A DNA stretch of 64,000 nucleotides from Podarcis vaucheri (taxonomy: Eukaryota): the NCBI GenBank assembly GCA_965113315.1, contig OZ220365.1. The stretch is one strand, 5' to 3'. Of the stretch, positions 1-64,000 are shown piece after piece; position 1 is the first letter of the stretch; each line of letters begins with the position of its first letter. The translations under genes and the position numbers were made by a program. Under the pieces are notes generated by a model. That model did no database searches, was not told the origin of the DNA, and saw nothing but the letters and a program-made list of their open reading frames with translations.

Positions 1-57
1 CCCCCCACATCATGTGGTCCTGCCCGGATCCATCCCCCTTGCCCGCCCGCTCCTCAC

Positions 58-120
58 CTTCGGGTTGGTTCCTGGCTCTTAGCTCCGGTTGCTGCTTCTC
101 CCAGCTCTTACAGCTCGGTG
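58..120 (-). other. ACTA1: ACTA1 non-coding exon 1 (5' UTR); the rest of the gene lies left of the window; TSS approximate
   Basis: Minus strand reads TATATAAAA (152-144), then ~60 nt without ATG ending at donor AAG|GTGAG (GT at 57-56). The promoter motifs and the position downstream of NUP133 match skeletal alpha-actin. Confidence 0.8.
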
Positions 121-345
121 GGCTTGCGAGGAAGCCCGGTGGGTTTTATATAGGCTCCCGGCCGGGCTCTTCCCTCCCTTGCCGCCGACCCACAGGAATG
201 TCTCCATATTTGGGTGTCGGGCACCGAGCGAGCCCGGGCGGCCTGGCCGGAGCCCCCCAGGCCCCTTGCGCTGCCGCGGGGCTGCCCAAAGAAGGAGCGC
301 CTGGCCCGCGCCCAGGTAACACGGGCCGGGCCGTATAAGGAGTGT
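121..345 (-). promoter_or_regulatory. ACTA1: Skeletal alpha-actin proximal promoter: TATA, M-CAT (TEAD) site, three CArG/SRE boxes
   Basis: Minus strand: TATA 144-152; CATTCCT 194-200; CCAAATATGG 204-213 in the context CCCGACACCCAAATATGG; CCTTCTTTGG 286-295; CCTTATACGG 331-340. Order and sequence match the classical ACTA1 SRE1-3 layout. Confidence 0.88.
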
Positions 346-2639
346 CTGCCGGCCGGGACCTCCTCCGCCCCCCGGGCCAGGAGGGCTCCTGTCCCAAATA
401 GTCCCCCGAGCCGCCAGGCCCTGAAAGGAGAAAGAAGCCCCCGGCTCGGGGAGGGGGGTGCCGGGCGGGCAGGCCCCGGGAAGGAGGGGAGGAAGGAAGG
501 AAAAGGGGGAGGAAGGAAACGGCCCGGGGCTGAGGGCGGGAGGGGAGGCGAGGCTGCGGCCTACGCGCCTGTCCAGCCCGCCGCGTTTCCCTCTCGGCCG
601 CGCCGGGAAGGAGCTGGCCAGCAGCGGACCCCCCTCGCTCAGCCTCGTCCCGCCTGCCGAGCGGGAAGGGGAATTGGCCAGCAAACAGGCCTGCTTTGTT
701 CAATAGGCTTTACTCCCAGGTAAGTCAGGGCGGGCCAGGACTCGGAGCAGGGCCGTCTTAGCTGCTCGGGGCGCCCAAGATAGGTTTGGACCCGTGCTAA
801 ACTCAAGTACTTTTTACTGTAAGGGTTGCATTCAGCGAGTGTGTAACCTGCATACGCAGTTGTACCGACTTGTTCACGTGTACACTCTTTCACATACGCT
901 TGTACCTGTGTTCGGTGCAAGGTGTGAACAAGGCTGGGGTCAACCTGTGCATGCTTACTCGGAAGGAACTCATTCCCTTTTATCTCAGACTAATGCTACT
1001 TTTTAGAGCTCTTGTATCACATCTCTTCATTCAGGATCAATTATTGTGGTCTAGGGCTCATTCATAAGATCACACGCTTTTGTTGTGGGTTAATTTTAAT
1101 CCGATGTAGGGCACATTTCAGGAACTCGCATTCTTCCAGTATAGGATGCTAAGATCACATTGGGAGAAGGAATGGAAGCAAATGGGTTTATTGTACAGGA
1201 AAGTGTTTAAAATTGAATTAGGACACATACAGAAAATCTCTCTTGATCTGCTCTGTCTACCCCAGAATTACTGTACCTCTTGTGTTTGCAGTGGCAAACA
1301 ATGCCATGTTACTAACAAAGACATTATGAGATGGATTTTTTTTACTGAAATCAATGATTTGCTTCTAAGTATTTGGATCAGGGAGGTATCACAGGAAAAA
1401 CATATTAATTAGCAGGCTGGTTCAAGGTGTTATCGGTTGCTAGAGCTCGGCATAGTTGAACCACATTCACAAAATACAACATACTGTATACAGTGAAGGG
1501 AACAAGTATAAAACCATTTTACATCTCTGTCCTCACTGGACTGTGTGGCTATTGAAATGTGATCTTTCACTGCAAGTTTTGTATAGATTGTCATGTCTAA
1601 TCTGTACTAATTAGCAGTTTATTAAACTCCAGCTGTGTGAACTAAATCAATATTTACCAACGTTTACATGTGAAAAACAGTTTTACATGAGGAATTAGGA
1701 TGTGCCCTAGACAATCATGGCCGAACTGGGCTGATAATCTAGGCCTCTCCCTTCTGGCTGGCAACACCAGTTCTCAAGATATATGCCAGTTAAATGGGGC
1801 TGTCAGGTAGACTGGAGCACAGTGAAGTCTATTTCCATGCAAGATTGTATGAGAAAAGCTTATTGAAAGCCTTGTACAAGATCAGCTCAGAAACAAATCA
1901 GGAGAGACGTCAAAGGAATTTGTTATTGGGGTAGGGGAGCTCCTAACCTTTTTCTCTACAATTCAAAATGCTGTGCAAAATCAGTTTTATATATAGAGGA
2001 TGATAAATATCTAAGGGTCTGGCTAGCTGCCAGACTACACTGAACAGTTACCATACACCATGGGCCCTGCTGCACTTTAGGCTATTTATACCACTTGGGT
2101 ACACTGACTTAAAAAAAAAAAAATCTAAAGAGATTCATATCTAGTTATGGTCATGGAGGTGGTTAATGGCAGTTTTGGGATTGGAGAAAGGGTGGAAGTC
2201 CAGTCCCCTTTAGGATGAGCCAGGGCACCAGCCACTTATGGAGAGGACTGGACTGAACAGATACCTTAGGAGGACAGTACAAACACCCTGCCAAAAGTAA
2301 GAGGAAGTAACAGCTATACTTGCAGCCCTTCGAATAGACGCTGATTATTTTCAAGAACTTTGCAGGCAGGACTGAACCAAGTCAATATTGTAACTTTAAA
2401 TTATGTAAAAACAAATGTATTTGCTAACCATGGGAATATTACAATCATCATCAGCATTTATTTGTCACTTTCTACACAAAGAGTGACTCAAAGCAACAAG
2501 ATTAACAAACATTTAAAAAATACATCAAGAAAATGCAACAAAAGTGCACATTTTATGTAAAAAGTATTCATCCAACAATACTGCTGGGGAAAAAGCCTCC
2601 CCTGCCAAATAAAACCCCTAAATCAGACTCTAGTATGAT

Positions 2640-2970
2640 CCTATTTAACAACTTAAAAGCCTAGGTGAACAACAATGCTTTGCCTAGCTTCTGAAAGTTG
2701 ACAATGACAATGCCAGATATGTTTCCCTAGAAAAAGCATTCTACAAATGGCAACAACACTGGACAAACCCATTCTTTTAAAATAATTTTTATTGAGTTTT
2801 GCTTTACATACATACACAGAAAAATTCTTGCCTTGCCACCTACCACACATCTTGTGGTAGGGGAGAGGTTGGGCACACAGAGAAGGACGTCTGATGGTAT
2901 TAGCAGGATCTGGGTAGGTTCCGATGGAGATGCAGTCCTTAAGATATCGGGGTCCCAAACTGACAACCAA
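2640..2970 (-). mobile_element. Degenerate L2-like 3' fragment
   Basis: AAAAGCCTAGG...CAGTCCTTAAGATATCGGGGTCCCAAACTG; boundaries approximate. Confidence 0.4.
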
Positions 2971-5816
2971 TGCAGTCAGATATGCTTTGACTGCCTGGTT
3001 CCAGTCAACAATTGGCTGCTGAATTCTGCACTAGCTGTAGTTTCTGAATGCTTTTCAAAGGAAGCCCCAAGTGTGTTGCAGCAATCAGAGGTTTCCTGAG
3101 AGGTTAACAGTGTCTTTATAGCAGAGGTTGGCAGGTTGTAGGCAACAAGTGAGGGTAAGATGCAATATGGAACACTGAAGCCTAGTCCCATTCCTCCATT
3201 GCAACTTCTAAGCTCCCCCTGTAGCACATCCAACTGGAGATTTCACCAGCCATTGTGCACATGCTTGTTTAAACCTGTTTTCACAATCATCAAGACTCAC
3301 TAGGAAATTGGTTACGGAATCATAGCCTTTTAAGAGTTGTAAGGCACCTTGGAGATCTTATAGTCCTACTGCCTGCATGATTGCAGATGACACACCATTA
3401 TGTCCCTTGCTGTAATTTGGTGACACTGGTAGCATGTTTTCATTACTGGCTAAACTACAGGCATTCACAACAGCAATAGGACAAAGACCCACTCTGACGG
3501 CAAGCACCCAGTTTTGTACATTTGGACTCGTACATGTGAAAAAAACACATATATTTAGGGGTGAGGAATGTTTTTCAGCTCAAGGACTGCATTCCCTCCT
3601 GGGCATGTTCCATGTTCCAAATGCCACATGGCAGTGGTGGGTGGGGCTAGGGGCAAATGAGGGTGGAACAACCCATGTAAATTTTACTTTTATACAGTAG
3701 ACTAGTCTCTACACACCCACACCCACCCACCTCTCTGTTCTCCATGCAGGCAAGGTATTATTGGAGTTCAAGGCAAAAACACTCGAGGGTGCCAAGAAGG
3801 ACATGTGAGGGACAGGGTCTTAGTGGGGAGGGCATGGGGTGGGGGGAAGACCAGATAGAGAAACCTGGGAGGACTGCATTGGGACCCTGTCCCTGCAGTC
3901 CGCCACCCCAATATGTAAGATTTAAAGACACCATAATCTCACATTGAAATTACGCCATGGCCTAATTTGATATGTGCACATTGCATGGTTAGTTGTACTT
4001 GTGTTAGGCAAAATAATAGTAATTCAGGATTTCCCATGTATCTTTTAGAACGGAAATGCACATGTATATACTTTTGCATTTTCAAAGTGAAGGAAGTACG
4101 GGACTTTGGACCTTCATCCCCTTCAACCTTACTGAAGACATTCTCTGTAAAAAAACCAATGCTTCATTTGTAGTTCTGGTTAGAAAGTGAGGCCATCTGT
4201 GTCCCTTATAATACCCCAAACTGCTTTAAACAACAATATACACTAATTAGGTTGGATTATGTATCTGAATTGCATTCCACTGTGATGCTATGATCCACTG
4301 CACTTAAATTGTGTTAATCTGTATGTAAAATAGACATTTCTAAATGTTCACATCTGGAAACATTTAAATAGGGTTGTATCCTATAAAGTTTTTTTGCTGG
4401 TGCTGGAACTTCCACTTGTGTAACAGAACTTCCTCCCTCCAATCCCTGTGTGCTTCCCAAATCTCTTTTGGGGAGTTCCCTTGATCCTATGGAGCATATT
4501 AGAGAAGAGGGAGGGGAAATCTCACGGTGGGAACAAGTCCAGGTGGGAACAGGATGACTTGGATACAACCCACAGTTCTTGAGCCATACCACTAAAAGCA
4601 GTAAATTCTTCCCATGCGGTTTATTACATATCATTCCAGAACATGATTTTTGGAAGCATCTATATCTCAAGAGTAGGGAATAGGTGATAAGACCTGCACC
4701 CATCATATAGTCTGTGTGTCAAAAATTTGTTATGTTACTAACAGTGCCATCCAATATATATCCACTCAGAATATTTTTATACCCACTGAAATTAAATGGG
4801 ATTTATTCTCTAGAGAGTGGGTATAAAACTGCAGCCTGGTGGAACTCTTTACTGTATGTTTTGATATAGTTATTTGAAGCATCCCAACCAGCATTCTGTG
4901 CAAATTTACTTTATATTAACAGCATTTATGCAAATCTCACAAGAAACCTCTAAATTTCAGTTGTTAAGAGATTATAGTTACCTTGTTCTGAACGTATCTA
5001 GTCTTACAAGTTTGTCATAATACATGTCAGTGCATGCATGCTCAAACTTCAAGCAGACACATTTGGGCAGCTCTAACTGGTGCATTATTAATTTCTACAG
5101 ACACTATGCTTGAGAGTGGCTTGTGCCAAAATGAAACATTGGTTCATATGCTGCCTCCTCTTCTACTCTGCTGGATATGTGGATAGATGGTGCAGGGGTG
5201 ACCGAAACTAAGTTTGGGGTGCACAATCCCAATTTTGTTCATTTATGCATGTTTTGGGTGTTCTTGGCAACACCTGCAAGTGTGTTGCACCCAGAGCCGG
5301 GCCTGATACACTGCTGAGGTGTCTTACAGATGCAACTCCCCTGGAGTTTTGGATTCGTGATGTGGGATGGCCCAAGTTTATCATGAGGCATAAATCCCCT
5401 CTTGTGTATTGAATTCTAATCTTAAGATTGTAAACTTGCAGGGAGGTTCTCAGTTCTATATTCTATACAGCCTCTTATCACGCTCCCTCCCCCAAGCACT
5501 TAAGAATGAATGAACATGTGGAGCCTGCAACAAGTGGAATTTGTTGCAGTGGAAAGTGTTGCTGTCTAGGGTTCCAGCCGTGCCTCTTCTCAGATACCCC
5601 ATTCCCTGTCCCATTCATTTCCCACAAGTCAGCCAGCATCCTGTGGCTACTGTCCATGCTCAGAGCTTTATTGAGTCCCTTATTTTTTATATATTTCTGC
5701 AAGCCATGGGATTTCCCCAAGCTGGCTGATATGCCTTTCTTCAGCATGGGTGATGACATTTTACTGGACAGGGATCCACACTCAGAAAATGAAGTTGCTT
5801 TTAACATACGGGATTA

Positions 5817-6030
5817 CAGGCAACCTCCCATTTACACACTTTCAATATGTGCACGGCCGTGCATATGTGCATTGGACTGAACCTGGAAGCGACCAAAAAA
5901 CATCACAAAAAGGGATGGGGGCGGAATGGGGTGTTTGCAGGCTTTTCCAATGGCATTTCAAATATACACTATTTCACTGAAACGTGTGGTGCCTTGGAAC
6001 ATAACCCTTGCATAAATGGGGAGTTGCCTG
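5817..6030. mobile_element. Older Tigger/pogo-like MITE
   Basis: TA-CAGGCAACCTCCCATTTA...TAAATGGGGAGTTGCCTG-TA. Confidence 0.7.
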
Positions 6031-8364
6031 TATTATAATTTGTTACCTGCACTCAGATTGTTAACGTTGATCATACCAACCAAGCTACAGAACATAAAAG
6101 CAGACTTTGTGATCTTCAGTTATGCAAACTTCTGACACAATGTTGCCTTATGATGCATGTCCTTTTACAAATATCCATGCCAACAGTATATAAACTAAAT
6201 GCAAAAAATGACTAAACACCAGTTTTTCTGCTCTCTCCAAGCAAGTGGTCATTTCCGTTGTAAACATTCTTAGGGATTAGGATGTAGGAAGATAGGCATG
6301 AAGGATTAAACTAATATTTTGTTAGTACTCAGCTATAACAGAGACAAGGCAGGTCAAATTCCAGCAACGAGAGCTGGTCTAAGAGTAAAGCCGATCTCCA
6401 TAGGAGAAATTGCTGTAGGTTCTCAAGTCTGTCTAGATGAAAGTAACAACTTTACACCCTTGCCTATTGCTTTAAATCATAGAATGTTTTCAGAAGAGTC
6501 ATTTGTAAGGTGCAACATTAAAACAAACTGCCACGTTTGATAGTTATCTCACATACTAATCCATCTTTTCCACTCAGCTAAATAACTTACCGATTAAAAC
6601 ATCCTGTAGAAATGAATTTCCCCAATTCAGTAGAGCTGATCAGTATAATGTGCTGCAAATGTTGCCCTTTTTTGTAATATCAGTGGATTGATATTGAAGA
6701 AATACATATAATCTCCAGTAAGAGGAATTCATATTATTGATAAATCTTCCAAAGGTATTCTGTGGGTATATTCAGATGACCCATTTTATCATCACATAGT
6801 TAGTTCTTGCAATTGCCATTCACTAGATTCATATGGGAAGGCTGCAAACCCATGCTTACAGAAGCCAAACTCTCAAACAAAATCCATTCCCTAGCCCTGC
6901 GATCTTTAAGCAAGGTGACTCCCCACTGGGTATCAACATCAACAGTGATGCACTAAAACATAATGGAATTACTCTTCCTGATTTCACACTTGTGAAGACT
7001 GTAACCCTATGCACACCTTCATGGGAGTAAGCTCATGTGAGACTTGCTTTTGAGTAAACTTGCAGAGGATGGGGCTTACAAAAACTCTATGAGCAACATA
7101 CTCTCACCAAATGTATTTTGGTCAATAAACAGTGACATGGGATGGGGGAACCTCCAATTGACTCTGAGGTCTTCAGACAGCTGTAACAGAATTTCCAGCT
7201 GATGAGGGTTAAGCAGCACTCGTCAGTGTTAAATACAACAAAGCAAGCTAAATGGGTTTTAGAGACAACAGGAGGGAAATTCTAGCAGAACCTTCAGTCC
7301 ATATTACCAGACATAAAGCCAAGGAGTAAAGTCTAGGGAGAGAAATAGCTTCATTTTATCACTATCCATTTTAAGTCGTATTTTTAACTCCATTATTCTC
7401 TAGATAAATACCCAAGATACTCTACTTAATTATTGCTATCAAGTACACTGAGCCCCTCTCTGCTATGCAGAACTTTCGATCTATTTCCAGTGGTGCTAAT
7501 GCATTTCTTTTCTACATTGGTTTGAACATGTCCAGATAAGTCTATTTTTCCGAACACATTCAGCTCCTCCGCTCTTAGCGCCGTATTAGCACAGCAAGAA
7601 GGGAAGCCATGGAATGATAGCAGGGCTTTTAAAACTAGAAATTGGACTCTCTTCAACTGATTTAACTTATGACCTTCTCAGCTGTTGGATCAAGTTCTTC
7701 TAATAGGCATTTAGCCAAGGCATAAAGTAAAATGTGAGGAGAGGCAACTTGCTTTGCAGTCAATCTGTGCATGCTTAGCAGTCTGTAAGAAAGATTCTCC
7801 CGTGACATTTGTCAGATTAAAGCCACTAAGACTAATAAAAAGTTAGCTATCTACTCAAAGCATTAGAATGTATAAATTCTGTGGATTGTACAGCAACCCA
7901 GCAACTCAAAACAGCCTGGTATCAAACAGAGAAGAGACTCTTCCAAGAGTGGCAGGCAGAGAACAGCTTTCTAGTCTTCGTGCCCTTACCTAGATGGTAG
8001 TAGAACGTGATACCGCTTTGTGGTGAGACCAAAACTTTCATTATTTATGTATAAAGTATCTGTGGACCTGCAGTGTGTTTGTAACTGAATAAAAAGCATT
8101 CTTCAGGATAAGATTGAAAATTGGATGGATTATATTCATTTACTTACAGAAGCAGAGCACAAGTCAGAAGTTGGATTACTGAAGCAAGAGGAGATGTCTG
8201 TTCCAAACCATGTTTTAAAGCTTATCTTGAGAGTGCACAGAACAGTTTTCTTAAGCTTTGTAAGTTTTTGTCTTTGTCAGGTGGAAAGGCCACCAAACCT
8301 TCTAGATACTCAATGAATTCTTTACCATTTTAAAGACGGACATGTTCTTAGTTAACATAAAGAT

Positions 8365-8370
8365 TTTATT
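8365..8370 (-). terminator. Probable NUP133 polyadenylation signal AATAAA
   Basis: TTTATT on the plus strand, ~70 nt downstream of the stop codon. Confidence 0.6.
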
Positions 8371-8441
8371 GCAAAAATTTTTTTAAAAGTGTACAAAAAC
8401 TTCATTCTTTAGAAATGGTCTTTCTAAAATTCAGAATTCTC

Positions 8442-8578
8442 TCAGGTCTGCCTATAGACATAAAGTTCGTAATTTGCTTTAAGTACGAATTCTAAGTACG
8501 GTTTGCATGTTAAGTGTTCAAGTTCATCTGCTTGCATTAAGTCTTTTACCCCAGGTAGATATTCGCTGAGCTGAATTC
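8442..8578 (-). CDS. NUP133: NUP133 exon 26 (coding part)
   Basis: [19 protein letters not shown]...[17 protein letters not shown] (TGA). Confidence 0.93.
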
Positions 8579-11500
8579 CTAAAACAGAAAGAAGTTATTA
8601 GCTACTGTAAACTATAAACGTTGAGTGATCATTGAAATGCGTACCTACATTTCAGAATAACTTGTCTAGGCCTGGGATACAGTGATAATTTTTCCAAGCA
8701 CTATCATCAATGGGTAAGTTTTATTTTCAAACCACATTTGGCAATTCCTTTCTGCCCTTAGCAAACACCATGCCTTATTTTCAATTTTGCCTGCTGTGTT
8801 TATATCTTGACTACTAATGATATTAACACCATTTGATGTAAATATATGTAAGCAGAGAACTCACAAAACTTATTTCTGAGCTTATTTCACACAACAACAT
8901 CTACCTTCTTTGAACAGCTTTTGTAGAATTTTCACAAATATGCTGTCTTTAGATGCTTCAATTGGATCATCTTTGCCTTCTGAACTACACCAACTGTAAC
9001 CAAAAAATAAAAGTTAGTACAAATAGTATATATATTTTAAAAAACAAATATATACAGTATTAAATCAGAATCCCCAGTGTCACTTTGTGTGTATTTTGAT
9101 TATTTGCAGTTATTGTGTATCCTTTACTCAATTTCACATCTTTCAAGGCTGTACAGTATTAAGAATGCTAAAATGTATACTCTACTTGACAAAGATTAAA
9201 GTAAAAAAATAGTAATTATATGTGCCTCACAATGGATAAAATTTTTGTTACAACTAATAAGCTGCACTTTCAAATACTGCAGGATATATACATAGAGGTG
9301 TTAGTACTGGGCTGTACCCTGTAGTGGGATTAGCAAACAATTTTTCAGAGTGGCCTATGCCACAGAAAGAGACTTATCAAGTATTAGAAATGGTGTGCAG
9401 TTTGCACAACCAGCTTTTTTATTTCAATATACCTTCCGATTCAGTGTTGTTGCATTATACAAACAGCATCCATGCCCCAAAACATTGTCAATGGAGGAAA
9501 TTTCCTATTAGCACATTAACTCAACTATCAGTCTTAATCTGCCCTATAAGAAGGTTTTCAGAAGTGTCTCATTTGCAGGATGCTGGACCAAGAGAACTCT
9601 GAAATCATGTTTAGCGTTCCATTTCAATACAATCAATAAATCCATTTAGCATGTCTTTCAGTAATGCATTTTTTAAAGCATTGTCAAAACCTTTGCAGAA
9701 AGAAGACCTTCCTTAATTTCCCTTGCCACTACCATTTACTGTAAGAATTTCCTAGGCAGGTGAAAATGGATGCGTTAAACAACTAAGCATGCTGGGAAAA
9801 GGATCTATTTCCCTACAACTTCCTTTGCCTTTCTATTCACTACTTCACCTTCATCAGGAGGGCACAAAATGTAAGAGAGAAACACAGTCCACTACCATAT
9901 TAGGAAGTCACCAAGTGTTCCCCACAAGCCTCAGGGTACTACCCAAGAATTCAGTTGCCATATATAGCTATGAAGCAGGGATGCATAAAGGATTATGCAC
10001 AATTATGCACATTCCTGAAGAACAGGTAGTTCAAAGTGTCCAATGCAATGATCTGAAGATGCATCAAAACTCAAGATGACATATTCTCATGAATAAGGAT
10101 TATTCTTGCATAGCTATTTTATCTAAAGCTCAATCAATTGGGCATATCTATTGAAATGCTAAACATGCTATTCAAATGAAGATCAGTTTCCAACAAATGT
10201 TTCGGCTGCCAACTTGGATATCAAACCTTGACAGATTTATATTTAACTTTGTTCGCTCAGAGTTTATATACTATTTGTGCATAGTGATCCCTGTTCAGTG
10301 AATCCTTAAATTGTTCTCAGTATAGTAGGAGAAATAATTAACTCCAAAATCCTAAACATTCCATGAAGTTAGAGAGAACTGACTTCTGAGTAAACCTGCA
10401 CAGACTGGGCTTCGAAGGGGTTCACAGATTTCTTTAGTGTTCGGAATAAGTGTACCTCAGATATTTACTCAAACGTCTGAAGGTAGAAACAGCAGCTTAG
10501 TCTTGCAAAGACTTGGGGATTTAGCCAGCTAAGCAAGTTTGAAACACAGTGTTGATTTATTCCATCATTTATGCTTTAGAGACTGAGTATTGTTTTAGAA
10601 ACGGACTAGTTTTTGAAAATTAAAAGGTGGGATATGGGCGTTTTCATTTGTCATAGGGGCTGTCTGGAACAACCTGCAAACAGGCATGTTCTAAACACCA
10701 CCTGACACAAATACAAAAACACACACCTTCAATTGTCTCTTGATTTAGAGCCAATAACGTTTAGTTCAAATGCTATTGTAACTGCAGGCAATTCCTTAAA
10801 TGGAACATGTAGAATAGGCCACACACAGCCTCCTGGGCCACTCCATTTGGCCCACTGGCCTCTCCTCCCATGCCCTGCCCACACTGCAGCACCATTTTCC
10901 CACTACTTGGTTGTTTCTGCCAACCAGCTAAGTAGTGAGGTGTGGCAGGTCATGAAACCCAAGTTCTCACCCCTGGTGCCCAAGTGATCAGTGATGGCTG
11001 AGTTGCAGGAAAGAGGGGGAACAGCTGCAGAGGCCTGCTGCTGAGGGAGAAATAAATCTCTCTATCGGAAGCCTGCTATGTTTCCATGTTGTGCCCTTAA
11101 GAGAAAGACGCCTGTTTCGAAGCATGTAGTATGGAACACAAGCAAGCTGTCAATGGGGAAAGATATTTGACCCCACCCACTACTGGCCTGTGGTTCCTCC
11201 AGATTCCCCCATGATGGAAAGTGGCTCTAGGGCTGGGAAAGGTTTACTACCCATGATGTAGCATATTACCATGAAGAAAATGCAATCAGCAATCATCTGA
11301 AGTGTAAAAGAAATGTACCACTGCTGTGCCGTTGGCCAGAGAACCAAAAACAGATGGCTTGGCATAATAGTTAAGAGATTCTAGTTGCCCACAGTTCAAG
11401 TCTCAGCCCTGCCAAAACCTGTTGGGTATCCTTAGGTAATCTTAATTTAGCCCCCCATCTGAAACAGGAGGGGAATTATTAGCTTCTCTGAGGGCTGCTG

Positions 11501-14500
11501 AGGATGACCAGGTTCACACATCATATTAAACTATGGTTTACTGTGAATGTGTAGTGTGCTCTTGCATGCTACTGAAGTTGCAGGCTTCCTGCTTGGAAAC
11601 AAACTATGGGCTGGCTTGTCACCTTGTCCAAACCCAGGCTGATGGTTTGTTCACCCCAACCAAGCAGGAGTAGTAAAACGTAAGGACAAAATTTGTTTGG
11701 AGAGACACAAATCATGAGCCTGCACAGACAACCTATTATGGATGTGTTTACAATAGAGCACAGTGCATCTTCCCCATAACTAGACAACCTACTAATATAA
11801 TTTGAGAGGCACCACACCCCATATTAACTTGCCAGATCTTTGTCATCATCTGCCAATACCCTTTGACATGCACCTCCTCAATCAAGCGACAGTCTTGGCA
11901 TTCTTTGCAGTGATGCCCTGGTTGTGGAATGTTCTCCCTTAAGAATTTTGCCTGGCACCCACACTGCTATGATTTACTGATTTAACCAATAATATTGTAG
12001 TCACTTAAAAGTTTTATCTGCTATCTTGTTTTTGCACTTTAAAAAATATTTAATGCTGTACACCAGGGGTGAGCAGAAAGTAGACCAGAATTTTCTGGTA
12101 GATCTCTGGGTGATTTGCAATAGATCGGCAAGGATTTTTGACTCCAACCTGTTTAACAATAACACAACAAAATAACCCCTTGGGGGGGGGGAACTTGGTA
12201 ACTAGGAATAGATTTTTGTATGGAAAGATTGTGAGCTCAGCCTCACTTCTAATACTCAAAACAAATCCCTGTCCTCAACAGCTGCTTAGAGGCAATGTGT
12301 TCTTCAATTCTAAGCTCATGTCTTTTACACCTTGCTTCGGTCGGTGGATCTCAGGGTTCTAGTAACACACAAAGCAGATCCTGCAAGCCTCAAGTCTGCC
12401 CTCCCCTGCTGTACAACACCCTGAAATCTGATACGATGAAGTGTGACATAAACATGTTTCGAAGAAAATAGTCAATCTGGTATAAGCAGCTGGGAAAACT
12501 ACAAATTTTAACAGAATATTAAATGTACTAACATGTTTTTATACAATGGCTACAGAAAAAAGGGAGAGAGAGGAAGCAGGACCACTCCATCAGCTCTTCT
12601 ATTTGAGTTCAATTTTTCTCCTCTCCCTAATTGTTTCCATTCAAGCTGGTTTGATTGTTATAAAATAGTTGTTGTAAATTTAAGACCCGAGTTTGCTTAT
12701 TTTCCCCTTCCTCTGTCATCGCATTTTCCTTTTGTGTTATGTCTTTTAGACTGTAAGCCTACATGTAGGAACTGTCTTTGTTACCGAGTTTATGTGAGAT
12801 GCATTCTTTACAGCCAAAAAGTGGGGACAAAAATGCTTTAAACAAACAAACAAATAGCTTGCTTACCTATCTCTTAAAAGAGCTTTGCAAAGTATTTTAA
12901 GTTTAAGATCATTTATGTCCACTTCCTCATCCTTCATTCAAAGGAAAAAAAGAAAGAAAAGAAATATTAAATTGCATTGGAGACTTTAGAGAAACACACA
13001 TTATGCATTGTGATTATATCCAAATTCAATAGTTCACAAGCTAAAAACATAACTAGAAGTAAGGAAAAGGGACAATTTTCAAGGGTATGGGCCAGAAAAT
13101 AGCTTTTTGAAGTATGTCTGAAAATGGATTATGACTTGATGGGGAAAGGAGGGGAATCTACATTAAAAAAGACTTCATTTATGCCTTTTATTTATTAAAA
13201 TATGCCTTTTATTCCAGCATAGCCAAGCATATAGAGACTTTGCACAAGAGTCTCTTAAGAACGAGAATAAAAAACGTTTTTCCTCTTGGCCACAGACAGA
13301 AATACCAGATTGGGAAAACTGTGGCAGGATGAAGAGGGCAAGCAAGAAGATGCAAAGCCATGTGCTTTCTAAACAAGAACAGATCAGAAAGAACAACGGG
13401 ACCTTCAGAGAGGTTCTCAGTTTTGCATGAACCCACAATGTCCATACAGATATGTAATCATACACGTAAGCTCCTTTAAGGTGATCAGTATATTATTGTG
13501 CTTAGGGAAATGAGAAGACCTGGTCTGATGCCACAGAATGTGACACAGCACACTTAACAGTTTGCAGTTCAGTTTTTGTGAGAGGGAAAGTGTCAATTTG
13601 GCTGGGATCAAGTGATAAAGAATGGGTTAAAAATATTTTAATAGAAATATTAATAAAATAAAACCTAATACAGGGGCAGGCGGAGGACCGATAAGAGGTC
13701 TTGGGACATTGCCATATCATGAATCTAGATCCCGACAAGGTAATTATACCAGTCGGGGTAGCGACATCAATAACTAAAAAGAAGGTGGATGGGAAATGAT
13801 CAATTCCCATACTGATATGAACTGATATTTGACTGATGGCATCACTAAAACTGAGTCATAGTGTTCAGTTTCAGTTTTTATGTTTTCACAGGTTTAGCCT
13901 TCCATTATTTTTTTAAAAGATGGCCAATAAGTCAAGCAGTTGGTATTAGATGGGACTTGAGTATTTTGGTAGCTGAGAAATAAGAGGTTATGTTTATTTT
14001 ATTTTTTACAGATGGGGGAGGGGACTGAAAAACATCCTGGTTCAGAGATCACCAAAACTCACTCATTTTCATACCTCATCAATATACTCCAGCAGATCGA
14101 GTGCCTTCTTGAAGTCATATTCATTAGCCCTTCTGTTCTCAGGGGATATGTACAACTATTGTATGAAAGATGGAAGGACAGCATTATTTTTAGCCTCCAA
14201 AACAGTGTAACTGATCTTGTTAAGAACTCCTTGTGGGAAGACCACCCTGGATTCTAACTCATGTGACTGTTGACTGAAATATGCCTTCATTCAGCTGTAG
14301 GCATTTTTATAGTAAGGAAGAGAGTCGGGGTTTTAGAAAGGCATTCCACCAATATTACAATGGACAGATTACACTGCCTATAAGGTTGCTATATGATCGG
14401 CTCAAATTTACAAACCATTTAAGGCTTTGGCATTCCTAGCCTATTGTGGTAGGAACATAGTTCCACAAATAAGTACTCTGTTATAGAAGAGCTCAGTGGC

Positions 14501-17500
14501 AAGGCATCTGTTTGGGCTGCAGGAGGCTCAGGGTCCAATCCCAGCATTTCCAGGCAGGGCTGGGAAAGACCTCTGTCTGAAAACAACACTGAGCTAGATG
14601 GACCAAGGGTCTAATTCAGTACAAGACAGCTTCCTATGTGCAAAAAATAAAAATAAAAAATCATCTGCAATATTCTGGAAAGATAAATACCCGCAAAGGA
14701 GACATGCATATTTACTTTAATAGAGTAAGCCCTCAACTGACATGGGGGTTATGTTCTGGGGATCACACCTAAAGCAAAAATTGCTTATAATCACAGAACA
14801 TTGGGTGCAATCGTGGGTGGGATTGCCAAAGACTCCCCCCCCCGACATCTGTCCCCTTTCTATTTATTATTATTTGCCAAGAACATAAAGCTGGATGCAC
14901 ATAAGCTAAATGTCTGTAAGTTGTGGGACTGTTTGAATTAAGATCCAGAAGTATGGTTGCAGTCACAAAAGTTAAGCTATGGTTCAGCACAATGAGCAGC
15001 TTTGTTCAGATTATAGCTGTTTCTTAAAAAAAAAAAAAGTTCCTAAACTTGAATGACACCAGGATTGGAAAAGAAAGGCCTTGCTGATAGAAGAAATTAA
15101 AAGCTGGGTCTGGCAGTGATCCAGGCTGGAAGATTATTAGGGGGCATCAGAGCTGCCTGGCTTTAGCACAGCTGTTAAAGAAACTCCTCCTCCCTTTCTG
15201 CTTACAGAGACTTCTTCTGTAATACCATTTTAATGCCTAAACACCAAAACATTTGGACTCCTGTTTGCCTCCCAGGATGGACTTCGTGGAATGCGGAGGC
15301 AGGAAAGAAAAAAAGCCCTTATATATGTAATACTTTTACTAGGGGTTTTCATTCATAAAAACATATGCAGACAATTTGCCACACCTGTCTATCCTTCTGG
15401 TTTCCTTAATTCAAAGGACTAAAAAGTGTATTTACCAAGAAACTGTTTATAAGCTTAGCTCAATGGTGTCCCAGTCTCCGACTATCATCAAAAAAGTGTA
15501 AGTGGATTTGATGGACATTCCTAGTCACAGATCTTGCCACAAAGCAAGCACAGATTAGTGCTCTAATAACCCATGAACTGCGTGCATAATCAAAACCCAC
15601 TGCATAAGGCATCTGGAGATGGTGGCAGAGGACAATGTCTATGTAAGAGTATAGCCAACTCATCTGAAACAGGATACGTTCCTGGTATTTGAGGCACAAA
15701 ATAATTTAACCCAAACACCACCATTCATCCAAGGAGCTGAGAGCATTATACATGGTTTGCTCCCCATTTTATCACAGCAAACCTATAAGGTATGTTAGCA
15801 CTGAAGATTAACTCTTTTGACTCAAACCGCACAGCAGACTCCCTACCAAAATTTCCTGAATTTATTTTGATTGTATTGGCGAGGTCACTAAGATTTGTAA
15901 TACAAAGGAGTCAGGACAGACTCAGGGCAGCTTCATTGGGCTGTATCTAATAGTGACTCTGTGGCAGCAGAAAGCACTTCTATTCAAGCAAGGCGGGGCA
16001 CTCAGTATCTATCACATGAACAGTATCTAACACACAAATTTTCTAGCCGTCCCTCCCTCCCTGGGGTGTGGAAGTTCCAGCACACGGGCCAATCTGGGCC
16101 TGCCAGGGGGTCCAATTTGAGCCAAGAGCCCTTTCTCCAAACCATGCCCATCAACTGACATCACTGGTGATGTCAGCTGATAGACAGGACCTTCTTGGAC
16201 AGCCCACCTCCACTGATTCCTTCAATCTCTAAAAAAGCTCAGCCTTGCGCAGGCCGTGAAAGCTGCAGACAAGTTTCTTCCTTCATTGCTGCACGATGGA
16301 GCAGTCCCTGCCAGAGCTGATGTCTGCTTTATGGAGACACTGGCTCTGAGAGACTGCTCCATCCCACAGCAATGAAGAAAGACTGCTGCAAAGAGCACTG
16401 TAAGCACAAGTGATTTTGACCGGTGAGCGTGGCAATTCACCCATCAATTGTGATGCCACAGTGATGCCATGGGGCTGCCGAGTTGTCTGCTGGGGTCAGG
16501 GGATCAAAGCATGGCCCATTTTCATCCAGTCATTTTACCCAATGTTATTCAGGAACACAAAACCGTGTTAGAGAAGTCTTTTGACAGAGTAGCTCAGAAA
16601 TTCAATACCGGTAGGACACTTAGTAGTACATACCTCAATCAGCTGTGGAGCACTTAACACTGGCATTTCACTGAGATTTAATTTTTTCTCATCCAGCAGC
16701 TGCTCAGGTAGAGTCTCTTGGTGTAGCAGAAAGCGCTCTTGTTCAGTAATTTCTTGTATAGAAGAAATAAAAAGCACAGCACAAATTACTATAATTCCTG
16801 AGTACAAAGAAAGTATTATTTACCTAATTATGAATATTCCATCACGCTCAAGGTTTTCAGTGAGCCTGAAGACCAGTGACTCTACCTCTACCTGTAACCT
16901 GCCAGTATGTTTAGTAGACAGACAGACCACTTGCTACAAATCCCCTTCACTTCTTGGCAAAGAACTGGATGGCTAGTTGAAGGGAGGATTTTGACAAGAA
17001 GCTTTTATTTTCTGACCTCATAGAACATAGAGCATAGAACATAAAGGCCACCACCACCACCCCTAAAAGTGGTGGGAAGTCTACCTACAAGATCCCAAGG
17101 GAGGGAATTCTGTCCATGTATTCAGAAAGACTTGTAAATGACAGCCCTTGCCCTGTGCTACCTCCCAAGTTATTGATAATCATGTCGAAAGCAGGCAGCA
17201 AAAATGACACGTTTTCATGATAGTGGACCTGCTCCCCCCCCCCCACATTTCTGCACCACAGTTCTATGGAAAATTCCTTAATATCCTAGTGATCATTCTC
17301 AAAATGGGCAGGTTGTTTAAAAAGCAATATACACATTATAGTTACATTACAAGGTGGTGTCATCTACTAGCTAAGCATCATCACCCACTGAATTAACCCC
17401 TTACTTCAAGTGCTGCACACCTTACTGGAGCAACATCAGAAAGATGGAAAACTTTCACATTCCAACCACAGCAGTAATTGTTCATAGATACAGTGGTACC

Positions 17501-20500
17501 TCGGGTTACATACTCTTCAGGTTACAGACTCCGCTAACCCAGAAATAGTACCTCGGGTTAAGAACTTTGCTTCAGGATGAGAACAGAAATAGGGCTCTGG
17601 CGATGCGGCAGCAGCAGGAGGCCCCATTAGCTAAAGTGGTGCTTCAGGTTAAGAACAGTTTCAGGTTAAGAACGGACCTCCGGAACGAATTAAGTACTTA
17701 ACCTGAGGTACCACTGTACCTGTATTAATTTGTTGTGTGTGGCAGCCAAGAATTTCAGTGGGGAACGGACAAACTGCTTTGGAAACTAAAGCTCTGTCGT
17801 TGGTGTCTCAACCACCATACTGCTGGGATCACAATTGACCTTGCACATCTAATAAATTAAGGGTTATCTCCATATACAGAAAACGTACTCTAAACTTTGC
17901 AATGGAAAAGATAGTACCTTCAATTTTCTCATTCTGCATCACTTCTGATACATCAGAAGCCAGTAGAGACAGTTTACACAGGCCAAGAAGAGTTTTCTTC
18001 TTTGCAAAGTACCGAGTTTCTGTATTTGCTAAATTCTGCAGTGTTCGGTTAGCCTAACATTGACAAAAAATACTTTCAAGTGACACAAAGCTCAACATGT
18101 AAGTTTATTTACACACACACACATAACAGGGACATTAGTAATTTGCATGATGATTATATATTGTTATTATTTCATAAACACGTTCAAATTCTGATATGCC
18201 CAAGGATAATTTTCTTCTACAGTGAACAATTTTATATAACTCTGGGAATAACAACATGCAAAAAGCAAGATAGGGAAGATGTTGAACAGCTGCACTACAG
18301 GACACACGTTAAAAGTAACTGAAAATAGAAATAGTATCAAAGCAAGTCTATTATGAAGAAATGGTATTTTAGGAATACATTGATTTCAGGTAAATATTTC
18401 TATTATGTTTCTTCAAACAAAGCTCTAAAGAGAATTCACACCCCAGTATTGTGAATGGTGGTGACCATTTTAGGCATGTCCAATTGACATTCAATCACCA
18501 ATGTGTGAGGAAGAAGGCAGAATGGGGGTGTAATGGGGCAGGTTGATGCTCATTCCACTGGCTCTCATGGGGGCCAGGAGTAGAAACCCTGTGCGAAATG
18601 GTCGCCTCCTGTAATTATAATGCTAAGAAACTCACTAAGAGAAACTCACTAAAATAGTGACTGGATCTACCAGAATAAGAAAAAGGAAAAGAGGAAAGAT
18701 ATTACAAAAACAGTTGCTTGCTAAAATATCTGATTTTATAACTTGTCCAGTATTTAGGCTGGGAAGTTGTTGTTTTTTTAAAAAAGTTAAGTTATATTTT
18801 GCACTTTTAACAAATAAAACAAAAGAAAGACATTCATTTGTGTAACTTGGACCCAACAGCTTAATATTTACAAAGCTATCAGAATAACCTCAGTGAAGAA
18901 AGAAAACTGCAGAATGCTGGGTCACTTAAGTTCTAGAAATATTTGATGAGATTACAAATTACCTCTGTGTCAAGATTTCAAAGAACAGAATTGCCTCCTA
19001 TGTATATTATTTTTACTTTACATGGGGTAAGAGCCAGAGAGACACAGGAACAGAATAAAACTCTGATAACAGTGTTGTTCTACAAACTGTTGTGGAAAAA
19101 CTATTGGAAAACTCAGCACAACACAGCAGAAGGCAAAAGGATGTGCAATGCATTGTGCTAGCACACATTGTGGGAAGCGGTGCAGGTCTTCGTACAAGAT
19201 ACTGAACAAAGCCATGCACTATCAGAGGCATACTGCTGGATTTCAGTTTTCTTTTGTTGTGCATGTAACTTGCGCCAAGTCAGGAAAAGCTGTTCTGCTT
19301 GCAGAATCTCACTAAAATGGTAGGTGCAAATACACAGGTCTCCGCTTGTTCCTTCGATTAACAAAGTGAGGTGCCTGTGTACAGACAGTCACATTCCCTA
19401 GCTCTGCAACGACAGAGGACAGAGCAACTACCCATTACAAATACTTTGCTTTTTTTATAAAGCCTTACCTTTTCAAAATCATTGCTGTTGATGTCGTGTA
19501 GCCAGCTGAGTTGCTCATGAGCTTGTAAGAAGCTGGCCAACTGGCCATGCTGAGCAATGGGCTGTGATAACAGCTTTCCCCGTTTTCCTTTTTCCAAATA
19601 CCAACGGAAGAGGAAATCTGAAAAATTCTAAAAGTAGAAAGAATGCGGTCAAGCTTGCAAGGCTGCAACTTGTGTTAATAATCTAAAAATGTAAACATTT
19701 TAACCAAATGGGACAAGTTTTAACATTCCAGCATAGAAAATACTTATAAAAGTTCTATCACTTGTTTCGCACAAGTTTACATTTCAGGAACAGGTCATCA
19801 GTGAAGAAATAGCTGTTTACAATGGGGTCCCCTTCCCCAATCCATATGCCAAAGTTGACCGATGGACAGATGAAACTTACTGCAACACATAAGTCATGGA
19901 GCACCCAGACTTCTGTTCTCCAACAACTCAATTCTCCCCTAGCATCTGTTGCTTGATGCAGCCACCTAATGGCTAAGCCTGGTTATTTTCTCTGTAACCT
20001 GTGAGGCTCTTGGATAGTCACTATCTGTATGTGTAATAAGATAGCTGCTTAAGAGAAAAAGAAATATGTACTGACATAATTCTGAAAAATAACCCGACAG
20101 CAAGTCTGAGGTTTCTCCTACAATATACACTTACTTAACAGCCTGTTGTTTGGAGTAAATAAAAACATTACCTGATCAGCAAACTGTGTCATGTAACGTT
20201 GCAATCTGGTCTGGTTATCAGTCTGCTCACACAATTGTACCAATATGTCAAAGTCACAGTATTTTTCTGCTAGAGCGGCAGCCAGCTGGTACTGTCCAAG
20301 AGAAACTGAACAAAAACAAACAAGGAAAAATACCCACAATAAAAACATGGCCATTTTGTGAAGACTTAAAAAAAAAAAAAAAGATCCACGAGTGTGGGTT
20401 TCAAGGGCATTTTGCCTCTAGATAATTGTTTTCAAAAACTATAAAGCAGTTAGAGCAATTTGCAAGGGGTATACTCTACATGCCATTAGAAAGATCATAG

Positions 20501-23500
20501 GCTCTATATGATTAAGTTGAAAGACTATGCTAGATCAAAGAGTCTTTTGTCAGTGGGGGGACAACCAATTGATTCAACCAATAGGATTTGGTTCCTGTAA
20601 GTGAAGGTGGGTACTGCATTCTCCCCAGCAACAAACAATGGAGTAGTAGGACAATACAATTTTTCTCCTACAGAAGAACTTTAAGCCACCAGGGACCACC
20701 GTATTGCCCGCTGTGTTTCCCACCTGCATGGATGCAGGATCAAGTCCTCAGTAAGCAGAGCTTGCTGCTGGAGAATGGCTGGGAAGCAAGCCTGCAGTCA
20801 GACAAAACACACCATTTCTCCTCCCTGCAGTGGAGCCTGATAAGGCAGATAAGGAACAACCTGGGGAGACACAGCTGTTGGCAGGGGGGCTTCAAAGTTC
20901 CTTATAATTGAGGAGTAAGGGAAAAGTTAATGTTAGGGCAGACTGTAATTCCTGACAAGCCAAACTATAGCAAGGAGAAGGTGCCAGGGAGGAACTCCTA
21001 AGCAAAGGATTAGGTTCTGACAATAATACAATCACACGTTCATTCATTAATAATTCCTTGAAAATTATCTTCCCCTTAAAAAAAAGCAACTCAACATTGC
21101 CTAGAATCGAAAAACTAAGAACCAAACGACACACTGTGAAATGTTGTTGAAATATTCTAATCCACATTTTTGACTTGACATTACAAAGAAAACTCTGCTC
21201 TGAAAGCTAAAAACAGGCAAACATTATTGGAAAGAAGAAAAGAAAGAAGAGCATTTCCTTATTCCCCTGCTTTCCTATATCCATGGCAGAGACTTAAATG
21301 GCACCCTGTATAATAATCGCAGCACTTACGTAGTGGTGACAACAGTTCAGATCTTTTCTGCATGTATTCCATTTCCAGACTGTTATAGCGTTCTTGGTAC
21401 TCTGGCCGGTCCACAGATTTAAGCTGAGAAACGTAACCATCCAGAAAGCAATCTAGAAGTGCCACCAGCTGTTCTGTCACTATGCTACGAAGCTTGCTGT
21501 TAACCTGAGGATAGACCTTCTTCAGAATGATTTCATGTTGCTGTATTATAGTCGTTCGCACACCAACAGATGCTTGAGAAGACCGAAAAATGAAGTAGTA
21601 ACGCATTATTATATTTGGCATATGGAATTTGAAAAATGACATATGAAAGCGTACCAAGGGGAAGTTAGACACAAGAGGCCGTTAAAAAGTAAACGTATCT
21701 ACTTTCCATAGCAAAGCAGCAACCCCCAGCCTAAGTCATTTAGTGGAACAACAGCACTGCACAGCAGAGAAAGAAAAGCGTCCACATAAACAATCCTAGC
21801 AGAGCCAAGGCTATGGCTTAGAAGAAAAGGCAACTGCTTGAGCTCAGTATCAAGTATGCCCTCTTGTCTACCTTTCTCCTCATGAAATAATCTGAAAACC
21901 TTAGAAACAATAGGATAAAATCCTGTTCTTTACACCAAAACCTAATACACAGGCTTCTTTCCTTTACAGCTTTAAAACCATGGTTTCTAAAAGTCTCTCA
22001 GGGTCACTGCCTGCATTACAAAATTCTACATGGAAGGGATTTCTAAGCAAAATGTTACAGCCATCCGGTACATAGATTTGTTTGACGATACATGTGCACA
22101 TGCATTGGAAAGCATTTGTTATAACTTCCATGTAGGCTCTTAATTCTATGATGTGCAAAACAACTTAAAAGCATGAGGGAATGTATCATATATTTCTCCT
22201 GCAAAGCCACCTGTACTGTGATGTTGCTCATAATTTTTACGAAAGTGTAAATTTCAAGTTATTGCAGGCAGGAATGTAAGTCTATAATAAGCTTAGGGCT
22301 TGTTCACAGGAACAAGTGTTGTACTGAGTAGGAGAGAGACTGTGCCTCAGGTTAACTCAGCTCTCATCTGTCCTTCCCTGTCTGATTTCTCCAGGAAGAA
22401 AAAAGGTGCAAATTTAAATTGTGGCTGAGAAATCACATTTATTTTGAAATGCCATTAAAAAAAAAACCAATCACAATTTAATTCAAGAAAGTTTTGACAT
22501 CAGTTTCCAGGGCAACCATCGTAAATGTTAACAGCACTACTAGCCTCCTAATGTTATCTGCACCAGTAAATACATGCTTATGTTCAAATGCACAGACAGC
22601 AGTAATGGCCTTACATAAGCCATAATGATGATAAGCAGGCAAGCATGTTTAGCCCAGACGTTCAGGAAAAATGTAACATTTATGTTCAAGAAAACCAGTG
22701 AGGTATTTATGAAACATGGCACTATTGAGTTAGAAATTTAAGAGCAAGGGCAACAATTTGAAAGGCTAGTAAAGTACTCTTCGGTGGATTTTATGTAGAA
22801 AGAGAAATACTGTGTTACAAAACCATTTATATAAGATTTCCTCTATTCTCACCTGTCCATGGAACATATTCTGGTTCCATTTCGGGAGGCTCTCTTATTT
22901 TATATAAAGCAGCTTTGGACTGACGGTCTTGGATAGCAGCTTGCAGCATATCCTAGAGAATATTGACACAGAAAACATAGGACGTTACCAAACATAGGAT
23001 TTTTTGGGAGTGTCATCTATATATTAGCACTCAGCATTTTTTAGTATTATTACATTTTACATTTCTGCATCCTGTATTATGATTCCAAGCCACACTGTAT
23101 TTCCCCCTCCTTTATTCTGGGTAGTTTCCTATGGGTTGCGAGAATAACCAGTTATTTTACTGCTACTGCAATTTTCTGTTTTCATCTGATGGGAAGATAT
23201 TTTGGGAAATCAACAATATTGTCATTCATTTTCATTTTACTGCAACATGTAATCTAAAACTGTCCAACCTCCCACTTCTTATTAAAACCCTAAATTAGTG
23301 TATGATCCCCTTTTCAAATTTCATTTATTGGAACTGGAAGGATTTAAGCTATGAAATCAAATGGGGCTTTAAAACATTTAGCTGGGTGCATTACGTCCAG
23401 TTTCCTAGGTCAGGGACTTTTTACCGTTACTTAATTTTTGAAATGTAATACCTTTATGATATTGTTTACATTGACGACTATTTCAGACCATTCCTCAGAT

Positions 23501-26500
23501 TGAACTGACATATCCCTCAAGACTTGCTTTTCCTTTTCCAGTAAGCATTCAAAAATAGTATCTATCTGTGACACCTGAAAAACAGAAAAGAAGACGGAAC
23601 ACTGACAATTAACACTGCTGATCAGGTATAAAAGCAATGATTCAGCCTGATATTTTATGCACTGAGCAGTTTAAGTGTTTCACTTAGCACATTAAGAGCG
23701 CAATTGTATACCCAACCAAACACTCTGATGCTGAAGGCTGGGGATACAATGATCTACTAGCTACCACAGGTACTAGCAGAACTAGCCTGGAGCTGGAAAA
23801 ACAAAACCTCTCCTCCTGCCATGTGTGAGCAGCAAGGCTTCAGGTGTAGTGGTAGAGCATCTGCTCTCAGACGGGAGCTTAGATTGCTCCACAAATCTCA
23901 TAAATGGCTTTTCTGTCATTTAATTTTCATTCTTAAAATGGATCCATAAGCATGGGAGATTTTCATCAGGCACTTTCCTAAAGGAAAAGTATTCATGTTA
24001 CCACCCCCGTCCTAAAGTATGGATCTAAAAGAAGAAATCTAGAATGTTACATGGATTCTCATGAATTTTATTAGGAAATGCTATTCACACAGAAAACGAC
24101 AGATGTGGTTGTAGATAAATTATTTCTTTATATCACCTCTCTGAAGAAAACATCTGCAGGAGTTAGACTTGACGGAACGTCGTCTTCTCTTTTCATCAAA
24201 GCAGTCTCTATTGCAGCATTGACCACATCTGGCAATCTGTAGTGATGGTTCTTGAGAGCAATGGCTGCCGCTAACTTTTCTGCATGTTCACAGAGTAACC
24301 ACCGAGTTGCCATTGGTATGCCTCGTACTCGGATATTGCCCAGGCGACCAAAGAGACCCACCTTGGATAGAGATAATTGTACATAAAAATACTCTTGTGC
24401 CACATCCTATATTACCCCATTTACACAAGAACATTAGGAACCTACCTGACGAAGAAAGTCAATGAATAGAGAATGGGCCTTTGTCTTATTTTCCAGCTGA
24501 TGAAGAAGAATGATGGAAGAATTTGGAAAACTAGCTGCTTTGGTACAAAAAAAGTGACAAGGAAAGGGGTTTAAAAGTTAGTATAACTTACAGTCTTACT
24601 TTCTTAAGGCTGTACAGTCAGAATGTCCATTTTACACATGGGACTTCTCACCTTCAGGTACTGATTCAGCCCATCGTGGGTCAGATGTAGGATAATCATC
24701 CACCAAATTCTCACTAATTTGAAACGCAGCTCTGTCTAGGTCTGCATCAGGGTATGCATCTCCATGCTGTGGAAAGAGCTCAGCGACGATGATTTGTGCA
24801 CCTTTCATATTATTACTGAAATGAAAGGAAACACTTGGTGAGTTGACTCTTAGAACGGAACACTGGTCCTCACTGGGAATGTTGCTTTTAACTGCACATC
24901 TGAGGGTGTCCAAGTGGGTCATAATCCCTCCAACTGCTTGGAAGACAAGAAGCTTGTGATTGCATCCCTCTTGCCCATATTCAAGAAGGCCCCTTCTGCT
25001 TGCCCTTCAGTTCTGTTCTGTGGCTAAGCTACTGTACGATGACATCAGGAATCAGGAAGAACATCCATAAAAGGACTGGGGCTGGGGAGGGGCAGAAGGA
25101 AACATAGCCAAGGCTAGCTGTGTGTGCACTGAAGCTGGATGCTCAAGACCAAAAAAAAACCTTCAGGTGATTGCTATGTGCAGACTTCAGGTGATTGCTA
25201 AGTGGGTGGCATTGGCACCTGCTAATGCTCAACTGGGAACCACATTCATAATAAAGACCATGGTTCTGGGCTACCTTGGGCATGGGCTGTGAGTCACGTG
25301 GAATGCATCAAAACTGCTGTCTTGTGGGTGCGATCAGGTGGCTGCATGGTGAAATGGGAGCATGTGCCGCAGCACTCATCTTCCCCAAAGCAGCTACTAC
25401 CGATGCAAGTAGGTCTAAGTTGTACGAAATGGTGTACGAAAGTGCTTGCTGAGGACCAGGCAGCCACTTCTGGTGGGAAACCTGCCCTCAGGAGAACGCT
25501 CTGTTCAGTTTTCAAACAGTTAGCTAGAGGTGGGTGAGGCCTGGCTGCAATAGGGGTCTCTGTGAGAGTAGGTCTGGCTTGAGTGGCAGGAACTACGGTG
25601 GATACTCTACCAGCTAGAGAATTTTGGAAAACCAAGACTGGCTGTGCCAGCAGAGAGACACTAGGACTACCTAAACCCTGCCCAACTGAATTTTGTGAAC
25701 AACGTGTGACAGTAGGGGAGTTGGAGGCCATGATGTTATGAGGGCATTCACAGCTTTTGCCCTCTGGATCAGGAACCTTTTGACGTATCTCTTGGTCTGG
25801 TGGCTGGTCTCTAAGGCAAAGGGGTAATCTATCATGCTGTCAACTTTACACAGGCTGAGGGTAGGGTACATGCAATAGTGTTCTTCTATGAAAGTGCTTA
25901 CTAGTGAGCTAATAGGGTCAGGAGATTCCTCTGCAGGTGGTGCTGAGAAATCACAGAATCTGGGGTGGACTGACTATTAAAAACAACAACAACAAAAACA
26001 ACTTCGGGGTTTCACTTAAAGGATGGCCCTCAAGAGCAGGAGAGGGTCCTAGATACTCTTAAAACTGCTTATTGGGAACTAGCTCTTCAGCTGTATCTGC
26101 CACAACAGCCTCTTCAATCTTGAGGACAAATTGGGTCCTCAATACAAAACAGGAAAAACTGTCGGGCAGGGCACTAGATGAGAGGTACCTAAGACCAATC
26201 AGCTGGATCCACAGCAGCAGGTTGTAGATGCTGATGCTGTATTCAAAATATTGCCTCTTTCTTCAAGTTCTCTAAGTATTTCATGGTTATCTTCTGCCCT
26301 CTGGGGGACCACATCTGGTACTGCAGAACTACTGTGGGAGAATGATGTTGACATCAGATGGGGAACAGGCAGAAGCTGCCATAGGTGCTGTAAGGAGCAG
26401 AGCTGTGACTGTCTTTACTGGAGGGGTGCATAAAAGGAGATTAACCCCAGTCACAGCTTCAGCTGGTAGTGCTCTGTCTGCTTCCTGTGAACTTGTGCCG

Positions 26501-29500
26501 TGATGAAAGAGGAGGACGGTGGTGTAATTTGTGTTGTGGTTGAAGCAGGGGTGGGCAGTAATCATCTAACCACCGTGATATGCTTAATGATGGGAGGTAG
26601 TTTTAAAGGAGAAGATTAGCACACTGAAGGAGGAACAAATGGATTCTGCTCCAAATGAAGGAAGATAAGAAACAGACTGAAGGATCAGCAAAGGGAGAGG
26701 GCTTACAAGCAACAGGAGGGATTATAGACTACTTGGACAGAACAAGATCTTTTGATAGTCTGCAGAACCCAATTGTTTGTTATCTGATAGAACATAAAGC
26801 CATCTATTTTTACAGATTTTGGAAGTGCACAAATGGCTGCAGGGAAGAGAGGAAGAAAACCCAGGGCATACCTATTTGTATTATGTTGGCTTTCATCCTC
26901 TATAAAAGGTAATGCTAAAATGTTAATATTTCTCTTCAGTTTTACAAACCCACAATGCTCCCAGAATGAAATATACTGTATATTAAACATGACATAATTT
27001 TATACCTGCAAAACTGTAAGAAAGCAGATTTTAACATTTTGGTCTTATCCTCTTGTGCTATAATATCCATCCTGGAAGCAGCATCAAATGCAATGCTCTA
27101 AAATAAAATTAAAAAAGAGAGAAAAATGTAAAGGGAGGAATAATGCTTCCACAAAAAAGTAGTTTGAAATAGTAAAAATGCTAACTTTGAAATAACTAAA
27201 TTATCTAAGAAAATCCAGTGCAGGAATATACATCTTTACTGTTAAGACAATTAAGACAATGTTTTCCCTCCTTACCTCATCATTTGTCTCAGCTACAGAG
27301 GAGGCTAAAGAATCCTCAATATCTTCAGGAAGCACGGTAATGTTTTCCCTGGAATGTATGGCCACCAGCCCACTTTTTCTAGTGAAAAAAATTGGAAGTC
27401 CAGCACAGGAACCTGCTCCTAAAATTCTATCACCTAAGGTAGGAAATAAACACAACACAATACAACTTCAACACCATTAATGGATATCAAACTGTGGGCT
27501 TAAGTTTGATTTGCTAAGCTATGTTATAAGCACAAGTTAAAAGGCTGCAAGGCCTGGTTTTCAGAGTTATCGAGCGAAAAAGGAACAAGACAGAGTTTAT
27601 TATAAAGTTCCTATGCCTACAATAATAACTCTACATAACACAATAGGGATTGTTCTTAAATCTAAGATTTCACTGTTAGGCCCGTAACTGCTTAAGTCAT
27701 TGAGACTTCAATTCTATACACACTTACCTGGAAGTAAGGCCAATTGATCTCAATGGGACTTACTTCTGAGTAGACATGTATAGGATTGTACTGTGAGTCA
27801 ATGGCAAGATGAATAATCACTGCTCTATCTATACCACTGCTATACCTATGACCATTTCCATAAAAGGTAAATACAGTAAGTTTTAAGAGCATAATTGTTC
27901 TGCAGAGACCCTATAAACACCCTCATTGGCTTATTAAGAGCTCCGGCTTCTTTAGGTTCTTACCTTGAATACTGAATATCATTTTCTCCTGGGGCAAAGA
28001 AATTCTTCCTGTTCCTGTTGAGCAAGCAAATACCTCCTCTTCTGTGTAAAGACAGGCAGCATGGCTGGAGAAATTTGGGACTACTAAACGACACATCAGT
28101 TCTTCAGGCTGAAATATGTTGCATTAAGAGTTAACCCCGACATTTATAAAAGCATATTACCCTCAACCAGTTAGCATGACACCTATGCGTTTGTATGAAG
28201 CCTAACGGCTTGATCCCAAAGGGGCAGGGAAAACAGGCTGAAAGTGACACATTTATGGTTGGTGTTGCCAACTCCACATAGTTTTCCATAATAGTATAAT
28301 ATGTTTAGGTTGATATCCAGCTCTAGGCTGCTAACATAAGTGTTCATGTATAAAATAAATGGTGATTGTTGTTGTTGTTGTTGTTGTTATTATTATTATT
28401 TTATACCCCCCTTTCCCCCCTTAATGCAACAGGTGAACACAGTCAGCATGATGTATTTCCAACAGTGTGTTTAGGATCAAGAGCTAATAGCTAATAAGGC
28501 ACAAAAACCCCTGTAATGCATAAGGTCAATTACCTGAAACGGTGGATTATACTGGGTGACTTCCACAATAACATTATCACATGTGGGGTAACCATTATCC
28601 TCTACTGTTATTAAAGTATAGTAGATGAGGCATGGACTGTCACCAAGATGCCAGGCTGCAGCTAAAATCACCAATCCATCACTATTTATTGGAAGACAAA
28701 AGAGATAAGCATTTGCCTTGCAAAACTGTGATCAGAAATACCAAGAAGCAAAACAAAGTTTAATAATTACCGTATTTTTCGCCCTATAGGACGCACTTTT
28801 TCTCCTCCAAAAATGAAGGGGAAATGTGTGTGCGTCCTATGGGGCGAATGCAGGCTTTCGCTGAAGTGACCCCTCTCGCCCTCCAGGCGTCAGGAAGCTA
28901 TCCGCAAGCCGTGGGAGAGCTGCACGACTTCACGCAGCTCTCCCACGGCTTGTGGAGAACTGGCTGCACCCCGAAGCCTGGGGGCGCTGAGCTCAGCGCC
29001 CCCCAGGCTTCAGGCTTCGCACAGCTCTCCCACGGCTTGTGGAGAGCTGCCTGTTCTGGGGGCTGGGGAAGCTCGGGCTTCCCCCACCCCAGCCCCGCGC
29101 CAGGGGGGGAAAAATAATTTTTTTTCTTTATTTCCCCCCAAAAAACTAGGTGTGCCCTATGGGCCGGTGCGCCCTATGGGCCGAAAAATACAGTATCTGA
29201 CAGCATTCACTTTGCTTTTCTTAGAAAATAGTATCTTAAGAATATGTACACATGCATCTTTTTACATGCTGCATGTAAGCAAATTCATTACATTTATATG
29301 CTAAGCCTTTGCATATCCCTTGGCTTTTGAAGGGAGGAGAAACCACAGAATTTCACAGAAGATCCCTGATTAAATTACAAAAATTGGCATCTTATTCTGG
29401 GTGGAGAACTTCTAAAACAAGGAAAACTCATGCTAGTAGACTTAAAAACCAAGAAGAAATTAAGTATTTTCTAAAATGTCAATTCTCGTAACAGTTCTGC

Positions 29501-32500
29501 AGCTTGAAATAACTGACCTTGACACAAAAGGACAATGTATACGCTAGTTCATAATAGGTTCCTCACTTTCTCATAAGAACTCACCGATTTTGCTGCAAAT
29601 CCAAATACTGCACGTTGACATCTCCTTTAATTTCTTCATAGTTGCTTTCAGAACCCTGTGCAAATAATAGTTATTAAATATGCTAGCAAGAAAGCAAACA
29701 CTTGTTTTACATTCCAAATGTACTGCCTCTTACCCATATTGATTCCATGATGTTTTCTTTAAGTATTCTGTTTACATCCCAGCTGACAACTTGACGCTCT
29801 GTAGTATCATCTATTTCCCATTTGTAAAGATTTAAGCTGGTCAAAGCATAAAAACGTGAACCGTTTTTGTCCCAAAGAACACTAGAAAGCTGCATTAAAC
29901 ATAAATTATAGGGGTTTAGTGTTTGATACAATAAAGTTCTCTATTTAAAGTTTTAAAGAATAAAACAGAACTGTTTAACGCCACATCTCAAAAACTAAAA
30001 ACAAGTTTCTCTGCGCTTTGCTGAAATTGGTCAGATTGGCTTTAGTGTTTCACAAATGTGAGAATTTCAAGCTAGATCAAAAACCAGTTCTGGAAGACAC
30101 AAGCGCTAACTGATAAGACTAAAGTCCATCAGTATCATGGTCAGATATTGGATACTTTTTGTAATTCTATTACTTTTTAAAGCTGATGTTGTAAGATGCT
30201 TCACTCATATGAAAGAAACTAAAAAATCCAAATACAGCATCATAATTAAGTTTAAACTATTTTAAAGACTTACTACTACATCATTGCTGGGAGACAAGAT
30301 TCCCAGCAGAGAAGAAACTCTTCGGCCTATTCCAGAAAACATGCCTTGTCCTTGTGGTAGGCCATGCTGATAAATCTTGCCACTACTGTCTGGTGTCAGC
30401 CGAATAAAATGGCTCCTTGAAGATGATAAAATAAAGCTTCCACCCTAAAAGAAAAGAAACCCCAATTTAATCCGGCCAGCTTTTTGTTGCTACTGTATTA
30501 TTATTCAGTTTTTAAAAAGAGAATACAGACTTGCTAATCCAACTCAGAGCAACATTTTATTCTGTTTTACAAATACAATGTGAGAAAAAAAGCATTTCAT
30601 CACTTATGGACAATGGTCAGTGACAGGACGCAATGCAGATTTCCCAGAATTGTTAACAAATACCCCATAAAATATATGCTCACACTTAAGTTTCTATTTT
30701 ACCTTTACAGCTGTTAGAAAACTGCAGAGAGCGCCTCCAAAGTCTGTATGGGTCTCAGTAAAAGAGCTTTCATGCACAAAGCTGGGCCAATAGCGTATTA
30801 ATCCTTCACAGGTGGCAACCATGATTGACAGAGACTTGCAAACACAGCAAATAAAAAAATGATTAAGTATTTATTCAGAATCTGAGCAACATATTTACAC
30901 CAGTTTCAAGCTTCTCATGTCATGGTTTCTAGACAAGCAGCTCTTGAAACTAATTGTGTGAAGGAATAAAAACTCATTTGTGAGGTTGTTGAAGAATGTA
31001 AAGTTATTTTAAGCTTTTTAAAAATCTGTAGTGCAGTGTGCCGTAAGATAAACAGGCTGATACAATTTATGCAGTACAAGCTACAGGCTAATTTTCTATT
31101 TATTCATTCATAAGTAAATTGTAAACAAGACCCATTTGTAAAAGTAATACTATCAGCTCTAGCAAACTGAACATTGGATTACTCCAGTTATGTCGGTTTT
31201 CTGGAAATACTGAATTAAAAACTTTCTTCTGCAAATTAGTCTAATTTGCATAGGATTTTTTTTCAGTTTGCATTGCATGCCTAAGACAATAATTTAATTT
31301 ACCGTGTTCATTTTACTTGTATTTCATTTTTTAAAGCTTTTGAAAAAAACTTGAACCTGCAAAGTTTGCCAAATATTGTACTTGAAATTGGCATCCATTG
31401 ATTGTTGCAAATGAACTTAAAATATGCTCCACATCACTTGTGATCCTGTAACAAAAGCTGCGTTTCGTTACTTTCCTAAATGATATTCCCAAAATAAATG
31501 TTAAGTTTCTCACCTGTAAAGAAGGTGCTTCACCAGAGGCATTAAGAGACGATATTGCCACTAAGCTTGAATTCCACAGATAGTCGCTAGGTGGTAACTG
31601 AAGTTCCTTACATGCAGACAACTGCAAAACACACACATCATTTTATGATGCTTCCTTTATGAGTTTCTTGAACAAAATGAAGTAGTCTATATTATCAGTT
31701 CAGTGTCTACTAAAGGCACTTTGCAAACCGCAATGGTGCAGAAGTAACAGGAAGTGGAAATTTCTGCCACAGCTAAAATGCAGTTTTTGCATTCATGAGC
31801 TAGCACAAATGTTCTGTTTTGGATGCAATGGAAAAGCATGCGAAAGAGAAGCCACGTGCTTTGTACTTCCTCCTGCATCACCAACACATCAAAGTTGCAC
31901 TAAGGCCTAGTTCTCGTATACAGCATATGAGATGGCATATGAAATGTAGATTTGACTGTACTCATGGGTAAATGGTTGAAAGCAGGAAATATCACCACTA
32001 GAGTATATTGCTAGTTTCTGACAAAACATTAGGGCTCCAATGCTAACCACACTTACCCGGAAACTCCACTGAACTCAAAACAGTCTTTTGAGGCTACTTA
32101 AAGACTCAGTGAGACAACAGAAAATAGGAAACTTATTAAGGTGAACACTAGTTTTTACTTTAGCAGAGATACCAACTCATGTAAGGTCTTAACTTTTTGC
32201 AGAGAGGACTTTAAATGTGGCAACACAGAAGTGCCCTAAGTTGATGAGGCTCATAGCAATGTCACTGTTTTGAGGTTGCTCATTTGCTACGACACTTTAT
32301 TTTGAAGATATACATTACAACAAAAACCTACAATTCTATATTTGACGTACTATATTATCTTACCTTAGCAACCGGAGATTGGCCAGTCTTCCAAATAATC
32401 AGTCTGTCTCTGTAGACTAGCCAAGCCCATCCACTTTCATCTAGATGCACATTCAAATGGTCCTCAGCTACAAGAATGAACAAAGTTTTAAATTTATCAT

Positions 32501-35500
32501 ACCCGAGGCATAGCAGAATAAGATATCCAAGTCTATATTTGAAGCCCTATACATTTTATTGAATGGCACCTACTTTACCCAGTGTTGTTTGGGGACGTAG
32601 CCCACTTAAAACCATTACCATTATGATGACTTGCTAGAACAGGTCCTTTACAGTTTGTGGGTAACGTTAAATAAAAAGCAACAATGCTAGCACATGACCC
32701 ACATGTATTTAGGTGATTTTTACCCCACCTTTTGCAAAACAGTTCCAAAGAACTTTACAATAAACACTAATAATAAGTAAAAAAACCTCAGCATATAAAA
32801 CAATAAACAAAGCTAATAAAATCAGCAGCTGAAATAAAAATAAAACAGCTGATTTTCAGTTTTCCAGCTCAATGAATGCTTCCTCTCACATATCACCTGG
32901 GTTTCTGTTCCATCCCCACAGTCAACTTGCATTTCATGGCCATTGAGCAGTTCCCACTGAGCTCTTTTTGGGGTTTCCCCCCTTTCTTTCTAAATTTTTA
33001 ATACCTACAAACCTCGGGGTTTCCCTGAGTCTGTTCTTCCGTTACGTGTGGGTGATGCCATTTTGGCAACAGAAGCAACAGCTTTCAAAGCCTGAAAATC
33101 AGAATTAGAGGGGTTGATGATGACTGTGTACCAGATAAATATGCCTGGGAAGGGAGTTCCATGACTTGGACATCACCACACTGGGGTGTGGCGAGGACCC
33201 TCTCTTTGGTGGCCTAAACTTTAAAGTAGGGGCATCTGAATAGAGACTTATGTGAAAGATCTTAACTGTGCGGGAGAAGTTATTATTCTGACTATACAGA
33301 CCATTTAGGGGTTCGATGGTCAAAACCAGACACTGAATTTAGCCTGGAATCACACTGGCAATCAGTGAAGATCTTCCAACATTGGTGTATTATGGTCATG
33401 GTAGTCAGTCAGTTACCACTCCGGCAATTGTATTCTGAACCCATTGCTTCTGGATGTTTTTAAAAGGCAGCCCCATGTTCAGTGCATTACATTACATTAA
33501 CCTGCCATAGATGTTATCAGAACATGGACAACTTTGGACAGACTATTTCTCTCCAGGCAGAGTGAAGCTTGCACAATGACTGAAGTTGGAAAAGGCATGA
33601 CATATTTCTGAACCCATCTGCACAATGATGGATCTAAGAACACCTTCAAACTTTGATTCCCACCCCCTTAAGTGGGAGTGTAAACCCATCTAAGGCAGGC
33701 TAAATTTCACATCTTTGGTTTGTTAAGCCATTACCCCATACCAGGGGTCTGCAACCTTTAAGACAAAAAGAGCCACTTGGACCCGTTTCCGAAAAAACAA
33801 CAACAACTGGGAGCCGCAAAAACATTGCAACATTTAAAACAAATATAACACTACATATATTGTTTCTGGCCTTAATGCTATATATACAGGATCGTGCAGT
33901 CAGCTGTCAATCTCAAGAAAAAAGGACAAATTAATAGCTAATTAAAATATTTAATTTACAACCAGGTAACCAGGTTAATGGGACTTTTGCTCCTGAACCT
34001 CAGTGCTCAGTGTCTGCACATCAGGGCTGTAAGACGTCACCTTCATTTTCACACAGGCTTGCAAGGTGTCATCTGTGAGGCGTGATCGGTGCTTGTTTTT
34101 AATATAGTTCATGTTGGAGAAGACCTGCTCACATACATATGTGGAAGAGACCACAAGGGCCATCGAGTCCAACCCCCTGCCAAGCAGGAAACACCATCAG
34201 AGCACTCCTGACATATGGTTGTCAAGCCTCTGCTTAAAGACCTCCAAAGAAGGAGACTCCACCACACTCCTTGGCAGCAATTCACCAAACTTTCACCTGC
34301 TTAAGTTTAAAAAGGGGCTTCAGGCAACTAACTCCACGTGGAATTCCACGCGACCGCGACTGCATAATCAATGCCACAAAATGCCAAAGAAAATTAACCA
34401 GGGCCCCAGTGAACCATAAATCATAATCAGTGCCTGATGTAAATAATAATTAATAATGAGGGCCCAATGTCATCCTCGTCATTATAAAAATAATCCCTCT
34501 CTTCGTGCCGCCCAGCCTCCCAAGAAAAAAACCCCACTTCAAACGGTCACAAAGCACAAATTCCACGCGACCGCGACTTGCTATGCCCAATAATCAATGC
34601 CCCAAAATGCCATAGAAAATTAATCAGGGCCCCAGTGTACCATAAATCATAATCAGTGCCTGATGTAAATAATAATTAATAATGAGGCATTCGTCATTAT
34701 AAAAATACAGTATTTTTCGTCCCATAGGACGCACCTAGTTTTTTGGGGGGGAAATAAAGGGAAAAAAATTTCCCTTTATTTCCCCCCCAAAAGCAGGTCG
34801 GGGAAACCAAACCAGGTCGAGGAACCGCGGGATGGCGGCGCTGCGCCTCCCTGCTGTCCCCCGAGCTTGTGGGGCTGGCCGATGCCTGCGGGGTGGCAGG
34901 CTGCTATCCGCAGCGTGGGGAGCCTTGCCAGGAAGTCCGGCAAGGCTCCCCACGCTGCGGATGTCTGCCTGGCGAGGGGGGCGCTCTGATTTAGGGCGCC
35001 CCGCCCGCCAGGCAGCAGGCTGCTATCCGCAGCGTGGGAAGCCTTGCCGGGACCTCCGGCAAGGCTCCCCACGCTGCGGATGTCTGCCTGGCGAGGGGGG
35101 CGCTCTGATTTAGGGCGCCCCGCCCACCGGGCGGCAGGCTGCTATCCGCAGCGTGGGGAGCCTTGCCGGGAAGTCCGGCAAGGCTCCCCACGCTGCGGAT
35201 GTCTGCCTGGCGAGGGGGGCGCTCTGATTTAGGGCGCCCCGCCCGCCGGGCGGCAGGCTGGTCACCTCCGCCCCTCGCCTCTGCCCCTCGCCTCCTCCCC
35301 TCGCCACCACCCCGGAGCTGCAGCAAAGGCTTTAAAGAGCCGCAGGTTGCCGACCCCCGCCCCATACCATCAATTCCTTGTCTGGAATAAGCAATATCTC
35401 ATGTATGAGTACAAGTGCTAATTTGCATATTTATATTTCAAACTTAACTGCATGCTGACTGAAACATTTATCTAGTCTAAGAACATTAGAAGGAATTAAA

Positions 35501-36892
35501 CTACTTACCATCAGCCATTCTCAATGCCTCCATAACCTTTACTGGCAGAGGTGAACCAAAGCTTTTCACATCATAGTTGATGGTTTCACTTCCTGATGGA
35601 TGATGTACAACTTTTGTGGGTGTACCTCTAAGCAAAAAGATGTATGTAATGTCATAAACATTTCCAATATTTCAGTTTCAATTGAGTAAATTGCATTAAT
35701 CCAATACCATGTTATGTTTTTCATTTTCTTGTAATTGTTTGAACAAATGTGTACCTTTTTTAAGCTATTCAACCAAATGTTTCTTAAGTTTATAGAAGCT
35801 TTCACATTTTACTTCACTTCTGCATTGTTTCTGTTGTGCAAGGGAGTGGTGCCTACTGCCTTGAAAAAGATGGTGGCGCAACCACTCCTAAAGAAACTGG
35901 CCTTGGACCCCTTGGATTGGAATAACTACTAAACAGTCACAAAAGCTGGCTCCTTGGGGCAGGTAATGTAGAAAGCTGTGGTGGTGCACCTGCAGGCATT
36001 CTTGGATGACAGATTATTTAGATCCATTCCCATCTATTTCCAGGCATGGTCATGATACAAGAGTTGGCCTTGTTTACCCCCCCCCCAATAGATAATCTTC
36101 AGAGAGCGTAACAGCAAGAGTGCAACCTGCTTCCTGCCCTCTCTGTGGCATCTGATACCAGTGACCATGGCAGCCTCCTGAACTGGCTCTGTGGCATGGG
36201 AAGCAGGGGCACTATGCCACAGCAGTTCTTGTCCTACTTTCTGGACCATGAATAGAATTGGGAGAGGGCTTTTCAGCCCTCTGGCAGTTACGGTAGGGTG
36301 TACTGCAGTTTATCCCCAATGCAATTTAATATACGGCAGTTATATGACACTTAAGCATTTGTCTTGCTTCCATCCCAATTTGTTTATATCTCTTCCCATC
36401 AAGTCATTTGTTCATCCCACAATTTGCAGTGAATTACCTCTTCACTGGCACAAAGTCAAGTTCTTTTTTAACAGTGGATTTGCTGCCCTAGGGCGACACA
36501 GCTTTTTATTCCACCTTCAGCTCAGCAAAGCTAGTCCTGGGGTGCGCTTAAATCCCTCCCACAAAACAGCGATGGCCTGGAGGCGCCCTTCAAGAGGAAA
36601 ACCAACGCGCGAGGCGGGCAGCCGATGTCCTGACGAGGGAAGGGAAGGCTCCCTACCGCGGCCGGGCTGCCGGGCTGCCGGGCAGAGCAGAGCAGGGCGG
36701 GCCCGGCCCCCTCACTCACCGCGCAGACAGAGAACTGACGCTCCTCCTGGCCACCGGCGAGAACAAAGCCGGGGAACTGAGGGACGAGGTCGCGAAGGCC
36801 TGCTGGCCCTTCCGGCTTCCACTCCGGAGGCCTCTCCGGCCCGACCCGCCGCCCGCCGCCGTGTGAGGCGAGCCGGGGGTTGAAGGGAACAT
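8442..36892 (-). CDS. NUP133: Nuclear pore complex protein Nup133, complete spliced gene, 26 coding exons, 3444 nt / ~1147 aa
   Basis: All exons are GT-AG bounded and phase-compatible, from ATG 36892 to TGA 8444-8442. Recognisable Nup133 motifs include [42 protein letters not shown] and [17 protein letters not shown]. Confidence 0.97.
8905..8993 (-). CDS. NUP133: NUP133 exon 25
   Basis: [29 protein letters not shown]. Confidence 0.93.
12867..12931 (-). CDS. NUP133: NUP133 exon 24
   Basis: [21 protein letters not shown]. Confidence 0.92.
14075..14155 (-). CDS. NUP133: NUP133 exon 23
   Basis: [27 protein letters not shown]. Confidence 0.94.
16634..16752 (-). CDS. NUP133: NUP133 exon 22
   Basis: [19 protein letters not shown]...[11 protein letters not shown]. 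Confidence 0.93.
17491..17716. mobile_element. Tigger/pogo-like MITE
   Basis: TA-CAGTGGTACCTC...GAGGTACCACTG-TA; inverted copy at 59545-59754. Confidence 0.88.
17918..18053 (-). CDS. NUP133: NUP133 exon 21
   Basis: [34 protein letters not shown]...KIE. Confidence 0.93.
19469..19627 (-). CDS. NUP133: NUP133 exon 20
   Basis: [20 protein letters not shown]...[14 protein letters not shown]. Confidence 0.94.
20172..20305 (-). CDS. NUP133: NUP133 exon 19
   Basis: [27 protein letters not shown]...FADQ. Confidence 0.94.
21330..21572 (-). CDS. NUP133: NUP133 exon 18
   Basis: [18 protein letters not shown]...[15 protein letters not shown]...SELLSPL; acceptor tctcaag. Confidence 0.88.
22853..22952 (-). 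CDS. NUP133: NUP133 exon 17
   Basis: [33 protein letters not shown]. Confidence 0.93.
23452..23574 (-). CDS. NUP133: NUP133 exon 16
   Basis: [15 protein letters not shown]...VNVNNIIK. Confidence 0.93.
24137..24361 (-). CDS. NUP133: NUP133 exon 15
   Basis: VGLFGRLG...[19 protein letters not shown]...[10 protein letters not shown]. Confidence 0.94.
24446..24537 (-). CDS. NUP133: NUP133 exon 14 (tandem AAG/CAG acceptor; may start at 24534)
   Basis: [31 protein letters not shown]. Confidence 0.85.
24652..24815 (-). CDS. NUP133: NUP133 exon 13
   Basis: [14 protein letters not shown]...[18 protein letters not shown]. Confidence 0.93.
27006..27097 (-). CDS. NUP133: NUP133 exon 12
   Basis: [30 protein letters not shown]. 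Confidence 0.92.
27276..27433 (-). CDS. NUP133: NUP133 exon 11
   Basis: [24 protein letters not shown]...SSVAETNDE. Confidence 0.93.
27706..27792. repeat. Short palindromic MITE-like repeat (decayed relatives near 695, 4740, 6996, 40361)
   Basis: CAATTCTATACA...AAGTAAG...TTGATCTCAA...CTTACTT...TGTATAGGATTG is self-complementary. Confidence 0.6.
27964..28108 (-). CDS. NUP133: NUP133 exon 10
   Basis: [15 protein letters not shown]...[22 protein letters not shown]. Confidence 0.92.
28366..28401. repeat. Compound microsatellite (GTT)n(ATT)n
   Basis: Direct reading. Confidence 0.9.
28534..28681 (-). CDS. NUP133: NUP133 exon 9
   Basis: [23 protein letters not shown]...VTQYNPPFQ. Confidence 0.93.
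28770..29193. mobile_element. Tc1/mariner(pogo)-type MITE with GC-rich interior
   Basis: TIRs CCGTATTTTTCG / CGAAAAATACAG flanked by TA; same family as 62691-63343 in the opposite orientation. Confidence 0.85.
29585..29655 (-). CDS. NUP133: NUP133 exon 8
   Basis: [23 protein letters not shown]. Confidence 0.93.
29734..29889 (-). CDS. NUP133: NUP133 exon 7
   Basis: [28 protein letters not shown]...ESIW. Confidence 0.93.
30274..30444 (-). CDS. NUP133: NUP133 exon 6
   Basis: GGSFILSSS...[29 protein letters not shown]. Confidence 0.93.
30703..30834 (-). CDS. NUP133: NUP133 exon 5
   Basis: [19 protein letters not shown]...CSFLTAVK. Confidence 0.9.
31514..31621 (-). CDS. NUP133: NUP133 exon 4
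   Basis: [36 protein letters not shown]. Confidence 0.93.
32364..32467 (-). CDS. NUP133: NUP133 exon 3
   Basis: [34 protein letters not shown]. Confidence 0.93.
33120..33720 (-). mobile_element. Degenerate L2-like LINE fragment
   Basis: GGGAGTTCCATG..., TTTAGGGGTT...CAGACACTGAATTTAGCCTGGAA...GGCAGCCCCATG motifs; boundaries approximate. Confidence 0.5.
33975..34146 (-). pseudogene. hAT transposase C-terminal (dimerisation domain) remnant
   Basis: [56 protein letters not shown] matches the STY.CE..FS.M..IK.K.RSRL motif of Charlie/Buster transposases. Confidence 0.88.
34143..34280 (-). mobile_element. CR1 LINE 3' fragment inside the hAT element
   Basis: GGAAGAGACCACAAGGGCCATCGAGTCCAACCCCCTGC...GCCTCTGCTTAAAGACCTCCAAAGAAGGAGA, similar to the CR1 end at 56617. 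Confidence 0.75.
34895..35260. repeat. GC-rich minisatellite, 3 x 119 bp, each unit with a long internal palindrome
   Basis: Units start at 34895, 35014 and 35133; core ATCCGCAGCGTGGGGAGCCTTGCC-GGAAGTCC-GGCAAGGCTCCCCACGCTGCGGAT. Confidence 0.9.
35509..35627 (-). CDS. NUP133: NUP133 exon 2
   Basis: [39 protein letters not shown]; AG/GT bounded. Confidence 0.93.
35840..36330 (+). mobile_element. Degenerate L2-like LINE reverse transcriptase fragment
   Basis: Decayed translation [16 protein letters not shown]...LQAFLD...YLDPF resembles the LINE reverse transcriptase entry region; many frameshifts. Confidence 0.55.
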
Positions 36893-37210
36893 CGCGAGCT
36901 CAGCGAGAAGAGCCCGAAGGCTTCGCAAAACACAGCAGCAGCGGCGGCGGCGGCAGCGGCACTCAGGAAACTCGCGCGCTGCGGGCGCCCCCGTTTGACG
37001 TGCCGGCTTGCTGGCGCGTCGGATTTGCGTCACCCATGCCCCACCACGAAGGGGATTGGCTGAAGAGCCCTTTTTTTCTGTCGCGTCAGAAAGGCGGGAA
37101 GTTCCGTTATTTACGTATGGGAGAGAGCGGAGGGAGGAATCACGTGGTTAGTATGAAAAGCGTTTATTCGCGGGCGAGGACTCGAGAATATTTTTAAACG
37201 CCCGTTCTCT
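36570..37210 (-). promoter_or_regulatory. NUP133 CpG-island promoter with CRE-like, CCAAT, E2F/GC-box and E-box motifs
   Basis: CpG-rich. TGACGTG 36996-37002, TGCGTCA 37026-37032, ATTGG 37055-37059, GGCGGGAA 37093-37100, CACGTG 37141-37146. No TATA seen. Confidence 0.75.
36720..36892 (-). CDS. NUP133: NUP133 exon 1 (coding part)
   Basis: [10 protein letters not shown]...[19 protein letters not shown]; donor GTGAGT. Confidence 0.92.
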
Positions 37211-37441
37211 CAGTGATGTGCTTATCACTTTAAAAGTTTTATGCCCCACATCTTCCTTCTAAGACTTAAGTTTGCATGGCAAGTAGCAAGACAAATCAGA
37301 GGAATGTGGGTGCATTTAGCGGGTGGGGGTTGAAACGGGTAATTTAAATCTATTTTAGCATTTTAACTGGTGTATGTTTTAAAGTATAGTTGTGGACCCC
37401 CCCCCCTATTTTACTGTATTTATTTTACAATCAGAATTTAT

Positions 37442-37460
37442 TAAATAAATAAATAAATAA
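37442..37460. repeat. (TAAA)n microsatellite
   Basis: Direct reading. Confidence 0.85.
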
Positions 37461-39301
37461 GGAAAAGTTTAAAGATTGCAGAAGAGGGAAGACAAAAGAA
37501 TCAAGGAAGAAGGGGTGAAGAAAAGTTGGTGACTTAGAGAGAGGTAGCAGATTCACTCTAGAATAGCACTGTAAGGGCCTGTGCTAGTGCCTCTGTGTTA
37601 TCTTTCTAAAATAAAAACACTCTTAATTTGACATTCTGGATAGAATTACAAATTATGGAAGACATTGTGATGTTACCAAAAAAATGGCATTTCTCTATTG
37701 GGTTCACTCCCGTAGCGTGTTGTATCACATCCTGTACCCTGTAATGCCATAATGTTCTGGGTTTGCTTAATGGAAGAAAGTTAAGTGATGCGGAGCTGGG
37801 GTGGAGCCACACAAATCTTTGCCAGCCTCTTGGAAATGTGTAGTTCTACCCTGAGAGGAGGATATAAATAAGCAATAAAAATAATGATCCAAAAATGCAT
37901 GGTATCATTAAAAAGCAAGGTAAGTTACATAAAACCACAGCTCATGGTTTATCAATGAATTTTAATCCATAATAGAAAATATTACTGACAAGCAGATAGT
38001 GTTGAAAAATAAATATCAAAGAATGTAGAAAAAAGCTTTTTTTACTTGAAGTCAGGTATACAGAAGATAGACAAACATGTTTTAGACTCTAAACTGCCAA
38101 ATGCTTTACTTAATTATAAAACTGCTACATCCAGAGACCCCTGAATTACAGATAGTAATAGCTATATAGTTGTTTGCAATTGTAGGAGTTTGCGCTCTTG
38201 TACTCCATTGTTAAAACCTGCATGAAATGAACTTTGAAGTTACAAAACTAGTAAGCAACATCAAACAATGCACACTACTCCTAAGTTAGGGACATTTAGA
38301 AGTTGGTGTAGTCATTATGAAACATTGCAGCAGCCTATGTACAATAGCTTGTCATTTAGATCCCCCTGATTTCGAATATAGTAATAATAGTAAGATTTGC
38401 ACCCATAAAAAATAAATAATTTGTAGTTTGCCGATTTGAAATTGACATCATTATTCGCTCCTTGCAGTATTTCAATTTGTGAGAATTAATTGCTATTTAT
38501 ATGCCAATGTAGTAAAGACATTGTGAGACTTCTATATTGTCCTAATAAGCACTGTTGGATTTTATAGTGTTATTTGCAAACTGCAATATAAAATCATCTC
38601 AAGAACTCAAATACAGAAAAAGGTCACGGCTTGTCTCAGAGATACCTGTGCAAATGCATGTTATGTGAAGTACTTTGATCAATATGTATCCATGTTCAAA
38701 ATAACCATGGCTTCTAAATATGGTTTGATTTCCCCATTCCTTTCACATAGGGCAAAATGCTACATTATACATGAAATCGAGTTCTAGATCATCTCATTTT
38801 CCTCTTACAGACAGTAGGAGGCACTGTACGTTTGTACATACATGTGAAAAACTATTAGACAGGCACACACTGCTGTAGATGACAATCCCAACTACTGGGT
38901 TATAACAAATTAACCCACAGCAAGTGTGTGGTGCAGGCCCTGGAGAAGACACCACAAGTGCTGTTCTGAGGGAATAATGTTTCCGATAAAGCTGAATAAG
39001 GTGCAAAAATATATGGAGATAGAAACTTTTATAGGTGCTGAGCTAGTCCTGGGTGCCCTTCATTATCTCCCCTACCATGTCTGTTCCCAACATGGAAATG
39101 AAATGGCATCTGTTTAATATAGAAAGAGGACTTTTCGATTTTAAACTTGCTTTGTTCATATGTACAGTTCTGAGAGGATGAAGGAAGAAAATGGACTGAA
39201 TGAGGATACTAAGTAGCTGCATAGTTCTCAACTCTGAACCTTTCCTGCCTTGGACACTAGGTGACAATGAACTCATGTGATGACTTGACATCCATCTAAA
39301 T

Positions 39302-39628
39302 CAGTGGTCAGCAAACTTTTCCAGCAGGGGGCCAATCCACTGCCCCTTAGAACTTGTGGGGGGCCGGACTATATTTTTTTTTTGGGGGGGGGAATTAACG
39401 AATTCCTATGCCCCACAAATAACCCAGAGATGCATTTTAAATAAAAACACACATTCTACTCATGTAAAAACACCAGGCAGGCCCCACAAATGACCCAGAG
39501 ATGCATTTTAAGTAAAAGCACACATTCTACTCATGTAAAAACATGCTGATTCCCGGACCGTCTGTGGGGTGGATTTAGAAGGCGACTGGGCCAGATCCAG
39601 CCCCTGGGCCTTAGTTTGCCTACCCATG
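39302..39628. mobile_element. hAT MITE (Charlie-type) with an internal ~70-bp tandem duplication
   Basis: Perfect 8-bp TSD ATCTAAAT (39294-39301, 39629-39636); ends CAGTGGTCAGCAAACT / AGTTTGCCTACCCATG; second copy at 44388. Confidence 0.87.
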
Positions 39629-41730
39629 ATCTAAATCACCTTTCAGGTGAGACCAACAATTTGGTTCCCATAAGATTTTTTGAAACAAGCAAGACAATTC
39701 CTATGAAAAAGAAGCAAACCATTACTGTAGAATCAGTAAGAATGGGGACAGTATTTGGTATGAAAGCTGGACACAGAGCTCACTTATCAGCAGTTAAAAG
39801 AGAAGCATTGCAACATGGTAACCTGTAACATTAAATCCATGAGAAATTCTTGAAAAACTGTCCTGCTGTCATGTTACAGATGTATATGTTATGAAATGCT
39901 CTAACAATAATAAATCTCTCATTTTGAAGCTTTAAAATATTGTGTAGCTGATCAGAAAGGCAGCAGTTCCAAATACATTTACTTACAAGCTATTCTACAA
40001 AGCTGCAGTAGAATTCGCTTTCAATATTACGTAGAGCTTTGTCAAAGGCTCTTATATTAGACTAAAGGTTTGCTAAAAATGCTTCTTTTCAAAAGTTGAA
40101 ATATGCACCAATACATTAAGTTCCAAACCAAGAAGTGAGTTAACTGACAGTTCAATTATGTTTCACCAGTGTGTGATGTATACAATTTTATGTAATCTGA
40201 TAAAATTTGCAAAGTTAGAAAGAGGACTGTTTGCTAGTATTTTAATAATAAATACAGTTAAAAATCAAAGAAGTAAATTCCTATGCTTTTGTTTATTTTT
40301 TTGGTAGTTTTTAGAATGCATAGTATTATTAATTTTGTTCTCTTTACTCTGACAATCTAAGGCAGCAAGCCTAATCCCATTTACCTGGGAATAAGCCCCA
40401 TTGAATTCAATAAGGTTTACAACTGAGTAAATATAGTTTTCCTCATGAAAGTTTCCAATATTTAACACACACCTAAGCATAAACATGTTTGCTAAGTTAT
40501 ACCCATTTTATATTTCATGACATATTTCCAGTTTTGATTCAATATAATAGATGGTGGGTAATAGTAAAGTGGCTATGACTGCAACCCCATGCACAGTAAA
40601 CTTTTTATTTATTTATAGTTTTATTCTGTGTGACTTAAACATATATTTATAAACATATGAACAAATGAAGCTGCCTTATATGAAATGAGCCTACATTAAG
40701 ATACTTTTGAGCCAAGTGAATACTCTTCGCACCCCAGACTTTTTTGGTGCCAGGTGAATGCTTCCCTGCCCTGGACTATTTTGAATGTTTTTCTTTTTAT
40801 GGGGGTGGGGCACTTTGGAACAGATAATGTATACTGGGTTTTAAATGCTGCTTGTTCTGCTTTTTAAGCAAGTGACAGAATGATTTTTAGGGTGCAATCC
40901 TAAAGTGGAGAAGAGATTACAAAGGCAGTTTAAAATGTCATCCAGTGTCCTGTTGGCATCAGGACAGAATTGAAGACAGAGGAAGGTTCTTTATTCCTAA
41001 TCAGTTACTAGCCTCAGGATTTAATTAAAAAAAATTATCCAATTGGGAAGAGTGCAAGTTTTAGATACACCCAAGAACATGTCTAAATCACGTCAGCAGG
41101 GCAAATATTCTAAAAAAAAACACACCTGAACAGGTTAGGATGGAATTTCTGCCTTCCCATTTTGTTGGGCTTTTGACCCCTATCAGTTCTAGCCAGGATG
41201 ACCAATGGCTAGGGATGACAGGAGTTTTAGTCCAACAACATATGGAAAGCCACAAGTCCCCCATCTCTGTCATAGGTCTCTGTCTTCCAGCCCAACTAGT
41301 AGCAGCTTTTCTAAGATTCCCCCTTCAGCTTCCTGTGCTACATCTTATACTGTACCAGAGGGTTCTCCAACTCCCCGGAACAAATTTGGAGGATGCAAGG
41401 GTCAATGGTGGGAACAGGGGACTGGTGAAACTTTTCCTCTGCTCTGATCCACTTTGTTCAATGAATGGATCTCTGTTTCCAACACATAACTTTAAAAAAT
41501 TCAGAACTAAATGTCGTTTTAATTTCCAACAATGAAAAATCTGTGTGCTGCCATAACTTAAAACCAATGAACATCCATATGATAGTCATCAATCAAAATA
41601 CAAAGAAATTACAACCTGAAAACAGCTCAGTATTGGATATCTTCAGAATATAGTTAGTAGTTTTGAATAAAAAGTTTAGCACAATCAAGTTTTAAAATAT
41701 TTGAAACACGCTGAAAAAATATATATAACA

Positions 41731-41736
41731 TTTATT
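41731..41736 (-). terminator. Candidate proximal ABCB10 polyadenylation signal AATAAA
   Basis: TTTATT on the plus strand, ~85 nt past the stop; further signals exist downstream. Confidence 0.4.
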
Positions 41737-41821
41737 GTACATAAACTGAAACATAATTTAAAATTCTTGGAAATGTGATACATTTCGATACTCTTTCATA
41801 ATTTTAAAAAATATTTTTCTT

Positions 41822-42083
41822 TCAGGATTTCACATTTAATGCAAAACTTTCAGGAGTCTGGATAAAAGACTGTTTCTTCATTAGTTTGCTGAAAAGTCCA
41901 TCTGGGTTTGCAAGCAGTGTTTCGTGCTTTCCACACTCAATAATTCTACCTTGGTCAAGAACTGCAACAGAATTAGCATTCTGAATGGTGGACAGACGAT
42001 GAGCAATAATGAGGACAGTTCTCCCTTCCATGAGCCGATCTAGTGCTTCTTGGACAAGATATTCATTTTCAGCATCCAAAGCA
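41822..42083 (-). CDS. ABCB10: ABCB10 exon 13 (coding part)
   Basis: [36 protein letters not shown]...NVKS* (TGA). Confidence 0.94.
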
Positions 42084-45000
42084 CTAATTCAGGAATAGAT
42101 TGAAGGGAAAAGATGTGATAAATTCCCCTACTACACTCTGAGAGCTATTATTTTAGGGCAGACTAGTTGTCTAACCAGCTTGCTTTCATTTCATTTAAAA
42201 ATCTGCCACAAATACGCTTAAAATATTGTTATTTCACAAAGTCCACATTCTGTGGACGAAATAATACCCCATTATTTATTGGAAAAGATAATCTTAACCC
42301 ATTTTGTCTTCAGCAATACGCAGCACCTTTTGACAGATCAGTTCCCACTGAAATTTAATTAAACATGTTCATTTTTAATCAAATTTATTTTTAATCAAGT
42401 TTCAAAAGGCAAGGAGCACATCCGAATGGGAGCTTCCCAGTAGGAGAGAAGGAAGTGTCCCAGAAAGAAAGACAGCTCCTGTCATTGTATAAATGAGCAC
42501 AGCTTATCCTGCGCTGATTTTTGTGATCTCTTGGCCAGGACTTGCTGAAGTATTCCACAGATGTGGTCAGAAACTGTTGGGAACATCAAGTCACAGTTCC
42601 TTCCAAACTGCTTTGAAGAAAAATACATGGCCTGCTCTGGCATAAGGTGAGTAGTATAGAAGTATTAAAAGGTCAGTAGTAGAGAAGAAATGATCACTTC
42701 TGGGGAGGAATGTTTTACTTACCTTGTTGCTTCATCAAGAAGAAGAATTTTTGGATTCTACAGAACAAAATGAACTTGGTTTTACTTTGACAGTTTTTTT
42801 TAGTTGAAGGTTGCGTTAATGTACATACATTGGAAAAATAACTGGAACATTAGGGAGAATACTTAAGATCTCTCTTTCTCTATACAAGTGGAAAGCAACT
42901 ATGAGGTCACCTTTATTAACAATGAACTTTTCACTGGTTTCTGGTGGAATTGCTACATAAGCATAGATATGAAGCAGCTAAGTTTGCTGCTCCAATTACA
43001 TGAAGAATATATGGAAGAAGCAAACGCATTCAGAAGAGCAGCATGCCAATGTCATTCTATGCAAAAATTTGAAATTCCTTGGAGAGCTGACATAAACAAT
43101 ACATATTTACGTATAAGGATGAACTGGAGTAAACATGGTAGCTTTTAATATGCACCATTAGATTATTAAGATTCCTCTAAAGCACAATTGCAAAAATGGC
43201 AATGTATTAGTACTCAGTACTAAAACAACAAAAATGTTTTATCACATACTAGAAAAAAAAGATTCTGCTATAAAAGTCCTTTCCTCAAACTTTTTTTTAT
43301 TTTTATGTAGGGACTGGAGTTTGTATCTAACTAAATTAAGAGCTATTGCCAACAAACAGAAAGGCATTTTACATTATTCTAAAGTAACCTGCAAGCTAAC
43401 CCTCTTAAAGTGACAGATAGGTAGCCGTGTTGGTCTGCCATAGTCAAAATAAAAAAATTCCTTCCAGTAGCACCTTAAAGACCAACTAAGTTAGTTCTTG
43501 GTATGAGCTTTCGTGTGCATGCACACTTCTTCAGATACACTGAAACAGAAGTTGCCAGATCCTTCTATATAGAGAAAAGGTGGGGAGGGGTATTACTCAG
43601 AAGGGCGGTGGGAATGGGAGATTGGCAGATAGCTGAGTGAGCCTGTTGACGACTCTTAACGACTGCAATAGGTCTTACAGGAAAAGGCAATGGGTGAGAA
43701 GGTGAGAAATGGCTTAATTTCTGGCTTAATTTCTCACCTTCTCACCCCTTGCCTTTTCCTGTAAGACCTATTGCAGTCGTTAAGAGTCGTCAACAGGCTC
43801 ATCTCAGCTATCTGCCAATCTCCCATTCCCACTGCCCTTCTGAGTAATACCCCTCCCCACCTTCCCTCTTAAAGTGCTAAGCAAAGGTACTACACCTTTG
43901 ACACCTTAATCAAAATTACTACCTTCCCAGAGCAAAAATGTTGCTCCTGGAAGAGCAATCTATTCCAGACAAACCTGTAGAGCAGCGCCGGACAATTTGA
44001 CTCTATAGTAAGCATCATATAATTCCACAACTGTAACACATTTCCTATTCCTACTACCTCAGTTAAGAAAAGTCTATTTGACACATATGTTTTCGCTTGT
44101 TCTTCTTTCAAGATATGGATATGAGAAAAGCCAATTGGTTTCTGTCTTACCTTGAGAAGAGCTCGAGCAATTGCAATCCGTTGCTTCTGCCCACCTGTTA
44201 AAAAAATGTAACATTAAAATATATTTCTTTTTCTGTTTTTTTCTCTTTATGAAAATTCTTAGTTAAACGCAGGAGGATTAATTGCTCTCCACTAATTCTG
44301 CAAGAAGAACTACATTTTAAAGCTTTCCAGCGGAGTAGCTGTATGAGTGAGTTGCAGCAAAAACAACAGTCTTGTGACACCTTAGAGCAGGGGTCAGCAA
44401 ACTTTTTTAGCACTGTCCCTCAGACCTTGTGGGGGGGGTCAGACTATATTTTGAAGGGGGGGAATGAACGAATTCCTATGCCCCACAAATAACCCAGAGA
44501 TGCATTTTAAATAAAAGCACACATTCTACTCATGTAAAAACATGCTGATTCCCGGGACCATCCTTGGGCCGGATTTAGAAGGCGATTGGGCCAGATCCGG
44601 CTCTCGGGCCTTAGGTTGCCTACTCATGCTTTAGAGCACTGGAGGCCAAACTTGGCCCTCCAGCTGTTTTGGGACTACAATTCCCATCATCCCTGACCAC
44701 CGGTCCTGTTAGCTAGGGATGATGGGAGTTGTAGTTCCAAAACAGCTGGAGGGCCAAGTTTGGCCATCATTGCCTGGCTTAGAGATTGACAAATTTATAA
44801 AAGCCTAGGTTTTGGGGACTAGGGTTCACTTCATCATTTAATGTAAGTGAATCGTAGAATCACAGAGTTGGACGGGACCCTGAGGATCATCCAGTCCAAC
44901 CCCCTGCCAAGCAGAAACATGCAGCTGTCCTTTAAGGGGACTGAACCTGCAACCTTGGCATTATCAGCACTATGCTCTAACCAGCTAAGCTAGCCTGCTA

Positions 45001-48000
45001 TAATAATAATTTATTTCTTTGTTTATAATATAGTGCTATTCTACGTTGCAGGTTGGATAAAGGGAGATTTGTAAACAGTCAGGTCAGAGAGAAATAGAAT
45101 GTGTAAAGTACAGACAGTGGCCTGGTTTGTCACGCTAAGCCAAATTATCAGTCAGTGCAAATGTGTAAGCGTGTGGACCCATGGAGAGGAGATCATGGCC
45201 TCTTTGCTCCTCCCTGGGATATTAACAAAATGAAAATTATATTTTAAAAGCACATATATTACACAATGCATTTTGAAAAGTTCAAAGTCATACCTGAAAG
45301 AAGAACACCTTTCTCCCCCACTAACGTGTGGAATCCATTTGGAAAGTTTTGGATAAAACTAGCAGCATTTGCTATCTCAGCAACTCTCTCAATTTCTTCA
45401 GTAGTTACTGTAGAAGGGTCCTCTGCACCATAGGCAATGTTTTCAGCAATAGAGCATGAGAAAAGAACTGGTTCCTAACGTGTAAAATATAACATTAGTA
45501 TATGAGGGTTTTTTTAATATCCGAAGTCTTAATATTTCCTACCAATTGCAGTGGTTAAACATTTTGTACAGCAGTGGATCTATTCCCTCTATAGGAATAT
45601 AGAAGGAAGTATTCCTATATTCCATAGTAATACAGAAGGAAGTGTTCTCAAACTTTTGTCCAAAGCTTCGAATGGAGCATTGCAATAAGAATCTTCCTTT
45701 CACAAGGAGTGCAAGAATTAAGATAAATATACAAAGAATCAGTGCTTCTCTTCTTACCTGACTTACTGTTCCGATTCTATTCCTGAACCAGAGTGGATTT
45801 AACTGACGAACATCAACACCATCGACAGTGATGCTTCCTTGAACAAGAGATGGTTGTTAGATAATATTCTAGGAACAGAGGGAGAAATAGGAGGCTCAGG
45901 AGAATGAGAAATAATAGCAGAGGGAATGCATAAGTGCCACAGAGGTTACTGTATGCATGGCCTTCTTGGCAATTGTATCCTGACTGGAACTGTCACCTAC
46001 TAAAATCACAATTATTTGCCTATGCTTTGGAAGACTTGGATAAGGTTGCTCTGGATCTTAATAACTTGTAATAGTCTGAAGACCCAGGAGGCCGCCACCT
46101 TGCTGAAGCAAAGCAAACTCTGCACATTGTGAACAGGAGACCAGCATTTTTGCATTCTATTCTGAATGCAAAACCACATCCAACACAATTGCTGACCTAG
46201 TACACCCTCATTCTTACCTGAGATTGGATCATAAAGCCTTAGCAGGAGAGAGACAACAGTCGATTTGCCAGAGCCACTTGGGCCGACCAATGCCATCACA
46301 GAGCCCGATGGGATGCTAAGGGTAAAGTCCTGAAAAACCAATGCTTCTGGACGAGCTGGATATGCAAACTGGATATTTCTGAACTCCAGAGCACCTTTGA
46401 AAGCATCCTGGTTTAATACCATTCCCTCTAAAAAAAATTAAAAATTAAAATTGCAGTAATATAAACACATTTATGACAGAAGAGGAACCCAAAATTTGTC
46501 CAAGTAAGATGCATCTATGTGCATTACATTCAGTCGTGCCATCAAAAAAATAAAAATAAGGGGCACAGGTTATCTACTGTGATTCTTCTTAGAGGTCTAC
46601 AGATTTGCTCATTTTAAAATGTTATCTATAAGGCAACCTGGACCAGTCTGATCAGAGGAATTGGGCATGAGCCTCAGCTGTGTTCTTTCTGGGAATTAAG
46701 TACCTTAGCATTTGCACATTCTGAAAATCCCCAGTGGCTTATTCTGCTTATGGCCTAGCTGGACTAGGTAGTTATTCCCACTTTCTCCCAAGGGAATAGC
46801 AGCACCAATAGCAGCACCAAAGACAGAGAATGGGTCACACAATAGGAACAGAAGAGCTGGGCTGATATGTTTGGTTCATTCTTCTCATATATTTGGAGGG
46901 ATGAGAGACAATATACACATAAGGCATGGGTGGGGAAAATGCCTTCAAATTTTGTATGTGGGTGGCTTCCCTTACTATAAACACAACATAGCTAAGGATT
47001 TTCTGTTTTTTTACCTTTTTGAAAAGGGTCTCACTGATCACAGTTGGCAAGACTTTTGCATGTTTTCCTATAGTATATCCTCTTCCCATCTGTGCCAGAT
47101 CCCTATGGAAACACATAGTGTTGTTTCTATGGGGATGTGGCACAGGCAGGAAGAGAAAACATGGCTAGAAAATTTAGGAGTTTTGCAGGCTGCAGTCAGA
47201 AGCCAGTAAGGCTTTTTTTTAAAGTGTGAAACACAGAAGACAAATCACAGAGTAAGGAAAACTCACACATATTAATACATTTGCAGGAATTGCTCTTGCC
47301 TCTCCCTGAAAGCAACTGAAAACCCACCCTTTTTTAGAGGTGGGGTTCAAATAGCTCTGAAAAAATGTGGAGGGGATTTCAGTCCCCCACTAAATGGAAC
47401 AAACACACCAAGGAGCATACAGAGTCAGGCTAGAGGTAATCAGCAACATCCCTGGGGAAGTCACAGAATTATAGAGTTGCAAGAGACCCGCGGGTCATCT
47501 ATATATATGCCTGAAAACCAGCCCTGATGGGAACTTCAGCTGTAAGATGGTGTTCCAGGTTAGAGAGCTCACACCACAGCTTAAACATTTATGAAACAGA
47601 GAACCTACCATTAAAAGGAAGTTGTGGCTTTCGATCCATAAGTTCCCACAGACGCCCTCCTGCACCTAATCCTTTCATAAGCTCAGAATAGAAAGAGCTT
47701 AAACCTAAACAAGAAAAAGTATTGTTATGTACAAACAGGAACATGTAGGACAGGTAGTTTGTCTTGAAATAGAGTGGCCTAACCTCCATGCCTAAATCCT
47801 TATTCTAACTGCTTCATGGCTGCTCAGCCTGAAAAACAAGTTTTGCATGTTTGACAGAATAAACTCTGCCAACCTGCTTCTAAACAGGAGATTTTAAATA
47901 GCTAGCATGTACAGTACACTTAAATAAAATTGAAATCTTAAGACTAGGGTGTTTTTGGCAGAGAGCAGTCATTCTGCGAGGGCACTACCTTTCCCTGTCT

Positions 48001-51000
48001 TTTGAATATGGTACACCAGCACTGGAAAACTATTTTTTCATTTTAAGTAAAGTATACTTTAAAGAATACTTTAAAGGACTTTTCAAAAGAATCACCCTGC
48101 TGGATCAGGCCGAGCGTCCATCTAGCAGGACGTGAGAGCAATTCTTGCTATTCCCCAACAGTTGGTGTTTCGTAACATACTCTGTCTGATCATGGAGGTT
48201 GCATATAGTTAACATGACTAGTAGTCCTTGACAGACACATTCTCCATGGATTTGTCTCAACTGGTGGCCATCACCATGTTTTGTGGCAGCAAAATTCCAT
48301 AAATTACTTGTGTGTTATGGAAATAAGTGCTTTCCTTTGTCTTTCTTGAATTTCCTGCCAATAAGTTCCATTGGATAACCCCAAGTTCTGGTATGGTGAG
48401 GGATAAACACTATTCTTTACCCACTTCCTTAACACCATGAATGATTTTATAAACATTTATCATGTCTCTACTTCTAAACTGAAACTTGCTTATAATATTT
48501 CTAACTCATTATTTTTAAGCATATATTTTATGATCCATACCTCCAATGCTTATGCCAACCCAGAAGGCGTACATTAAGAAAGAAGACAGTTCACCAATGG
48601 TCATGTGGGCACTGCCCATCAGTAATCCTCCTTTGTACAGAACAGAGAGCACAATCAAATTCCCAGATAGCCCAGTCTGAAAAAGAAAAAGTAACGTATC
48701 TTCCAAGATAATCCAAACCTTCATAGCGGCATCTTCTAAAATTCTCTCATGTTTGAGAACATTTATCTAAAATCTTAAAGTAATTTATTGTATGGGGGGG
48801 AAGCATCTACGGTACCCATATTGCCAAAATTAAAAAAGTGAAGACATAAATTCTTTCATCACATTCTTCTAAGAGAATCAATTGGACACACAACATTCAG
48901 TACAACATTCAGTACATGAAGTCTATTACATTTGGAGTGCATCTTTAGGAATGCAACTATTATCTTCAGTACTTGCAAACTTTTCAGAAGGTCTCCAAAG
49001 AAAGCCAAATAAATATTAACTTTGAACCAAAGGAGCCCCTGTGCTGGCAGAAGGCACTTCCATTCATGCAAAGGATTCCCTGCCCCCCCCCCCGTTGCAG
49101 TCCTAGGTCTATTCTTCTTGAGGTTGTTGGGACCTGTTGCAGGAAGAGTTTGGTGAGACCACAGATCAGTGGCAGAGCATCTACCTTGCACAGAAAAGGT
49201 CCAACATGTCTCCTGACAAGCCTCAGAAAAGCTCCTGCCTGAAATCCTGGAGAGCTGCTGCCAGTCAGTGCAGGAAGCACAGAGTTAGATGGACCAATTG
49301 TCTGGCTCATAAGGCAGCTTCTTATGATCCAATCCACTGCCTGCTCTACCCACCCTGGGTATCTTATCAGATATGAAAACATAACCCATGTAAATTTTCT
49401 TAGGAAATTTACTTAGGAAATACTGCATATCTGTAGTCCCTGTTTACATTACACGAACAAGGAAGCTCACGACAGGCAGAAAGGTAGTTTAAAGGGGAAA
49501 TGCTGCCATACTCATGCAGTATATATCCTGAATTTCCACTGAATGAGCTCTGATATCCACTCTCCCCCCACCAATGTTCCTATTAAAATCAGGATAGATT
49601 GGAAATTCTCTGGAGCAGTTAGTGGCCGAGGTCTCCAAAAAGTGCCTTGGTCACAGTTACTGCTAACAAGGAAAGCTTCTGTAAACAGAACAACAAAACA
49701 AAGAAAGTGATACATGGCCTGAGGTGCAACTCCCAGCTAAATGTGCAAATAATTTTCTGTAACGGTGTTGTGATATGCTATTTACAAATGGAAAATCCAA
49801 GAATGAAGGTGCCTATATCAAAGTAGCAGTATAAATATTCAAGAGAAACCCAGAGACATTACAGAAACATTGTGGATTCCTCACCTTCTTCATATACTTA
49901 CTGCTCCAAAGAATCCTGCTCGAGCTAACGCTTCCTTTTTGGCTAACTGTAACACATGGTCAACCTTGCTCCTGTATTTCTCCATTTCTTTCAATTCTTG
50001 CCCAAAAGCTCGAACTGTTCTCAAATTTCCAATCCGTTCTTCTGCTAACTGCAGTTAACATTTAAAATATATATATAAACCAGGAGGCTTGAATTTCAAG
50101 TGCCCCAAACCAAAATAATAGTAAATGTGATCCCTCTAATTCCGTGGTTCCCAACATGAGCTACATGCCCCACAGGGGGGCAATTTGATTTTTAATGGGG
50201 GGGGGGCAATTCAATAATGAGTTATTAACAGTGAATGGCCTTTTAGACTTTCTCCACATGAATAGAAGTTCACTTTTTGAATAGTAAGAATTCTATGTCA
50301 TGGGGGCGGGGGTGCATCAGGATTTTAGAGATGCTTAGGTGGGGCATGGCCAAAAAAAGGTTGGGAACCATTGCTCTAATTGCTTTTAAGTACTAGACTA
50401 AGGTACTAGACGTATGCTAGAAGTATTTCACATGTGATGCCATGGTTTAAAAGACATGCCTGAACTTTTGCCTCTTTGTGTTCCTGTGTAAAAGGGAGCT
50501 GGAACATGATCTAAGGCTAAGCCCCAGTACCACATGGGGCTGGGAGGAAAAGCACTGTAGCACAGGCCACAGAGGGCAGTTATACAATGGCCTAGTTCAT
50601 ATTAAGCTGTAGTTTAAAATAGGTTAACAAGAACAAGCAGTGAGCTGATGCCCCCTGCTCAATAGTGTCTGCTTTGCTCCTCCCTGCTTCTGTCTTTGCC
50701 ATCCCACAAAGGAAGCAAACCAGAGGCTGGTTTTGCATTATGTGTGAACCAGCACTGATAGTTTCTCTCCAAACAAGCCACAAGTATAGGTGTCAAATGA
50801 GCCAAGCAGGCACTACTGAGCAGTATCCACCAGCATGCTGCTTGTTCTTATTAAGCCATCCTTTATTTTCAACTATAGTTTAACATGGCATCTGAAACAG
50901 GCCAACAACACAAGCTCAGTGCAGATCCACCCACACAAAATGTTGATGCAGGCTTTCATTTTCTTAACCTTGTTGTTACGAGGCAATATACACAAACCCT

Positions 51001-54000
51001 ACCATGACACCTACAAAGAAAAGTTATATAGAAAACTGTTGTATACCATAATAAGAAAAAAGGTCTTCACTCTGTTAAAAAGGGGAATAGAAAGCTTGCA
51101 ACATCCCTGTTGCTTCATCTTCCACAATCCATGCCTGATGTTACCTCATTTTCCTTAACTGAACCTTTATCAGGAGACAGCTAAGAACGAGTGGGAAATG
51201 GCTGAATAATGGCAAAGTTCAGAGTGATATAACCTCAACACTGACTTTCAGTATTTTTATTTTAACATGTCGTAACTGACCTGTGTTGATTCTGCAAGGG
51301 AATCCTGTGTCATTCTAGTCAGTTTTCGTAAATATCTTCCATAAATAACAGCCACAAAAGCCAGAGGTGGCACCACACTCAGAACAAATGTGGCAAGTTT
51401 GGGAGACACAAAAAACTAGAAGGAAAAGAAGTAACCTTGAATCAATATTTTAGTACAGTTAAATAGACTCTGCTAAATCTATAAATTAAAGACATGTTAA
51501 CACAATGAGATTTCCTTTTAACATTTTGCCCCCCCCATTTAACTGCACTCTACTACAGCAACAAATGAATTCTTTCCACTCCAAAAAGAAATATAGATTA
51601 TTCACAAGCAAGATGGGGAACAACTGAAGGGAAATATTTCAATCCCTGCTGTTCAGGGATACATTTGGAGCCGTACTGCACTGTTATCACTCACTACAGA
51701 CAAATGACTCAAACCCCACCCAAGTTGTATGATCCATTTGCATCACAAGTCACAATAGAAGGTAGAATTACCTAACAAACAAAAAATACATCACCAGATA
51801 TATTTAAAGGCATTCTTAGTCCAGTATATGTGTCCTGTATCAAACAAAACAGCTTCACGGGTGGACTCCTGACCTTTGCAACCTCATCCTAAACACTCTG
51901 AGCCGGCAGAATACACACACAGAGAGACAGAGAAAGAAACAGAGAGACAGAGAAAGAAACAAGAGGCACATACCATCATCCCAACTGCAACTGAAGCCTG
52001 AGCGCCAGCTCTTAGCCCATCAGAAAGGTTTTCGGTGACTGAACGACCCAAGAGTGCAGTGTCTGAAGATAAGCGATTAATCAGCTCTCCAGTGCTGGTT
52101 TTGTCAAAAAAAGCTACTTCTTGTTTCAAGAGAGAGGAAAACATTGTTGCTCTCAGCCGTTTCACAATTCTTTGTCCTAGGAGGGTCAAGAAGTATGACA
52201 ATTCACTGAAAAGATTTCACATATAAAAAACAAATTAGCAACTTCACTAATTGCAAGTCATTTTGCAACAGATCTTGTATAATGAGAAGAAAATGTGCTT
52301 GGACAGAATGGTGTGCTTGTGTGTGTGTGTGTGTGTGCATATAGGGAGAATGGAGGATATGGGTTGTATTGTTTGCTACTGTTAAATATTTGGATCAAAA
52401 ATTAATATTCATTTAGAAGATGGAGTAGTTTCTGCATGACCTAGGAGAAGAAGCTTATCTTTAGGCAGAGAAAGGCAATTCATACTATTACAATGTTCCA
52501 AAGAAATTTAATTGTGCATTTCAGAGTACTGTACATTGTGAAAAGCAAAGGTAGTTCTACTGACCCACACAGGGGGAAATCTCCAAATCTATACTGTAGT
52601 TGGGTTGGGCAAAACCTTTATTGGCATCAACAGAAAGTCTGTGGATCCATCAATGACCCTGCTCTGCTTCCACCCTACAATGCCCTGTTTGGGGGCCTTA
52701 CATTGGCTGCTTCCAAACCACCAATCCTTTGGGCTGGCTTGGATGAACCCAGGGGAGGGAGACCTCCGACTGTTCCTAACCCCTTCCAGTGGAGGGTAGC
52801 AGGCTTCCAGACTGGATGCTGTCCAACAGCTGTTTTCATACCCTGGAACATATACATTTTCAGTTCGTATAATAGGAAAGGAACCCAGAGACCAAAGGGT
52901 GGGGAATCTGTGGCCCTCCAAATGTTTGTGGCTTACAACTCCCACCATCCCTAACCACTGGCTTTTAAATATGCAACTATTAGTCTGGAGCTTCTTTCAG
53001 CCACTTGTTCCATATACCAGAAGATCATTTTAGGTATTCATTCCAATTACCTGCAATCTGCATGAGGTAGACACGGATTGCATTGGCAGCAGCACCACAT
53101 AAAAATATTCCACTCAGCAAGGCACAGAGGTTGGTTAGGTTGTCAGCAAGTTCACCAGTGGGATTTGTGTAGATGACATCAATTACTTTCCCCAAGAAAA
53201 AAGGGGCAGACATTGTGATGACACTGGAAACTGTCAGAAAGCCAACAGCAGCTAGGGGAAAATATAAGCCGTTTAATAAATGGGGGGAAATGATGCAAGG
53301 ATTATAAAATTAACATTTTATAAAGTACTTCAGCTTCTTATATTTTAGCAGTCTAACTGGAGAATTCTTAGTATTAAGAACATAAGAAGTGCCCTGTTGG
53401 ATCAGACCAATTGTTCATCTAATCTAGCATCCTGTTCTCACTGTGGCCTCCCATCTCCTGGAGTTTCCAAAAACTAGTACTCAGAAGCATTCTGTCCACA
53501 ATAAACATGGATACTTTGTGAAATACTTATATGAAACATCAGCTTAACATCAGGTGCATTTCACAGTGCCTAATTTAAAGGGAATCTGTACAGCAGATAT
53601 AAATTAAGATAAAGTGGCCTTTGAAAGGGTTTCCTCATAGTTAACCCTGATGGACCACAGCCAGTCCAGGATAACATGTAACAACATGTCACTGCACGAT
53701 ATAATCACTCAGGCTACACAATATTACATTGCACTGATACTCATGGCCAGACTTTGGTAATATGGCACCCTGAGCAAGGACAACATTTTGCGCCCCCTCA
53801 ATTTTGAGTAGGTACCCGTATAAATATAGGTGGTGGTGGTTGTTGTTGCTGCTGCTATTGTTCCCCCTCGGCTTGGCACCCTGTGCTGGGGAACTGCCCG
53901 CACCACCCTAAATCCAGTGCTGCTCACACTGAAGGTGGGGAGAGGCAATACAATGACGCTGCCTAGACAACAAGGCTGACATTCTCTGCCTTCCTACAGC

Positions 54001-55274
54001 ATATTGCATAGCATTGCCCACTTGTAATACATGGCAAAACTTCTGCATTGATCCAATTTTTGTAGCATGCACTTTTGCATCACCACTTGGAACAGAATAT
54101 GGACACACAGAAGTATGTTCCACTAAAAGTAATGCAGTACTGTATTCAGATGTTCATCCCATGGCACACTATACTTTTAAAGCATCTTCAGAACACATTC
54201 TTTCCCTCAAGGAATACTGAGCACTGTCGTTTACCCCTCAGAGTTCCCCACCTCCCTTTGCAAAGCATCCCAAACTGCAGCATCTGGAACCTTTGAGGAA
54301 CAGACCGTGCTTTGCATGCGCTCTAAAGGCATCATGCATATGCAGCCATGCTGGAAGAAAGAGAATGAGGACAGCTCACTGTTGTAGGATGGCCAGCTAA
54401 TATAGAAGTGGATCGACCCAGCTTCCTGCATTTCTGGACTCTCCCTGGGTGCATGGCTAGAGGGGTTGTCACGATGAGCTCTTGCACATCAAAATTTACC
54501 ACCACATCCTTGTGGATGTGTCAGAAAGGGAAAGAGAACATAACTGTAGGACCTGTGGAGCGGGGAAGAAAGATTAAGCGCCAGAAGTCCGGCGTTTGGG
54601 AGAGATAAAAAGCTGCATAGAGTCAGTTCTTTATGGTGGGCATTTGTGGGGTGCAGCAAAGGTGCAACCAGGGGGGTAGAAGAGAACGACCTCATGGGGG
54701 GGGGGAAGCATTTTCTCAACTCTCAGCCATTTAGTGGGTGGAGGCCAATGAAGTGGGAGAAAAAGAGAAAACAGAGAGAAAAGGAAGAGCCAACGAAGCC
54801 TGGCAGGGCATGGTAGTAGCAAGGAGCGCCCTTGGCGCCCCAGAGCCCTCCGGGAGGCGAGCAGGGAGACGGTCCCGGGGCAGCAGAGGAGGAGGAGGTA
54901 CCTGTCAGTCTCCAGCGCTCGGGATATGCCAAGGCCAGGAGCCTCTTGGCGTCCGAGACCTCGGCGGCGGGCCCGGCAGCCGGGGGAAGCGCGGCTCCCG
55001 GGGGATCGCCCGCCTTCTTCCGTGAGGTCCCCGCCGAGGCCGCCCACGAGGACGCGGCGGAGCTGGGAGCCGAGAGCAGGGAGCCGGGCGAAGGAACAGC
55101 AGCGTCCCGCCACCTGCCCGCCGAGGGCGACGCGGCCCACCCGCCGCCGCCGCCGCCACCGGCCGCCGCTGCGCCTCTGAGAGGAGCCGGAGTCCAGGGC
55201 CAGCAATGCAGGCGCCGGCGCCGCTGCTGGCGCCACAGCAGCAGCAGAGGGAGGCGGGGAAGCAAGCCTGCCAT
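41822..55274 (-). CDS. ABCB10: Mitochondrial ABC half-transporter ABCB10, complete spliced gene, 13 coding exons, 2103 nt / ~700 aa
   Basis: Arg-rich N-terminal presequence, ABCB-type transmembrane domain, Walker [10 protein letters not shown], signature LSGGQKQR, Walker [11 protein letters not shown]-loop IIAHRLST. All junctions GT-AG and in phase; adjacent to NUP133 as expected. Confidence 0.97.
42723..42757 (-). CDS. ABCB10: ABCB10 exon 12 (Walker B)
   Basis: [11 protein letters not shown]. Confidence 0.94.
43413..43863 (-). mobile_element. Penelope-like retroelement 3'-end insertion with inverted duplication, in ABCB10 intron 11
   Basis: 13-bp TSD CCCTCTTAAAGTG at 43400-43412 and 43864-43876. 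Terminal sequence GTAGCCGTGTTGGTCTG...GCACCTTAAAGACC...GAGCTTTCGTG...CACTTCTTCAGAT resembles reptile Penelope ends (recognised from memory). Carries a hammerhead motif and inverted arms at 43577-43710 / 43729-43863. Confidence 0.85.
43501..43538 (-). ncRNA. Minimal type I hammerhead ribozyme motif (Penelope-associated)
   Basis: Minus strand GUAU-CUGAAGA-A-GUGUGCAUGCACAC-GAAA-GC-UC-AUAC: intact CUGANGA and GAAA cores, stem II, stem I GUAU/AUAC, palindromic AGCU stem III. Confidence 0.8.
44151..44194 (-). CDS. ABCB10: ABCB10 exon 11 (ABC signature)
   Basis: [14 protein letters not shown]. Confidence 0.94.
44388..44628. mobile_element. hAT MITE (same family as 39302)
   Basis: CAGGGGTCAGCAAACT...GTTGCCTACTCATG; TSD CCTTAGAG/CTTTAGAG. 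Confidence 0.85.
44637..44776. mobile_element. Palindromic hAT MITE
   Basis: GGCCAAACTTGGCCCTCCAGCTGTTTTGG...CCAAAACAGCTGGAGGGCCAAGTTTGGCC; flanked by CTTTAGAG/GCTTAGAG. Confidence 0.8.
44852..44993 (-). mobile_element. tRNA-derived SINE with a CR1-type 3' tail
   Basis: Minus strand begins TAGCTTAGCTGGTTAGAGCA...GCAGGTTCAGTCCC (A/B-box-like) and ends GGGTTGGACTGGATGATCC...CCAACTCTGTGATTCTACGATT. Confidence 0.75.
45294..45474 (-). CDS. ABCB10: ABCB10 exon 10
   Basis: [16 protein letters not shown]...VGEKGVLLS. Confidence 0.94.
45758..45837 (-). CDS. ABCB10: ABCB10 exon 9 (Q-loop)
   Basis: [26 protein letters not shown]. Confidence 0.94.
46218..46427 (-). CDS. ABCB10: ABCB10 exon 8 (Walker A)
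   Basis: [15 protein letters not shown]...[25 protein letters not shown]. Confidence 0.94.
47609..47704 (-). CDS. ABCB10: ABCB10 exon 7
   Basis: [31 protein letters not shown]. Confidence 0.94.
48088..48480 (-). mobile_element. Old CR1 LINE 3' fragment
   Basis: GAATCACCCTGCTGGATCAGGCC...TGGTGGCCATCACCA...GGCAGCAAAATTCCATAAATT; degenerate; boundaries approximate. Confidence 0.6.
48541..48676 (-). CDS. ABCB10: ABCB10 exon 6
   Basis: [21 protein letters not shown]...[13 protein letters not shown]. Confidence 0.94.
49902..50048 (-). CDS. ABCB10: ABCB10 exon 5
   Basis: [16 protein letters not shown]...ARAGFFGA. Confidence 0.94.
50142..50373. mobile_element. hAT MITE
   Basis: Perfect 8-bp TSD CTCTAATT (50134-50141, 50374-50381); TIR core TGGTTCCCAAC/GTTGGGAACCA. 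Confidence 0.82.
51281..51415 (-). CDS. ABCB10: ABCB10 exon 4
   Basis: [17 protein letters not shown]...[21 protein letters not shown]. Confidence 0.94.
51974..52176 (-). CDS. ABCB10: ABCB10 exon 3
   Basis: QRIVKRLR...[21 protein letters not shown]...VAVGMM. Confidence 0.94.
52318..52337. repeat. (TG)n microsatellite
   Basis: Direct reading. Confidence 0.9.
53051..53251 (-). CDS. ABCB10: ABCB10 exon 2
   Basis: [24 protein letters not shown]...[16 protein letters not shown]. Confidence 0.94.
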
Positions 55275-55660
55275 GGAGCAAATGGGCCGCGCGGAGGTGG
55301 CGGCTGCTCGCTGTCGCTGCTTCCTTGCTGCGGCGCCCGGCGGGAGAGAGCAAAGCAGCGCCTCCTCACAGGCTGCGCCGCCGGCGCTGCCCCATAGAGC
55401 GCGGCCCGCCTAAACGGGGCCCAGCCCGGCCCCTCCTGCTTCTGCTGGGCGCTGATAAGGCTCTCCGCTGAGGCGGCCTCCGACCATCCCCAGCCGGCAG
55501 AAGCGACCCGCCCGAGCGATCGCGGCGTCCGGCGGCGCCCTCTACTGCTCGCGGCCCGGACCAGGGCGTAGAGGCCGCCGCCGCCGCTGCTCGTCCAGCC
55601 TATGCCGGGAGGACAGGGAGCCTCCTTGAGAAGCCCGCCTCCCACGCTGATAACGAAAAC
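54820..55660 (-). promoter_or_regulatory. ABCB10 CpG island/promoter with two WGATAR sites
   Basis: CpG-rich; TGATAA at 55453-55458 and 55648-55653; GC boxes. Confidence 0.75.
54902..55274 (-). CDS. ABCB10: ABCB10 exon 1 (coding part; mitochondrial targeting region)
   Basis: [23 protein letters not shown]...[16 protein letters not shown]. An in-frame TAG upstream at 55412-55410 makes this the first usable ATG. Confidence 0.87.
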
Positions 55661-56304
55661 GGGAAAACAACAACAACAACACCCTACCACTCTGCCAGGT
55701 TTTCAGTTAAGGTTCCTGAAACACGCTAAGTGGCTTCCCCCCCTCCCCCAAAAAGCTTATTGGAACATGTGCAGGGTGCTGCTCTCCCCGGAACTACACT
55801 ATAAACCAGGTTTTGGACTTGTGGCTGCAAGCCTATGTACACTTGGGAGGGAGATAAGTCCAGGGAATAAAACTGATCTGCACGGTTGTTGTTTTTTACA
55901 CAACAGGAGGGTAGTAGGGTTTATTGGTTTCCGATTTTTTTCTTGTTTTTATTATGTATTTTGTATTCCTATCTTTACTTTCCAGTGAACGCGGTAAGCA
56001 TACATGGGTTGTAAAAGCCAAGGAGTTTCCAGTCACTGTGTACAACTTCCAGGTAAGTCTGTGTCTAAGGTGGGGTTCCTTTTTAGGAATGTCCTGTCAT
56101 TTTGGCTCAGATCTTCAACTCAGCCATATGGCTCACTGGGTGATGATCTTGGGCCAACCACCACTACTAAAATTACCCTACTTGGTGGGTTTGTTGTGAA
56201 AACACCAAGCAGGTGCATAAGTACCCTGCTTATCCATGTACGCTGCCTTGAATTCCTTGCAGAAAAAGCGAGATATAAATGTGGTAAATAAAATTATCTC
56301 TATT

Positions 56305-56542
56305 TGGTACCTCGGTTCTCGAACGTAATCTGTTCCGGAAGACCGTTCGAGTTCCAAAACGTTCGAGAACCGAAAACTCAATGCGGAAGCCTCAATTCAA
56401 TTGAGAAAATTGAAAAACATGCAGTGGAAGCTGTTCTACTTCCAAGGCAAGTTAAAAAACGGAAGCATTTATTTCCGGGTTTCCGGCGTTTGGGTTACGA
56501 AACATTTGTCAACAGAGACGTTCAAGAACTGAGGTACCACTG
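56305..56542. mobile_element. Tigger/pogo-like MITE, related TIR with a different interior
   Basis: TGGTACCTCGGTT...AACTGAGGTACCACTG-TA; left TIR eroded. Confidence 0.75.
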
Positions 56543-56616
56543 TATGTAACTTGTTCAGTGTTCCGATGCCTGCAACCTAAGAACTGGCTGGTAAATTCAG
56601 ATCAATACAGAAGATT

Positions 56617-56960
56617 CATAGAATTGTAAAGTTGGAAGGGACCCTGAGGGCCTTGTAGTCCAACCCCCTGCAATGCAGGAATCTAAACTAAAGCATCCAG
56701 GACAGATGCCCATCCAACCCCTACTTAAACACCTCCAAGGAAGGAGAGTATCACCACCTGGGGGAGTTGGTTCCACTGTCGAACAGCTCTTACAGTCATA
56801 AAATTATTCCTGATGTTTAGTCAGAATCTCCTTTCTTGTAACCTGAAGCCATTGGTTCGGGTCCTAAACTCTAGAGCAGGAGAAAACAAGCTTGCTCCAT
56901 CTTCCTGTAGATATTTGAAGATGGCTATCATATCTCCTCTCAGTCTCTTCTTATCTAGGC
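56617..56960 (-). mobile_element. CR1 LINE 3' fragment
   Basis: CATAGAATTGTAAAGTTGGAAGGGACC...GTCCAACCCCCTGCAATGCAGG...TTCCACTGTCGAACAGCTCTTAC, typical of a reversed CR1 3' end. Confidence 0.8.
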
Positions 56961-59544
56961 CCTTATTCAGTTCTTCCTCAGTTCAGTACTTAAGGCTGGC
57001 AAGTCACAGAAATTTAATTGCCATTTTGACAATCCATTTTTATCCATGTTTATTGGGAAGCAAGGTATGCAGAGGATTGCAGCCCTCAGAGTACAAGAGC
57101 CTCCTGTCAAAGGATGAAATGGGCATCTGGGCCTACTTCCGAACCTAAAACCTTGGGCAGGTTTCACCAATCTGGTCCCCTCCAGATGTTTTGGACTACA
57201 GTACAACTCCTCAGTTCCAGCCAGCCCTTAGGCAATTTAAAAGATGGAAATCAATTAAAGAGAAGCATACAGCAGGCTCAAGTTAACCTTCATGCCCTGA
57301 TTTTGTGAACTTTTCAGAAACATCTGTCTAGTTACTGTTAGAAACAGGATGCTAACTAAATGGCCGCTCTGTTCAAGACAGCTGGGCTGTCATATTTTGA
57401 AGATTTTATACAGCCTCTGCTAGCCCCTCCTTTCTAAAACTCCCAGTCTTCTCTGATCTCTACCAGCAAGTTCCCAGAACAAACATTTCTAAGGCTATGT
57501 CTTGGTGCTATTAGGATAAGAAAGGATTTCCAGTGTATAAACTGGGTTCATTGTAGCGAAGACAATCATTAATTTTCAAAGACAAATAGAGAACCACAGA
57601 GCCTAACTTTATATAAAAATAAAAAAATTGCATTCCTTGCATGCACCATTATTTATTTCTGATAAATACTAGTGTTAAGCAGCATTGTCCATTTTTTTGT
57701 GGGGGGAGGCAGAAGGCATGATTATTTCAAAACACTGCAGCAAAGGTGCACTTCTAATCCTGCCTGTTTTCTATGAATTTTATATATGTTCCTCTGTATG
57801 CCTGCACCACTCTCATTCCATGCATGGAAAATTCATTCAACTAGAATCAGGAAACAGAAATGCTCTCAGAGCCTTTACCCCTTGTTAGTGCATTTTTGTG
57901 TGTGCTTTCCCCCTTTGGAAGAGTAAGATGCAGCCAACTGATAATTCAAATAAAGAAATCACAACCCTGTTGAAGCTGGAAATGGGAGGTCTTAATTCAA
58001 AGCATCTGGACAGGAAGGGACAAACAAAAAATCTGGCACATTTCCCTTTTCTTTCTGAAATATTGCCAATATCATAGTAATAAAGAGTAAGGCCTGTGGA
58101 AGAAAGCACTAGATTAGGCTCCACTGATTAAAAATCCCCCGCCAGTCTATTATAATTGAGATATATCTTTGAATACAATTCTAGCAGTTTTTCCCTTCTG
58201 TGGTTTTAAGGATATTTTCTGGACTCTGTAAATTATTTCAATATGCTGTTTGTCTTCTGAGCATATATAGAGTTTTACTCCAAGGAGAACAGGTCTTTCA
58301 AAACAGAGGTCCTACTGACATGCTCCTTTGTGAAGAGAATCATGTAGCAACAACCAGTGCTTTTTTTCTAAAAAAATGTTTAGGGGTACTCTCATTTTGA
58401 CTCAAGAAAACCACCATTTTATAGTTCAGATCAGGAAACATAAATACAGTAAATGGACAAAAGTACAAAGATTCACAAAATGTTTAGGGGTGTGCGTACC
58501 CCTGCATTCCCTCAGGAAAAAGCACTGGCAACACCCCATTTATGAAGCCCATCAGGGGGCTACTCAGTTGTGTCCATCATTTTTTAAAAGGGGTGTTAAA
58601 AAACACTTTATCCTGTAAATTTGCTTTGCTGCATCAGAATTTAAATGTGCCAACAAATCACTGTCATAATCTTCCATCTTAAGAGTAGTGCCAAAATTAT
58701 GTTTGGACATAAGACATGTTCAAGCATGATGCCCCCATGCCAATAATAGCCAATGTGGGTAGAGATGAAGGAACTAGAGGTTTGCATGCCACAAGGGGTC
58801 ACCCTTGACAGAGTCTTGCTTCCAAAGCAAACAAAGCAGGTATCTTCAACCTTTTCGGATCCACGACCCACTTGAAACCCATATATTTGTACAGTGGTAG
58901 GGCCCCAGTTGCAACCCACCTTAGGTCAAGCTGCAACCCACTAATGTGTTCTGACCCACCAGATGAAGACCAGTGTCATAGAGGACATTTTCCTGAAGGT
59001 GAATGTATGCTTTGGGAAGCCAGGAAGATTGTTGTTATGGCCTGGCTTGGCTTTCGTATTATCAGGGGTAACAGCACATACTGTCATTCTGAAAGCACAG
59101 TTGCATAACTCAGTATGCAACATGCATAATAAATCAAGCCCTATAAAAGCACATTTGCAATTAACAGCTTGACTCTCTGTTTTGGGGTGTGTGTTGCACC
59201 TTCTAATCAGGAAAACTAGATAGCGAAGACTTGGCAGTGGCTGTAAAATTATGGTTGGCTAATAACTCTACTTTCAATCTACTGTAAGGACACCAACACC
59301 TCCCCCATATTGCAATTAAAAATTCTAGTGTTTTTTTTAAAAAATAAAAACTCTACAATAAATTAAAACAGATTATGCAAAGATGCATGACTTACATACT
59401 ATTGAATGGAGTTTGGTCCCAAGGCTTGGTTGTTGTAAATTGGTACGAAGGTAATAAAATTGTGCAACTGTCAACCTATGCCAGCTACAACAGCAGATTT
59501 TGCAAGGCGTTAACTTGTGTATGTATAAAGCATAGTACGTTATA

Positions 59545-59754
59545 CAGTGGTACCTCGGGTTAAGTACTTAATTCGTTCCAGAGGTCCGTACTTAACCTGA
59601 AACTGTTCTTAACCTGAAGCACCACTTTAGCTGCCGCCGCGCCACCAAAGCGCGATTTCTGTTCTCATCCTGAAGCAAAGTTCCTAACCTGAAGCACTAT
59701 TTCTGGGTTAGCGGAGTCTGTAACCTGAAGCGTATGTAACCCAAGGTACCACTG
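59545..59754. mobile_element. Tigger/pogo-like MITE (same family as 17491)
   Basis: TA-CAGTGGTACCTC...AAGGTACCACTG-TA; reverse complement of the 17491 copy. Confidence 0.88.
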
Positions 59755-60231
59755 TACAGATTTAAGAACAGTTATAAAGCCCCTTAGCTTAGAATTGCTT
59801 TCTTCTTTTGCTTGAAAGTCTTAGGTAGACCACAAATTGTTCAGCACCTGAAAATGCCAGGTGTTTTCCTAATGGATCAACCAATACATAATTTTTTACA
59901 TGTGATAACTAAAAGGGAAAGGAAATCAATTTCCTACCTACAAAGCCTATTGAAAAATGCTTACCTTGCTCCACAAATCTTCGCATGCAACCAAGGGATA
60001 TGCATGAAGAACTCTATTCAAAACAGGTGATCAGCATGACGGGAAATCATAATAGGCATAGAGACTTGGCTTAAACATTTCTTATCAGTATAAATATGTT
60101 CAACCTCAACTACTGAAGAGTTTCTGTACCTGGAGGGCTATTAGTTGGTGAGTAAGCTGACAGCCATTCCTACTATGTGTGGCTTCTATCCAAAAACATT
60201 TTTTTAATTGCAGCTGAAGAGTGGTCTGGTG

Positions 60232-60939
60232 CAGTGGCGTAGCGTGGGGGGTGCAGGGGGGGCCCGCCGCACCGGGCGCAACATCTGGGGGTTAGGGTTA
60301 GGGGGCGCAAATCCACGGGTTAGGGGGCGCAAATTACTTGCCTTGCCCCGGGTGCTGACAACCCACGCTACGCCACTGGTCGAAGCAGCCTCTTGTCAGG
60401 GAGAGGGCGAGCTCATTCCCCTCAGAGATAGAAACGAGGCAATTGTGGGGGGGGGGTTTGGGGGATGAAGCGCCTTTCGAAGCCGCCGTGAGGTAACTTT
60501 GGGCGCTCGAGTGGACGAGGGTGCTGCTTGTTCGCCCCAAAGAGGTCTTTTCCCTTCAGGCTCGGCGGCCTCTCCCTCCCTTGGGAGACAGGGAAGGAGG
60601 CTGGCGGTGTGTGGGAACCTTCCAGGTTAGAGTTGTGCTGTGTGTTGTCCAGGGGGAACGGGGCTGCGTTTGGGAACCACCTGGGCACGAAGCCGTTTCG
60701 CCAGGCTCCGGGTTGTTTCGTGGCACAGGACAAAGTTAAAGCCCCAAAGCAGGAGGGGGGGGGTTGACCGGTGTTTTTTTGGGGGGGAGCTGAGCAGTGG
60801 CGTAGCGTGGGGGTGCAGGGGGGGCCGGCCGCACCGGGCGCAACATCTGGGGTTAGGGTTAGGGGGCGCAAATCCACGGGTTAGGGGGCGCAAATTACTT
60901 GCCTTGCCCCGGGTGCTGACAACCCACGCTACGCCACTG
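60232..60939. mobile_element. Composite hAT unit: MITE - 416-bp cargo - MITE
   Basis: Direct copies at 60232-60378 and 60795-60939, each with 17-bp terminal inverted repeats (TIRs) CAGTGGCGTAGCGTGGG/CCCACGCTACGCCACTG. The 8-bp TSD GTCTGGTG occurs only outside the whole unit (60224-60231, 60940-60947). Confidence 0.85.
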
Positions 60940-61345
60940 GTCTGGTGGGACAGACTCTGGCAGAGATAATTTATGCATTTAATGACACCATCACACAGGA
61001 GTTCCGTAATAGTACAGTTTTAAAGCTTGGCTCAGTACAAGCAATGTGACATCCAATACAATGGCAGCCATTTTATGTGCCTTTAAAAAAAATAGTATTA
61101 GCAACCCAGTTGCAACGGGGTCAAATTAGGCCCTAAATAGTTTGAGAATGTTTTCTCCAAGAAACAGAACATGAAGCTCAATATCCAAAAAAGGTATATC
61201 TTGAATGTGACGAACATATAATAATTGTGTGTGAGAGAGAGGTGGGTGAGGAAGAAAATACATTATTTTTCCGTGTATAAGATGCCCCCCTAACTACCCA
61301 GAGCGACAATGCCCCTGTGACTCAGGACAAATAGAAATGGTAGAG

Positions 61346-61479
61346 CAGGCATAGGCAACCTTGGCCCTCCAGATGTTTTGGGACTACAACTCCCATGACC
61401 CCGTTAACAGGACCAGTGGTCAGGGATGATGGGAATTGTAGTCTCAAACCATCTGGAGGGCCGAGTTTGCCTATGCCTG
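61346..61479. mobile_element. Palindromic hAT MITE (same family as 44637)
   Basis: CAGGCATAGGCAA...TTGCCTATGCCTG; flanks TGGTAGAG/CAATAGAG. Confidence 0.8.
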
Positions 61480-62690
61480 CAATAGAGCATGTCCTTCTCC
61501 AGTGCCTGCGTTACAGAGACATTCGTATTATCCTGATTTCCCCACTACTTCGTAAGTACCCAGGGCACACAGGGCAATCCTATACCTCCCTGCTGCTCTC
61601 AGATACCAGTCTTGCTAGAACATATGATGTTGCACAGTAGCGCTCAGAATTTGTCGGAGGATGACCTGTGCCACAAACCAGATTTAATGAACATATCAGA
61701 ATGTTCTGTAGATTGTCTTTTATATATCAACCTTTTATGCTCCTCCACACCCACCCAATGCTCCTATTCCTTCTTTTAGACTCTTAAATTCTTAAGAGAT
61801 TTTTATATTTACCTTCTGTTTTAATACCTTTTAGCTTTCCAAAACGCTTTTCAGATTTTAAATGACTGTATTCCACCCTTTTATGCTGGTCTATGACCGT
61901 AATACAGATTTGTATTGTACTGAAAATATTTTAACTTAATTTGGAAATGTCACAAACAGTAGTCTAACTGATGAGGGAGGGCATTGCTGAAGATGGCCTC
62001 CCTCCCCTTTCTGTTGACAAAAGCCTCCTGTTAGAGAAGCAGCAGTTGGATACAACCGAGTAACTTTTGCATGATCCCTTCTATTAGAAGTTAGGAATAA
62101 TGTGATGCAATTTATATTGTTGTTTCTTTTCTTAAAGCCAGCAACCAAAGAAATTATTTTTAAAACGTTAGTAGTAGTAGCGGCTTGCAAGATTTGAATC
62201 GGCTTGCTTCTCAGTGCCAAACAGGAAATCAAAGACCAACATACTGCTAACCAACCTTACTGTTAAGAGCTGGGTGAGCTGCTGTGGTTGAGACCTGGGT
62301 AATTTTTATCCCTGCTATGGCACTCTGACCTCCCCATTCCATGTGCCACGAAAAGGAAGACTGCTCCCCATACCAAGTGGGGTGGGTGTGCCTGGAAATA
62401 GAGGGGCCACAGCTTGGATTAGGCCTGGGTGTTTGCCCACCACCAAGTTTAAAGGTTGTGTTATATCAGGTTTCCACTTCTGGTTTCCCCCCACATTTTA
62501 ACAGTAAGCATCCCCCCCCCCGCCCTGTGGCACTGCAATTGTAAATTCTTGTAAACTGCCCTGAGTAGGGCAGAGGCACTAGAAAGGTGGCACATAAATG
62601 TTTATATAAGAAAATACAATAAATGTAGACCATTTGATCAAAATTTGATTTTGAACAGAAACACTCTAGGCTGAAATTTTAACTCAAGTA

Positions 62691-63343
62691 CCGTATTTTT
62701 CGTCCCATAGGATGCTCCGTCCATAGGACGCACCTAGCTTTTTTGGGGGAAACTAAAGGAATTTCCCCCCCCTTTATTTCCCCCCCAAAAGCAGGTCAGG
62801 GAAACTGAACCAGGTCGAGGAACAGCGGGATGGTGGCGCTGCGCCTCCCTGCTGTCCCCCGAGCTTGTGGGGCTGGCTGATGTCTGCCCGGTGCGAGGGG
62901 CGCTCTGCTTCAGGGCGCCCCGCCCGCCGGGCAGCAGGCTGCTATCCGCAGCGTGGGGAGCCCTGCGGGGAACTCCCGCAGGGCTGCCTAGGCTGCGGAG
63001 GTGTTCCCGAAGCGCCAGGCGCTCTGCTTTCAGGGTGCCCGACGCTCCGGGAAGCAGGCTGCGGATGTGTTCCCGAAGCGCCAGGCGCTCTGCTTTCAGG
63101 GCGCCCGGCGCTCCGGGAAGCAGGCTACTATCCGCAGCCTAGACAGCCCTGCGGGAACTCCCGCAGGGCTGCCTAGGCTGCGGATGTCTTCCTGAAGCCT
63201 GGAGAGCGAGAGGGGTCGGTGCGCACCGACCCCTCTCGCTCTCCAAGCTTCAGCAAAGCCTGCATCCGCCTCATAGGACGCACCCAGATTTCCCCTTCAT
63301 TTTTGGAGGGAAAAAAGTGCGTCCTATAGGGTGAAAAATATGG
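62691..63343. mobile_element. Tc1/mariner(pogo)-type MITE with internal GC-rich tandem repeats
   Basis: TA-CCGTATTTTTCG...TGAAAAATATGG-TA; left part nearly identical to 34708-34885. Confidence 0.85.
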
Positions 63344-64000
63344 TACCTATTTTTTTGGTGTCCACTGAGAACTTGGTTTTAACATTCTAAGAAAGGGAAC
63401 TGAATGTCTGGCTCTAACACATTCATGTGTTCAGAGTAGCACTTACCTGCTATTTAAATTATGCTTCAGCCTGTAGACAGACACTGCTTCTGTAAAAACC
63501 CAGGGGACTGAGAACATCAGTATCATGCACCTGCAGGAGAGCTCACCTGCCTGGCTCATGCAGCAGACAGGTGCAACCCACAAGGTAAAAACTTTTTATC
63601 TGTTTATAGAAGTCTATTCAGTTCCACACAGAGATACTAAACCTCTTTAAACTAAATGCTTTAATAGAAAAAAACAAAAATACAAAATCTCTTTCCGGAA
63701 AGCAGAAATATTCAGTCTTCTTAGAATGACAAAATTTAAGAGTATGCTTTCTCCAACCCCAGGTTTTGCATGCTCACACACTTGTATGAAAACTTCATGA
63801 AACAACTTAATAGTTCAGTAATCAGTGGAAAACATTGGAAGTTGGCAAAGCTGCATCTTCTCACAATTAATAATTTAGTAATACTATTTTTTTCACATCG
63901 TCTGCACACCTTTGCCCATATTTATCTGCAGAAAGTATTTTTGGTGAGGTGAAATGTGTCCCTTTCTATTAGGAGTCCAAACATGCTACTATAAAGTCAG

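What the first reader, a model, noticed from the sequence alone, without database searches (positions are those of the whole stretch)
60224..60947. Apparent composite transposon in a vertebrate: two hAT MITEs moving a 416-bp cargo as one unit
Seen: two direct-orientation copies of a MITE (147 bp at 60232-60378; 145 bp at 60795-60939), each with perfect 17-bp TIRs, differing only by two G-run indels and one substitution. A perfect 8-bp duplication GTCTGGTG brackets the whole 708-bp unit. The inner flanks (GTCGAAGC after copy 1, GAGCTGAG before copy 2) match neither each other nor the TSD. Established: hAT transposases make 8-bp TSDs and can pair the outer ends of two neighbouring elements (as in maize Ac/Ds macrotransposition, analogous to bacterial IS composite transposons). 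Inference: the outer ends were used in one transposition event that carried unrelated DNA to a site ~4.6 kb upstream of the ABCB10 promoter. That would be a MITE-pair route for duplicating host DNA.
Basis: partly seen in the sequence, partly recalled or inferred. Interest (0 to 1): 0.82.

Follow-up and report, generated by a model that had tools for sequence, protein, structure and literature searches.

The report
Two lizard MITEs carrying host DNA
A 708-base insert in a wall-lizard genome, made of two complete copies of a very abundant cut-and-paste mini-transposon around 416 bases of ordinary host DNA, is absent as one clean block from three related genomes, so it probably jumped in as a single unit, which is well documented in maize and bacteria; I found no vertebrate report in the paper library I could search.

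Summary
Two complete MITEs lie in direct orientation (147 bp at 60232-60378, 145 bp at 60795-60939). Each has perfect 17-bp terminal inverted repeats. They flank 416 bp of GC-rich DNA, and one perfect 8-bp duplication, GTCTGGTG, brackets the whole unit. Neither MITE has a duplication of its own.

Public contigs added three things:
- **Empty site.** Another individual with the same species label and two other species each have a contig that skips exactly 716 bp (708 + 8). This is the empty site with a single GTCTGGTG.
- **Cargo is host DNA.** In those genomes the cargo exists elsewhere at about single-copy depth. In one 1.6-kb contig it has no MITE on either side.
- **Two source MITEs.** The MITE family sums to roughly 35,000-50,000 copy-equivalents. 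The only substitution between the two copies is a family-wide variant, so they descend from different family members.

Best reading (about 0.6): one hAT macrotransposition that used the outer ends of a MITE pair, as in maize Ac/Ds and Tam3L.

Not excluded: cargo capture by gap filling into a tandem MITE dimer, or a two-step origin at this site. The donor locus in the source genome was not seen. Earlier notes from this scan, unchecked here, describe cargo-carrying hAT elements elsewhere in this genome.

The parts
60224..60231 (.). Left copy of the 8-bp target-site duplication GTCTGGTG
   Evidence: Relatives have only one copy at the empty site.
60232..60378 (+). MITE copy 1 (147 bp), complete. 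It has 17-bp perfect TIRs at 60232-60248 and 60362-60378, and carries the minority family variant C at 60265.
   Evidence: table 3 shows 74-85% of family depth carries G at this position.
60379..60794 (.). 416-bp cargo: GC-rich (61%), CpG o/e 0.62, no ORF of note. It is host DNA present at about single-copy depth elsewhere in related genomes.
   Evidence: In one search, records 20 (X3), 27 (X8) and 13/14 (X10) align to the cargo only, starting exactly at 60379, and in X3 ending exactly at 60794.
60795..60939 (+). MITE copy 2 (145 bp), complete. It has 17-bp perfect TIRs at 60795-60811 and 60923-60939, and carries the majority family variant G at the site equivalent to 60265.
60940..60947 (.). 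Right copy of the 8-bp target-site duplication GTCTGGTG

Best explanation
The 708-bp block is a young composite transposon (macrotransposon). Two members of a very abundant hAT-type MITE family stood in direct orientation on either side of 416 bp of ordinary host DNA at another locus. A hAT transposase supplied in trans paired the left end of one MITE with the right end of the other. It cut out or copied the whole MITE-cargo-MITE segment and inserted it about 4.4-4.9 kb upstream of the ABCB10-like gene, making one 8-bp duplication (GTCTGGTG). Shown: the structure, the single outer TSD, the lack of a TSD for either MITE alone, the clean empty site in relatives, the host origin of the cargo, and that the two MITEs are different family variants. 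Inferred: that the outer ends were used in one transposition, and that the MITEs flanked the cargo at its native locus beforehand.
For: (1) Structure and TSD logic. Both MITEs are complete to the last base of their inner TIRs. The outer flanks are identical over 8 bp, while each MITE alone matches at only 3 of 8.
(2) Empty site. Single contigs in X8 (same species label, another sample), X3 and X10 (two other species) run from 60221 straight to 60938. They skip 716 bp with more than 130 nt on each side and sit at full single-copy depth. One search shows this equals one copy of GTCTGGTG. No solo-MITE or cargo-only form of the site was seen.
(3) Cargo origin. In X3 a 1604-nt contig aligns to 60379-60794 exactly (14 mismatches, 5 gaps) and continues 948 and 241 nt on either side with sequence unlike the MITE. 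Depth there is 0.5-0.7 times the flank depth, consistent with a single-copy locus.
(4) Different source MITEs (table 3). At 60265, the only substitution between the two MITEs, 74-85% of family depth in all four genomes has G. The remainder amounts to about 2,500-3,700 copy-equivalents.
(5) Opportunity. Summed family depth is roughly 35,000-50,000 times single copy, with some bins higher. That predicts several hundred chance MITE pairs within 500 bp.
(6) Hint of a second MITE-joined copy in the source run. Contig 60460-60819 crosses the cargo/MITE2 boundary unbroken at depth 53.3 against flanks of 38. Two variants feed into it upstream: a window-like one at 30.7 and one with the relatives' letters at 28.4 + 11.
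(7) Precedent. The same diagnostics define hAT macrotransposons in maize (10.1101/082677; PMC9910405).
Against: The donor locus in the source genome was not seen, so the prediction that GTCGAAGC flanks one MITE and GAGCTGAG flanks the other there is untested. The depth and continuity argument rests on summed contig depths, which the tool itself warns are not copy numbers. The 3 nt after MITE1 (GTC) equal the first 3 nt of the outer TSD; this could be microhomology from a repair event rather than chance (1/64, or less surprising if the family prefers such targets). One contig private to the source run joins 60380 to 60791 at about single-copy depth. It reads as a MITE pair without the cargo and is not predicted by this model. 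The MITE1/cargo junction was not among the listed contig pieces. No long reads were examined.
Confidence: 0.6

Rival explanations
1. Dimer plus gap filling. The progenitor was a tandem pair of MITEs a few bases apart. A break between them, for example from transposase cutting an inner end, was repaired by copying about 410-416 bp from an ectopic host locus, using GT and TGAG microhomology. The filled dimer then transposed here through its outer ends, or the filling happened here after the dimer had landed.
For: table 5 lists a contig found only in the source run, at depth 34.4 (about single copy), that joins 60380 to 60791. It reads MITE end + GT .. TGAG + MITE start. I estimate a few percent probability of this arising by chance, given the roughly 10-15 MITE-to-MITE joints listed. 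Gap filling with short microhomology is the published origin of most animal Pack-TIRs (PMC8277862). Unchecked notes of this scan describe cargo-carrying hAT elements elsewhere in this genome.
Against: The joint is flagged 'between: not known' and its shorter side is only 23 nt, so the spacer length is uncertain. A MITE-free native donor in the source genome should break contig 60460-60819 at 60794, and it does not (record 6). By depth the dimer contig is not an allele of this site (30.7 + 34.4 is about 1.7 times the flank depth). Filler landing exactly between two intact inner TIRs needs a targeted break.
Confidence: 0.15
2. Two steps at this site. A single MITE inserted first and made the GTCTGGTG duplication. 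Later a break at or in that MITE was repaired from another template, either by strand-annealing synthesis with template switching or by ectopic conversion from a MITE-flanked or MITE-adjacent copy of the cargo. That repair added the cargo and the second MITE without transposition of the unit.
For: GTC directly after MITE1 equals the start of the outer TSD, as expected if synthesis ran 3 nt into the right flank before switching template. Abortive gap repair with filler DNA is established for Ac/Ds (my own knowledge) and for animal TIR elements (PMC8277862). The contig data cannot order events within the lineage.
Against: It needs two events on a short branch, since relatives about 2% diverged all have the empty site and no solo-MITE form. 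The two MITEs carry different family-wide variants at 60265, so the second is not a copy of the first. Both inner ends are exact transposon termini, which repair does not predict. Homology of 147 bp or less is short for ectopic conversion.
Confidence: 0.15
3. Assembly artefact. A single MITE insertion at this site was wrongly joined to a cargo-plus-MITE sequence from elsewhere because the MITE is highly repeated.
For: The family has on the order of 10^4 copies. The listed short-read contigs cover the junctions separately and none spans the whole unit.
Against: Three junctions are reproduced without a difference in contigs of the probable source run (records 1, 6, 8). The unit is only 708 bp, far below long-read length. 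The outer TSD and the matching empty site fit a real insertion.
Confidence: 0.04
4. Two independent MITE insertions on either side of DNA that was always at this locus.
For: None beyond the high copy number of the family.
Against: The orthologous site in three genomes lacks the cargo as well as both MITEs, and the cargo homolog lies on other contigs. Neither MITE has its own TSD.
Confidence: 0.01

Closest known systems
hAT macrotransposons of maize (Ac/Ds pairs; the Tam3L pair that made the White Cap locus)
   Same: Two complete hAT-type elements in direct orientation flank host DNA. Each element lacks its own 8-bp TSD and the outer ends share one. The host segment is duplicated at a new site (10.1101/082677; PMC9910405).
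   Different: Here the flanking elements are 145-147-bp MITEs rather than kilobase elements. The cargo is 0.4 kb rather than 10-28 kb. The host is a vertebrate. The donor locus has not been seen, and transposition is inferred rather than observed genetically.
Animal Pack-TIR elements (Tan et al. 2021, PMC8277862)
   Same: Host DNA is carried between the ends of a non-autonomous TIR transposon, and hAT is the commonest superfamily. Multicopy cases also lack an orthologous TE in outgroups.
   Different: Pack-TIRs have the insert inside one element, mostly formed by gap filling into an old resident TE that is still present in outgroups. Here there are two whole elements with four intact ends, and the site is empty in relatives.
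Bacterial composite transposons bounded by MITEs (TIME-COMPs, MITE-flanked integrons)
   Same: Two copies of a non-autonomous miniature element bracket unrelated DNA and are moved as one unit by a transposase supplied in trans, with one TSD outside (abstracts of PMC13367494 and PMC3934969).
   Different: The transposase families are different (Tn3/IS versus hAT), the hosts are prokaryotic, and the cargo there consists of genes under selection.
Engineered 'sandwich' Sleeping Beauty vector
   Same: Two complete transposons flank a cargo, and only the outermost ends are used (PMC4229213).
   Different: It is artificial and of the Tc1/mariner type. The elements are head to head and the inner ends are mutated. 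Here the copies are direct and all four ends look intact.

Membership tests
hAT superfamily, non-autonomous (MITE) | 8-bp target-site duplication | tested here: met
   GTCTGGTG lies on both sides of the unit and occurs once at the empty site. A related 161-bp element sharing the terminal 33 nt has a perfect 8-bp TSD, TGTGACTT, in metagenome contig L002.
hAT superfamily, non-autonomous (MITE) | Short TIRs beginning 5'-YARNG | tested here: met
   The TIR starts CAGTG. Anolis hAT families begin CAGTGG, CAGGGG or CAGAG (PMC3014272).
hAT superfamily, non-autonomous (MITE) | An autonomous partner with matching ends that encodes a hAT transposase | not tested
   None is in the window, and no genome-wide search of this lizard was possible with the tools.
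hAT superfamily, non-autonomous (MITE) | Target consensus nTnnnnAn | tested here: inconclusive
   GTCTGGTG has T at position 2 but not A at position 7. One site cannot test a preference.
Composite transposon / macrotransposon | Two complete elements flank non-element DNA, with the outer ends in the correct relative orientation | tested here: met
Composite transposon / macrotransposon | One TSD outside the pair and none around either element alone | tested here: met
   outer flanks match 8 of 8, and each MITE alone matches 3 of 8.
Composite transposon / macrotransposon | An empty target site exists that lacks the whole unit | tested here: met
   records 9, 17 and 23, in three genomes.
Composite transposon / macrotransposon | A donor locus where each element has its own TSD, or more copies of the unit with other TSDs | tested here: inconclusive
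   There are only indirect signs in the source run: an unbroken cargo-to-MITE2 contig at 1.4 times flank depth and two upstream variants. Relatives show the cargo without MITEs.
Pack-TIR formed by gap filling | The same TE without the insert is present at the orthologous site of outgroups | tested here: not met
   The orthologous site is empty in X8, X3 and X10.
Pack-TIR formed by gap filling | Microhomology at the cargo breakpoints | tested here: inconclusive
   There is a 3-nt GTC match at the left junction and a 1-nt match at the right. GT and TGAG would be the microhomologies if the source-run joint 60380 to 60791 is the progenitor.

The most novel reading that the evidence does not exclude
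MITE pairs are a regular, still active route by which this wall-lizard hAT family picks up and spreads host DNA. Closely spaced MITEs mobilise what lies between them. Later loss of the inner ends turns such composites into the 'three-ended' and then ordinary two-ended cargo-carrying (Pack-TIR-like) elements that other readers noted in this genome. That would give a simple transposition-only origin for multicopy Pack-type elements in a vertebrate.
Probability: 0.2. Interest if true: 0.8.

Novelty: new variant of a known kind. Interest (0 to 1): 0.6.

Why it matters
Movement of host DNA between two cut-and-paste elements is textbook for bacteria and is genetically proven for maize hAT elements. 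My text searches of the held paper library found no natural vertebrate case; that is weak evidence of absence. Here the event is young: it is missing from another individual with the same species label and from two sister species. The family has on the order of 10^4 copies, so many more such pairs should exist. This makes two things testable in one set of closely related genomes. The first is how often MITE pairs duplicate promoters or other host segments. The second is whether composite transposition, rather than repair-based capture, seeds the cargo-carrying hAT elements reported in animals. It also implies hAT transposase activity in the recent past of this lizard lineage.

Tried and rejected
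- **Rfam scan of 59000-62000.** Nothing in the unit. The only hits were weak, sub-threshold miRNA-family hits on the neighbouring palindromic repeat.
- **Coding check of the cargo.** No meaningful ORF. A word-index protein search with the longest cargo frame, meant to reach Logan contigs of the donor locus, found nothing.
- **Earlier-findings look-up by sequence.** Blank.
- **Viral-contig scan for the MITE end.** No match. The metagenome scan gave only a distant relative of the MITE, not lizard DNA, so it could not provide a TSD census or the donor locus.
- **Full-text search for the TIR string.** Only unrelated primer matches.
- **Copy-number reading of the cargo in the source run.** I tried to derive this from contig depths around the G-run at 60442-60451. 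Extra short G-rich contigs inflate the depth there, also in X8, so I use only the three contigs that span 60436.
- **Cargo as the interior of a longer hAT element.** Rejected, because in relatives it is about single copy and, in the one contig that extends past both its ends (X3), has no element ends beside it.
- **Two independent insertions.** Rejected by the empty site.
- **ABCB10 exons.** Only one exon was searched, by reference.

Full report
**What is in the sequence**

- A 147-bp element lies at 60232-60378 and a 145-bp element at 60795-60939, in direct orientation.
- Each ends in the perfect 17-bp inverted repeat CAGTGGCGTAGCGTGGG. The motif occurs four times in the window, all here, against 0.02 expected by chance.
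- The copies differ by one substitution (60265, C versus G) and two single-base G-run indels.
- GTCTGGTG stands at 60224-60231 and again at 60940-60947. The chance of such a match at fixed positions is 1.5e-5.
- The inner flanks, GTCGAAGC and GAGCTGAG, each match the outer octamer at only 3 of 8 positions, so neither element has a duplication of its own.
- The first three bases after copy 1 (GTC) equal the start of the outer duplication.
- The 708-bp block is a sharp island of 60-64% GC in flanks of 36-41% GC.
- The 416-bp middle is 61% GC with CpG o/e 0.62. It has no convincing reading frame and no Rfam match.
- Neither the element nor the middle occurs elsewhere in the 64-kb window.

**Genomic setting**

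An ABC half-transporter gene lies on the minus strand. The exon at 46216-46437 matches ABCB10 over its whole length (E 2e-32). A likely first exon with an ATG at 55274 sits in a CpG island at 54.7-55.8 kb. A second CpG island lies at 62.7-63.4 kb. I searched one exon by reference only and did not build a joined protein.

**Evidence from other genomes**

The run search returned the probable source sample (X1 and X2, organism A). It also returned a different sample with the same species label (X8) and several other species. I laid the contigs of X1, X8, X3 (organism B) and X10 (organism E) on 59800-61400 at 88% likeness. Four results matter.

1. **Empty site.** In X8, X3 and X10 a single contig runs from 60221 directly to 60938 with adjacent contig coordinates (records 23, 17, 9). 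Each has 131-423 nt on either side and sits at the same depth as the flanks. The gap is 716 bp, which is 708 + 8. The ten bases TGGTCTGGTG occur on both sides, so this join equals 60231 joined to 60948, an empty site with one GTCTGGTG. No contig of these genomes shows a solo element or the middle alone at this site. The flanks differ from the window by 1.8-2.2%. The insertion is therefore younger than that divergence, and it is absent from another individual carrying the same species label.

2. **The middle is host DNA from elsewhere.** In X3 a 1604-nt contig aligns to 60379-60794 exactly (14 mismatches, 5 gaps). It continues for 948 and 241 nt with sequence that does not match the element, not even its 17-bp ends (record 20). 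X8 and X10 have corresponding contigs that start exactly at 60379 (records 27, 13, 14). Depth there is 0.5-0.7 of the flank depth, so the locus is single copy with some GC bias.

3. **The element family is very large.** Summed contig depth over the element is roughly 35,000-50,000 times the single-copy depth in all four genomes, and higher in some bins. The tool warns that this is not a copy number, so I take it only as an order of magnitude. At such density several hundred pairs within 500 bp are expected by chance alone.

4. **The two copies come from different family members.** At 60265, the one substitution between the copies, 74-85% of family depth carries G (the state of copy 2). The remainder is worth about 2,500-3,700 single-copy equivalents in every genome. 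The difference is therefore an old family polymorphism, not a new mutation.

**What the source run adds**

Contigs of X1 reproduce three junctions without a difference: flank to copy 1 (record 1), middle to copy 2 (record 6, 60460-60819) and copy 2 to flank (record 8). The copy 1 to middle junction was not among the listed pieces.

Record 6 has depth 53.3 against 38 for the flanks, and it is not broken at 60794. Upstream of it two variants exist. One is identical to the window (depth 30.7). The other carries the letters seen in all relatives at 60436 and 60459 (depth 28.4 plus 11).

At the positions further right where all relatives differ from the window, X1 shows no alternative letter. The simplest reading is a second copy of the middle in the source genome that also runs into an element at the same boundary. 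That would be the donor or a sibling copy. This rests on summed depths and on how the contigs were built, so I treat it as a hint only.

**An observation that does not fit neatly**

One contig found only in X1, at depth 34.4, joins 60380 to 60791 (table 5). It reads as an element end, GT, then TGAG and an element start, which is an element pair without the middle.

The tool marks the letters between as unknown, and the shorter side is only 23 nt. Given roughly 10-15 element-to-element joints in the listing, I estimate a few percent for such a match by chance.

The contig could be a progenitor dimer whose spacer was filled by repair synthesis with GT and TGAG microhomology. It could also be a deletion derivative of a sibling copy, or a coincidence. 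By depth it is not an allele of this site.

**Mechanism**

The best-supported account is a hAT macrotransposition. A transposase acting in trans paired the left end of one element with the right end of the other and moved the whole segment, making one 8-bp duplication.

The diagnostics are the ones used for maize. In the White Cap locus, intact Tam3L elements lack their own 8-bp duplication, while the outermost junctions share one (10.1101/082677). Ac macrotransposons excise and reinsert as units (PMC9910405).

Supporting this account:
- the two exact inner termini;
- the different family variants of the two copies;
- the empty site in three relatives;
- the host origin of the middle.

The main alternatives are these:
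- **Gap filling into a tandem dimer.** This is the repair-based origin that Tan et al. propose for most animal Pack-TIRs (PMC8277862). Their hallmark for that route, the same element without the insert in outgroups, is not met here.
- **A two-step origin at this site.** A solo element would have inserted first, followed by template switching or ectopic conversion. This needs two events on a short branch, and it does not predict intact inner ends or two different family variants.
- **Two independent insertions around resident DNA.** This is excluded by the empty site.
- **An assembly artefact.** This is unlikely for a 708-bp structure with three junctions confirmed, but it was not tested with long reads.

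**Family assignment**

The 8-bp duplication and a TIR starting CAGTG fit hAT. Anolis hAT families start CAGTGG or CAGGGG and also make 8-bp duplications (PMC3014272).

A scan of JGI metagenome contigs for the 22-nt end found three contigs from an unidentified eukaryote. They carry a 161-bp element that shares the last 33 nt at 91-94% identity and has a similar left end. One of these elements is bracketed by a perfect 8-bp TGTGACTT.

No autonomous partner was examined, so membership rests on these two features.

**Comparison and novelty**

The kind of event is known: bacterial composite transposons, including ones bounded by miniature elements, and maize hAT macrotransposons. The engineered Sleeping Beauty sandwich vector is a functional analogue.

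Four things are new here: the vertebrate host, the miniature size of the flanking elements, the youth of the event, and the very large family that should offer many more such pairs. My full-text searches found no natural vertebrate or animal case of two miniature elements moving host DNA. That is a weak negative.

Other first-stage notes on this genome, unchecked by me, describe hAT elements with interchangeable GC-rich cargo, a 'three-ended' element, and captured RANBP9 gene starts. If those belong to the same family, composite transposition followed by loss of the inner ends could be their source. I give that about one chance in five.

**Verdict**

The composite-transposition mechanism is the best explanation at about 0.6. 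The donor locus and population genotypes are the missing decisive evidence.

Noticed in passing
window 60289-60334 (and 60850-60895): The MITE interior holds three telomere-like GGGTTAGGG motifs and an 18-nt direct subrepeat (GGGTTAGGGGGCGCAAAT, 22 nt apart). In all four genomes some family members carry an extra 33-nt unit (joint 'goes back 33'). With about 10^4 copies, the family scatters G-rich telomere-like motifs across the genome.
   Followed up: partly
L001:511-671, L002:957-1117, L003:3440-3472 (JGI metagenome contigs Ga0056131 and Ga0209681): A 161-bp MITE in an unidentified AT-rich eukaryote shares the last 33 nt (91-94% identity) and the left TIR with the lizard MITE, but not the interior. 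L002 has a perfect 8-bp TSD, TGTGACTT. L002 and L003 are the same locus on opposite strands. This could be an old shared hAT lineage or horizontal transfer.
   Followed up: partly
window 61345-61480: A palindromic repeat (58-nt arms, 88% complementary, 20-nt loop) with an extremely high summed contig depth, higher than the MITE's. It gives weak, sub-threshold Rfam hits to mir-5408 and mir-3552 on both strands. Several contigs in all genomes join a MITE end directly to this repeat.
   Followed up: no
window 59543-59756: Another short element with 25-nt inverted ends starting TACAGTGGTACC, and internal 17-19-nt tandem-like subrepeats (AACCTGAAGC motif). It is probably a Tc1/mariner-type MITE.
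   Followed up: no
window 60380 / 60791 (source run only): One contig private to the source run joins 2 nt after MITE1 to 4 nt before MITE2 at about single-copy depth. It reads as a cargo-less MITE pair that may be the progenitor or a derivative of the unit.
   Followed up: partly
window 62701-63401: A second CpG island lies 1.8 kb beyond the unit and has an internal direct repeat, visible as repeated peptide motifs in ORFs 62865-63176. It is presumably the promoter of the neighbouring gene, so the unit lies between two CpG-island promoters.
   Followed up: no
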